Positions 1 to 42,218 of a stretch of 42,218 nt of DNA are shown one piece after another (positions within the stretch are counted from its first letter, which is position 1; each line of letters starts with the position of its first letter). The position numbers and the translations under genes are program-made. Under the pieces are notes generated by a model. The model was not told the DNA's origin. It saw nothing but the letters and a program-made list of their open reading frames with translations, and ran no database searches. This DNA comes from a virus. The stretch spans positions 1 through 42,218 of the IMG/VR virus record IMGVR_UViG_3300009537_000049; one strand, written 5' to 3'.

Positions 1-99
1 CGGGAGCGGGTCCTTTCAGTCGTGCGTGTAAGAATCATATTTTTTAGGCAGTACGCCCACAGTGTCTTGGGACGCTATACACCCCAAAGACACCCCACC
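1..99. repeat. terminal direct repeat, copy A (identical to the window end)
   Basis: cgggagcgggtcctttcagtcgtgcg...ccccaaagacaccccacc is repeated exactly at about 42120-42218. This is an overlap typical of a circularly closing assembly or of terminal redundancy. Confidence 0.9.
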
Positions 100-140
100 C
101 CTCTTCAAAAATTTCCAAATTAAAAATCCAGTGAGGCAGC

Positions 141-152
141 GCCGCGCGCGGC
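141..152. repeat. 12-bp GC-only palindrome GCCGCGCGCGGC (copy 1 of 3)
   Basis: Perfect palindrome read directly. Identical copies lie at 196-207 and 2867-2878. Confidence 0.85.
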
Positions 153-195
153 GTGGATCTAAATCAAATGCGTAGACACGCAGGCCATGCCGGAG

Positions 196-207
196 GCCGC
201 GCGCGGC
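196..207. repeat. 12-bp GC-only palindrome GCCGCGCGCGGC (copy 2 of 3)
   Basis: Exact copy of 141-152. Confidence 0.85.
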
Positions 208-231
208 TCAATTGTCCTATTCAAGATAGTG

Positions 232-508
232 CTTGTAACAGCAGTCACTGCATAATAATCAAAATAGTGTAACACCATTTCATTCTTAGTTACAGCAGTT
301 ACAGTAGTTACACTTAGTTACAACAGTTGGACAAGTGAATGGACTAAGGACTTTCTTAGGTATGTTGCTGTAACGCTGTAACACTATTTTTTCGAGGCCA
401 GAAGACTTGAAACTAAAGGACTTACGGAAACACGTTTTGTTACAGCAAAATTGAAAAATGGTGTAACAGCTCGTTTTGTTCGGCTAACACAAGCTAACTG
501 TTTCTCGT
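232..508. repeat. array of at least 10 GTTACA/TGTAAC hexamer sites (iteron- or operator-like)
   Basis: TGTAAC starts at 234, 268, 369, 377 and 462. GTTACA starts at 289, 298, 307, 317 and 439. Four AGTTACA units are tandem at 9-10 bp spacing (288-322). Two GCTGTAAC units are directly tandem (367-382). CGTTTTGTT flanks occur at 433-441 and 472-480. Confidence 0.8.
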
Positions 509-578
509 TCTAACAGCATACAGTAAAATAACGAAAAGATTTAAAAACCGCGCGACAAAAAATAATATAAAATAACGC

Positions 579-607
579 TTGACACGGACTATCCCGTCAT
601 GTAGAAT
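579..607 (+). promoter_or_regulatory. sigma70-type early promoter P1
   Basis: TTGACA (579-584), a 17-nt spacer, then TAGAAT (602-607), about 70 nt upstream of the first plus-strand gene. Confidence 0.75.
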
Positions 608-678
608 CTTACTCAAGATAGTAAACGATAGCAACATAAGATAACGAAACACAACGACAACATGAAAGGGACGAAAAA

Positions 679-903
679 ATGAAAAAACCGATGATAAAAC
701 TGGACGCGCTCGAACAATTAGTTGTACTGGAAGCCTTGAAATACGCAACCGAAAGTGGGCATTTCAAAGGGCTCGACAAAACGCCGGACGGCCGCATTTC
801 CTTAATTGCATGGTCTAACATTGCGGATAGAACGGCCGAACGTGTTGAACGTGAATTGTACACGCCTTCCGGCCTCAACGAAGCCGGAGAACACAAACGC
901 TAA
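679..903 (+). CDS. hypothetical early protein (74 aa)
   Basis: ORF track. The ATG is preceded by the GAAAGGGACGAAAAA ribosome-binding block. It is the first gene after P1. No family recognised. Confidence 0.6.
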   Translation: MKKPMIKLDALEQLVVLEALKYATESGHFKGLDKTPDGRISLIAWSNIADRTAERVERELYTPSGLNEAGEHKR

Positions 904-921
904 AACGAAAGGGACGAAAAA

Positions 922-1239
922 ATGAAAACAAAAATCGAAGTTACAGAAGTACGGCCAATCGCGGGAATTGGAAACCTGAAAGCACTCGTGGACGTGAAGC
1001 TGAACGGGTATATACTAATCAGAGGTTTTTCCGTTGTAGATTCCGCGCACGGACTTATTGCGACACCGCCGCGAAAGGTTGGGCGCGATGGGAGATGGTA
1101 CGAAATATTGACGCCGCTCAATGCCTCTATCCAAACCCGCCTTGAAGCCGCGGTTCTTATGGCTTATCAAGCGGAAATTTGCGCGCAAGACGGCCTCAAC
1201 GAAGCCGGAAAGCATTATATAAAGGATGGTGCGAAATGA
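922..1239 (+). CDS. spoVG: SpoVG-family nucleic-acid-binding protein
   Basis: 105 aa. By eye it aligns end to end with the SpoVG pattern as I recall it: EVTEVRPI..GNLKALVDVKL..GFSVVD..HGLIATPPRK..DGRWYEILTPLN...LEAAVL.AY. Confidence 0.75.
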   Translation: MKTKIEVTEVRPIAGIGNLKALVDVKLNGYILIRGFSVVDSAHGLIATPPRKVGRDGRWYEILTPLNASIQTRLEAAVLMAYQAEICAQDGLNEAGKHYIKDGAK

Positions 1240-1448
1240 ACGTATACACAAATCCAGAGTATGCTTGCATTGTCCGGCTCTCCGGCTCCGGCAGCCGCGC
1301 GGCTGCGGTGCTCTCCGAGCTCGGCTTCAAAAGCACGTGGGCGCAGGCCGCGGAAGCCAAGCGCGCGGAAAAACGCGCGCGGTTAGACGCGTTCGTCGCG
1401 GCACGTAAAGAGGCCATAGCGAAGCGCAACGCGGAGATATTCAGTTAA
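1236..1448 (+). CDS. hypothetical early protein (70 aa)
   Basis: In-frame ATG at 1236 overlaps the upstream stop as ATGA (MNVYTNPEYACIVRL...). The ORF track start at 1179 lies inside the spoVG-like gene. Confidence 0.55.
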   Translation: MNVYTNPEYACIVRLSGSGSRAAAVLSELGFKSTWAQAAEAKRAEKRARLDAFVAARKEAIAKRNAEIFS

Positions 1449-1458
1449 GATGGTGACG

Positions 1459-1518
1459 ACAGCCGCGCGGCTCTTTGTCGCGCGGCTGTAAACCACAAGG
1501 CCGGTTCGAAGTCCGGCC
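1459..1518 (+). promoter_or_regulatory. two consecutive GC-rich stem-loops in an intergenic gap
   Basis: Hairpin 1 has a 10-bp stem, ACAGCCGCGC (1459-1468) with GCGCGGCTGT (1480-1489). Hairpin 2 has a 6-bp stem, GGCCGG (1499-1504) with CCGGCC (1513-1518), and a TTCGAAGT loop. Neither has a U-tract. Confidence 0.6.
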
Positions 1519-1540
1519 TAAACATGAAAGGATCGAAAAC

Positions 1541-2464
1541 ATGAATAACTCAAACGTGGCCCACGCATGGGCGAATCAAACGCGCGAATCCGCGAAAGGT
1601 TCGAACTTTTATTTCGAAGGGCGCTCAATCTACAGTTACGGAGCGCATTTCGAAATAGCAAGGATTATGAAAAAATCGGACGGGTCAAGTGACTCCGGCC
1701 TGATTTTACTCACAACACGCGCTTACTCGAATACAACGTCAGGGCACACGTACAAAACACGCGGCGCGATTGACGAAAGTGTATACCGTGTCTTAACCGT
1801 GCCGCGCGTGGATATCCGGCCGCAAACGCAGTTAGAACACGTGAATATAGAGGCGCACGACGAAAACGTCCGTTATTTTTTGGACGAACACGAGCGGCGG
1901 AGGATGGCGGTTATCCGCGCTCGGCTTGCAATCGATCACAAAGCGGACTTATTAAACGAGCTGCGCGACACGGCGCGTGTGTATCTTGATTTTTTCAAGG
2001 TAAAAAGCAAAGACGCGCGGAAACTGCGCGCGGTGCTTTTATGCACACCGTTCACGGACGCCGAACGCACTAAAATTGAAGCCGCAAGAGACCGCGCGCG
2101 CTTCTGGCAGGCGCAAATGGACGAAGCCGAGCGCCGCCGCGAACGTGAAGCCGCGGCAAAGGCCGCGGAAGCGCTTCCGGCGTGGAGGCGCGGCGAAAAC
2201 GTTTGCGTTTTATATCTCTTAGACGTCGCGCTGCGCGTGTCCGCGGACGGCAAACGTGTAGAGACGTCCCACGGCGCGGCGGTAGACCTTAGAGCCGCGC
2301 ACGCGCTTTATAGAAGCGCGCACGGCAAGTCAAGCGCGCCTATGCCCAAAGAGATTGACGGCTTCCCTATCAAAGAGGCCGTATACGGGCAGGCGTGGTC
2401 TATAGGGTGTCACGTGATCCCGTGGAGCGAAGTCGAAGCCTTAGCCGTTGGGTTGAAATGGTGA
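1541..2464 (+). CDS. hypothetical protein (307 aa) with a central Arg/Glu/Ala-rich helix
   Basis: The ATG at 1541 follows TGAAAGGATCGAAAACA. The N-terminus NVAHAWANQ...NFYFEGRSIYSYGAHFEIAR and the C-terminus IGCHVIPWSEVEALA resemble recurring phage/plasmid proteins of unknown function (from memory, unverified). Confidence 0.65.
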   Translation: MNNSNVAHAWANQTRESAKGSNFYFEGRSIYSYGAHFEIARIMKKSDGSSDSGLILLTTRAYSNTTSGHTYKTRGAIDESVYRVLTVPRVDIRPQTQLEHVNIEAHDENVRYFLDEHERRRMAVIRARLAIDHKADLLNELRDTARVYLDFFKVKSKDARKLRAVLLCTPFTDAERTKIEAARDRARFWQAQMDEAERRREREAAAKAAEALPAWRRGENVCVLYLLDVALRVSADGKRVETSHGAAVDLRAAHALYRSAHGKSSAPMPKEIDGFPIKEAVYGQAWSIGCHVIPWSEVEALAVGLKW

Positions 2465-2586
2465 CGGCGGGCGCGCTTGCGGCGGCGCGCGACGTAGTGG
2501 ATTCACGGACGAACAAAGGAAAAACGGAAGCGAACGGGCAGCACGTTTGGCCTTTCGCGGTACAAAACGAAGGGGTGAAGGCATGA
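2458..2586 (+). CDS. possible small ORF (42 aa)
   Basis: Its ATG overlaps the upstream stop (ATGGTGA) and its TGA overlaps the next ATG (ATGA). This coupled arrangement fills an otherwise 118-nt gap. It is below the ORF-track size cut-off as an independent call. Confidence 0.35.
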   Translation: MVTAGALAAARDVVDSRTNKGKTEANGQHVWPFAVQNEGVKA

Positions 2587-2855
2587 ACGCATACCAAAAA
2601 GAGCGTGAATTAACGGACGCAGAATACGAAGCCGTACTGGATGAAATTTACGGCGACGTGGAAATATGCGGAATGACGTTTTCATCCGGCCACGCGCTGC
2701 GCGAACTTGATCCGACGGCTTTCCGCTGCGGAAAAGCGGATCATGAAAGCGCGCTCGACGAAGACAATCCGCTCTGGTGCTGCGGACAGTGCAGCGAAGA
2801 GTACGACAACGAAGAGGATGCGGACGTTTGTTGCGTGTCGAATCCGGACGAGTGA
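2583..2855 (+). CDS. small highly acidic, Cys-rich early protein (90 aa)
   Basis: The ATG at 2583 follows GAAGGGGTGAAGGC. By my count it has 25 Asp+Glu, 5 Lys+Arg and 7 Cys, including two CC pairs. Confidence 0.6.
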   Translation: MNAYQKERELTDAEYEAVLDEIYGDVEICGMTFSSGHALRELDPTAFRCGKADHESALDEDNPLWCCGQCSEEYDNEEDADVCCVSNPDE

Positions 2856-3322
2856 CGTCAAAAAACGCCGCGCGCGGCCTTAACCGGCTGCGCGCGGCCC
2901 TTTTTTTAGGCTTTTTTCTGCCCGTGGCGGCGTCCTGCGCGTGGGGTGCGGCTGCCGGCGTGGATCGCGCGCGGCTCGTGCGTGCGGTGATGAATGAGGC
3001 AGAGGGTGAGCCGTATGTATCGAAACTGGCGCATGCGTACGTTTTCGTGAATCGACGGCGTGCGGGCATGACGTGGGGATCGAGCGGCCTAGATTCTGAT
3101 AGCGTCCGCGCGCGCCTTGCACGTGCGCCGCGGCGGGCGTGGGACGAGGCCGGACGCGCGGCGGACGCGGCCTTAAATGGCCATGAATCCGATCCCACTG
3201 ATGGCGCTGTTTTTTGTGAAAACGTGGAGGCATTTGACGTGCCCGGATTTATTTTACGGATGGGCGATGAAGTCGAAAAGACGGCTGATATCCGCGGCGT
3301 GGTATTCTGGCGCAAACGATGA
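2852..3322 (+). CDS. SleB/CwlJ-like cell wall hydrolase (candidate endolysin), possibly with a signal/lipoprotein leader
   Basis: Hydrolase_2-like motifs are present: VMNEAEGEPY, AHAYVFVNR, AADAALNG..SDPTDGAVF and IRGVVFW. The start is uncertain. GTG 2852 overlaps the upstream stop and gives the leader TSKNAARGLNRLRAALFLGFFLPVAASC. Alternative starts at 2924, 2960 and 2990 lie after the hairpin. Confidence 0.65.
   Translation: MTSKNAARGLNRLRAALFLGFFLPVAASCAWGAAAGVDRARLVRAVMNEAEGEPYVSKLAHAYVFVNRRRAGMTWGSSGLDSDSVRARLARAPRRAWDEAGRAADAALNGHESDPTDGAVFCENVEAFDVPGFILRMGDEVEKTADIRGVVFWRKR
2860..2907. terminator. strong bidirectional rho-independent terminator-like hairpin
   Basis: An A6 run, then a 13-bp GC stem (2867-2879 pairs with 2886-2898, one G-U) with a TTAACC loop, then CC and T7 (2901-2907). 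The left arm is the third copy of GCCGCGCGCGGC. Confidence 0.7.
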
Positions 3323-3333
3323 AAAGATTTTTG

Positions 3334-3361
3334 TTGACATAACTTTATTCAAGACTATAAT
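3334..3361 (+). promoter_or_regulatory. sigma70-type promoter P2 (replication operon)
   Basis: TTGACA (3334-3339), a 16-nt spacer, then a perfect TATAAT (3356-3361). Confidence 0.8.
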
Positions 3362-3601
3362 CGAAAAACACAGTGGATATTTCAAATGAATGAAAGAGAA
3401 TGTTATATAAAGCTGTACGGCGGATTTTGGACGCCGGACATCCTTGCTGATCGAAACAGGCAGAAGTAGGGCGGAGCGGGCCGAGCGTCCTCGGTGCTTA
3501 CATGTGGCCTTCCGTGTTGTAGCCCCCGTATCAACGCGGCTGTCATAAAATTACGTGACTTGAAAAATTTATCAACAGGATAATGAGGAAACGAGGAGGA
3601 G

Positions 3602-3883
3602 GTGATTAGTTTGGAACTGACGAAGAAAAAAGATCAGGGAGTTTTTGACCGGTACAACCTGAATTCGGTTGAACTGGCCCAAAAACTCGGGTACCATCCG
3701 CAGTACGTGCGCTATCTGGCCAGTATGGGACGTCTTCCGGCCATCAAGCGCGGGCGTATGTGGATGTTTTGCGAAGATGAAGTCTTTGAATTTTTCCGCT
3801 CGAAAACGACACCACTAGTGAAAGGATCGAAAACACATGACGCAGGCCGAGACTCTTCGGAAGGAAGCGATCTCCTACGCTGA
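3602..3883 (+). CDS. helix-turn-helix DNA-binding protein (excisionase/MerR-like HTH)
   Basis: VELAQKLGYHPQYVRYLASMGRLPAIKRGRMWMF matches the excisionase-family HTH pattern. GGAGGAGG lies just upstream. The start may be GTG 3602 or the in-frame TTG 3611. The 3' end overlaps the primase gene by 47 nt. Confidence 0.6.
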   Translation: MISLELTKKKDQGVFDRYNLNSVELAQKLGYHPQYVRYLASMGRLPAIKRGRMWMFCEDEVFEFFRSKTTPLVKGSKTHDAGRDSSEGSDLLR

Positions 3884-5987
3884 AAGCGGCTACGTCATTA
3901 TAAAATTGCGCGGGAAAATTCCCGCGGTGTCCAATTGGACAGCGGCCGAGTACATTTGGCCCGATGACGTGCCTTCTTTCTTGAATGGATGGAGCGGGAA
4001 TCAAAAGAACTTTGGCGTGGTACTCTCCGCGCGCGATCTTGTGATTGATGTTGACCCGCGAAACTTTAAGCCCGGCGATAAGCCGCACACGCGATTATTC
4101 CAAGACCTTAAAATAGACGTTAAAGAAATTGCGGCCGTGGCCCGCACGGGATCCGGCGGAGCGCACATCTACCTTAAACTCCCGCCCGGGATCCGGGTCA
4201 AAGAAACGCTGCCCGAGTATCCGGGCGTTGAATTTAAGTCGAAAGGCCGTCAAGTTGTGGGTGTTGGATCCACGCACCCGGACATCAAAGAGCCGTACAC
4301 GTGGGCCGGGGGTCTGCCGCTGCGGGAAGTTTGCGTGGCCCCTGACGCGCTTTTAAACGTCATCCGCCGCGCTGCCTTTCGCGCGACGGCTGTCCGGGAC
4401 GATATCCGGGCGGGCAGCGGCGCGCAGGACGCGGATCCGGATACAAACGCGCGGTATGCCGAGTGGCTCGGCATCGCACGCGTGGCCGTTACGGGCGATC
4501 AAGGAGATATCACGACCTACAAGGCCGCCTGCCGCGGCCGGGACATGGGTTTAAGCGCTGCGTGCGTCTTTGACCATCTTTTGAAGCATTATAATCCCCG
4601 CTGCGTGCCGCCGTGGGCGCCGGACGAGCTTCGAGTCAAGGTGCGTAACGCGTTCGAGTACGCAAGCGAGAGGCCGGGCAACGCGCTCCCGCAGAACGAC
4701 TTTACCGCGGTTGAAACGAAACCGGAGACGCACCCGCTATATAGAGGATGGGACCGGATGAAGGATGGGACGTTGAAGAAAACGTCCATGAACGTGTTTA
4801 ATTTCTTCATCGTCAAGGACAGCCCGTTCGTGGGTGCCCTCGGGTACGACGAATTTAACGGCCAAGTGAAAATTCTCTCCCGGCTGCCGTGGCATGAGCC
4901 AAACATGAAACTTCCGCCCGGCGGTCTTGAGTGGACGGACACGGACAGCATTCGCTTCCGGCTTTGGATGTCACGCGAGAAAAATCTCGACGTCGCTGTG
5001 ACTTTGATAGATCAGGCCGTTCTGGACGCGGCGCACCTTCAGATTTTACATCCCGTGAAAGATTTCCTGCGCGAATTGAAGTGGGACGGCACATCACGTC
5101 TTGAAACATGGCTCATTGACTACGCAGGCGCGGACGATAACCGCTTCGTGCGGGAAGCAAGCAAAAAGTTTCTGCTTCAGGCCGTGGCGCGTGTCTACAC
5201 GCCCGGCTGCAAGGCGGATCACATCATTGTACTTGAAGGCGAGCAGGGCGTGGGTAAGTCAAGTATCGTCGAAATTCTCGGCGGGTCGTGGTACGGCGAT
5301 ATCGTGATCGATCCGCACGCGCGAGATACCGTGGATGCCATGCGCGGGAAGTGGTTTATCGAGCTTTCAGAGATGGAAGCCATCCGGCGCACGGACGCGC
5401 AGGCGTTGAAGGCGTTCATCACGCGCCGCGTTGACCGGGTGCGGTTAGCGTACGGCAAGCGCAGCGTGGATCTGCCGCGGCAGTGCGTTATGGTCGGGAC
5501 CATCAATCCGGACGCCACGAGCGAGTATTTGACGGACACGACCGGCAATCGTCGCATGTGGCCTATCTATATAAAGAAGGTGAATTTTGCCGGGCTTCAA
5601 AGTATCCGCGAGCAGCTTTTCGCGGAGGCCGTTGATCTGGTACTCGGCGGCGAGGACACCTACATCGTGGACCGCGAGGTTTTACAGCTTGCCGACGAAG
5701 AGCAGAAAAAGCGGCTTAACTCGGATCCGTGGGAAACGGCCATTTCGGAATACTGCACGGACAAAGTATTCAGGTTTGTGACCACAAAGGAGGTGTGGGT
5801 CTTCGCCTTGAAGGGATCCGACTCCGCACTTTCGAATGTGCAGCAGCGCCGGATAGCACGGTGTTTGAAAGAACTCGGCTTCGTTCCGCACGTGAAGCGC
5901 GATCCGGACGGCCGTGTGGTGCGGGGGTTCGTACATCGCGAGGCGCTGCGCGTGGACAAGGAAATGGAAGACTCACTTTTAATATGA
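3837..5987 (+). CDS. bifunctional primase-polymerase with a VirE/D5-like P-loop NTPase
   Basis: 716 aa. The N-terminal prim-pol pattern is GYVIIKLRGKIPAV...FGVVLSARDLVIDVDPRN. The C-terminal Walker A is VLEGEQGVGKSS, followed by a VirE-like region (WFIELSEM, RLAYGKR). Confidence 0.85.
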   Translation: MTQAETLRKEAISYAESGYVIIKLRGKIPAVSNWTAAEYIWPDDVPSFLNGWSGNQKNFGVVLSARDLVIDVDPRNFKPGDKPHTRLFQDLKIDVKEIAAVARTGSGGAHIYLKLPPGIRVKETLPEYPGVEFKSKGRQVVGVGSTHPDIKEPYTWAGGLPLREVCVAPDALLNVIRRAAFRATAVRDDIRAGSGAQDADPDTNARYAEWLGIARVAVTGDQGDITTYKAACRGRDMGLSAACVFDHLLKHYNPRCVPPWAPDELRVKVRNAFEYASERPGNALPQNDFTAVETKPETHPLYRGWDRMKDGTLKKTSMNVFNFFIVKDSPFVGALGYDEFNGQVKILSRLPWHEPNMKLPPGGLEWTDTDSIRFRLWMSREKNLDVAVTLIDQAVLDAAHLQILHPVKDFLRELKWDGTSRLETWLIDYAGADDNRFVREASKKFLLQAVARVYTPGCKADHIIVLEGEQGVGKSSIVEILGGSWYGDIVIDPHARDTVDAMRGKWFIELSEMEAIRRTDAQALKAFITRRVDRVRLAYGKRSVDLPRQCVMVGTINPDATSEYLTDTTGNRRMWPIYIKKVNFAGLQSIREQLFAEAVDLVLGGEDTYIVDREVLQLADEEQKKRLNSDPWETAISEYCTDKVFRFVTTKEVWVFALKGSDSALSNVQQRRIARCLKELGFVPHVKRDPDGRVVRGFVHREALRVDKEMEDSLLI

Positions 5988-5997
5988 GGATCAAACA

Positions 5998-6108
5998 ATG
6001 AATTGGCTCTCACCAAAAACCCTTGAATCTTTTATTCCGGTGCTCTACATCACGACCTTCGTGTTCTACGTTTTTGTTATCTGGTGTCTACAGAGGAGGG
6101 GGAGATGA
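5998..6108 (+). CDS. possible small membrane peptide (36 aa)
   Basis: The ATG is 7 nt after GAGGA. It has one hydrophobic span, FIPVLYITTFVFYVFVIWCL. Its TGA overlaps the ATG of the next gene (ATGA). It is below the ORF-track size cut-off. Confidence 0.4.
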   Translation: MNWLSPKTLESFIPVLYITTFVFYVFVIWCLQRRGR

Positions 6109-6509
6109 AAAAACTTATTCTGTTATTGATTTTCTTGAGCCTCTCGTCATGCGCTTTTTCGGAAGTGGAGACGATGACGATTGACAAGAAAACCGAACTT
6201 ACAGACGACCAAACATACTACTACGGCGTCACCGCAGAGGAAGAAGGATGGCGAACCTTCCAGAGCGCGGTCGTGCCAAAAAACAGCTTCCTCACAATTC
6301 AACCGGAATTTAACGGACCGGAGATCGTCGTTATTCGGTATGACAGACCGGACGAATGGGAAGTTATGGAGGATATTGTAGTTGTGTTTCCTCCACATTC
6401 GCAAGGAACGACGAGAATGATTTTTAACCTTCCAATGAAGACCAACAGTCTATCTATTCCCAAAGGCACCAAGATTTACTTCGGGGAAAAGGCAAGAAAG
6501 AGAGCGTAG
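6105..6509 (+). CDS. lipoprotein (134 aa)
   Basis: MKKLILLLIFLSLSSC has a canonical lipobox LSSC. GAGGAGGGGGAG lies upstream of ATG 6105. By eye the gene is more A/T-rich than its neighbours. Confidence 0.7.
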   Translation: MKKLILLLIFLSLSSCAFSEVETMTIDKKTELTDDQTYYYGVTAEEEGWRTFQSAVVPKNSFLTIQPEFNGPEIVVIRYDRPDEWEVMEDIVVVFPPHSQGTTRMIFNLPMKTNSLSIPKGTKIYFGEKARKRA

Positions 6510-6510
6510 A

Positions 6511-6723
6511 TTGACTAAACCTATAGAATACCGCGGCAAAAAGTACGATGTCAAGGTGACGGAGCGCGAAGGATCGGACGGCGTTCTGGAAACGCACGTT
6601 GACTATGCGCCGCACAAGAAGCCCGGCTTAAGCCGGTACGTCAAAGCATTCTACTGTTTGCGTCACGGATGGCAGGAATGTCAAGGCAGACGAGGATGCC
6701 AGAAATGCAGGGACGACAGATGA
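6511..6723 (+). CDS. hypothetical protein (70 aa) with a Cys/His-rich C-terminus
   Basis: TTG start directly after the upstream stop. Its TGA overlaps ATG 6720 of the helicase gene. The C-terminus reads CLRHGWQECQGRRGCQKC. Confidence 0.4.
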   Translation: MTKPIEYRGKKYDVKVTEREGSDGVLETHVDYAPHKKPGLSRYVKAFYCLRHGWQECQGRRGCQKCRDDR

Positions 6724-8042
6724 ACACACTCATGCCCTTCCAAAAAGAAGGCGTCGACTTTCTCAAAGACCGTCAGAAAGCCCTTCTCGCAGACGAGATG
6801 GGGTTGGGCAAGAGCGTCATGGCCATCTGTGCCATCAACGAAATCAATGCCCGGCAGGTTCTTATCGTGTGTCCGGCCGGGCTGAAATTAAATTGGCAAA
6901 GGGAGATGAAACGATGGTTAAAAAATCGGGAACTAAAAATTCAGGTGCTCAATGGGCGAAACGACTTATTAGCGAAGACGTCAAATGTGGTCATTGTCAA
7001 TTACGACCTTCTTATAGCGCCGAAGATTTTTTCGCAGTTGTTGGCATCAAAATTTGCCGTAGGTGTTTTCGACGAATCTCATTATCTAAAAAACCGGTCC
7101 GCGAAACGTACGCGAGCTGTTTTCTTGAGAGGGGCCATCGCGTCGAAGTGCGTGTACAAGTGGTTTTTAACCGGAACTCCTATACTCAACAGACCCGTCG
7201 AGTTGTACCCCCTTCTAAAAGCCGTCGCGCCTGAAGTCATCGCCCCGTACGACAGCTACGGATCGTACGCGCAGCGCTTCTGCGACGCGTTTTTCGACGG
7301 GTTTCAGTTGGTAGCGAAGGGGGCGTCGCACGTGGATGATCTCTCGGTACGGCTCGGCAGCGGGTTCATGCTCCGCCGCAAAAAAGCAGACGTATTAAAG
7401 GAACTCCCGGACAAGATGTACCAGATGGTATCGCTCCCGGCGAAGGATTCGAACGTGAAGAAACTGCTCGTTCAGGAATTCAACTGGACCAAAACCGAGG
7501 CCAAGAGACAGGCCGTAGGTGCGGATGGCGCGGATCTGGCCCGGTTGCGGCATGAGTTGGCGCTCTCGAAGGTGTCAACGGCCGTAGATCACATCGAGAA
7601 TTTACTCGACTCTGAATCCAAAATTGTTGTCTTCGCGTACCATCGGGCGGTCATCGCACAGCTTCGGGATAAACTTGAACGCTACGGCGCTGTCTCGATT
7701 TCAGGCGACACGCCCTCGGCTGCGCGGCAAGCGGTCGTGGATAAATTCCAGACGGACAAAGATTGCCGGGTTTTCATCGGCCAGATACAGGCCGCCGGAG
7801 TCGGCATCACCCTCACAGCCGCGTCGACGGTCGTTTTCGTGGAGTCCTCTTGGGTGCCGGGCGAGATCGATCAGGCCGTCGATCGCTGTCACCGCATCGG
7901 CCAGAAAGATTCCGTTCTCGTGCAGTTTTTGGTAATCGCAGAGTCGCTAGAAGAACACATGATCCGGACGGTTATCGATAAAAGACAGACGATCGCAAAA
8001 ATCGTCGACCAATCTCCGGAAGTCGCGTACCTTTTTACGTGA
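6720..8042 (+). CDS. SNF2-family DEAD/H helicase
   Basis: Motif I is ADEMGLGKS and motif II is FDESHYLKN. The helicase-C region reads QAAGVGITLTAASTVVFVESSWVPGEIDQAVDRCHRIGQ. ATG 6720 is preferred (ATGA coupling), but the ORF extends to 6669. Confidence 0.9.
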   Translation: MNTLMPFQKEGVDFLKDRQKALLADEMGLGKSVMAICAINEINARQVLIVCPAGLKLNWQREMKRWLKNRELKIQVLNGRNDLLAKTSNVVIVNYDLLIAPKIFSQLLASKFAVGVFDESHYLKNRSAKRTRAVFLRGAIASKCVYKWFLTGTPILNRPVELYPLLKAVAPEVIAPYDSYGSYAQRFCDAFFDGFQLVAKGASHVDDLSVRLGSGFMLRRKKADVLKELPDKMYQMVSLPAKDSNVKKLLVQEFNWTKTEAKRQAVGADGADLARLRHELALSKVSTAVDHIENLLDSESKIVVFAYHRAVIAQLRDKLERYGAVSISGDTPSAARQAVVDKFQTDKDCRVFIGQIQAAGVGITLTAASTVVFVESSWVPGEIDQAVDRCHRIGQKDSVLVQFLVIAESLEEHMIRTVIDKRQTIAKIVDQSPEVAYLFT

Positions 8043-8092
8043 AGTCTTCCCACGAAAAGCGAAGACTCGGAACACAACGAAAGGAAACGAAC

Positions 8093-8455
8093 ATGCTAGA
8101 AGAACAACTGAAGCGGATCGCGGATTCGCTCGAGGCAATCGCGAACGGCCTCTCGAATAAAGGCGGGTTTATTACCGGTCCCCCGCAAACAGCAGGCGGT
8201 GAAGCGCCCGCGCCCGTGAAACCCCGTACGTCGAAGAAGACAGCAACGCCCGTCCCCGCCCATCAGCCGGATCCGGCTGCTGAAGCCGTGACCAAAGACG
8301 ATCTCACGGACATGCTTCGTGAAGTCGTGCGCGTGAAGAGCGCGGATGTTGCCAAAGGGGTGTTGGCGAAATTCGGGGCTGATCGAATCAGCGCCGTGGA
8401 CGAAGCGCAGTACCCGAAACTCTACAACGAACTCAAGACGGTGGCCGGTGGCTAA
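8093..8455 (+). CDS. hypothetical protein (120 aa) with a Pro/Ala-rich linker
   Basis: ATG 8093 follows ACGAAAGGAAACGAAC. The ORF-track start at 8039 overlaps the helicase stop. Confidence 0.6.
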   Translation: MLEEQLKRIADSLEAIANGLSNKGGFITGPPQTAGGEAPAPVKPRTSKKTATPVPAHQPDPAAEAVTKDDLTDMLREVVRVKSADVAKGVLAKFGADRISAVDEAQYPKLYNELKTVAGG

Positions 8456-9689
8456 ACACTCACCCATCAGCGCATCCACCGCTCACAGATGGTTCGCGTG
8501 TCCGGGCAGCGTCGAGCTTTCCAAGTCGGCGCCGCCGCAGAAGCAGTCCGTTTATGCTCTGCAAGGATCCGCGGCGCATTGGGTGATCGAGCAGATACTG
8601 AAAACCGACAAACCGATCGATATCTATTCCTTCGTCGGAAAAATCTACAAAGACGAGGATTTGGAATACGAGATTCAAGAAGACGATATCGATTCGTGTC
8701 TGGTGTTCGTTGAGCTCATCAACGAAGTACGCGGATCCGCTAAGTACATTCTGCACTCGGAGGCCAAGCTCGACCTTTCCTGTATCTATCCGGTACTGGC
8801 CGGGACTGCGGATGCGATTCTCATCGAATCAAATCTGAAACGCCTCAAAGTGTACGACTACAAACACGGATCCGGCGTGCCGGTGAACGTCGAGAACAAC
8901 AAGCAGTTGTTGTACTACGCGTTGGGCGCGATCAACTACGTCTGCGACAAACACAAGATCGATTATTTGAGCGTCTTGGGATGGGGCCAGACGTTCAAAG
9001 AAGTCGAGATCTCGATCGTGCAGCCGCGCTGCCGACACAAGGACGGCGCTGTGCGTTCGTGGGTTGTGCCATCGGACGTGCTCGACGCGTTTGCCGCGGA
9101 GTTAAAGGAGAAGGCCGCAGCCACGGCGGACAAAAAAGCACCGCTCGTGACCGGATCTCACTGCCGATTTTGCCCCGCACTTGCCATCTGCCCCGCCTTC
9201 ACGAATCAGACATTCGAGTTGGCGCAGGCGGATTTCAAAGCGGTGTCGAGTCCGGTCAATCTCAACTTGCCTGCGCCGCAAGCGCTGACAAAGCCCGAGA
9301 TCGCGAAGATACTCAATTTCGCGGACATGATCTCGGAGTGGTTGAAGGCAGTCGAGGCGCACGCACTTAGTGTCATGGAGCACGGGGAGGAAATGCCGGG
9401 CTTCAAGCTCGTTAAAAAGCGCTCGAACCGTAAGTGGATCGACGAATCAGAAACTGCTGCGACTCTCTCGATGGTGTTGCAGGACGAGGAGATGTACAAA
9501 AAATCTCTTCTTTCTCCCGCACAGATGGAGAAGACGCTCGGCAAGAAACGCAAGGGTATGATTGAGACTCTTGTGATGGTACCCGAGAGCGGAAACACCA
9601 TCGCTCCGGAGCACGATCCGCGCGAGCCGGTCAAGGGATCGGCTGTTGCGGATTTCGAAACGAACGAACAACGAAAGGAACGAACATGA
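8448..9689 (+). CDS. PD-(D/E)XK Cas4-like nuclease (DUF2800-like)
   Basis: GTG 8448 gives the N-terminus AKHSPISASTAHRWFACPGS, which is typical of DUF2800. The C-terminal Cys cluster is HCRFCPALAICP. Its position beside the DUF2815-like SSB and the polymerase matches the known module. Confidence 0.8.
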   Translation: MAKHSPISASTAHRWFACPGSVELSKSAPPQKQSVYALQGSAAHWVIEQILKTDKPIDIYSFVGKIYKDEDLEYEIQEDDIDSCLVFVELINEVRGSAKYILHSEAKLDLSCIYPVLAGTADAILIESNLKRLKVYDYKHGSGVPVNVENNKQLLYYALGAINYVCDKHKIDYLSVLGWGQTFKEVEISIVQPRCRHKDGAVRSWVVPSDVLDAFAAELKEKAAATADKKAPLVTGSHCRFCPALAICPAFTNQTFELAQADFKAVSSPVNLNLPAPQALTKPEIAKILNFADMISEWLKAVEAHALSVMEHGEEMPGFKLVKKRSNRKWIDESETAATLSMVLQDEEMYKKSLLSPAQMEKTLGKKRKGMIETLVMVPESGNTIAPEHDPREPVKGSAVADFETNEQRKERT

Positions 9690-10279
9690 GTATGATTAAA
9701 CTCCTGACACCGGTTTTCCGTGTGTCATTTCCGCAGGTTTTTGAGCCGCGCGCGATTCAGCCCGGCCAGACACCGAAGTACAGCATGACGATGCTCTTTG
9801 ACTTGTCGAAGATCAACACCGACAAGTCGGAAAAGAAGCGTTGGGATGACTTGATCGCGGCGGTGAAGGAAGTCGCGAAAGAGAAATTCCCGAAGGGCAT
9901 TCCGGCAAATATGATGAACCCGTTCCGTGACGGGAAAGAGAAGGAGCAGTATCAGGGATACGGCGCCGGTATCACCTTCGTGAACGCGACCACGACCACG
10001 AGGCCGGGCCTTGTGGATCAGTCGCTTCAGAAGATCATCGCTCCGGAAGAGTTCTACGCCGGGTGCTATGCCCGCGCGACGGTAAACCCGTATGCGTGGT
10101 CGAAAGTAGGGAAGAACGGTGTCTCTCTCGGCCTTCAGAATATTCAGAAGGTTGCAGAAGGCGAGGCGTTCTCCGGCCGGACTCCGGCCGAGGAAGACTT
10201 CTCTGCGCTCGAAAGCGCAGCAGAAGAAACGCCGGGTGACAACTCCGCACCGAGTGTTGCGGAGTCGTTGTTCGGATAA
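9686..10279 (+). CDS. ssDNA-binding protein (DUF2815-like)
   Basis: The N-terminus is LTPVFRVSFPQVFEPRA...KYSMTMLF and the C-terminal tail is acidic. It has the usual synteny between the DUF2800-like nuclease and DNA polymerase A. The ATG is coupled to the upstream stop (ATGA). Confidence 0.7.
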   Translation: MSMIKLLTPVFRVSFPQVFEPRAIQPGQTPKYSMTMLFDLSKINTDKSEKKRWDDLIAAVKEVAKEKFPKGIPANMMNPFRDGKEKEQYQGYGAGITFVNATTTTRPGLVDQSLQKIIAPEEFYAGCYARATVNPYAWSKVGKNGVSLGLQNIQKVAEGEAFSGRTPAEEDFSALESAAEETPGDNSAPSVAESLFG

Positions 10280-10363
10280 AAGCACGCGGGGAACGCCGCC
10301 CATAAGCTAGGCGTGACAGCCGGAGAGACGGCACCACTTAAATAAAAGCAAAAGGAGAAAAGC

Positions 10364-10675
10364 ATGAGAGAGAAAATCGGACTGTACGCAGCCGCGCTAT
10401 TGATTGCGGCCTTTGTATTCTCGGCCCCCTGCATCGCCGGAGAAAAAAAAGAAGCCCCCGAGAAGCCGCCCACGACTGTTGAACTCGTGGACAAGCAGCT
10501 TGTGGCCGCGCGCGCGAGGCATAACAAAATCGTGGAAGCCATCAACTTCACGCAGGCGCGTCTCGATCTTCTGAAAAACGAATATCAGAAGGTGTTGGGT
10601 GAAATGGCCGGTCTTGAGAACTTCAAGAAGTCGCTCGCAGAGCCGGAGAAAAAAGAGGAAAATAAAAAAGCGTGA
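10364..10675 (+). CDS. exported coiled-coil protein (103 aa)
   Basis: Strong AAAGGAGAAAAG RBS. The hydrophobic leader LYAAALLIAAFVFSAPCIAG is followed by a Lys/Glu-rich helical region. Confidence 0.6.
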   Translation: MREKIGLYAAALLIAAFVFSAPCIAGEKKEAPEKPPTTVELVDKQLVAARARHNKIVEAINFTQARLDLLKNEYQKVLGEMAGLENFKKSLAEPEKKEENKKA

Positions 10676-12624
10676 TTTTTTTGGATTTCGAAACCCGCAG
10701 TAATTGTGTTATTCAGGATACAGGCACTCACCGCTATGCAGAGGATCCGTCCACGGACGTTCTCTGCACAGCGTGGGCTGTGGATAAAGGACCGGTAGAG
10801 CTTTGGGTGCCGGGCGAGGCATTTCCAATTCCGATCGGCGTCCTGAAAAAACACAATATCGAGGCCCATTACGTAGGATTCGAGTGCGCGATCTGGAAGA
10901 ACGTGATGGTACGAAAATACGGATGGCCGGAAGTACCGGAAGACAAGTGGCGATGCTCGTCTGCACTCGGCGCTTCGTATGCCCTGCCTCGGGACTTGAA
11001 GCGCGTGGCAATAGCGCTGAACCTGCCAGTCCAAAAAGACATGGACGGCAAGCGCATTATGATGAAGCTCTCCCGCCCTCGAACCAAAGTCAAAAACAAT
11101 CCGGCCGAGCTCTGGAACCACCCGGCACACGACTTTCGAAAGCTCTACGAATACTGCAGGAACGACGTTGAGACGGAGAGAGCCATCCACTACCGCCTTC
11201 GGCCGCTCCCGGCCCTAGAACAGGAGATTTGGGCACTAGATCAACGTATTAACGAGCGGGGAGTCCGGGTTGACATGCCCGCTGTAAACGCGGCGCTCCG
11301 GTTTATGGATGTAACTTCACGCAGACTGCTTGAAGAATTTAAGAAGATAACCGGTCTTGATAGCCCGGGGCAGATTGCCAAGTTCCTGAAGTGGATCGAG
11401 ACACAAGGGATAAGGATCAAAACCCTGACCAAGAACGATGTTATAGCCCTTCTAGCAGAGCGGGATTTAAGCGTAGGGCTGCGCAGGGCGCTTGAGATCA
11501 GGCAGTCCCTTGCCAAGACCAGTACCGCCAAATATGAGGCTGTACGAGCTTCTATCTGCAAAGACGGGCGCCTGCGGGGGCTCTTGATGTATCACGGGGC
11601 GTCGACAGGGCGTTGGACGGGACAGCTCGTGCAGCCGCAGAACTTCCCGAAGAACACTTTCAAGGGGGATCTCAATACCTATTTTGAGATCTTGAAGCGC
11701 GGCGAGCTGGATGCTTTCGAGCTCTGCTATCCGGATGTCATGCACGCTCTCTCGAAGACCATCCGCGGGATCTTTATACCTTCAGAGGGGCATGTGTTCT
11801 TCGGCGGGGACTACTCGGCTATCGAAGCGCGGGTGCTCTTCTGGCTCGCCGGAGAGAAGCACGGGCTTGCCATGTTCCGGGAGAATCAGGACATCTACAA
11901 GGATCTGGCGGCCACCATTCACGGCGTGCCGTTTGAGAAGGTGACGAAAGAACAGCGTGAGCTTGGCAAGCGCGGGATCCTCGGTGCCGGATATGGCATG
12001 GGCAAGGACAAATTCCGGCAGACATGTTGGGACTTTGCGCGTATCAGAATATCAGAAGAGCTTGCCGAACGCGCCATCACCGCGTACCGCGGTAAGTATT
12101 ATTCTGTCTTTACGATGTGGCGGAACCAAGAGATGGCCGCTTTAGAGGCCGTACGGACGCGGAAAGCTGTCCGCTGCGGTAAAGTCACGTGGGGCGTTCA
12201 CGATGGATTTCTTTTTTGCAAGCTCCCATCCGGCCGGTGTCTGGCCTATTATGATCCCAAGATCGAGATCCGCGAAACTCCGTGGGGGGAGAAGAAAGAT
12301 TCCGTCACGTACATGACCATCAACCCCAAGACAAAAGAATGGATGCGCGATCATACGTATGGAGGGAAGATCACAGAGAATTTGTGCCAAGCGGTCGCGC
12401 GCGATATCATGGCGGAAGCGATGTTGCGGTGTGAAGAAGCAGGGTTCAAAGTGGTACTTTCTGTGCACGATGAACTGCTGACCGAAACGGAATATAAATT
12501 GAAATTCTGGAAACCGAAAGACCACATTGTTCTTTTCGAAATATTGATGGCGCGCCTTCCGGCATGGGCCGAAGGACTCCCTATCAAAGCGGAAGGGTGG
12601 ACCGGGGATAGGTATGTCAAGTGA
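10672..12624 (+). CDS. family A DNA polymerase with a 3'-5' exonuclease domain
   Basis: Exo I is FLDFETRS, motif A is GGDYSAIEARVLFWLAG, motif B is RELGKRGILGAGYGMG and motif C is LSVHDELL. Confidence 0.92.
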   Translation: MIFLDFETRSNCVIQDTGTHRYAEDPSTDVLCTAWAVDKGPVELWVPGEAFPIPIGVLKKHNIEAHYVGFECAIWKNVMVRKYGWPEVPEDKWRCSSALGASYALPRDLKRVAIALNLPVQKDMDGKRIMMKLSRPRTKVKNNPAELWNHPAHDFRKLYEYCRNDVETERAIHYRLRPLPALEQEIWALDQRINERGVRVDMPAVNAALRFMDVTSRRLLEEFKKITGLDSPGQIAKFLKWIETQGIRIKTLTKNDVIALLAERDLSVGLRRALEIRQSLAKTSTAKYEAVRASICKDGRLRGLLMYHGASTGRWTGQLVQPQNFPKNTFKGDLNTYFEILKRGELDAFELCYPDVMHALSKTIRGIFIPSEGHVFFGGDYSAIEARVLFWLAGEKHGLAMFRENQDIYKDLAATIHGVPFEKVTKEQRELGKRGILGAGYGMGKDKFRQTCWDFARIRISEELAERAITAYRGKYYSVFTMWRNQEMAALEAVRTRKAVRCGKVTWGVHDGFLFCKLPSGRCLAYYDPKIEIRETPWGEKKDSVTYMTINPKTKEWMRDHTYGGKITENLCQAVARDIMAEAMLRCEEAGFKVVLSVHDELLTETEYKLKFWKPKDHIVLFEILMARLPAWAEGLPIKAEGWTGDRYVK

Positions 12625-12974
12625 GGTCCGCCACACAACGCACGCTCGCGCTGTTGCGCGAAAGGGGGTACTTGCCTTATGTTGTTGAGACTTGGAACGC
12701 TTACGCAAGAGTTAGAAAAGATCTCTTTGGCTTCATTGATATCGTCGCTCTGCACCCTAAAGAACCCGGCGTTCTTGCTGTCCAGAGTACAGTCGGATCC
12801 CATCTGGCAGAACGAGTCAAAAAAGCAGAAGCCCTCCCCGCGTATCATCTCTGGATCTCACAAGGCAACCCTGTTGAATTCATCGCATGGCGTAAAATAA
12901 AATCGGACGCCAAACCTAAGCGGAAGGTCTGGCGCCCGATTGTCAGGCGTATTGCGTTCGCAGATCTTCTTTAG
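12621..12974 (+). CDS. small nuclease-like protein (Hjc/PD-(D/E)XK-like fold, tentative)
   Basis: 117 aa. LLRERGYLPYVVE...RKDLFGFIDIVAL...VLAVQST resembles small phage resolvase/endonuclease families, but canonical catalytic residues are not all evident. It is the last gene of the replication operon. Confidence 0.5.
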   Translation: MRSATQRTLALLRERGYLPYVVETWNAYARVRKDLFGFIDIVALHPKEPGVLAVQSTVGSHLAERVKKAEALPAYHLWISQGNPVEFIAWRKIKSDAKPKRKVWRPIVRRIAFADLL

Positions 12975-14074
12975 GTCGTCTGCACCGCTGTTCTGGAAGT
13001 TTCGACCCACTGCGTCCCATCACTCTTGAACGTCGCAGAGTAGACATCTGCTTCTAAATTAGCAAGCGTCAGAGTCCCCGTCGAAAGTATATTCGTCCCG
13101 AACGTGATGACTTCATCCCCGGATCCGCTCGTATCCGTAACAAAGATGATCGTCATCTCGTCACCGGCCGCACCCGCGCCGGAAGCGTTGATGGTCTGAT
13201 CTTCGTTATCGGTCGTGATCGTATCCGTAAACACGGCATGACCGGGTTGAACTGTAAGGGTCACAGTTGTGCCGGGCGTCAATGCCGTTGTTCCAGAGGA
13301 CAAATGAGCCACACCGGACTGGTCAGGAAGCGTCCAAGTGCGATCCGCTGTCACATCCGTAGGAACGAGGGAACCCTCGAAGCCGTCAGCCGTGGCTCCT
13401 TCGAACAAGATTCCGTTCGAGATGCCCGTCACTGCGTTCGCTGCATCGACGGCGTTCGTGGTCAGCGCACTCGTCATAAACGCGCTGTCAGCACCATTAT
13501 CCGGAATACTGATCGTCTGGTCAGCGGTCGCGTCAACGGGAGAGATGGTCGTCTCGAACCCGTCAGCCGTTGCACCTTCCAAAACGATTCCATTAGATAC
13601 CGCCCACACGCTATTCGCTGCGTCGATGTTATTGGTCGTAAGTGTAGAACCGACCAAAGCATAGTTGACAGCAAAATCCGGAAGCGTAGCCGTCGAATCA
13701 GCCGTAGGATCCGTGATCCCGAGCTTTAATTCAAACGCGTCTGCAGTCGCACCTTCAAACGTGATTGAATCTGCATTGAAGTGAACCGTATCCGCCGCCG
13801 CATCACCTAACACCACCGCACCGTTGGCAGTCAGTGTCGTAAACGTACCGGCTGCCGGTGTGGTGCCGCCTATCACCGCACCATCAATCGTACCCGCAGA
13901 AAGCACGATCGATTCAAAATCAATGTTGCCGGAACCGTCAATCGTGACGCCATCCCGGAGATTGATTTTGTGGAATTGCCCTTTGTTCGTTCCGTTCTGG
14001 CTGATCTGGATACTGGCAAATGCGGGCGTCGCGAACACCAGTAGCAAGAGAGCGAGAATTGTCGTTTTTTTCAT
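12971..14074 (-). CDS. secreted fibre/adhesin-like repeat protein (367 aa)
   Basis: The signal peptide is MKKTTILALLLLVFATPAFA. IGGTTPAAGTFTTL is present. There are three tandem units of about 50 aa (FEGATADxFE...D.TAD.T...PD). The RBS AAAAGGAGAAAAG is strong. Confidence 0.7.
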   Translation of the reverse strand: MKKTTILALLLLVFATPAFASIQISQNGTNKGQFHKINLRDGVTIDGSGNIDFESIVLSAGTIDGAVIGGTTPAAGTFTTLTANGAVVLGDAAADTVHFNADSITFEGATADAFELKLGITDPTADSTATLPDFAVNYALVGSTLTTNNIDAANSVWAVSNGIVLEGATADGFETTISPVDATADQTISIPDNGADSAFMTSALTTNAVDAANAVTGISNGILFEGATADGFEGSLVPTDVTADRTWTLPDQSGVAHLSSGTTALTPGTTVTLTVQPGHAVFTDTITTDNEDQTINASGAGAAGDEMTIIFVTDTSGSGDEVITFGTNILSTGTLTLANLEADVYSATFKSDGTQWVETSRTAVQTT

Positions 14075-14154
14075 TTCGCTTTTCTCCTTTTTGCTTCGTT
14101 ATCGCTGACGACTACCGCACCTACACCCGTCTGTCAGCCCTCGTGGTGTAAGAT

Positions 14155-14517
14155 TTAGATTTTCCATCCAGTCTTGTTGAATCTGTCCACGACCGGTCGG
14201 ATCATGGCATTTATGATACCACGAAAAATCTTCTCTTCGGTCTCCTCACCGATGAACGGAAGATCAATCAACTGATTGATCTTCTTGACCACGGTATCTT
14301 TCAAAGCATCGAGGACCATCGCGTGTTTGTCTTCGCCCGATAGAACCACATCGACTTCTTTAAGTCCTTTCGAGATTTCCTCTGTGTAGAAGACAGCCGC
14401 CCGCACCAGATCTTTCAAAGTTTGCCACATCTGGCCGAGATTCTTTGACTTCAGCGCTTCTCCAAATGCGTGAACAGCCCCGCCAATCTTACCGAAAAGC
14501 TCCTTTATAAAATCCAT
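14155..14517 (-). CDS. hypothetical protein (120 aa)
   Basis: The ORF tiles tightly with its neighbours. The region SGEDKHAMVLDALKD...IDLPFIGEETEEKIF loosely recalls the soluble domain of LL-H-type holin family proteins (weak, from memory). Confidence 0.55.
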   Translation of the reverse strand: MDFIKELFGKIGGAVHAFGEALKSKNLGQMWQTLKDLVRAAVFYTEEISKGLKEVDVVLSGEDKHAMVLDALKDTVVKKINQLIDLPFIGEETEEKIFRGIINAMIRPVVDRFNKTGWKI

Positions 14518-14518
14518 G

Positions 14519-14692
14519 TCATTCTCCTTTTTTGCCGAACAGTTTGTCCTTCCATTGTTTCACAACCGAGCTGTGGTCGAACCACTTGAGCCACGGCCCT
14601 TTCGTGGTCTTGAACATCTTCGCGGATTCTTTCTCGCTTACTTCGACAACCTCGCAGCCACGCTTGGCTCTCTTTCTTTTGGCCTCACCCAT
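14519..14692 (-). CDS. possible small basic protein (57 aa)
   Basis: Hand-translated as MGEAKRKRAKRGCEVVEV...KQWKDKLFGKKGE. Its ATG overlaps the upstream gene end by 8 nt, and its stop lies 1 nt before the next ATG. It fills the only gap in the gene tiling. Confidence 0.4.
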   Translation of the reverse strand: MGEAKRKRAKRGCEVVEVSEKESAKMFKTTKGPWLKWFDHSSVVKQWKDKLFGKKGE

Positions 14693-14993
14693 TTGGATAA
14701 GCCCGGGCCTTTACATCTGCAGCCCACTGTGTGATTTCCGGCAAAAGATCCTGAAGTGCTGTTATATCATCGTCACTGTCTGTATAGCACCCCTCTGCCA
14801 TTTCTTTGCAGAAGTTGAAGACCGGCCCCCGGGAGATCCGGACCGCGCGCTTTCCGTCGCCGGTGTTATCGGAGACCTGACCGCGCACCTCTCGAGTGAG
14901 CATGCGTCCGTCGATTTTCTCGTCCGCTTTATTGATCCCAAACTCAACGAGGTTGTTTTTGATCGCATCTTTTATACCATCAAAGAGTCCCAT
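14685..14993 (-). CDS. hypothetical protein (102 aa)
   Basis: ORF track. It tiles with its neighbours. No family recognised. Confidence 0.5.
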   Translation of the reverse strand: MGLFDGIKDAIKNNLVEFGINKADEKIDGRMLTREVRGQVSDNTGDGKRAVRISRGPVFNFCKEMAEGCYTDSDDDITALQDLLPEITQWAADVKARAYPNG

Positions 14994-15225
14994 GTTTGTC
15001 CCTCCTGTCTGGTCTTCTGAAGTAATCTTGAGCTATGTCTTTCCAAATTATAATAAACTGTCCGATAAAAAACACCACAAGCTCTTTATATTCAGGCCAA
15101 GCCAGATCTATAATTTTAACAGCGATCGTGCATCCGGTCAGCGTAATCACAAGCGCCATCAAGAATCTCGCGCTTGTGACCTTTTCAACCGCGCGATGAG
15201 CAAGCCCAACCCAAAAATCTGTCAT
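14980..15225 (-). CDS. two-TM membrane protein, holin candidate (81 aa)
   Basis: Hydrophobic spans FLMALVITLTGCTIAVKII and LVVFFIGQFIIIW, with a charged C-terminus RRPDRRDKH. Confidence 0.5.
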   Translation of the reverse strand: MTDFWVGLAHRAVEKVTSARFLMALVITLTGCTIAVKIIDLAWPEYKELVVFFIGQFIIIWKDIAQDYFRRPDRRDKHGTL

Positions 15226-15467
15226 CAGAATTCCGGGACTATCCCTTTCTCGAGCTCCGCTTCTTCTTCGTCCGTGAGCGGCCTCGCGTGGAGTTCTTCA
15301 CTGCCCGGGACCCAATTCGAGATTTTGGGCAGGACGTACTTGCGATATAAGTCAATAGCCGCCTCTTCGTCCGGTGCGATAAAAGAAGTGTTCTCCCGTA
15401 CATCAGAAACGATCTCTCCTTGTGGATTTTTAATGGTCATCTTGCATTGAACGATGTATCTTTTCAC
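15225..15467 (-). CDS. hypothetical protein (80 aa)
   Basis: ORF track. It tiles with its neighbours. Confidence 0.5.
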   Translation of the reverse strand: MKRYIVQCKMTIKNPQGEIVSDVRENTSFIAPDEEAAIDLYRKYVLPKISNWVPGSEELHARPLTDEEEAELEKGIVPEF

Positions 15468-15476
15468 GGCAACCCC

Positions 15477-15755
15477 CTACTTTTTAACTTCTTCAATGAG
15501 CATCTTATAAAACTCGTCCCGCTTCTGTTCCCGCTGTTCTATAAACTCAAATTCCTTTTCGTGAATCATAATCTTCTTGTCGTGGTCTGTCACCATCTCC
15601 TGCTGTGCCGTCACAATATTGGTCAGTTGTACAGAAGCAGACTCCAAATCCTCCACCTTTTCCGGAGCAGATAAGACACGAGCCACATTTGGGACAACGA
15701 TGGCCGACAACAAAACCGTCGTTCCGATACCAAGAAGCCATTTGTTCATAGACAC
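15477..15755 (-). CDS. N-terminally anchored coiled-coil membrane protein (92 aa, i-spanin-like topology)
   Basis: TM span LLGIGTTVLLSAIVV followed by a helical Glu/Lys-rich region. It shares the motif HDKKIMIHE with the 95-aa neighbour (HTKKIMEHE). The start is GTG 15755 or ATG 15749. Confidence 0.6.
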   Translation of the reverse strand: MSMNKWLLGIGTTVLLSAIVVPNVARVLSAPEKVEDLESASVQLTNIVTAQQEMVTDHDKKIMIHEKEFEFIEQREQKRDEFYKMLIEEVKK

Positions 15756-15818
15756 CCTCGCATCATCACCAAGAGAGTCACCAAAGCAAGTATGCCCGCC
15801 AAAAAAAGAAGCGCCACG

Positions 15819-16106
15819 TTACTTCCCACTTCTAATGAATACTTCGTGTTCCATAATTTTTTTCGTATGCTCATCTATTCTTACCCAAATAGCTTTGTGT
15901 TCTCGGTCGGCATCTGCTCGGTTCATAACGCTGTTATTGTAGTAGCCAATAGTATTAGTCAGCTTTTCGATTTCCTTCTGCATGAAGCCGATAGTTGTAT
16001 TGACCTTCGACATCCACCAGATACTTAGCCCCGCATGGGACACGATAAAAAGAATTATCGTGACCATAGCGCTTATCCATACGGCACTCGGCGGGGTTTG
16101 GATCAC
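15819..16106 (-). CDS. N-terminally anchored coiled-coil membrane protein (95 aa), paralogue of 15477-15755
   Basis: TM span VWISAMVTIILFIVSHAGLSIWW followed by a helical region. It is coupled to the upstream gene by ATGA. Confidence 0.6.
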   Translation of the reverse strand: MIQTPPSAVWISAMVTIILFIVSHAGLSIWWMSKVNTTIGFMQKEIEKLTNTIGYYNNSVMNRADADREHKAIWVRIDEHTKKIMEHEVFIRSGK

Positions 16107-16435
16107 CGCATTCCTTCCATTTCCACACGCTTGGCATCACGAGCCGATTTCGCCGCGTTGTCCTCGGCGTAGTTGGACCCGTAGGCATAGGAGAGCTTCA
16201 CAAGAAACGCTTTATAAAACTCCTCCTTCGTCTGCGGGTTTGGAATCTGTGACTCCTCGCCCGTTTCCTCATCCACGACAGTCAGAGTCGCTTGATATCC
16301 CTCGCGATAGGCCACGGCATCGATGACGGGTTGCTTCATGTCATCGGACATCGTGAGCTTCACGTCCCACGCGTGGGCGACGGCGCAAAAGAGAAGCGCT
16401 ATCAGGGTGAACCAGTAAACGTACAGCTTCTTCAT
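16103..16435 (-). CDS. secreted small protein (110 aa)
   Basis: The signal peptide is MKKLYVYWFTLIALLFCAVAHA, with a predicted AHA cleavage site. Confidence 0.6.
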   Translation of the reverse strand: MKKLYVYWFTLIALLFCAVAHAWDVKLTMSDDMKQPVIDAVAYREGYQATLTVVDEETGEESQIPNPQTKEEFYKAFLVKLSYAYGSNYAEDNAAKSARDAKRVEMEGMR

Positions 16436-16445
16436 GGTGCGCTCC

Positions 16446-17705
16446 TTATATTAACGTGATGATGCGTTTAAGCGGTGACGCTTGCTGTTTCGACATGGCG
16501 ATGTAGATGATTTGACGGCTCGTGCCATCCACCTTCTCGTTGTCTATTGAAAATTGGTCGACCCCTAAAGATACCATGTCCGCTTCCGTGTCTGTGTTTT
16601 GGTCTATTGAAATAGTGCGGAAAATTTCATCGTTGTTAATCCATCCTTCTGCATCAGTCCCCGGAGAAATCCCGTCTTGGTCGCCATTGACGATGGTGGC
16701 TCTCTCTGTGGACGAGACCCCCGCACCAAAGCTGATGGTCGCGTTGTTTTGAATGGAAGCTGATGCCGCAAAGCCATAGGTTGCAAAAATAACGGCTTCG
16801 GGGTCAAAGCCAACGCTTGAGATTGTCTGCGTTCCTGTTGATGTAGACTGGTTAAACGTCCCCACAACTGCGTCTGTCATTTTCATAGCGATAAAAAATA
16901 CCGTGACTCCCGTTGCCGGTGCTGTCGTGATATTGATATCGAATCCATCCGAATCCGTTGCGTCAAGGTCTGCGGCGAATTGAACAGCAGGAGAACTACC
17001 CGGAGTCAGCCCAAGAATACAGGCGGTCGTGAGCTGTGTCGAATTGGCCTCCACTGGGTCAGTTCCATTTGTATCGGCGTTGGCGAGGGCCGCAAAGTTC
17101 GAGGTTCCAGAAGCCGCACCGAATGACATCTGAAGGTCTGCTGTGATGGAATCTTCAACCGAGTCTCTTGCGGCGTTGAAGAATAGAATAAGATTTGGCT
17201 CGAAACCGACCCCGCTTATGGCTTGAACACCCGTAGAAGTATTGAGGTCAAAAGAGCCGATATAGTGGCCTTCGAGGTTCCCAAGTGCTATATACCCAAT
17301 AAGATTTGCGTCACCATCTGCTGTGCTAATGTTGAACGTAAATCCATCAGAATCCATAGAGGTAAAGTCTGAAATAAAATTACTCGCTTCTGTTCGTATG
17401 GACTGAACAGACGTTTGGAAATGGTCTCTTTGGTCAGAGTTATCCGAAGCAAATGCTGATAGAGCAAATTCTGCGGTTGAGTCGGTTGCGGCTCCTACAT
17501 TATGCCTGTAACTTCTGCGACGAGTTTCATCTGTCCTATTATTATTGAAGAAAATAACAACCTGCGGTTCAAAGCCAATGCCTGTTACCGCCTGCGACCC
17601 AGTGCCAGTGCTAGTCGCAAAGGTTCCCACACTCACATTTAACGAAGCCCAAGCTGTCGAGGTGAGGAATGAGAAAATCGTTATGAGAGCGAGAATCCGC
17701 TTCAC
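16446..17705 (-). CDS. secreted protein with three tandem ~125-aa beta-rich domains (419 aa)
   Basis: The signal peptide is MKRILALITIFSFLTSTAWA. The unit VGTF..STSTG.Q.I.GVGFEP..+IFF...SFGAA...D.DGF...YIA is repeated three times. Confidence 0.7.
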   Translation of the reverse strand: MKRILALITIFSFLTSTAWASLNVSVGTFATSTGTGSQAVTGIGFEPQVVIFFNNNRTDETRRRSYRHNVGAATDSTAEFALSAFASDNSDQRDHFQTSVQSIRTEASNFISDFTSMDSDGFTFNISTADGDANLIGYIALGNLEGHYIGSFDLNTSTGVQAISGVGFEPNLILFFNAARDSVEDSITADLQMSFGAASGTSNFAALANADTNGTDPVEANSTQLTTACILGLTPGSSPAVQFAADLDATDSDGFDINITTAPATGVTVFFIAMKMTDAVVGTFNQSTSTGTQTISSVGFDPEAVIFATYGFAASASIQNNATISFGAGVSSTERATIVNGDQDGISPGTDAEGWINNDEIFRTISIDQNTDTEADMVSLGVDQFSIDNEKVDGTSRQIIYIAMSKQQASPLKRIITLI

Positions 17706-18082
17706 TCGTAAATCCCCTTTAGTTTCGTAGCAAGATCACGGACTTTCTGGTCAAGCGTCCCGTCCGCTTCCATGTCGGTCAAGTGAGCCACAAGTTCACG
17801 GCGTTTCTTGATAGCCGGAAACCTGTTTTCCTCTGCGTCCGTGATGTCTCTAGCGGTCGGGCGAATCATCGTGGTGTTATCAACATCGAGCTTCCACGGC
17901 CCGCCCGCTAAGTCGATCTTTCGAGCCATAGTGACTACACTCTCTGAAGGACGAACATCAGGCGAAGGGTTTGTCGTGACTCCACGCACCACTCTTGTCT
18001 GCGTGTCGATGATAAGATGGTCTTGGGCGAAAGCCGAGGCCGTCAGCATAATCCCCACAATCGTTAAAGCAATCGTTCTCAT
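17702..18082 (-). CDS. secreted small protein (126 aa)
   Basis: The signal peptide is MRTIALTIVGIMLTASAFA. Confidence 0.6.
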   Translation of the reverse strand: MRTIALTIVGIMLTASAFAQDHLIIDTQTRVVRGVTTNPSPDVRPSESVVTMARKIDLAGGPWKLDVDNTTMIRPTARDITDAEENRFPAIKKRRELVAHLTDMEADGTLDQKVRDLATKLKGIYE

Positions 18083-18092
18083 TCAATCCTCC

Positions 18093-21000
18093 TTAGGGCA
18101 GTTGGAAAGTAAGTTCAACAAGCAAGCCCTTCGCGGGCGTTGTATGAACTGCGTCCACATCCACTCGAATCGAGTCTGCTGTCGCCACGTCATCCGTTGC
18201 GCCGTTAATAACGGCAGGCGTAGCCGCTGTTGAAGAATCGACTTCGGCAGAGTCAATGGTGATAACCGTCGAGAGCATGTCAGCGGTGTCCGTGACATTG
18301 TGAACCTGAATATCTACCGTTCCTGTCGTGCCTGCCGTCTGGACTTGTGCGGCGACAGCGACAAGGTTGTAGCCATTGAGGACGGCCGGGACTCTCCAGA
18401 AGATACTACCCGCTCCATCACCCGTTGCGTTGTCCTCCGAGTCATCAAAGACGAGAAGCGATACAACACGCTTGCCATAGTCCGACCCCGCTAGGGCGTC
18501 GGGGGTGACGATTCTTGCGGTATCGGTTCCCGTTGTGACTTCGGAAGCAATGGCGGCTTCTGCGCACCCTTGCGTCGTCGTGGTGGCTGTGGCGCATGAG
18601 AGGGTATCATCCGTTAAGACGATAGGAGCTGTGACCGCAAGGTTTGTATCGGCTGAAATATCAATGCTTGAAAGAGTTGTAGTGGTATGAGAATGAGAGT
18701 CGTCACCAACCGTCGTTGCGCCAGTATTATCGACCGTGACATCACCCGACATCGCCACAGGATTAAAGTTCGTCCCATCCGCAACGAGGATGAAAGCATC
18801 CGTGTTCGTTCCCATAAAGAGGTCGTCCCCGGAGATGGTCATGTCGCCGTCAATCTGCATGTCCCCGTCTATCTCAAATCGCCCAAGCTGTGTGCTTGCC
18901 GAGTCACGCCATTCTTGGAGATTCGCGGATTGAGAGGTTGCGCCCTCTACAATGAACTGCACATCCGTCGCTGTGTGACCGTCTATGGTGACGAAGGAGT
19001 TGGCAGGGACTGTGGTGGAGCCAAGCACCAAAGCATCTTCTCCCGCATCAACAAAAAACAAATCATTAATAGTATCCCCATTTACTGTAAAGTTTTTGTC
19101 CAATCTGTCCGGATTAAATTCAAATAAAGAGCTATCAAAATACAGGCTTGTTTGGGCGTTACTCGTTCTAAACTTTACACCGGAAGTCTCAAATTGGAAT
19201 TGAGCTTGCGGGCCACCTCCATCCCAAAGAAGCAAAAAGTCATTTCCACCATGACTAAAAATTAGATTAGTTCCATCTGTATACATACCTGTATCTGGAT
19301 TGCTCAAAAAACTATGAGATGGTAAGGCCTCTGTCCCATCCGCCGCTAGAATCTGTGTGAGTGTTATCTGATGAGCATCAGTCCCTGCGGAGTCTTCGAC
19401 TGTGAGCATGGGTGCAGACTGTGCCGCTGCACCTTGTAGAATAAGAGCGGTATCTGTGGCGGTGTGGTTGTCTATGGTGACAAAAGAGTTGGCGGGGACA
19501 GTGGAGGAGCCAAAAACTATTGCTTCTTCAGAAGAATCTGAAAAAAAGAGGGTCTCAACATCACCAAAGATTGTAAAATCAACACCTGGGTTTTTGTCAG
19601 AATTTATCTCATGATCTAAACCGCTTGTAATTCTACTGACAACACTCCCATTGTGAGAGAATTTAACATCAGACCCACCCCAATATCTAACAGCCGTAGT
19701 GCCCCCCGAATTTGTTAACTCAAATCTTCTAATGCCCATTGTCGCAAATGATAACGAATCATTACTACCGGGGATAGCATATATACCTGCGTCAGACATA
19801 TTTAGAAAAGAATATGACGGAGTTCCAACCGCCCCATCCGGAGCCAAAAACTGCGTAGGCGTGAGTTGCCAGAGGTCAGTGGCGGAGGAGTTCTCACCCG
19901 TGATGAGTGGAGAGGTCTGTGTTGAGTGGGCTTGAATGACAACCTGCTCAACATCCGCATGACCGTCTACGTTAAGAAGACCGCCGAGGTCGGTGGAGGA
20001 GCCGATGACAACTTCGTCACCGGTGGTCGTAAGGTGGGCATACGTTCCCGCGTCCGTCCAAATACTCCCCCCGTTGGCGGCGGGAAGCACACCCGTGACG
20101 TCCCCAGTGGCAAGGTCAACGGGATCTTCGGAGTAGTCGAGGAGGACATTCACTTCACCTGCGGGAGAGGAAGTGAGGTCGAATCCCGCGCCGAAGTCGA
20201 GGTTGGCCGTTGCGGCGTCAACGGTAGAGTCGGCTTCTTCAAGCGTTAAAGCGCCGACACCGCCACCCTGCGCGGCAAATTCAGAAATACGCCATCTGGA
20301 AGAAGTGCCATCATACCAAAGGCCGACAGTCTGATCGGGGGCGATTGTAATGTCCGCATTGAGAGCAAAGCGGTTAGCGGCAGTTGAAGAAGCACTCTCG
20401 TCTTTAAGAACAATGTCATTCGCCCCGACGTTCATTATGAGAACAGGCCTTCCGTTTGCTCCACCGGCAAGACCTGTGATGTCCCTCGAAGCGTCCGTGT
20501 CAAGACGAAGAACAGATGCAGTAGAAAGTCCTGTAGGATTGTAGTCGTCTGCCTGTGCGGTGATCTGTGCAGGGCTGATATCCCCGGATAAGAGCCACGA
20601 CTCCTGAATGTCCGTAACCCCTGAAAGGTCAGCGTCACTTATGGCAGGAGCTGCATTAAATACCCACAGTCCGGTGCCTGTTTCGTCCGTTACCTTGCCT
20701 GCCCAAAAAGCGGAATTTTGAGCGGTGATGGTCGCTGCGACCGAACCGGGACCCGTGGCTGTCACTTCACCGGTGAGATCGGTTATATAATTCCCGGCGG
20801 CTTGATAATCCGTTCCGGCAACTGCGATTGAAAGAACGCCCGTTCCGGTTGTGTTTTTGACTAAGCCGGTTCCAAGAAGCGAGAGAGCCTGTTCACCGGT
20901 CAACGTACCATTAGAGGTCTGTGTTATATAGGTAGCGTCAACAGGTGCCCCGGCACTTCCCGGACCGATCAGAACGGCTGTGCTGCCATCACCGCTATAT

Positions 21001-21188
21001 AAAAGGTCGTCATCAACGTCCCAACACAACTCGCCATCTTTGATGTGATTGGTACAAGACAAAGCAAGCGCGGGTGGGAATTTGGTACGATAGCCGGAAT
21101 TGAAGGCGGGATCGGCCTGTGCACGCGAGGACACAAAAATAGCGGACGCCAAAATCAGAGAAGCGAAAAGAACTCTCGAAGTCCGCAT
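18093..21188 (-). CDS. tail-fibre/receptor-binding-like repeat protein with an N-terminal Sec signal peptide (1031 aa)
   Basis: ATG 21188 follows AAAGGGGGGTG and gives MRTSRVLFASLILASAIFVSSRAQA. There are about 2.5 tandem ~160-aa repeats containing the fibre motif PS.SF...D.G.Y and ..SFVTID.HTATD. The ORF-track start at 21236 would overlap the upstream gene. Confidence 0.7.
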   Translation of the reverse strand: MRTSRVLFASLILASAIFVSSRAQADPAFNSGYRTKFPPALALSCTNHIKDGELCWDVDDDLLYSGDGSTAVLIGPGSAGAPVDATYITQTSNGTLTGEQALSLLGTGLVKNTTGTGVLSIAVAGTDYQAAGNYITDLTGEVTATGPGSVAATITAQNSAFWAGKVTDETGTGLWVFNAAPAISDADLSGVTDIQESWLLSGDISPAQITAQADDYNPTGLSTASVLRLDTDASRDITGLAGGANGRPVLIMNVGANDIVLKDESASSTAANRFALNADITIAPDQTVGLWYDGTSSRWRISEFAAQGGGVGALTLEEADSTVDAATANLDFGAGFDLTSSPAGEVNVLLDYSEDPVDLATGDVTGVLPAANGGSIWTDAGTYAHLTTTGDEVVIGSSTDLGGLLNVDGHADVEQVVIQAHSTQTSPLITGENSSATDLWQLTPTQFLAPDGAVGTPSYSFLNMSDAGIYAIPGSNDSLSFATMGIRRFELTNSGGTTAVRYWGGSDVKFSHNGSVVSRITSGLDHEINSDKNPGVDFTIFGDVETLFFSDSSEEAIVFGSSTVPANSFVTIDNHTATDTALILQGAAAQSAPMLTVEDSAGTDAHQITLTQILAADGTEALPSHSFLSNPDTGMYTDGTNLIFSHGGNDFLLLWDGGGPQAQFQFETSGVKFRTSNAQTSLYFDSSLFEFNPDRLDKNFTVNGDTINDLFFVDAGEDALVLGSTTVPANSFVTIDGHTATDVQFIVEGATSQSANLQEWRDSASTQLGRFEIDGDMQIDGDMTISGDDLFMGTNTDAFILVADGTNFNPVAMSGDVTVDNTGATTVGDDSHSHTTTTLSSIDISADTNLAVTAPIVLTDDTLSCATATTTTQGCAEAAIASEVTTGTDTARIVTPDALAGSDYGKRVVSLLVFDDSEDNATGDGAGSIFWRVPAVLNGYNLVAVAAQVQTAGTTGTVDIQVHNVTDTADMLSTVITIDSAEVDSSTAATPAVINGATDDVATADSIRVDVDAVHTTPAKGLLVELTFQLP

Positions 21189-21211
21189 AGATTTACACCC
21201 CCCTTTGTGGG

Positions 21212-21619
21212 TTACGATGATTTTGTCTCGTTCCATTCAAGAACAGAAACCGTCGTCCCTGCGTCATTGCCTGCCAGACCCACGAATTTAATGCGGGCAA
21301 ACTTTCCGACAATAGGGGACACAACGATGTGATGCGGAAGCTCGTCTGTAATTCCGGCATGGAGAATATCTGTAGAGTCCCATGCCGTGTCCACCGCGCC
21401 TTCGCTAGTCGGCCGAGCGCTTCCCTGTTCGAGTTCCACACGGACATTCACAGTACCCGGCGAATCGAACTGAACGCGCAGACCAAAATTGCGGTTGCGC
21501 TTGAGCATAATCGAAGCGGAATAGTCCGTCCCGGTAGTGGGAACAGCAACCGCCACTCCCCCCTGCTGCGTAAGCAGATTTACTGCGTTGTTATCAATAG
21601 ATTCACCCATAGCTTTCAC
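21212..21619 (-). CDS. hypothetical protein (135 aa), probably beta-sandwich
   Basis: ORF track. No family recognised. Confidence 0.6.
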   Translation of the reverse strand: MKAMGESIDNNAVNLLTQQGGVAVAVPTTGTDYSASIMLKRNRNFGLRVQFDSPGTVNVRVELEQGSARPTSEGAVDTAWDSTDILHAGITDELPHHIVVSPIVGKFARIKFVGLAGNDAGTTVSVLEWNETKSS

Positions 21620-21635
21620 TCCCTCCTGTTCGGTT

Positions 21636-22520
21636 TTATTCTGTTAAACCTTCTTCCGCAACCTTGACTGTTTTCTCGCGTTCGGTTACTTGCGCTTCGC
21701 GGGTTGTAACAGCCAATTCACGGACTTTTAATTTACGTTCGTCGTTCTTAAGTCTCTCGTCAAATATTTTTTGCGCGGCCGCTCGCGCCTCATTCTCTTT
21801 AATGAGAGATTCGAGTTTATCCTTGTCGGCCTGCGCAATTTTCGCGGCCTCGATACGCTCATCCGCGACTTTAATGCGGTCGTTGGCCTGCTGTTCGCGG
21901 GCGGCGATCTCCTGAATCGAAGACTCTTTCCTAGAAAGAAGTTCGTTGATCTCCCGACGCTGCCCCTCGAGTTTATCAAGTGTGGCTTCCATCGTCTTCA
22001 TAGTATCTTTAAGACGATTGTTTTCCGCGATATACTCATCACGAGAACGCCCGAGTGTAATCTTCTGCGCTGCCATTTCTTCGCGTAGATTTTCAATCCG
22101 GTTGCCCTCATCAACCAGAGTCTTCAGCTTGTCTTTATGCGCGTGAATCTCGGTCAGGATCTCCTCGTTCTGTTTGTCCAGAGATTTCTTCCGGGAATCC
22201 ATCGTTTTCTTGGACGCTTCCTCATCCGTGCGCAGACGATCCCGAGCGGCCGTCAAGGACTTCCAACCGTCATTAACTTCTTTGCGTTGCTGCGCGAGTT
22301 TCTGCTCTCCTTCTTTCAACTTCGCTTCGAGACTCGCTGTTTTCTCTGTGATCTCTTTCAGAAGAGCGTCTCGCCGCTCGGTGAGATCAGTAAGCTCCTT
22401 CTTAATCTCGACGACGTGTTCCTGATAGGATTCCAGATTCTCGTCGAGCTTCTTCTTCACTTCCTCCGGAACCGGAGGTTGCGCAACGAGCTTGTCTTTT
22501 TTGTCGGTTTTATAGGTCAT
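21636..22520 (-). CDS. all-coiled-coil Lys/Glu-rich protein (294 aa)
   Basis: The sequence is charged and heptad-like throughout (EIKKELTDLTERRDALLKEITEKTASLEAKLKEGEQKL...). Confidence 0.65.
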   Translation of the reverse strand: MTYKTDKKDKLVAQPPVPEEVKKKLDENLESYQEHVVEIKKELTDLTERRDALLKEITEKTASLEAKLKEGEQKLAQQRKEVNDGWKSLTAARDRLRTDEEASKKTMDSRKKSLDKQNEEILTEIHAHKDKLKTLVDEGNRIENLREEMAAQKITLGRSRDEYIAENNRLKDTMKTMEATLDKLEGQRREINELLSRKESSIQEIAAREQQANDRIKVADERIEAAKIAQADKDKLESLIKENEARAAAQKIFDERLKNDERKLKVRELAVTTREAQVTEREKTVKVAEEGLTE

Positions 22521-22522
22521 GG

Positions 22523-22897
22523 CTACCCCCGTTTCGGAATCAAAAATTCCGCCTGCTCTTGTGTTAGAGGATTCCCGGCGACAAGATTTGCGCGCGCTTC
22601 GTCCGCCAAAATTCTCGAAGCTGATTCTCTTTGTGTGCGTTTGGTTGTCTCCTGTGTATCAGCCACCTGAATTTCTTCTCTTGTCATGTGAACAGCTCTG
22701 CCTTGAACGACCTTAAGATGTTTCGCGGGTAATTCGACGGGTTCATCTTGACTGATGAAAATTCGATTGGGCGCGTCGTCCTCCCAATCTTTCATGTGAT
22801 TATAGGTAGAGGACATATCCGCTCGGTCATCTGTACCTACAGCCCAACCAACAACTTTACCGTCTTCGACTTGAATAAAATACTTGAGATTTTCCAT
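22523..22897 (-). CDS. hypothetical protein (124 aa) downstream of the tail fibre gene
   Basis: ORF track. Its start overlaps the fibre gene stop. The position is compatible with a fibre chaperone, but there is no motif support. Confidence 0.55.
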   Translation of the reverse strand: MENLKYFIQVEDGKVVGWAVGTDDRADMSSTYNHMKDWEDDAPNRIFISQDEPVELPAKHLKVVQGRAVHMTREEIQVADTQETTKRTQRESASRILADEARANLVAGNPLTQEQAEFLIPKRG

Positions 22898-24654
22898 TAT
22901 AAGCTCTCCAAGAATCCACGAAGATAGTGATTCGCCGCGGCCCCGCCGTTACTGTTTGCGTACTCGTAAATTGCGGAGGCATCCAAAGACACCAAACCCA
23001 CCGAGGCACCATTCGGATTACCGGCCCCGCCCTGATCGTCATGGTCTCTGTGAAACAGCACGGCGTCCCCGGTAATCGAAGACCCATTAAGTCTGACGTA
23101 ATGAGAGAGTGTTGATATGCTGTTCTTGTTAATCTGCCCCATGATATCGATCAGCTTACAGACAGCGCCGTTCACAAAAGCCGCACAATTCACGTCTGTG
23201 AATGATGTGGCAGATCCGGCAGATAAAAGTTGAAGCGGAGTATCGAGATAGACCCACTTATCGCGGCCCTTTCCGACAGTGCTGAACTTCACCCATGCGC
23301 TACCCGTCCATCTACGGTGTCCAAGCAGACGTTTTTTATTGTAGCCCGCGGGCATCGTCGGAGAACCGAGCGTCTTTGTGGCCACGATGTCGTCCGTTAA
23401 AACCGCCGTCGAATCTCCGATCGCATAGAAATAAACGAGAACCGGAGAAGCCCCGATAGTTCCGGTGTCCAACATTCCGGCATTCGTACCGGTGGCCCAT
23501 ACAGCGTCAATCTGTTTAGTCATCGCGGCTGTCGCTATATCCACTGCGTCATCATCGCTGCGGGCATAAACTTGGCTGAAATCGATATCGTTCGTAGGAT
23601 CAGATCCGTTGTTGCTTGGGACCCCACCATCCAGATAATTTGTAGGAAGGATAGTCGCGGGAGGCGCGGCAATAAGATCTCCTCTTTGATTCGCGAAAAA
23701 GCCCGTCGTTGTAGAAACCGCGATGAACACCGGCTTTATCACTTGGCCGGGTGTGGAAGGTTCTGTAGTAGTGTATCCTCCGGCGCTTGATGGACTCAAA
23801 AAATACTGCGACCCGGCCACGAGTCCCGAGAAGCCCGTAAAGAAACCCATCAACGTAAGCGTGAAAGTGTCCGAATCCACAACTTCGGTGACAATTCCAA
23901 CAAGCCGGGCATTGGCTGCTGAATCCGCTTGGGCTTTTGCATAGACGCCGCCGGAGAATTTCAAAAGATCGCCCACTACAAAACCATGCGCTACCTGCGG
24001 CACGGATTTTGTGAGAAGTGTGGTTGTGGCCGTCATCTGCGACCACACCCCGGCGATGTCACAGATGTACACACGACCAGTATCGATTGCAAAATAGATA
24101 TCCCCGGCGCCGGGCGAAGCAGCTTTGTCCGTATCGTTGCCACGGCTGATCGTACCCGCATACGACGTTGATGTAATGGCGGACCAATCGAGTTCAGTCG
24201 TCGAATTAGCGTGTAGGAACTTTCCGGTTACAGGAGCGGGGAAAACCAAATCCGCGACCAGACTCGTGACGACCTGTTTTACCGCGCGGTCAATCGCCTC
24301 TTGAAGCTGCTGATCGATCATGCGACCACGATCGAGTTCCTTCTCGATCTGCTCTTCACGCAGGGTTCCGACAGCGGGAATATCAGTGGGTTGGGTTAAA
24401 GGAAGAACACGCTTTATGAGAACATCCTGTGCGGATGTAGGCGCCACCGTGAGCGTGACTGTCCCGCCTTCATTGACAGGATCGATCGCGACCGTGTAAT
24501 CGACGTTCAGAGTCTGAAGCGTCTCAACTCCGGCCGTATCAACCAGATAGACCTCGAGATCCGAGTCGTTGAAGATCTTGAACACGAAGTTGAAGTTGAC
24601 TTCAATCCCGTCGCCGTCAGCACGATTCTTGGTCAGAGTAGAGATTACGGTCAT
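22897..24654 (-). CDS. tail fibre protein (585 aa, no signal peptide)
   Basis: It lies directly after the internal virion protein genes, as in T7-like phages. The N-terminus is an attachment-like domain (GDGIEVNFNFVFKIF...LEVYLVD) and the C-terminus is beta-rich. Confidence 0.65.
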   Translation of the reverse strand: MTVISTLTKNRADGDGIEVNFNFVFKIFNDSDLEVYLVDTAGVETLQTLNVDYTVAIDPVNEGGTVTLTVAPTSAQDVLIKRVLPLTQPTDIPAVGTLREEQIEKELDRGRMIDQQLQEAIDRAVKQVVTSLVADLVFPAPVTGKFLHANSTTELDWSAITSTSYAGTISRGNDTDKAASPGAGDIYFAIDTGRVYICDIAGVWSQMTATTTLLTKSVPQVAHGFVVGDLLKFSGGVYAKAQADSAANARLVGIVTEVVDSDTFTLTLMGFFTGFSGLVAGSQYFLSPSSAGGYTTTEPSTPGQVIKPVFIAVSTTTGFFANQRGDLIAAPPATILPTNYLDGGVPSNNGSDPTNDIDFSQVYARSDDDAVDIATAAMTKQIDAVWATGTNAGMLDTGTIGASPVLVYFYAIGDSTAVLTDDIVATKTLGSPTMPAGYNKKRLLGHRRWTGSAWVKFSTVGKGRDKWVYLDTPLQLLSAGSATSFTDVNCAAFVNGAVCKLIDIMGQINKNSISTLSHYVRLNGSSITGDAVLFHRDHDDQGGAGNPNGASVGLVSLDASAIYEYANSNGGAAANHYLRGFLESL

Positions 24655-27600
24655 GTCGTTTCCTCGAGTGCTCGTTCGGTGTAAATTAAACGCCGCAGAT
24701 CATCCGCTTCACCAGTCGCAAGATCACTTAAGCCGACAACAGTTCTTCTTACACCAGTATACGGCAATTTAAAAGCCCCCGCCACAAAAAAAGCCCCGGA
24801 GTCAAGGATTTTTCCGAAATCTTGGTCTATCAATCCATCCCATGCCTTGAATGGCGCTTGAGCCATGCGCGCGAAAGTTTGTATCGGAGCCGGCGTACCA
24901 TCGAAACCCTTTCGAAGAGAATTCAAAATTGGGCCGACGAGAGGAAGTTGTCCGATAGATCCATCCAATAATGCTTCCGCAAATTCTTCCGGTGAGTCCG
25001 GAAGACGCCCATGCGTCAAACTCCAAAAAACCACATAGCTCATCGCCATTCCAAATGCCCCCAACATCGCTGCTTCTCTACGGCCGGATCTCCATCTCAT
25101 AGGTATATCATACACGACTTGGTTGTACATTTTCGATAACTGGTTGGTGAAAAGAAGCCACGTATCCAAAAATTCGCTCTTAGCATAAAGACTCGGGACG
25201 TCTTTCTGCAAAGAGGCGTTCTGTGTGCGCAGGACAGCACGCTGCGCGGCATCTGCGGCCTGTCGTTCAGAGAATCCGAGCTTCCTCATCTGGTTAAACT
25301 TCGCAAGCCATCCGGCATAGACGACGTATTTATCGACGATTTCAATTCCCTGAAAACCGACCTTCGCAATTTTATCGCGCAGTTTCTTCGCCGCTTCCGG
25401 ATGCGCGTGAAGGAATTCATCCACGCTCTTCTCCACGTTCCGGAATTTCATCTGTGGGTCTATGCTCGTTATAAATTCAACCTTCTCACCAAAATTGAAA
25501 TTCAGTTCCATGAATGCAGAAACGAGTTCCGTCGGCCCCACATCTCCTAAGAACAGAGGCAGCGCCGACAACTGATTGGCCATGACCATGACGTTGAGCG
25601 GCAGATGCAGAACAGCCGTGCGTTGTCGGAGACCACGAGCGAGTTTCTCCAACGCACCGTGGGTGTATTTTGCGGAAGGGAAGGCAACCCGCTCGATATA
25701 GTCGTCTATCTCCTTCACCATCTCCGCTCCGTGTTTCTGACGAATTCCTTCCCGAATCTCGCTGTCTCCCATCAATCCCTTAAGTTCTTTCAGGACTCCC
25801 TGCATACCGATGAATTTCTCCCGCTTGGAAACGTGGCTGTTGTAGATATCCCAAAGATTCAAGTTGATGGCTTTTTGATCTCTGCCCTTTACCTCCTTAC
25901 GTTCTTTTGTGAACCCCGGATCTCCGAGTCCTCTCGAATAAAACTCACGGTCTTCGATTTCTGCTGAAAGCTCTTCATTAAAATCCTCTGTGGCTTCCAG
26001 TTTCCGAATCATAGGAAGGTACGGCCCGGCGACACGCTTGAGTTCTTTTCGTCCGTCGTGGAGATTTATAAAAGCCGCCTGAAGTCGCGGAAAGTGCGCA
26101 CTCATTTCAGCCACGAGTTCATCCGCCGCATTCTTAAATTTCTGTGAAAGACGATTGATTATCTTCTCAACTGTCTGTGGGCTTATGCGGTTCCCGAAAA
26201 CGATGGCCCGACGCGTCTGTTCATTCGAAAATCCTGCGTAAATATACATGGCCTCTTGGATACTGAACACCAGACCATCAACCTCCATCTGTGCATTCAG
26301 ATCTTCTGATTTTATTTCGTTTCGCTTTAATATATCCACCCCGCGGATTGTGGCTTCATTGCCAAGAGCGATCTCATAATTTTGTGATGAGTTCACCGCC
26401 TGATAAAAAATCTGATTAAAGATCCCCTCGAAGTCCGCACCGCCGTCAAGAAGATCAAAGATACGTGTTGGAGTCAAAGTATTCAAGATGAGCGCGCCCA
26501 CCGCACTCTCCTTTGTAGTAGAAGCCAATTTCGCTTTCACTGGAATGTCGAACTTCCCAGTTTCCAAATTCTTCTCGAATCCGAGTTTTGTCAGAAGTGC
26601 TGTCTTCTGCGCGTCAAAGCGGGCGCGCTTAAGCTCTTTACTTTCAAATACTCTATCCCTGCCTTGTTTCCGAAGCTCATTTATTTTATTCGCCAACTGC
26701 CGAAGATCCTCAACCGTCTTGGCTTTCTTGAGAAGCGAGGCCAGAGCATCAATCTGTTGTTTTTCTTCGATCGCAATATTTTTATCCTTCGCTGCTTTCT
26801 TAATCGAGCGGATCAACTTTTGTGCTGTCTCGATGCGGCGACGTTCTGCGCGAGTCGCGTCCCGGGCCGTCTGTTCCTGTCGTTTCAAAGAACGCTTCAG
26901 TGCCTTTGATTCAGAGACCATTTTGGCATCTGCTTCTTTCATACCAACAGCTTCGCGAATTACAGCTTTCGAGAGTGGTTTGCCCAAGTCCTTGATCTCG
27001 ACTTCTGCTTCCCGTATCCGCTCACGCAAAGATTGCTGTTCCAACGGGGCAAACTCCTCGCTCAAACGCTCGCGTAGGTCTTTCAAGTGTTCTTCGAGGA
27101 CTCTTTTTTTCTCCGCAGCTTGACCCTCTTGCTCAAACGGCGCCATAAGCGCCTCACGGCGTTTAGTAAGAGAATCAACAACATCCGGATCCTCCGCTGT
27201 TTCCAACTGCTCGTCAATGCGGTCCAGTTCGTTCTGGAAATCCGCCAGATCCGGGAAGGCATCAACCTCCTGCGGAGTCAATCGCCTCTCGCGAATAACC
27301 TTCTCGATCGCAATATTCTTATCAGGCTGCTCTTTCGTAATGTCCTGTCCGGTCCGGGCCAGAAGTTCCTCTTCGAATTTCTGCTCAACTTCAGCGAGCG
27401 CCTTTTTACGCTCTTCAAGACTCATCGATACCGGACTAAATTCTGCAGCCAAAATATCTTTTACTTCAGCCATTACCTGCGGATCTTCAAGCATCTTCGT
27501 CGATATACGATCCGAAAGATCGATCGCCGCTTCCTTACTCACCCCCGCTTCTTGCATTGATTTTATAAAGCCGTGCTTCTCATAGAAAGAAGCTCCTATA

Positions 27601-28655
27601 TTCACTGGTCCGCTTCCAATCGCCCCAAGAAGACCGGCATAAAAAATGTCCTGTGCGTGTTTCATCAACGACTTTTTTTCAATACCAAAGACTTCGTGGA
27701 CTGCACCTTGTCCGGCTTGCTGCACCATCTCTTGCGCAGAATCCGAACCAATACGGATAGCCGCTTTACCCAAGACGTTGCTCATCTTCATGGAACGAAG
27801 AAAAATCTCACCCCCTATTCCTTCTGTCCACGCGGTGAAAGCCCCAACCAACGCACCGGCCGCAAGTCGTTCTTCGATCGGAATACCGGCGGCCTCGGCC
27901 TGTTGCAAAGTCTCGGACGCGTCCAACGCACCAAACAAAATTCCCACCGCGGCCGGATTCTTCGTTGCATAAAGAGCCCCCACACTTGCCAAAACCGAAG
28001 TCCCCGTCCGCCCCACATCGAAGAAAAATTTCGAAAGGGGTTTCCCCTCATCCGGCTTTACCCCAAAATCAGCAATCGTCTGGCTGTAATCTTTCTGGAA
28101 TTGGGATAACGAATCGACGAATCCTTGATGAACGGGCGAAAGAGGTTTCGCAACTTCCCCCTTCACCCGCTCGGAAAATGTCCTCACAAACGAGGACATT
28201 TTCTGGATTGACAGCGGGTTGATATCCATGATATCCGGACGCAGAGGATCAAAACCAGTCCGGATAGATTCTTTGAAGAGTTGCGCGCCGGATATAGGAA
28301 GCTCCAAAACTCCGGCCGCGACGCCCTTCGGAAGATTGCGGCCGAGAGAAACAGCCAAATCCGTCAGCCCAAAATGAGTCCGAGGATCTTTTTTATCGAA
28401 CTCCGTCCCTATGACATACTCTGTCTCACGACCGGAAAGCCCCGGCTGCACATCAAACGCCTGCCCGCGCTTATCGTCGAAAACAACCTCACTCTCGACT
28501 TGAGCGTTTGAGAAATCCAAATCGGAATCGTCCAGAGACGCCGGATCCACCGCCTTGAAAGACGACTCAAGATCAACCTGCGCGTTTCCAAAGTCCAAAT
28601 CATCGTCAGGGAGAGACGCCAAATCAATAGGTTTCAAGATCTCGTCAGCCACCAA
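24651..28655 (-). CDS. large internal virion / DNA-ejection protein (1334 aa)
   Basis: Its size and position match T7 gp16. It has long helical Lys/Glu-rich stretches and hydrophobic segments near the C-terminus. No lysozyme motif recognised. Confidence 0.55.
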   Translation of the reverse strand: MVADEILKPIDLASLPDDDLDFGNAQVDLESSFKAVDPASLDDSDLDFSNAQVESEVVFDDKRGQAFDVQPGLSGRETEYVIGTEFDKKDPRTHFGLTDLAVSLGRNLPKGVAAGVLELPISGAQLFKESIRTGFDPLRPDIMDINPLSIQKMSSFVRTFSERVKGEVAKPLSPVHQGFVDSLSQFQKDYSQTIADFGVKPDEGKPLSKFFFDVGRTGTSVLASVGALYATKNPAAVGILFGALDASETLQQAEAAGIPIEERLAAGALVGAFTAWTEGIGGEIFLRSMKMSNVLGKAAIRIGSDSAQEMVQQAGQGAVHEVFGIEKKSLMKHAQDIFYAGLLGAIGSGPVNIGASFYEKHGFIKSMQEAGVSKEAAIDLSDRISTKMLEDPQVMAEVKDILAAEFSPVSMSLEERKKALAEVEQKFEEELLARTGQDITKEQPDKNIAIEKVIRERRLTPQEVDAFPDLADFQNELDRIDEQLETAEDPDVVDSLTKRREALMAPFEQEGQAAEKKRVLEEHLKDLRERLSEEFAPLEQQSLRERIREAEVEIKDLGKPLSKAVIREAVGMKEADAKMVSESKALKRSLKRQEQTARDATRAERRRIETAQKLIRSIKKAAKDKNIAIEEKQQIDALASLLKKAKTVEDLRQLANKINELRKQGRDRVFESKELKRARFDAQKTALLTKLGFEKNLETGKFDIPVKAKLASTTKESAVGALILNTLTPTRIFDLLDGGADFEGIFNQIFYQAVNSSQNYEIALGNEATIRGVDILKRNEIKSEDLNAQMEVDGLVFSIQEAMYIYAGFSNEQTRRAIVFGNRISPQTVEKIINRLSQKFKNAADELVAEMSAHFPRLQAAFINLHDGRKELKRVAGPYLPMIRKLEATEDFNEELSAEIEDREFYSRGLGDPGFTKERKEVKGRDQKAINLNLWDIYNSHVSKREKFIGMQGVLKELKGLMGDSEIREGIRQKHGAEMVKEIDDYIERVAFPSAKYTHGALEKLARGLRQRTAVLHLPLNVMVMANQLSALPLFLGDVGPTELVSAFMELNFNFGEKVEFITSIDPQMKFRNVEKSVDEFLHAHPEAAKKLRDKIAKVGFQGIEIVDKYVVYAGWLAKFNQMRKLGFSERQAADAAQRAVLRTQNASLQKDVPSLYAKSEFLDTWLLFTNQLSKMYNQVVYDIPMRWRSGRREAAMLGAFGMAMSYVVFWSLTHGRLPDSPEEFAEALLDGSIGQLPLVGPILNSLRKGFDGTPAPIQTFARMAQAPFKAWDGLIDQDFGKILDSGAFFVAGAFKLPYTGVRRTVVGLSDLATGEADDLRRLIYTERALEETT

Positions 28656-30285
28656 TCACCTCTTCAGCCTTGATCTTTCGGCCGTCTTTGTACGTGATCC
28701 TAAATTTTTTATTAGTAGATTTTTGAGGCACGATGATAGACACGGTACCTTTCTGCGGAATAGTGACAGCGCCCTTGACGTCACTCTTACCCCCCTGCAC
28801 AAAAGTCGAAGACCTATCTTGATTTAAAACACGGTTCGGCGTTCCTTCAATAAGCCCGAGGCCGGGGGTTTCGCGCACAGAATTATCGTTAAGAACCGAG
28901 CGGGCCAATGCGTTTGCATCCGAAGGTGTTTTAATCTGATTTCCGTCATACTGACGTAAATATTGAGTCAGAACTTCGGCCTTTGCGTCTATGTCATCAA
29001 GACGGTTGTTCCGAAAAAACCAACTTTCAATAGCGCGCTTACCATACTGGTACAAAGAAATAGCCCCTAATCCCGAGACGACCGGCCCCTGCCCTTTTTC
29101 GTGTTCTGTCTTGATAAGATCAAAAGTGGGTTGCACAATTTTCTTCATATACCCGTCCGCAACAGCTTCGCTTATAGTTCCGCGTTTCCGCGCTTCCAGT
29201 ACGTCAACCATGAACGATTCGAGTTCTTTTAGCTGAAGTCTTTTGTCAAACCCCTGTCTCTTTCCGTCTTTCTTGATAAAAAAGCTGTCGAATTTAGCTT
29301 CAAGAGACATAACATCACGGACTTGAGTAATAGGATCTGGATCTCCTTCTATAACAAGATCACGAAGCGCGGCAGTGAAAGGGGTGTTCTGTTCCTCGAT
29401 CCGCTGAAGCACGAGGGGATCTCCCTCCAGATAGCCCTGCCACAAATCATTGTTCTCTTCGATCCCACGCAGAATAGTATTGATCTCTTTACGCTCTTTG
29501 ACTTTCGGAATCGCGGCGCGAGCGTCGCGCGCGAACTGCTCTTTCTCCTGCGGCGACAAAAACTCATCGAACGATCCGTCATCCAAGAGCGCCTGCGCAT
29601 CTTCGGGGTTCTCACTTAGCGCGGACACCAAATACCCCTTCGCTATCATCTCCGGAATCCCGCTCTTCAACTTGGCTCTCTGCTCCGGACTCAAAAGACC
29701 GGCTGCCGCAAGATAGGTTGTCTCTCCCTGCTTTAAAATCTGCTCGAGACTCTGCCGCTTACGTCCAATATCAATCGTGTCCGCTCTTCCAATCTCTGCG
29801 GCTTTTTGAGCCAGATGGTTTGCGGCCGTCGTAGAATCGTTCAAAGCCAAGACCGCCTGATTTTTATCCGAAAAATCAAGCTCGTTTCCGACGAATTTGC
29901 GAACAGTTCCCAAGCCGTGCTTCTCGAAGAGTTGTCGGGCGCCACTAGATCCGATGGATTCAGCTTTCGATCGATACATCTCTTCCGCTGAAGTTTGAAA
30001 CGCCTTCGTGCGATCGAGCGGATCCCCCCGAAATTCACTATTCTCGATCCTGTGGTTGCGAAGTTGCTTATCGAGGTCCAATTCAAACTCGATGAGTGAT
30101 TTATTCGCAAGGGCTGCGTCTTTTGCCTCTCGACGCTCAACCGCCAAACGACCGAACGTATCCGAAATCTGTCCAAAGGTCGAAGCGATAGATTTACCGA
30201 TCCGCTCACCCGAGGTATCTTCCCCGGGAGTCCCTACCAATGACGACGCGGCACGTCGTGTTTCAAATTCAGGAATTCTAGGCAA
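28645..30285 (-). CDS. internal virion protein (546 aa)
   Basis: The position is equivalent to T7 gp15. The sequence is mostly helical. Confidence 0.5.
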   Translation of the reverse strand: MPRIPEFETRRAASSLVGTPGEDTSGERIGKSIASTFGQISDTFGRLAVERREAKDAALANKSLIEFELDLDKQLRNHRIENSEFRGDPLDRTKAFQTSAEEMYRSKAESIGSSGARQLFEKHGLGTVRKFVGNELDFSDKNQAVLALNDSTTAANHLAQKAAEIGRADTIDIGRKRQSLEQILKQGETTYLAAAGLLSPEQRAKLKSGIPEMIAKGYLVSALSENPEDAQALLDDGSFDEFLSPQEKEQFARDARAAIPKVKERKEINTILRGIEENNDLWQGYLEGDPLVLQRIEEQNTPFTAALRDLVIEGDPDPITQVRDVMSLEAKFDSFFIKKDGKRQGFDKRLQLKELESFMVDVLEARKRGTISEAVADGYMKKIVQPTFDLIKTEHEKGQGPVVSGLGAISLYQYGKRAIESWFFRNNRLDDIDAKAEVLTQYLRQYDGNQIKTPSDANALARSVLNDNSVRETPGLGLIEGTPNRVLNQDRSSTFVQGGKSDVKGAVTIPQKGTVSIIVPQKSTNKKFRITYKDGRKIKAEEVIGG

Positions 30286-30738
30286 TTAAAACAACCCCGC
30301 TTTCCTTCCTGTAACAGCGGATCCGCTCAAACTACCCGCAGCACCCAAGACTCCGCCAATAAGCGACGCCCGACCTTGATTGCGTGTGATAGCCGCCCGA
30401 CGGTTGAAGAGATTCGCCTGTGCGTCACCGCGTTCGACAACTGATTTCACTTCCTTTTGACCTTCGCGCAACGTCTCGTCAAGAATCAGAAGTGGGCTGC
30501 CTTCAAGCGTGACACCGCTCTTCAAAAAAGCAAGACTCTGACGACGAGAAAACTTCCGAACTTCATTGGCCCGGCGCTGTGCTTCTGCTTTCGCTTCCTC
30601 ACTAGCAATACGTGCCTGTTCTTCCTGAAGTGACGCCTCTTCTTTCGCAGCTTTGTTGGCTTGGATCCCCCCAATCACAGAACCCCCCGCTGCAAGAAGT
30701 GACGTCGTTATAAAAATAGCGGAGACTGGATCAGCCAT
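30286..30738 (-). CDS. internal virion protein with Gly/Ala-rich hydrophobic ends (150 aa)
   Basis: The N-terminus is AIFITTSLLAAGGSVIGGI and the C-terminus is LIGGVLGAAGSLSGSAV, flanking a helical core. The position is equivalent to T7 gp14. Confidence 0.5.
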   Translation of the reverse strand: MADPVSAIFITTSLLAAGGSVIGGIQANKAAKEEASLQEEQARIASEEAKAEAQRRANEVRKFSRRQSLAFLKSGVTLEGSPLLILDETLREGQKEVKSVVERGDAQANLFNRRAAITRNQGRASLIGGVLGAAGSLSGSAVTGRKAGLF

Positions 30739-31186
30739 CTGAATACCTCGCGTAGACGCAATAGTTTTTCTTGTCGTGAGTGTACTGCCTCATCGTACCC
30801 TCTTTTTTCAACCCCAAGAATCCCATCCACCTTTCGTGAAAGGGGTCATCGGGCGAGGTTGTCTGAAACCGATGACACTTAAAATCCACCATAATTCGGT
30901 CAACATACATCTTCAAAATCTTGCAACAGAGAACAGGATACTCCTTTACATATACACTCGGTATCATCCATCCTTCCGCGACTCCGGGCCACATCATCGA
31001 AAACCCTGCGCAAAAAAGGATGCGTCCTTCGTAAATGAACGTGGCGGACTGAACGCTTTCCTTATTGATCTTATCCACCCGCTCATACAAGTCTTCCAAT
31101 TTGAAAGACCCAAACTTCTCAACCTCCCGAACATCCATAACCTCAAGATGTTTTGGATGAAACGTGACAATTATTGGGCTACTCAT
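30731..31186 (-). CDS. conserved virion-module protein (151 aa)
   Basis: ATG 31186 overlaps the end of the upstream gene (ATGAGTAG). The motif FCAGFSMMWPGVAEGWMIPS...HRFQT...HERWMGFLGLKKEG recalls DUF2833/acetyltransferase-fold proteins of T7-like phages (from memory, unverified). The longer ORF-track start at 31480 lies inside the tubular B gene. Confidence 0.55.
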   Translation of the reverse strand: MSSPIIVTFHPKHLEVMDVREVEKFGSFKLEDLYERVDKINKESVQSATFIYEGRILFCAGFSMMWPGVAEGWMIPSVYVKEYPVLCCKILKMYVDRIMVDFKCHRFQTTSPDDPFHERWMGFLGLKKEGTMRQYTHDKKNYCVYARYSDG

Positions 31187-33743
31187 TATCCGTCTCGCCC
31201 CACAACTGCAACATCTGCACGATGCACGGTAGGGGCGCGGTTTGACGAACGTATAATAGTTTATCGAGGTCCCAATCGTCATTATAGGAAAGCGACTTAA
31301 TGCCGGTGAAAAGCGGTTGCGGCGACCCGACCAGAAGCGGCATATCCGCGAATGAAACAACCTCGGGCTTGTAAAAATCAGACCCAAACTCGGCGCCAAG
31401 AGTATTATAAAAACGAATATCGACACGTCGGATGTTCTTGTTTTTTCCTTGACTCGATCCGGTCGTGCCTCCGATATCAAGACTCATCGGCTGCAACGTC
31501 CCTGTGTACTTCAAACCAATATGGATCACACTCGCTTGATAATCCAAAGTCACAACTCCGCCGGAAACCGTTTCATCCGGGTGAACTCCGCCATCCGTAA
31601 CAACCGAAACCGTGCGGCCCTCTAAGTGATCCACGGTGCTCAACCGATCTGTGGTCAGATACCAGTTGCCCGGAGTCATAGTATTCAAGTTGTCAAAAAC
31701 AGAAATTATTTTACATGTCACTTCAGTCGTACTGACGAAAGCCGTAATGACCGCTCGCCCGCTACCGACACCATTCTGTGCTCTCTTCCAGATCTCCCTA
31801 CCCACATCCGTTGAAGCAAACACCGGATTAGTTGCCATAAAAGAAACACTGCTGCCTGTAGTGGCCCCCGGGACAACTGAAGAACCGGTTTCAACACCCG
31901 GAACCGTACCATCGTAAGTCAACGCGCAATCAAGGTGCATCGCGGCCTTTTGTGCCTCTCGCATTGCAGACAAAAATGTATCGTAGTCGCTGTCGCGACT
32001 ATCGATGTCAGTAAAAAAATCAAAGAGAATAGGGATGTTTGGCTCATCTGCCTGATACTCCACAAACCGCCGAGTCTTCCCACCAATAATCCTCTCGGTC
32101 ACGACCCACACCTGATCAAAACTCGAAGCCCGCGGCATCGTGGATACACTTAAAAATTTGTCTGGATTCACACCACCGGTAGAGTGCAGATGCCATCCAG
32201 ATACATCTTCTCGTGTTTTGAAAGTTACAGCAGTCAACTTGCCGTCATTACGGATAGCCCAAAGAAGGTCCGGCCGTCCGGTTTGCCACGCGATCTGTTT
32301 AAGTCCGCTCGCAGCCATGTGTTCAGAAACGAGATTGCGATCCACGGAAATAAAACGATCTTCGAGAGCATCAAATTCAAAACTCCGAACCGTCAAAGCA
32401 CCCCGCTGCACGTAGATAACAACATTCTCTTTATTGATGGGTGCTATGTCCGCCACGCCCAACCGGTTCTCGGCTCGAACGTTGATACTCGTCGGTGTGA
32501 TGGCCTCCTCGATCGTGTCACCCGTGATACGAGTTTCGGTCCCGAATGTTCCGGCGAAAAGAAGACGGTTTGTGCCGACAAGCCAGAAAATCTTATTTAC
32601 CTCACCATCAGCAATCGAGAAATAAACGGCATGATCGTCATCAGTTCCCGAAGTGAAATCATCATAGCGCGGAACGCCGGTAGTATCTGGAGAACGCGAA
32701 CCAATAAAGCGATCAGGAGCGAACAGTTGCCCCCCATACCACAGTCGTCCTTCATAAAAAGTCACCGCAATAGGAAGTAGATTCAATTTCGAGGCGTATC
32801 CGGCGGCGCCGTAAGCACCGAACCCCGACGTATCCACATCCACTCCGTTCAAATCCTGAAGTGTAAAAGTATTAGCCCCGGTAACAGTAATCTCATAGGG
32901 TATACTGTTGACTTCAACCATCCCCGTCACTTCTTCGATGTAAATTAGATCGCCGGTAGAATATCCATGCCCGACCGAAGTGACCTCTCCGGGATTTGCC
33001 TGTGTTATACCGGTGATTACCTTCTTAGCAGTGAATGGATCTGCCGTGCGGGAAAAAATAGAAAGCGTCCAAGCCGTGTGTCCAGTACGTGTGAGCTTTC
33101 GCGGCTCATAGAAAGGATGCACGATGTACATCGTGTCCGCATTCTGCGTGACTTTAAGTTTAAAAAGATCCAAATCCTCGTCATAAGGAGTCGCGATCTC
33201 ATAGATACGGTTCGCGACACCATCGGACGTGTATGTACCAAACCCCGTCGTATCAACAGTGTTGCCGTCTATGTCAGTCAACTGAAAAGAACCCGCCGTG
33301 ACTCCGGCGACGAGGAAACTCTTTCCGTTGACCCCTATCATCCCCTTCACTCCGGTGATGAAGACCTCATCGCCGTTTGAATACCCGTGGGCCGCGGCTG
33401 AAACAACCCCGGGATTGGCACTCGTTATCCCGGTGATGACAACATCACTCTCAACAATCGCGGCATTGTCGCGAAAGAAACGAAGTTTTTTGTGTGTGAA
33501 TTCAAGTTGATATGCCTGCTCATCATTAAATTCGAATTTGATAAGATTGGCGACTTGATTCAGGCGAGTGTGATTAACAACCATAAAACCGTTTCGAAAA
33601 CGCGCCGGGCCTTGCGTATCAGAGACAAAGTTGCGCAAAAAACGACAGCCATTTTTATATACAGGTAGATCAAACCGCCCGTACATTTTAGGGCTTAACT
33701 CTCCGCCGGAGAAATTTTGAAGTGCTACTTCTTCTTTAGCCAA
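31179..33743 (-). CDS. tail tubular protein B / nozzle (854 aa) with two inserted ~78-aa domains
   Basis: The N-terminus ALQNFSGGELSPKMYGRFDLPVYKNGCRFLRNF...GPARFRNGF fits the gp12-like pattern. TTG start at 33743. It is syntenic after tubular A. Confidence 0.65.
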   Translation of the reverse strand: MAKEEVALQNFSGGELSPKMYGRFDLPVYKNGCRFLRNFVSDTQGPARFRNGFMVVNHTRLNQVANLIKFEFNDEQAYQLEFTHKKLRFFRDNAAIVESDVVITGITSANPGVVSAAAHGYSNGDEVFITGVKGMIGVNGKSFLVAGVTAGSFQLTDIDGNTVDTTGFGTYTSDGVANRIYEIATPYDEDLDLFKLKVTQNADTMYIVHPFYEPRKLTRTGHTAWTLSIFSRTADPFTAKKVITGITQANPGEVTSVGHGYSTGDLIYIEEVTGMVEVNSIPYEITVTGANTFTLQDLNGVDVDTSGFGAYGAAGYASKLNLLPIAVTFYEGRLWYGGQLFAPDRFIGSRSPDTTGVPRYDDFTSGTDDDHAVYFSIADGEVNKIFWLVGTNRLLFAGTFGTETRITGDTIEEAITPTSINVRAENRLGVADIAPINKENVVIYVQRGALTVRSFEFDALEDRFISVDRNLVSEHMAASGLKQIAWQTGRPDLLWAIRNDGKLTAVTFKTREDVSGWHLHSTGGVNPDKFLSVSTMPRASSFDQVWVVTERIIGGKTRRFVEYQADEPNIPILFDFFTDIDSRDSDYDTFLSAMREAQKAAMHLDCALTYDGTVPGVETGSSVVPGATTGSSVSFMATNPVFASTDVGREIWKRAQNGVGSGRAVITAFVSTTEVTCKIISVFDNLNTMTPGNWYLTTDRLSTVDHLEGRTVSVVTDGGVHPDETVSGGVVTLDYQASVIHIGLKYTGTLQPMSLDIGGTTGSSQGKNKNIRRVDIRFYNTLGAEFGSDFYKPEVVSFADMPLLVGSPQPLFTGIKSLSYNDDWDLDKLLYVRQTAPLPCIVQMLQLWGETDNE

Positions 33744-33746
33744 TGT

Positions 33747-34394
33747 TTAATCCTTGAAAAACAGGTTTGGCCCGGCTACTGTCCGGCCTTGTCTGCGAGC
33801 AGTAATAAATTTGCTCTTTTGGATCCGCCGCGGCGGGCGCTCCTGCCCATCGATGGCCGTCGCTTCGGCCTTGATCTCTTTTTGAAGCTCCACAAGAACC
33901 TTTACTCTGTTCTCTGTGCCGCTGAAATTCGGAGCAAGAATTATCGCGAGATTGATCGCAAAAAGCGAAATAAAAAGCGGATCAAATTTAGACACATGCA
34001 CGTGATCGTAAATATAGCGGATGTTGATTGACTGTGAATCCTCTCCGTTCGTGTAATAATAATTCCCTTCCAATTCGTAATCATCCGGCACAATCTTCGA
34101 ACCGAGATCGTCATAGCGGCCGATAAAACGAACCCAATCCGAAGGTTTAAGATAGGCATGGGTGAAACCAAAAAGGGGAACAGCGGAAGGATCGGGAGTG
34201 AGTTTCACGCGCTTCAGTGCGAAATTCCACACGTGGCCGCGAAGAGTTGCGCGGCGCACTTGATGATACCAAACCGCACACAAATTTTCAGCGGCGGAAG
34301 TCGGCGGATCAATCTGTACAACAGGACGCTGCTTAACATGGGACAACGCAAGATTACAAATATCGACTTCGGAATCAGGAGCAGCGAGACTCAT
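33747..34394 (-). CDS. tail tubular protein A / adaptor (215 aa)
   Basis: EVDICNLALSHVKQRPVVQIDPPTSAAENLCAVWYHQVRRATLRGHVWNFALK fits the T7 gp11 N-terminal pattern (..VN.IL..IGE.PV..L....A......R......W.FN). Confidence 0.6.
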   Translation of the reverse strand: MSLAAPDSEVDICNLALSHVKQRPVVQIDPPTSAAENLCAVWYHQVRRATLRGHVWNFALKRVKLTPDPSAVPLFGFTHAYLKPSDWVRFIGRYDDLGSKIVPDDYELEGNYYYTNGEDSQSINIRYIYDHVHVSKFDPLFISLFAINLAIILAPNFSGTENRVKVLVELQKEIKAEATAIDGQERPPRRIQKSKFITARRQGRTVAGPNLFFKD

Positions 34395-34411
34395 ATTTTT
34401 TTCCTCTCAAG

Positions 34412-34446
34412 AAAAAAGGCGGCGGGGCCATAAACCCCACCGCCTT
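34412..34446 (-). terminator. rho-independent terminator after the capsid/decoration genes
   Basis: On the minus strand the stem is GGCGGUGGGG with CCCCGCCGCC (10 bp, one G-U), with a 7-nt loop, followed by UUUUUU. Confidence 0.75.
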
Positions 34447-34470
34447 CTTCAATTTCCGAACGGCTCTGAC

Positions 34471-34992
34471 TTAACCCTGAACGAACCGTGCGATAACGGT
34501 GATGGTCCCGGCCGCCGTGCCAACGACATTCGCCGTCAGCGCGATGTCATACCCACGCGCGCGTTTGTCTTCCTGCGCGTCTCCGGCGATCTCGTAAATG
34601 CGCTTCTTGACATTTTCAAGAGCGACAGGAGAAGCACTCATCCCCGACAGGGGCGCCGTGCGAGCGTTGCCGGATGAGAGATCCGCGCCATCGACGAAAG
34701 CATCCGCGTCAATAACACCCCCACCCACACCGTCATCACTCAACGACTCGTACAGGCCGAGATCCCAATCCGTACCGCCCGTAATCGCGTCGTTCATAAT
34801 CTCGATCTCGACCGGAATGAGATCGGGGTTCACGTTTTTGAACAGGCGATAAATCGAAGCATTATCGTCTGCGGCCGCGACTTCAAAAGTCGTGACCATC
34901 TCCACAACTGCCGCACCATGCACGAAAGCGGCGTTGCCCTTTTTCCCGGCCGCGAGATCCGCGTCCACATATTTATTCTCGACTGCACACAT
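34471..34992 (-). CDS. capsid decoration / cement protein candidate (173 aa)
   Basis: It lies immediately downstream of the capsid gene and upstream of the terminator. The RBS AAAGGAGAAAG is strong. The assignment rests on position only. Confidence 0.45.
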   Translation of the reverse strand: MCAVENKYVDADLAAGKKGNAAFVHGAAVVEMVTTFEVAAADDNASIYRLFKNVNPDLIPVEIEIMNDAITGGTDWDLGLYESLSDDGVGGGVIDADAFVDGADLSSGNARTAPLSGMSASPVALENVKKRIYEIAGDAQEDKRARGYDIALTANVVGTAAGTITVIARFVQG

Positions 34993-35019
34993 GAGCTTTC
35001 TCCTTTTCTACCGGTAAAA

Positions 35020-35907
35020 TTACGCGGTCGTTTGGACTTTCTGAACGAGAATCCCCTCGGTACGCACCGCACCGAGTTCACCGATGATCTGCACCTGCTT
35101 CGTCTCGATATAATCAGGACGATCGTCGACCGAGATTTTCATCTCTTTCGACAAGCCGTAGCAGATTCCACGCCCGGTCAGAGCGATGTTATCGCGCGTA
35201 GTGGAATTCACCGCCAGAAGCGGGTTGGGAACATCGGCGCCGTAGATCAAAAGCTGCAATCCGACGGCACGAGCCATCTCGCCTTGATCGACCACGAACT
35301 GCCGTGAGAAATCGCCGGACGTAAGCTCCGTCTCTTTCATCAGGGCTTCCTCTTCGGTACCGGTGACAAGCAAAAGAAGCTGCTCGGGGATGTCGGTCCC
35401 GACATCATTGTTCCGCCAGTTTTTGCGGATCTCAAGCAGTTTCTCATAGGTGAGCCCGGCCGTAGCGTCGACCGTCAGGCCGCCGTCACCGGCAAACGTC
35501 ACCGTGGTGTCAAATTCCCGGCCGGTGGCGACATCCGCGAAAGATGCCTCGATGCCCACCCGGTCAAACACACGCTCCATCCCGCGGATACACGCTTCCG
35601 CGTACGCGCCCTGCGGATCAAGCAGCATACCGCGAACGTCGGACGCGTCAATCGGGAGCGTCACAACGAACCGGCGGCGCCGGATCCGACGACGCAAGTG
35701 CTCGATGTCGTCAAACGTGGTTTTCACAATACGGCCATTCACCTCGCGAGCTTCGACAGCGCCGAGGCCATCATACGCGAAGCGATCACCGATCATGGGT
35801 TTAATCTGGACGAACGGACGAAGACGCGCTCGGATCTGCTGCGCCTTGACATGCAGCATATCCGAGAACTGGGTAATCAGAAGATTGTCTTGAGTTTGGG
35901 TGGACAT
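35020..35907 (-). CDS. major capsid protein (295 aa)
   Basis: It follows the scaffold gene. It has its own promoter and a strong AAGGAGAGG RBS, and is followed by a terminator. The sequence resembles podovirus HK97-fold capsid proteins (by eye, unverified). Confidence 0.75.
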   Translation of the reverse strand: MSTQTQDNLLITQFSDMLHVKAQQIRARLRPFVQIKPMIGDRFAYDGLGAVEAREVNGRIVKTTFDDIEHLRRRIRRRRFVVTLPIDASDVRGMLLDPQGAYAEACIRGMERVFDRVGIEASFADVATGREFDTTVTFAGDGGLTVDATAGLTYEKLLEIRKNWRNNDVGTDIPEQLLLLVTGTEEEALMKETELTSGDFSRQFVVDQGEMARAVGLQLLIYGADVPNPLLAVNSTTRDNIALTGRGICYGLSKEMKISVDDRPDYIETKQVQIIGELGAVRTEGILVQKVQTTA

Positions 35908-36102
35908 TGGCCTCTCCTTGTTGAAAGCGAATTAGACAACGATACGAAAAAATACCAACTTTTTTCGGTAACGGTATCCAACTGCCCCTACAAATCAAGG
36001 CCGATGGGCGATACCTAACTCTTTCGCGCCGAGCTTAAAGGCGAGTGGTTTAACCACCATCAGATGGGCCGGTATCGGGTATCCATCACTACAGATGGTA
36101 AA
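35908..36102 (-). promoter_or_regulatory. long (~190 nt) structured 5' leader of the capsid gene
   Basis: It lies between P4 and the capsid RBS. It contains GGUAUC/GAUACC and GAUAC/GUAUC pairings that compete for the same segment, plus an 8-bp CGAAAAAA/UUUUUUCG hairpin. Confidence 0.5.
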
Positions 36103-36131
36103 ACTATCGCACAAAAATTAAATCTTGTCAA
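36103..36131 (-). promoter_or_regulatory. sigma70-type promoter P4 upstream of the capsid gene
   Basis: On the minus strand: TTGACA (36131-36126), a 17-nt spacer, then GATAGT (36108-36103). Confidence 0.65.
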
Positions 36132-36146
36132 CCCCCGCTTAAAATT

Positions 36147-37022
36147 TTATTTTCTCGCGGGCGCGGCCGTACCATAAAGCCGTTGCACTTCCTCAACGGT
36201 TTTATTGTGGTCTGGATGAAAAGGATCAGAGTATGCCTTCGATGCCATGAGTTCCTTTCCTTTGACGCGCTTTTCTTCAGATGACATCGCCGCAGACGCC
36301 GCCGGACCTCCGGTAAGATCATCCTCGTTGATGTACTCCCGGCGGATGCCATCCAACACACCGGCCATGAGAATAAGATTCTCATTGGACAAAGATTCCA
36401 GATGTGGTTTGACTTTCTCGGGCGCATATTTCGCAAGAAGAATTTTTGCATCACCGAGCGCTTTCTCCTGCCGGTCGCCGAACACTTCTCCCGCCAACTT
36501 AGTGAAATCCGCGTCCTGCTTCTCGACCGCAACGCCACTGGCCTTGAGAGTCTGAAGCATCATGTCATTCCATTCTTTTTCCAGAATCTTCGCCTGCCGC
36601 GCGGAAACACCGGCCTTGTGAAAAATACCTTTCACGCCCTTCTGAAAATTCTCGTCTTTCGGCAATCCTTCCGGGGGGTTGCCCAACTGATAGTCATCGG
36701 CCTTTTCAGGAACCCCAAAAGACTTATTGAACGCATCCCATTCTTTCGGGTCCGCGTTGTCATGCGGGATCCCGGTCGGCCGTTTGCCGAGCGTCGTCAC
36801 CGCGTTGTCGAGTTTCTTAAAAACTCCGGGGACGTCCTTAACGTCTTTGAGATATTCGCGGTCTTTGTACTCGGCAGGAACGATTGTGTTGAGATCTGGA
36901 TACGAAGGTTGCGGATCCGCAGGCGGAATATGCGAGGGGATAGCTCCCTTGTTTGGATCCGTCGGAGGCGCAACGGGCGCAGGCGCAGGAGCAGGCGCAG
37001 GAGCAGGATTAGGATCTGTCAT
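36147..37022 (-). CDS. capsid scaffolding protein (291 aa)
   Basis: It lies between the portal and capsid genes. The sequence is helical and acidic/Lys-rich. The N-terminus has a (Pro-Ala)n tract, PAPAPAPAPAP. Confidence 0.7.
   Translation of the reverse strand: MTDPNPAPAPAPAPAPVAPPTDPNKGAIPSHIPPADPQPSYPDLNTIVPAEYKDREYLKDVKDVPGVFKKLDNAVTTLGKRPTGIPHDNADPKEWDAFNKSFGVPEKADDYQLGNPPEGLPKDENFQKGVKGIFHKAGVSARQAKILEKEWNDMMLQTLKASGVAVEKQDADFTKLAGEVFGDRQEKALGDAKILLAKYAPEKVKPHLESLSNENLILMAGVLDGIRREYINEDDLTGGPAASAAMSSEEKRVKGKELMASKAYSDPFHPDHNKTVEEVQRLYGTAAPARK
36976..37008 (-). repeat. 12-nt tandem repeat encoding the (Pro-Ala)n tract
   Basis: On the plus strand GCAGGCGCAGGA occurs twice, followed by a partial unit. 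Confidence 0.8.
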
Positions 37023-37039
37023 TGTTTGTTCCTTTCAAT

Positions 37040-37390
37040 TTAGGTGAAAAGGTTATTTTCTTCGTCTTGTTCAAGCCCTTTGTTCTCAACTTTACGAAGC
37101 ACATCCACACTCACGTATTTACGCAACGTCAAATACAAATTCCGCCGCGCTTCGTTGTACACCGTGCTCTGCGTCATCACTTCACCGCTACTCGGATCCG
37201 CAACAACACTCGGCCGCTGATAACCGCACAGGTCCATAATGTAACGCAGCGTACGCTGACCGAAGCCAGTCGCAAACGTCTCGCGGATATCGCGCTTCAG
37301 TAGCGCGGCTTTTTCTTTTTCTTTTTTTTCTTGGCCAACTTTCTTACGTTTCGACTCATCGGTTGCCCTCCGGTCTGCTGTCTTCGTCAT
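37040..37390 (-). CDS. small conserved head-module protein (116 aa)
   Basis: It lies between the portal and scaffold genes. FATGFGQRTLRYIMDLCGY...EARRNLYLTLRKY recalls Bbp19-like proteins of BPP-1-type podophages (from memory, unverified). Confidence 0.55.
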   Translation of the reverse strand: MTKTADRRATDESKRKKVGQEKKEKEKAALLKRDIRETFATGFGQRTLRYIMDLCGYQRPSVVADPSSGEVMTQSTVYNEARRNLYLTLRKYVSVDVLRKVENKGLEQDEENNLFT

Positions 37391-39129
37391 TTCTTTTTCC
37401 CGTTCTGCGCAGCCGGAAGTGTTGGCACCATTCCAGACTGGCCTAGATTCCGAATTGCTTCCGCTCCCTGTCTCATTTGCTCTGCCTGCGCCGCCTCTTG
37501 CGCAGCGGCTTCTCGTTCCTCACGAATAGTATCCACATCAGAAATTGCACGCATCATCTCACTCGGTGCGCCTTGCAGGAATCCGAACCGCCTCAAAGAC
37601 ACATCCTCATCAAGATTATCCAAAACCTGCGGAACGCCCTGCGCGATGACCCCCGCAAACTCCCACGTTCTCATCATGCCTTCCGACTCTTCGGCCTGCA
37701 TAATGCGCATTGCCGGAGTAAAATACTCGATGTTGTAGACATCTTTGCCTCGTTGAATAAGTTTAGCCACCGCCTCCGGAATGATGAGCGGCTCTTGACC
37801 CTCGATATCACGCTGAATTATCTCATCGACGGATCCGCGAACAACGCCCATTTCCCCCTGCGAAAACAAAACATTGAACGTGCGTTCGACAATCGGAGAA
37901 AAACCTTCCGCGATCTGACGCGTAAAAATCCCGCCCAAAGACGAATTACGCAGCCGATTCCGAAGCTGCGCTTCTCCAAGCGTCATCCGCGTTTCATTGT
38001 TGAAGTCCAGAAGCCGATCGATGAAGAAGTGATCCGCGATCGATTGCGACAGTGATTCCAAAAGCTGCAGCGCCTGCTTTATTTCCCCGACCGTAAAAAG
38101 CGGAAAAATCGGATTCTTTTCCCCGGCCCGGCCAGTAATATTAAACACTGTAATGGCCCCCGCACTGGTGTCAATATCACCACCGCCGAGTTTTCCGTCA
38201 TCAAGTACGCCAAGCGGAGGGTCGAGATTCTTTTCAATCCCAATAGTGACGGCTTCCCAAATTGCGTTTGCCTCAAGGATGTCAGAAAGGGCGTCCATTC
38301 CGGGGGAACGGCCATATTTTTCTCCTAGCAATTTCCAAAAACGCACGACTTTGATTGGCACTTCCGAGAAGCCACTCTCGCGCAAAATGTGTTTCTTTTC
38401 AATCTCGATGTGCACGGATTGAAAAGGCATGTCCCGGTTGCCCGTCTTTTTCGAATCGCGGACCAGACGCGGTTCGATCGCGATAAGAATCCGCACGTTC
38501 TCGTCATGTTTGTCTTCGTTGAAAAGTTTCCTCACGCGCTCGGAGACTTTATCAATTCCGTATTCTTTGACGACAACCTCGACGGTTTTTTCGACCTCGA
38601 TGTAGATCGTATCCACGAATCCATAACGATCTTCCGAAATTGAAATGTGCTTCACGCCCCACGCCTTGTACGAGACTTTCGTTTTCGGATCCGGGAGCAC
38701 ATCAATCCCCGCAGTCCCGAATGTGACCTGCTCGAGCATATATTCATCGAGCGCCATCGGAAGTCCCGCGCGCGGATCATCCATCACGTCGATGACTCTT
38801 GCTGTGACCGCTTCGTAATACGTCTTTATTTCGTGAGTTTCTTGAAGACCTTTTGGCGGGCGGAGCCGGAAGCGCCGTGTAGATTGAGGCCAGAGCATTG
38901 AGAGGAGACTGGAAGCGGCAGTCTTGGCGGACTTAGGCCCGACGGAATCAAAAACTTCACGAGTCAGGAATTCTCCCGGCTGCCGTACAGAAGTGAAATC
39001 CATCCGCCGGGTGTGGATGTATTCACCGATCAACTGCCACTGGTCGAGCCAAGTATTTTTTTGGGCCTTGAGTTCGTTGTTGCGGCTTAGAATCTTTTTG
39101 ACTTTATCGCCGCCCCCGCCTGTCGGCAT
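37387..39129 (-). CDS. portal protein (580 aa)
   Basis: Its size, its position after TerL, and the N-terminus NELKAQKNTWLDQWQLIGEYIHTRR are typical of podovirus head-tail connector proteins. Confidence 0.85.
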   Translation of the reverse strand: MPTGGGGDKVKKILSRNNELKAQKNTWLDQWQLIGEYIHTRRMDFTSVRQPGEFLTREVFDSVGPKSAKTAASSLLSMLWPQSTRRFRLRPPKGLQETHEIKTYYEAVTARVIDVMDDPRAGLPMALDEYMLEQVTFGTAGIDVLPDPKTKVSYKAWGVKHISISEDRYGFVDTIYIEVEKTVEVVVKEYGIDKVSERVRKLFNEDKHDENVRILIAIEPRLVRDSKKTGNRDMPFQSVHIEIEKKHILRESGFSEVPIKVVRFWKLLGEKYGRSPGMDALSDILEANAIWEAVTIGIEKNLDPPLGVLDDGKLGGGDIDTSAGAITVFNITGRAGEKNPIFPLFTVGEIKQALQLLESLSQSIADHFFIDRLLDFNNETRMTLGEAQLRNRLRNSSLGGIFTRQIAEGFSPIVERTFNVLFSQGEMGVVRGSVDEIIQRDIEGQEPLIIPEAVAKLIQRGKDVYNIEYFTPAMRIMQAEESEGMMRTWEFAGVIAQGVPQVLDNLDEDVSLRRFGFLQGAPSEMMRAISDVDTIREEREAAAQEAAQAEQMRQGAEAIRNLGQSGMVPTLPAAQNGKKK

Positions 39130-39132
39130 TTC

Positions 39133-39327
39133 TTAAACCGCCGTCAACTGTCTTCGGTTCGTAGGCGCCGTACCCAAAATTCCTTGTTGGGTCGTTGAGA
39201 TCAAAGACGCACGACCCGCGCGCCGTAAACGATCTTGGTCTGTTGCTTTTGGTTCTTTGTTGACTTTCGGAACAGAAGAAGAGATTACCTGCGACACAGA
39301 TTTCTTGAACGGATTTAAAAAGCCCAT
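39133..39327 (-). CDS. small hypothetical protein (64 aa) between TerL and portal
   Basis: ORF track. Its stop lies 3 nt before the portal ATG. Confidence 0.5.
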   Translation of the reverse strand: MGFLNPFKKSVSQVISSSVPKVNKEPKATDQDRLRRAGRASLISTTQQGILGTAPTNRRQLTAV

Positions 39328-39345
39328 ACCCGCGCCCTCCCCGGT

Positions 39346-40977
39346 TTAACGCCGCCTACCCAAGAGTTTATCCTGCCTTCTGATTTTTTGCAAGGTCAAT
39401 AATGGACTTCTTCCTCCGGACTTGGCTTTTATCTTCTTGAAGCCATTCCCGGCCGAATCGCGTCGCCGCACGGGATACGCAAAAGTCAGTGCGAGTCCAT
39501 CACCCACGTCCGGCGACATTTTGAGAAGTTTGAAAATCTCCTGCTTCGACGCGAGTTGAATTTTCTGCGTCGAGGTTGTTTTCTCGTGCGGCATGCACAT
39601 GAGATCGCGCTGCAGCTCGTCCGTGTCCGGCACGCTCACTTCGCCTTCCTCGCCATGAAACCAGTCGCGCATCAAGCACCACATCTCCGCGCGCTTGTTG
39701 AGATACGTATTTTCGTCGAGCGGCTTTTCCCCGAAGTGCACCCCGTGAACCACGCTGCCAAACCCAAGCTCGCGCAGACGATCGATCACGCCGTATCCTT
39801 CGCCCACATCCACGTTCACCATCTCCGGGCTGTGCTGTTCGATACGGTCCGCCAACATTCCCGCGATGACCATCTGCACGTTGTCTTTGGCTTCGAATTT
39901 GAAAGATTCAATTTTCGTTACCTGCCGTCCGCGGCGATACACGAACACCGTCCTGTCCTTCGTCCGGCCCGGATCGACCCCGATGACCAAAGGCGCTTCG
40001 GAATCCTTCACGCTGCTTTTTCTCGCGCGCATGATGGCCTGCGCGGAGATAAGCGTGTCACCCGACGTCTGAAACGCCTCCTGCAAAAACGCCGGGTACT
40101 CTTGTTTAAACTTCCACTCGGATTTGAATTCGTTGATCTTCGCCCGGCGCCAGTACATCTGCCCGGCCGTGAGCGGAATTTTCCGATCGGACGAGCGCGA
40201 GTAAAGCAGCCGGTATTCCTCTTCTTCTTTCGAGAGTTCCACAACGCCGTCGGGTGGTGCCGCGCGCGTGTACTCTTCCTGCCAGTACCACGGGATGAAA
40301 ACCACGACGTAATCATTCTTGCCGTTCATGGCCTCCATCGTGAGATCGTAAAACATGTTGGCCATGCCGTTCGCGGTCGACTCGAGAATAATTTCCGTGT
40401 CGCGCATGTCCGGCACAGACTGCAAAATCCCGGTCTGGATCTGATCCGTATTCGCCCAAAAAGCCACTTCACTGCCGTGGAAAAGCTGCAGTGTACCGCC
40501 GCGGCCCACGTTCTCGTTCCCGGCCGTTCCCACGGAATAATCACTTCCGAGTTTTTCGAAAACAAGCTCGCGTTTGTTGTAAATTTCCGCGAACGGCTTC
40601 GCCACGTCCGGGGCCAGATCGTGAAAACGCTCGACAATTTTAAACAGCTTCTTCGTCGTCTCCGCCTCGTGCGAGAGAATAAAAACGCTCATACCTCGAT
40701 TGCGCGTCGCGCGATGATAATACCGCCCGGAGATATACGTCGAGCACCCCTGCTGCCTGCCTTTCACCACGATCGCGCGTACGCGTCCTGTGGTTTTCCT
40801 CTGCCATTCGATTTTTTGATGTAGATATTCCTGTGCTGTGTTGAGGACGAAAGCGAGAATGGCCCCGGACTTGGCTTTGATGCGGAGACAGCGTTTCGCG
40901 TAGTAGGGATAATCCTGCTGAAGACGTTCGTGAACCGCCTTGCGGTCCTCCGGCCGGAACTGATGTGACTGGCTCAC
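39346..40977 (-). CDS. terL: terminase large subunit
   Basis: The Walker A-like motif is VVKGRQQGCST. The nuclease-domain pattern is VIGVDPGRTKDRTVFVYR...NVDVGEGYG. GTG 40977 overlaps the TerS stop (GTGA). No ATG precedes the Walker A motif downstream of 40977. Confidence 0.85.
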   Translation of the reverse strand: MSQSHQFRPEDRKAVHERLQQDYPYYAKRCLRIKAKSGAILAFVLNTAQEYLHQKIEWQRKTTGRVRAIVVKGRQQGCSTYISGRYYHRATRNRGMSVFILSHEAETTKKLFKIVERFHDLAPDVAKPFAEIYNKRELVFEKLGSDYSVGTAGNENVGRGGTLQLFHGSEVAFWANTDQIQTGILQSVPDMRDTEIILESTANGMANMFYDLTMEAMNGKNDYVVVFIPWYWQEEYTRAAPPDGVVELSKEEEEYRLLYSRSSDRKIPLTAGQMYWRRAKINEFKSEWKFKQEYPAFLQEAFQTSGDTLISAQAIMRARKSSVKDSEAPLVIGVDPGRTKDRTVFVYRRGRQVTKIESFKFEAKDNVQMVIAGMLADRIEQHSPEMVNVDVGEGYGVIDRLRELGFGSVVHGVHFGEKPLDENTYLNKRAEMWCLMRDWFHGEEGEVSVPDTDELQRDLMCMPHEKTTSTQKIQLASKQEIFKLLKMSPDVGDGLALTFAYPVRRRDSAGNGFKKIKAKSGGRSPLLTLQKIRRQDKLLGRRR

Positions 40978-41357
40978 GAGAGAAGATCCTCGACCGGATC
41001 CGGAGGGGACAAAGAAACAGGAGCCGGGAGCGGACGGCCCGCTTCTTCCGCATCTTTTTTCATGCACTCGTCGAGATAATCCTGATACGTGAATGACACG
41101 GATTTAACTTCCGCGAGCTGCACGGGTTTGCCGAGCAATCGATCCATGACCTCTTGGATGGATTTATCATTCCCCGCGCACGCTTTGAGCACCAACTGCC
41201 GCACCATGACTTCGGCCAGTGTCATGCCCTCGATCTCTTCGCGGGAAGCGATCTTGATTCCGAAGATGCGCTCGAAATCTTCCGGGGAACACACCGGAAT
41301 TTTTGTATCGAGCGCTTTGTCCAGAAGGTCGCGTATGTACTGCGATTTCGTGGACAC
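40974..41357 (-). CDS. terS: terminase small subunit candidate (127 aa)
   Basis: It lies immediately upstream of TerL and is coupled to it. MTLAEVMVRQLVLKACAGNDKSIQEVMDRLLGKPVQ fits the small-terminase helical pattern. Confidence 0.55.
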   Translation of the reverse strand: MSTKSQYIRDLLDKALDTKIPVCSPEDFERIFGIKIASREEIEGMTLAEVMVRQLVLKACAGNDKSIQEVMDRLLGKPVQLAEVKSVSFTYQDYLDECMKKDAEEAGRPLPAPVSLSPPDPVEDLLS

Positions 41358-41364
41358 CGCGCGT

Positions 41365-41985
41365 TTAGATCATGCTCTCGGCCGGGTCTTCCTGATCGAC
41401 AGGAACCTCGTCCGCAGAAGAAACCTCGCCCGCTTTTTCTTGAATTCCGCCCGGCTCTTCCGGCCTCACGCGCGTTTCAGACGTTTCAGAGTCGGCTTCC
41501 ATAACCGCGCGGCGGGCGTCTTTGACGTCTTTGAAAGACGAAACCGGGACCGAGAGCGCGTGAATGCGACAATACTGCGAGAGTTCGGAGAGCGACATTT
41601 CATCCACGGACTTAGCGTTCGTGGAGAAAATCGACAACTCCGACGGGTTTACCATCACCCGCACCGAGGCCACGATCGAACACGTGCGGAAGGAAACGCA
41701 GGCCGGATGTTTCTCGGATAGACGGTCCGGGAGAAGCTGACGTTGGATCACGTGCTGCGCGCAGCGAAGCGCATTCAAGCGGCTCTTCACGATTTCGAAT
41801 CGCTTCACCTGCTGCCCTTCGACTTTCTTTTTCACTTCTTTGCGGCCCGTCACAATCTCGACGACTTCAGGCAGAAGAAATTTCTCCGGCCCGTACGTTT
41901 TCAGAAACCGATCTCTCCCGCTCGATGCGTAATACTGGCCCTTCACGGTCACTTCGTACGCCGGAACTTTTTTCTCTTCCACCAT
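41365..41985 (-). CDS. hypothetical protein (206 aa), first gene of the late operon
   Basis: ORF track. The RBS is GGAGGAAAAG. No family recognised. Confidence 0.6.
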   Translation of the reverse strand: MVEEKKVPAYEVTVKGQYYASSGRDRFLKTYGPEKFLLPEVVEIVTGRKEVKKKVEGQQVKRFEIVKSRLNALRCAQHVIQRQLLPDRLSEKHPACVSFRTCSIVASVRVMVNPSELSIFSTNAKSVDEMSLSELSQYCRIHALSVPVSSFKDVKDARRAVMEADSETSETRVRPEEPGGIQEKAGEVSSADEVPVDQEDPAESMI

Positions 41986-42027
41986 TTGCTTTTCCTCCGC
42001 AGTTTTGTGAATTGTTCATACGGATAA

Positions 42028-42056
42028 AGTTTACCGCGCGTGGATGGAAGTGTCAA
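42028..42056 (-). promoter_or_regulatory. sigma70-type promoter P3 for the late (minus-strand) operon
   Basis: On the minus strand: TTGACA (42056-42051), a 17-nt spacer, then TAAACT (42033-42028), about 40 nt upstream of the first late gene. Confidence 0.7.
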
Positions 42057-42119
42057 ATATTATTATCTTGAATTGAGTTTTTCTGAAAATTTTTCTGCGG
42101 CGGCCCGCGGGCGGCTCGC

Positions 42120-42218
42120 CGGGAGCGGGTCCTTTCAGTCGTGCGTGTAAGAATCATATTTTTTAGGCAGTACGCCCACAGTGTCTTGGGACGCTATACA
42201 CCCCAAAGACACCCCACC
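42120..42218. repeat. terminal direct repeat, copy B
   Basis: Identical to about 1-99. Confidence 0.9.

Follow-up and report, generated by a model that had tools for sequence, protein, structure and literature searches.

Tailed-phage particles assemble in the cytoplasm, and the phage proteins that are exported are usually small exclusion or lysis factors. Llp of T5 and Cor of phi80 and N15, both small lipoproteins with a lipobox, have been proposed to stop superinfection and the loss of progeny on receptor in debris. Morons of the lambda type (lom, bor, and sodC of the Gifsy and Fels phages) are likewise signal-peptide proteins encoded amid tail-fibre genes; their presence varies among relatives, and they benefit the host, being expressed in lysogens from promoters of their own. 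In PBSX, a defective prophage of Bacillus subtilis, the gene for XepA (XkdY/P31) has the tail genes on one side and the holin/lysin genes on the other. The protein, part of the prophage lytic cassette, is made late, exported and absent from particles (PMC6834076). The MAT proteins of Bdellovibrio bacteriovorus carry a Sec signal peptide followed by a phage-tail-fibre-like trimeric beta-structure with variable C-terminal tips; they are mosaic, they localise to the surface of the predator cell, a binder of surface glycans is known among them, and they demonstrate that trimers of the fibre type can pass through Sec (PMC10769870). In a partial survey of the literature, we found no report of tail fibres with signal peptides in tailed phages.

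The locus analyzed here lies in a viral sequence of 42,218 nucleotides (IMG/VR record IMGVR_UViG_3300009537_000049), the whole of which we call the window. The window is a complete genome, with an exact 99-bp overlap between its ends, so the block of genes described below is internal to the phage. The phage is a T7/HTVC010P-type podovirus, and the block, itself a mosaic, occupies the distal end of its late operon, with twelve minus-strand ORFs (A-L) that were all found where the original prediction had placed them:

18093 to 21188, minus strand: A, a 1031-aa mosaic fibre-type protein with a signal peptide
17702 to 18082, minus strand: B, a 126-aa small partner protein with a signal peptide
16446 to 17705, minus strand: C, a 419-aa protein with a signal peptide followed by three ~130-aa beta-domains (DUF7483-like)
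16103 to 16435, minus strand: D, a 110-aa protein with a signal peptide
15819 to 16106, minus strand: E, 95 aa, an N-terminal TM segment and a coiled coil (phrog_1009)
15477 to 15755, minus strand: F, 92 aa, an N-terminal TM segment and a coiled coil (weak phrog_1009 match)
15225 to 15467, minus strand: G, an 80-aa soluble protein for which no homologues were detected
14980 to 15225, minus strand: H, 81 aa, two hydrophobic segments by reading and a highly charged C-terminus
14685 to 14993, minus strand: I, a 102-aa soluble protein
14519 to 14692, minus strand: J, a 57-aa basic protein
14155 to 14517, minus strand: K, a 120-aa protein
12971 to 14074, minus strand: L, a 367-aa fibre-type protein with a signal peptide, the last gene of the late operon
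12901 to 12941, minus strand: a terminator-like hairpin (17-bp stem, 9 G-C pairs, T-run after it), 30 nt past the L stop

The hairpin, which sits within the 3' end of a convergent plus-strand gene, is the probable end of the late transcript, and a search for a separate promoter for the block genes found none. The twelve genes are not the coherent system that had been proposed, but a mosaic of the fibre gene A, a conserved B-C pair with D, the lysis-like genes E, F and H, and L: B-C is a separate module present in unrelated phages, and L is the sole block gene conserved in the closest relatives (loci L004 and L005) besides some small membrane proteins. Searches of the block proteins against Pfam, NCBIfam and PADLOC produced nothing meaningful, the anti-phage defence and exclusion families among the PADLOC profiles included, and PHROGs gave weak matches only. 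No endolysin was found across the whole window.

To analyze the export signals more closely, we combined a rule-based scan with comparative evidence. The five signal peptides originally predicted are borne out: Sec/SPase-I-type signal peptides head A (residues 1-25, nt 21114-21188; MRTSRVLFASLILASAIFVSSRAQA, followed by DP), B (MRTIALTIVGIMLTASAFA, followed by QD), C (MKRILALITIFSFLTSTAWA, followed by SL), D (MKKLYVYWFTLIALLFCAVAHA, followed by WD) and L (MKKTTILALLLLVFATPAFA, followed by SI), and these N-termini match the ones first quoted. A signal peptide was defined by a positive n-region, an uncharged h-region of ~7-15 residues and small residues at -3 and -1; all five N-termini show this pattern, with one or two K/R in the n-region, 11-16 uncharged residues in the hydrophobic core, and Ala at both -3 and -1 (A-x-A). 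A Shine-Dalgarno site of the AAGGAG/GGGGG type lies 5-9 nt before each of these starts, and no in-frame start with such a site was found shortly past any of the five signal peptides. Under one rule set, signal-peptide-like starts head 5 of 13 block genes and 0 of 32 genes elsewhere in the window (Fisher p = 0.001), a count for which A is read from 21188; when run on the longer ORF from 21236, the automatic scan did not flag A. The ATG at 21236 is without a ribosome-binding site, and the JGI gene caller independently picked the start at 21188 (P0001 = 1031 aa).

Two other export routes were considered and rejected. Tat export was set aside because no twin-arginine motif was seen in the five signal peptides. 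A search for the lipobox [LVI][ASTVI][GAS]C found no Cys at +1 in A, B, C or L; D has a near-lipobox (LLFC, with F at -1, then AVAHA before W) that is not canonical, and D was rejected as a lipoprotein or o-spanin because the canonical lipobox is absent.

The three further membrane-anchored products that had been predicted are E and F, each with one N-terminal TM segment and a coiled coil, and H, in which the 18-residue hydrophobicity scan flagged the first segment only and the second was found by reading. F was likewise flagged in the signal-peptide scan, and reads better as a membrane anchor. In its architecture (two TM segments and a charged C-terminal tail), H would fit a class II holin; it has no family match. 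E, a homologue of which lies directly 3' of C in locus L011, is presumed to be holin- or spanin-like and part of a lysis cassette. Most simply, E, F and H are an ordinary lysis cassette, outside the function of the exported fibres.

The three large proteins are fibre-like, as had been proposed: A, C and L are Thr/Gly/Asp/Ala-rich, contain internal repeats, and are built of modules that elsewhere make ordinary virion fibres. In A, residues ~197-301 form one ~105-aa Phage_depo_C-like beta-sandwich module, and the C-terminal ~250 aa are common to the signal-less fibre P0018. A also contains two Cys-x9-Cys pairs (45/55 and 865/875). Among relatives sharing the A module, signal peptides go together with a cysteine pattern of the disulfide type: 25 of 30 proteins with a signal peptide have a number of cysteines that is even and not zero, versus 27 of 90 without one (p = 4e-7). 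The A module also occurs alongside Lcl_C adhesin domains, and in signal-peptide proteins of conjugative-element-like contigs, adjoining relaxase and coupling-protein genes (L008, L009). Elsewhere, the signal-peptide fibre P0004 occupies the tail-fibre slot of siphovirus L003, and the signal-peptide fibre genes P0271 and P0340 lie directly past a capsid gene.

Past its signal peptide, L has a conserved N-domain of ~40 aa, then three FEGATADxFET...DPTAD repeats (T4 gp10 / CBA120 TSP4-XD-like), and a C-terminal ~100-aa beta-sandwich; because the structure model of L is confident solely in this last domain, its fold matches are weak. The family is large (3220 matches at E <= 0.001 among the 8000 candidates scored). 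Despite sequence divergence, 113 of 120 homologues keep an n-h-c signal peptide that ends just before the conserved mature N-domain, and the 17 closest IMG/VR loci comprise 15 with a signal peptide and 2 with a TM anchor. Together with the start sites and the scan, this conservation indicates that selection acts on the signal peptides, which are genuine features of the sequence and no product of misplaced start codons. The L gene occupies varying slots. In L152 it is flanked by the capsid and tail-tube genes, in L153, L155 and L156 it lies upstream of tail-tube genes, in L165 it separates terminase from portal, and in the window, L004 and L005 it closes the operon, adjoining PolA. Such variation within podovirus structural modules is typical of an accessory gene. 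MAGs of many phyla also contain L-type repeats, with examples from Bdellovibrionales and CPR bacteria.

The B stop overlaps the C start (GTGA), and the two products belong to families in which ~90% of the homologues have no signal peptide. The B family (~110 aa, with a conserved IIHTATRVIRRVT) is mostly signal-less. The AF2 model of C is confident and compact (pLDDT 89.8, pTM 0.90); it matches a DUF7483 protein of an uncultured phage with a Foldseek probability of 1.0, at a TM-score of only about 0.4, and has no convincing Foldseek match in the PDB. The C-family member P0205 matches PF24299, and C itself falls under the Pfam threshold. These matches place C among the DUF7483-type phage beta-domain proteins. 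It had been anticipated that homologues starting past the hydrophobic segment would undermine the export signals. This is true of most B and C homologues, but the artefact reading fails: many signal-less C homologues have an in-frame stop directly upstream, so the signal-less and signal-bearing forms are genuinely different, and since the window genes have no alternative start, the difference is a real polymorphism.

Signal-bearing forms of C were found at five loci (the window, L011, L019, L071 and L232, the last of which could not be demonstrated to be a phage), and the upstream gene is also signal-bearing in 4 of the 4 with a readable upstream gene. In other phages, the predicted signal peptides are switched on and off jointly across the small-partner/C pair: 3 pairs have them, 9 do not, and 0 are mixed (p = 0.0045). 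This concordance of compartment is not absolute, because three loci combine a signal-peptide large protein with a signal-less C. Signal-peptide members are scattered over the C tree, which suggests repeated gain or loss. In L010 and L011, respectively, a signal-less and a signal-peptide fibre gene directly precede B-C, and the two fibres are 56% identical over 157 aa. The signal-less fibre-B-C module holds the tail-fibre position in SU10-like phages (L010), while in L011 both fibre-like genes within the visible 10 kb of the tail region are signal-bearing. Beside the C genes of L022 and L023, proteins that read as beta-helical and depolymerase-like begin right after a signal peptide.

Similarity searches with the block proteins returned little else. 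No homologues of D were found. Direct IMG/VR searches for relatives of A and C gave nothing, and a C-family profile was required to find relatives; tblastn against cultured phages found no relative of C or D, and only module- or repeat-level matches for A and L. PDB sequence searches with A, B and the profiles of C and L gave no match at all, neither to XepA nor to YomS.

The phage does have a signal-less fibre, as originally noted: the 585-aa product of 22897-24654 carries a T7 gp17-type N-terminal domain (PHROG 1e-22). It is the sole match of that tail-attachment domain, which is not matched in A, C or L. The idea that the block encodes exported receptor-binding paralogues of this virion fibre was rejected, because BLASTP comparison of the 585-aa fibre with A, C and L gave no similarity.

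It is instructive to compare the block with the systems introduced above, which as partial precedents (XepA, PMC6834076; Llp and Cor; MAT, PMC10769870) make the statement that no described system has this composition too strong. The likeness to XepA is confined to export and gene position: XepA is a pentameric dumbbell without fibre repeats, encoded by a single gene in a monoderm host, unlike the fibre-type proteins of the block. Llp and Cor are phage-encoded and exported to the envelope, the same logic as in the mechanism that we favor for A-D and L; the latter differ in having SPase-I-type sites and no canonical lipobox and in including large fibre-type proteins. MAT proteins, in contrast, are encoded by chromosomal genes of a predatory bacterium, share a ~130-aa beta-rich N-domain and often carry an S74 chaperone (one subfamily). 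Pfam detects no S74 domain in A, C or L, and these proteins match none of the solved MAT fragments. The block differs from lambda-type morons in that no separate promoter was found and its proteins are of fibre type. Building blocks are shared with canonical podovirus fibres and tailspikes, which have gp10/XD-like repeats in common with L, DUF7483-like domains with C, and the Phage_depo_C-like module and P0018 C-terminal region with A. However, T7 gp17, CBA120 TSP4 and the DUF7483 fibres have a conserved N-terminal fibre domain, whereas A and L have a predicted cleavable signal peptide instead, in the place where their signal-less relatives carry that domain. Where proteins with the L repeats are signal-less, they open with N-terminal domains that align to positions 1-60 of PHROG tail-fibre families; for the mature N-termini of A and L, no match to anything was obtained. 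In C, the signal peptide is simply placed ahead of the conserved domain.

An extracytoplasmic and probably non-virion role, as first suggested, remains the best reading of these results. With moderate confidence, we propose that A, C and L, accompanied by the small partners B and D, are late-expressed, exported, non-virion glycan-binding fibres that act on the host envelope. Late in infection, these proteins would be translocated by Sec and cleaved by signal peptidase I, and would then fold or trimerise in the periplasm or envelope, not in the cytoplasm where the particles of tailed phages assemble. There they may act as glycan-binding, possibly glycan-cleaving, proteins on surface polysaccharides or receptors of the host, so that receptors would be masked or removed, or surface layers loosened, on the doomed cell and its debris. 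The payoff would be that progeny are not wasted, superinfection is limited and release is eased. Several observations count against this proposal. A number of signal-peptide fibre genes occupy classic structural slots, and the signal-less fibre-B-C versions are probably virion parts, so the exported versions could be too. The searches detected neither a catalytic domain nor receptor-binding homology to the phage's own fibre, nor any anti-phage family. In a diderm host, Sec would deliver only as far as the periplasm.

As the main alternative, A, C and L, all composed of virion-fibre modules, could be accessory virion fibres or receptor-binding proteins, exported, folded in the periplasm with disulfides and small partners, and docked on otherwise complete particles once holin lesions and lysis bring the compartments together, or in the lysate, a possibility that we judge rather unlikely. 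The signal-less fibre-B-C module at the tail-fibre position of L010, whose fibre is homologous to that of L011, argues for it, as do the signal-peptide members in structural slots of L003, L007, L011, L019 and the P0271 contig, the co-export of small partners, which fits folding and assembly outside the cytoplasm, and the gp10/TSP4-XD-like domains of L, which in CBA120 serve as docking hubs. Fibres and tailspikes can also be added in vitro to T4 and P22 particles. However, in neither A nor L is the signal peptide followed by a recognised virion-anchor domain, the position of the L gene varies as in accessory genes, the phage already has its signal-less gp17-type fibre, secreted fibres would diffuse off in hosts without an outer membrane, and we know of no tailed phage that assembles fibres via export. 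That some tailed phages, this one included, route accessory receptor-binding fibres and their small partners through Sec, to mature in the periplasm and arm particles at or after lysis, with the whole module switching between cytoplasmic and exported forms by gain or loss of signal peptides, seems to us unlikely.

It is improbable, in our assessment, that the proteins are moron-type surface adhesins, comparable to MAT or to fibres of conjugative elements, which would alter the sticking of the infected or lysogenic cell to cells or surfaces and would not concern the phage's own receptor. The genes lie in the late operon of a seemingly lytic phage, which leaves little time for a benefit from adhesion; neither a route across the outer membrane nor a surface-anchoring signal was identified, and there is no sequence link to the solved MAT fragments. 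On the other side, MAT fibres are Sec-exported, phage-fibre-like and shown on the cell surface (PMC10769870), the A module occurs in signal-peptide proteins by relaxase and coupling-protein genes (L008, L009) and with Lcl_C adhesin domains, and L-type repeats extend to MAGs of many phyla, Bdellovibrionales and CPR bacteria among them. Finally, the hydrophobic N-termini might not be export signals at all, but mis-called starts, or uncleaved tethers keeping cytoplasmic fibres attached to the inner membrane while assembly proceeds. The absence of the hydrophobic segment from most B and C homologues would fit this, yet we consider it very improbable: each signal-peptide start has a strong ribosome-binding site and none lies downstream, the positive n-regions and A-x-A c-regions predict that the passenger is translocated and the signal peptide cleaved, the n-h-c pattern persists in nearly all of the divergent L homologues (113/120), the signal-peptide forms show the even-cysteine bias, and the stops directly upstream of signal-less homologues indicate two genuine forms.

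The export signals described here head fibre-type proteins of full size as well as their partners, and unrelated phages have the same modules in signal-less or signal-bearing form. Should the exported fibres act on the host envelope, as we favor, they would represent an unrecognised class of phage tools that could mask receptors, clear surface polysaccharide or make release easier, and from which secreted glycan binders or enzymes could be drawn. If they end on virions, they would imply an extracytoplasmic step in phage assembly. Either way, pipelines that call such genes tail fibres and infer host range from them may misread non-virion proteins.

The block at the far end of the late operon (21188 down to 12971, minus strand) contains all twelve open reading frames described in the original prediction, here called A to L, and the signal peptides read there on five products hold up under scrutiny: in each, a basic n-region is followed by an uncharged hydrophobic core, and A-x-A precedes the predicted cleavage site. 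The genes that matter for what follows are these:

18093-21188, minus strand: A, fibre-type, signal peptide
17702-18082, minus strand: B, small partner, signal peptide
16446-17705, minus strand: C, fibre-type, signal peptide
16103-16435, minus strand: D, small partner, signal peptide
15819-16106, minus strand: E, small membrane protein
15477-15755, minus strand: F, small membrane protein
14980-15225, minus strand: H, small membrane protein
12971-14074, minus strand: L, fibre-type, signal peptide

A strong Shine-Dalgarno sequence precedes each of the five signal-peptide starts, none of the signal peptides is directly followed by a ribosome-binding site with a start codon, and the JGI gene call places the start of A at the same position (P0001, 1031 aa). 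In a rule-based scan of N-termini, with one rule set for the whole genome, signal-peptide-type N-termini were confined to the block (5 of 13 genes versus 0 of 32 elsewhere, p = 0.001), a count in which A begins at 21188; the automatic scan took the longer ORF from 21236 and left A unflagged. As judged from the sequence, the five predicted signal peptides are established as real features, and explanations that dispense with export are very improbable. Genes A to E follow one another closely, two of the junctions being GTGA stop/start overlaps, and a strong hairpin terminator lies 3′ of L. At 12901-12974 the stop codons of L and of a convergent plus-strand gene (117 aa) overlap, and the terminator hairpin of the late operon falls inside the coding 3′ end of that gene.

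The two ends of the 42,218 bases (1-99 and 42120-42218) overlap by an identical 99 bp, which makes the window the complete genome of a phage, ∼42.1 kb long and circularly assembled or terminally redundant. The replication module occupies the plus strand at 1-12974 (SpoVG, primase-helicase, SNF2 helicase, DUF2800 nuclease, Enc34-type SSB, PolA), and the late genes form one long minus-strand array from about 42,000 down to 12971, in the order terminase, portal, scaffold, major capsid protein, tail tubular A and B, internal virion proteins, and a fibre with a T7 gp17-type N-terminal domain. The SpoVG-family protein (early gene 922-1239, plus strand; Pfam 5.8e-12) is unusual phage cargo and a possible host clue. 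The longest ORF for a 249-aa internal-virion-type protein (30731-31480, minus strand) overlaps the tubular-B gene (31179-33743) by ∼300 nt; its true start is probably further downstream, because PHROG matches are confined to residues 103-245. By capsid protein, the nearest deposited phage is MW202485.1, an uncultured spring-water podovirus (57% identity) that lacks the block, followed by HTVC010P-type pelagiphages.

The family of L is large, with 3220 matches at E ≤ 0.001 among 8000 candidates scored. A signal peptide of typical form opens 113 of the 120 best homologues, and the conserved mature N-domain begins right after the predicted cleavage site (AFA|SIQISQNG, AFA|SIEVQEDS, AHA|IGIYEDG). 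Among the 17 closest IMG/VR loci, a signal peptide is encoded by 15 and an N-terminal TM anchor by the other 2. None of the 63 weaker matches, which are to the repeats only, has a signal peptide; their opening domains, MATRMQQRRGT... for example, align with positions 1-60 of PHROG families of tail fibres and tail spikes. Conservation of the predicted signal peptide in L's family is established. In the AF2 model of L the C-terminal beta-sandwich alone is confident, and its repeats are similar to gp10-like XD domains in CBA120 TSP4 and to T4 gp9 and gp10. The slot of the homologue varies among T7-like podoviruses (L plus a number denotes a compared contig, P plus a number a homologous protein):

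Slots occupied by the L homologue
Flanked by capsid and tail-tube genes: L152
Upstream of the genes for the tail tube: L153, L155, L156
Flanked by terminase and portal: L165
Operon end, adjoining PolA: window, L004, L005
Directly after the capsid gene: SU10-like phage (P0271 contig), Mu-like prophage (L007)

Accessory genes typically show this freedom of placement, and the pattern is compatible with a head-decoration role too. In the Mu-like prophage (L007:10001-12107), both the gene after the capsid gene (515 aa, L-type repeats) and the following one (142 aa, weak DUF6385 match) have signal peptides.

C and B behave differently from L with respect to homologues that start past the hydrophobic segment: most B and C homologues do so, whereas nearly all of the best L homologues keep the signal peptide. 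C is predicted with confidence (pLDDT 89.8, pTM 0.90) to fold into three beta-domains resembling DUF7483 proteins from uncultured phages. About 90% of its 120 best homologues begin at the conserved domain (MALSxKVGSF...) without a signal peptide, and IMG/VR loci often have an in-frame stop just one to a few codons ahead of that start; those homologues are therefore truly signal-less. Most of the 76 matches to B likewise begin at 'IIHTATRV...', and ∼8 have a signal peptide. Four loci illustrate the arrangement:

Loci with C homologues
L010, SU10-like: 598-aa fibre, B, C in order; no signal peptides
L011, temperate phage: 599-616-aa fibre, B, C, all with signal peptides; then an E-like protein
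L019, SU10-like: 356-aa protein, 148-aa 'YRKxGG' partner, C; all three with signal peptides
L232, 2651-17262: five consecutive signal-peptide proteins (807, 139, 834, 420, 1150 aa), the 420-aa one a C homologue

The L010 and L011 fibres are 56% identical across their last 157 residues, and the 'YRKxGG' partner type occurs without a signal peptide beside signal-less C in L035, L036 and L041. Small-partner/C pairs comprise 3 with both signal peptides, 9 with neither and none mixed (p = 0.0045, on small counts). For the immediate upstream neighbour of C, 3 cases are with/with, 43 without/without and 1 unreadable at a contig end; L232, which has a sixth signal-peptide protein (759+ aa) two genes beyond its run of five, is a fourth with/with case, and in 3 loci a large signal-peptide protein lies directly upstream of a signal-less C. 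In L233, a sister contig of L232, there is an HNH endonuclease insertion. Several of the loci compared for gene context are cut short. That predicted signal peptides of the B-C families switch together with those of C's neighbours is established by these comparisons. Because signal-peptide members are scattered over the neighbour-joining tree of mature C domains (star-like and weakly resolved), the tree suggests repeated gain or loss.

Nearly all of the 494 matches to A come through one ∼105-aa module (residues 197-301), which scores in homologues as Pfam Phage_depo_C; the last ∼250 residues of A match P0018, a signal-less fibre. About a quarter of proteins with this module have a signal peptide, and these show an even, non-zero cysteine count in 25 of 30 cases versus 27 of 90 without one (p = 4e-7), the bias expected for disulfides formed outside the cytoplasm; A contains two C-x9-C pairs. 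One signal-peptide protein with the module occupies a siphovirus tail-fibre slot (L003).

The original prediction suggested that the block may be one system; it is instead a mosaic. The nearest relatives found, two ∼42 kb contigs (L004, L005) with PolA ∼61% identical and syntenic replication genes, have a signal-peptide L homologue in exactly the same place, where it is the last of the late genes and converges on PolA and a gene of 117-121 aa; they contain none of A, B, C and D. Upstream of it they encode a collagen-like fibre, a glycosyltransferase-like protein (572-580 aa) and small membrane proteins. Glycosyltransferase-like genes near signal-peptide fibre genes, within late or structural regions of related phages (L004:2057-3775, L005:2147-3889, P0132 contig), might act on fibres or on components of the envelope by glycosylating them. 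The B-C pair is a module in its own right, found again in unrelated phages. E and F each have an N-terminal TM segment and a coiled coil, H, as read, has two hydrophobic segments and a charged tail, and an E homologue directly after C in L011 is the first in a series of small membrane proteins with a lipoprotein. The simplest reading of E, F and H is as the lysis cassette. A 42-aa ORF with one TM segment (15746-15874, minus strand; MSIRKK...LLVMMRGCL) fills the E-F gap, overlapping both, and could be an additional small membrane protein of that cassette. Among the window proteins scanned with Pfam, PHROGs and NCBIfam, none had a recognisable endolysin or other muralytic domain, though holin-like small membrane proteins are present, and precomputed hits gave no muralytic Pfam family in the visible genes of L004 and L005.

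Because these families function in signal-bearing and signal-less forms alike, the site of action must lie outside the cytoplasm for both forms. The main alternative, which we regard as rather unlikely but deserving of weight, is that the proteins are accessory virion fibres, matured in the periplasm and added at lysis: structural-slot positions in L003, L007, L011, L019 and the P0271 contig favour it, and the signal-less module, which probably belongs to virions, points the same way. Adhesins like the Bdellovibrio MAT fibres are a less probable alternative; those are phage-fibre-like trimers, Sec-exported and displayed, but their genes are bacterial and chromosomal. Signal-peptide fibre-type proteins with A's module (1131-1421 aa, one with a Peptidase_S74 chaperone domain) occur in conjugative-element-like contigs (L008:8001-11396, L009:8001-12266), adjoining relaxase and T4SS coupling-protein genes; they may serve as adhesins in mating or at the surface.

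We favour, at about an even chance of being right, non-virion proteins that bind or cleave glycans on the host's own envelope, because the signal peptide of A and L stands where canonical fibres have their conserved N-terminal domain, and because depolymerase-like proteins adjoin C genes in L022 and L023. The latter (L022:4681-5994, L023:2908-4419) look like right-handed beta-helices of pectate-lyase type, and start directly after a signal peptide without a virion-binding domain. Their neighbours in these viral contigs are C-family genes that lack a signal peptide, and they are candidates for depolymerases that the phage secretes. A literature search of incomplete coverage turned up no description of fibre modules with signal peptides in the late operons of tailed phages. 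PBSX XepA is late, exported, absent from particles and part of a lytic cassette, but is structurally unrelated; T5 Llp and Cor share the logic proposed here, but are small lipoproteins. Late in infection, Sec would export the signal-peptide proteins, which would take up their fold in the periplasm or envelope and so arrive before signal-less forms; the latter would reach the same site at lysis, on virions or free. On the favoured reading, the exported proteins could mask or remove receptors, or loosen surface layers.
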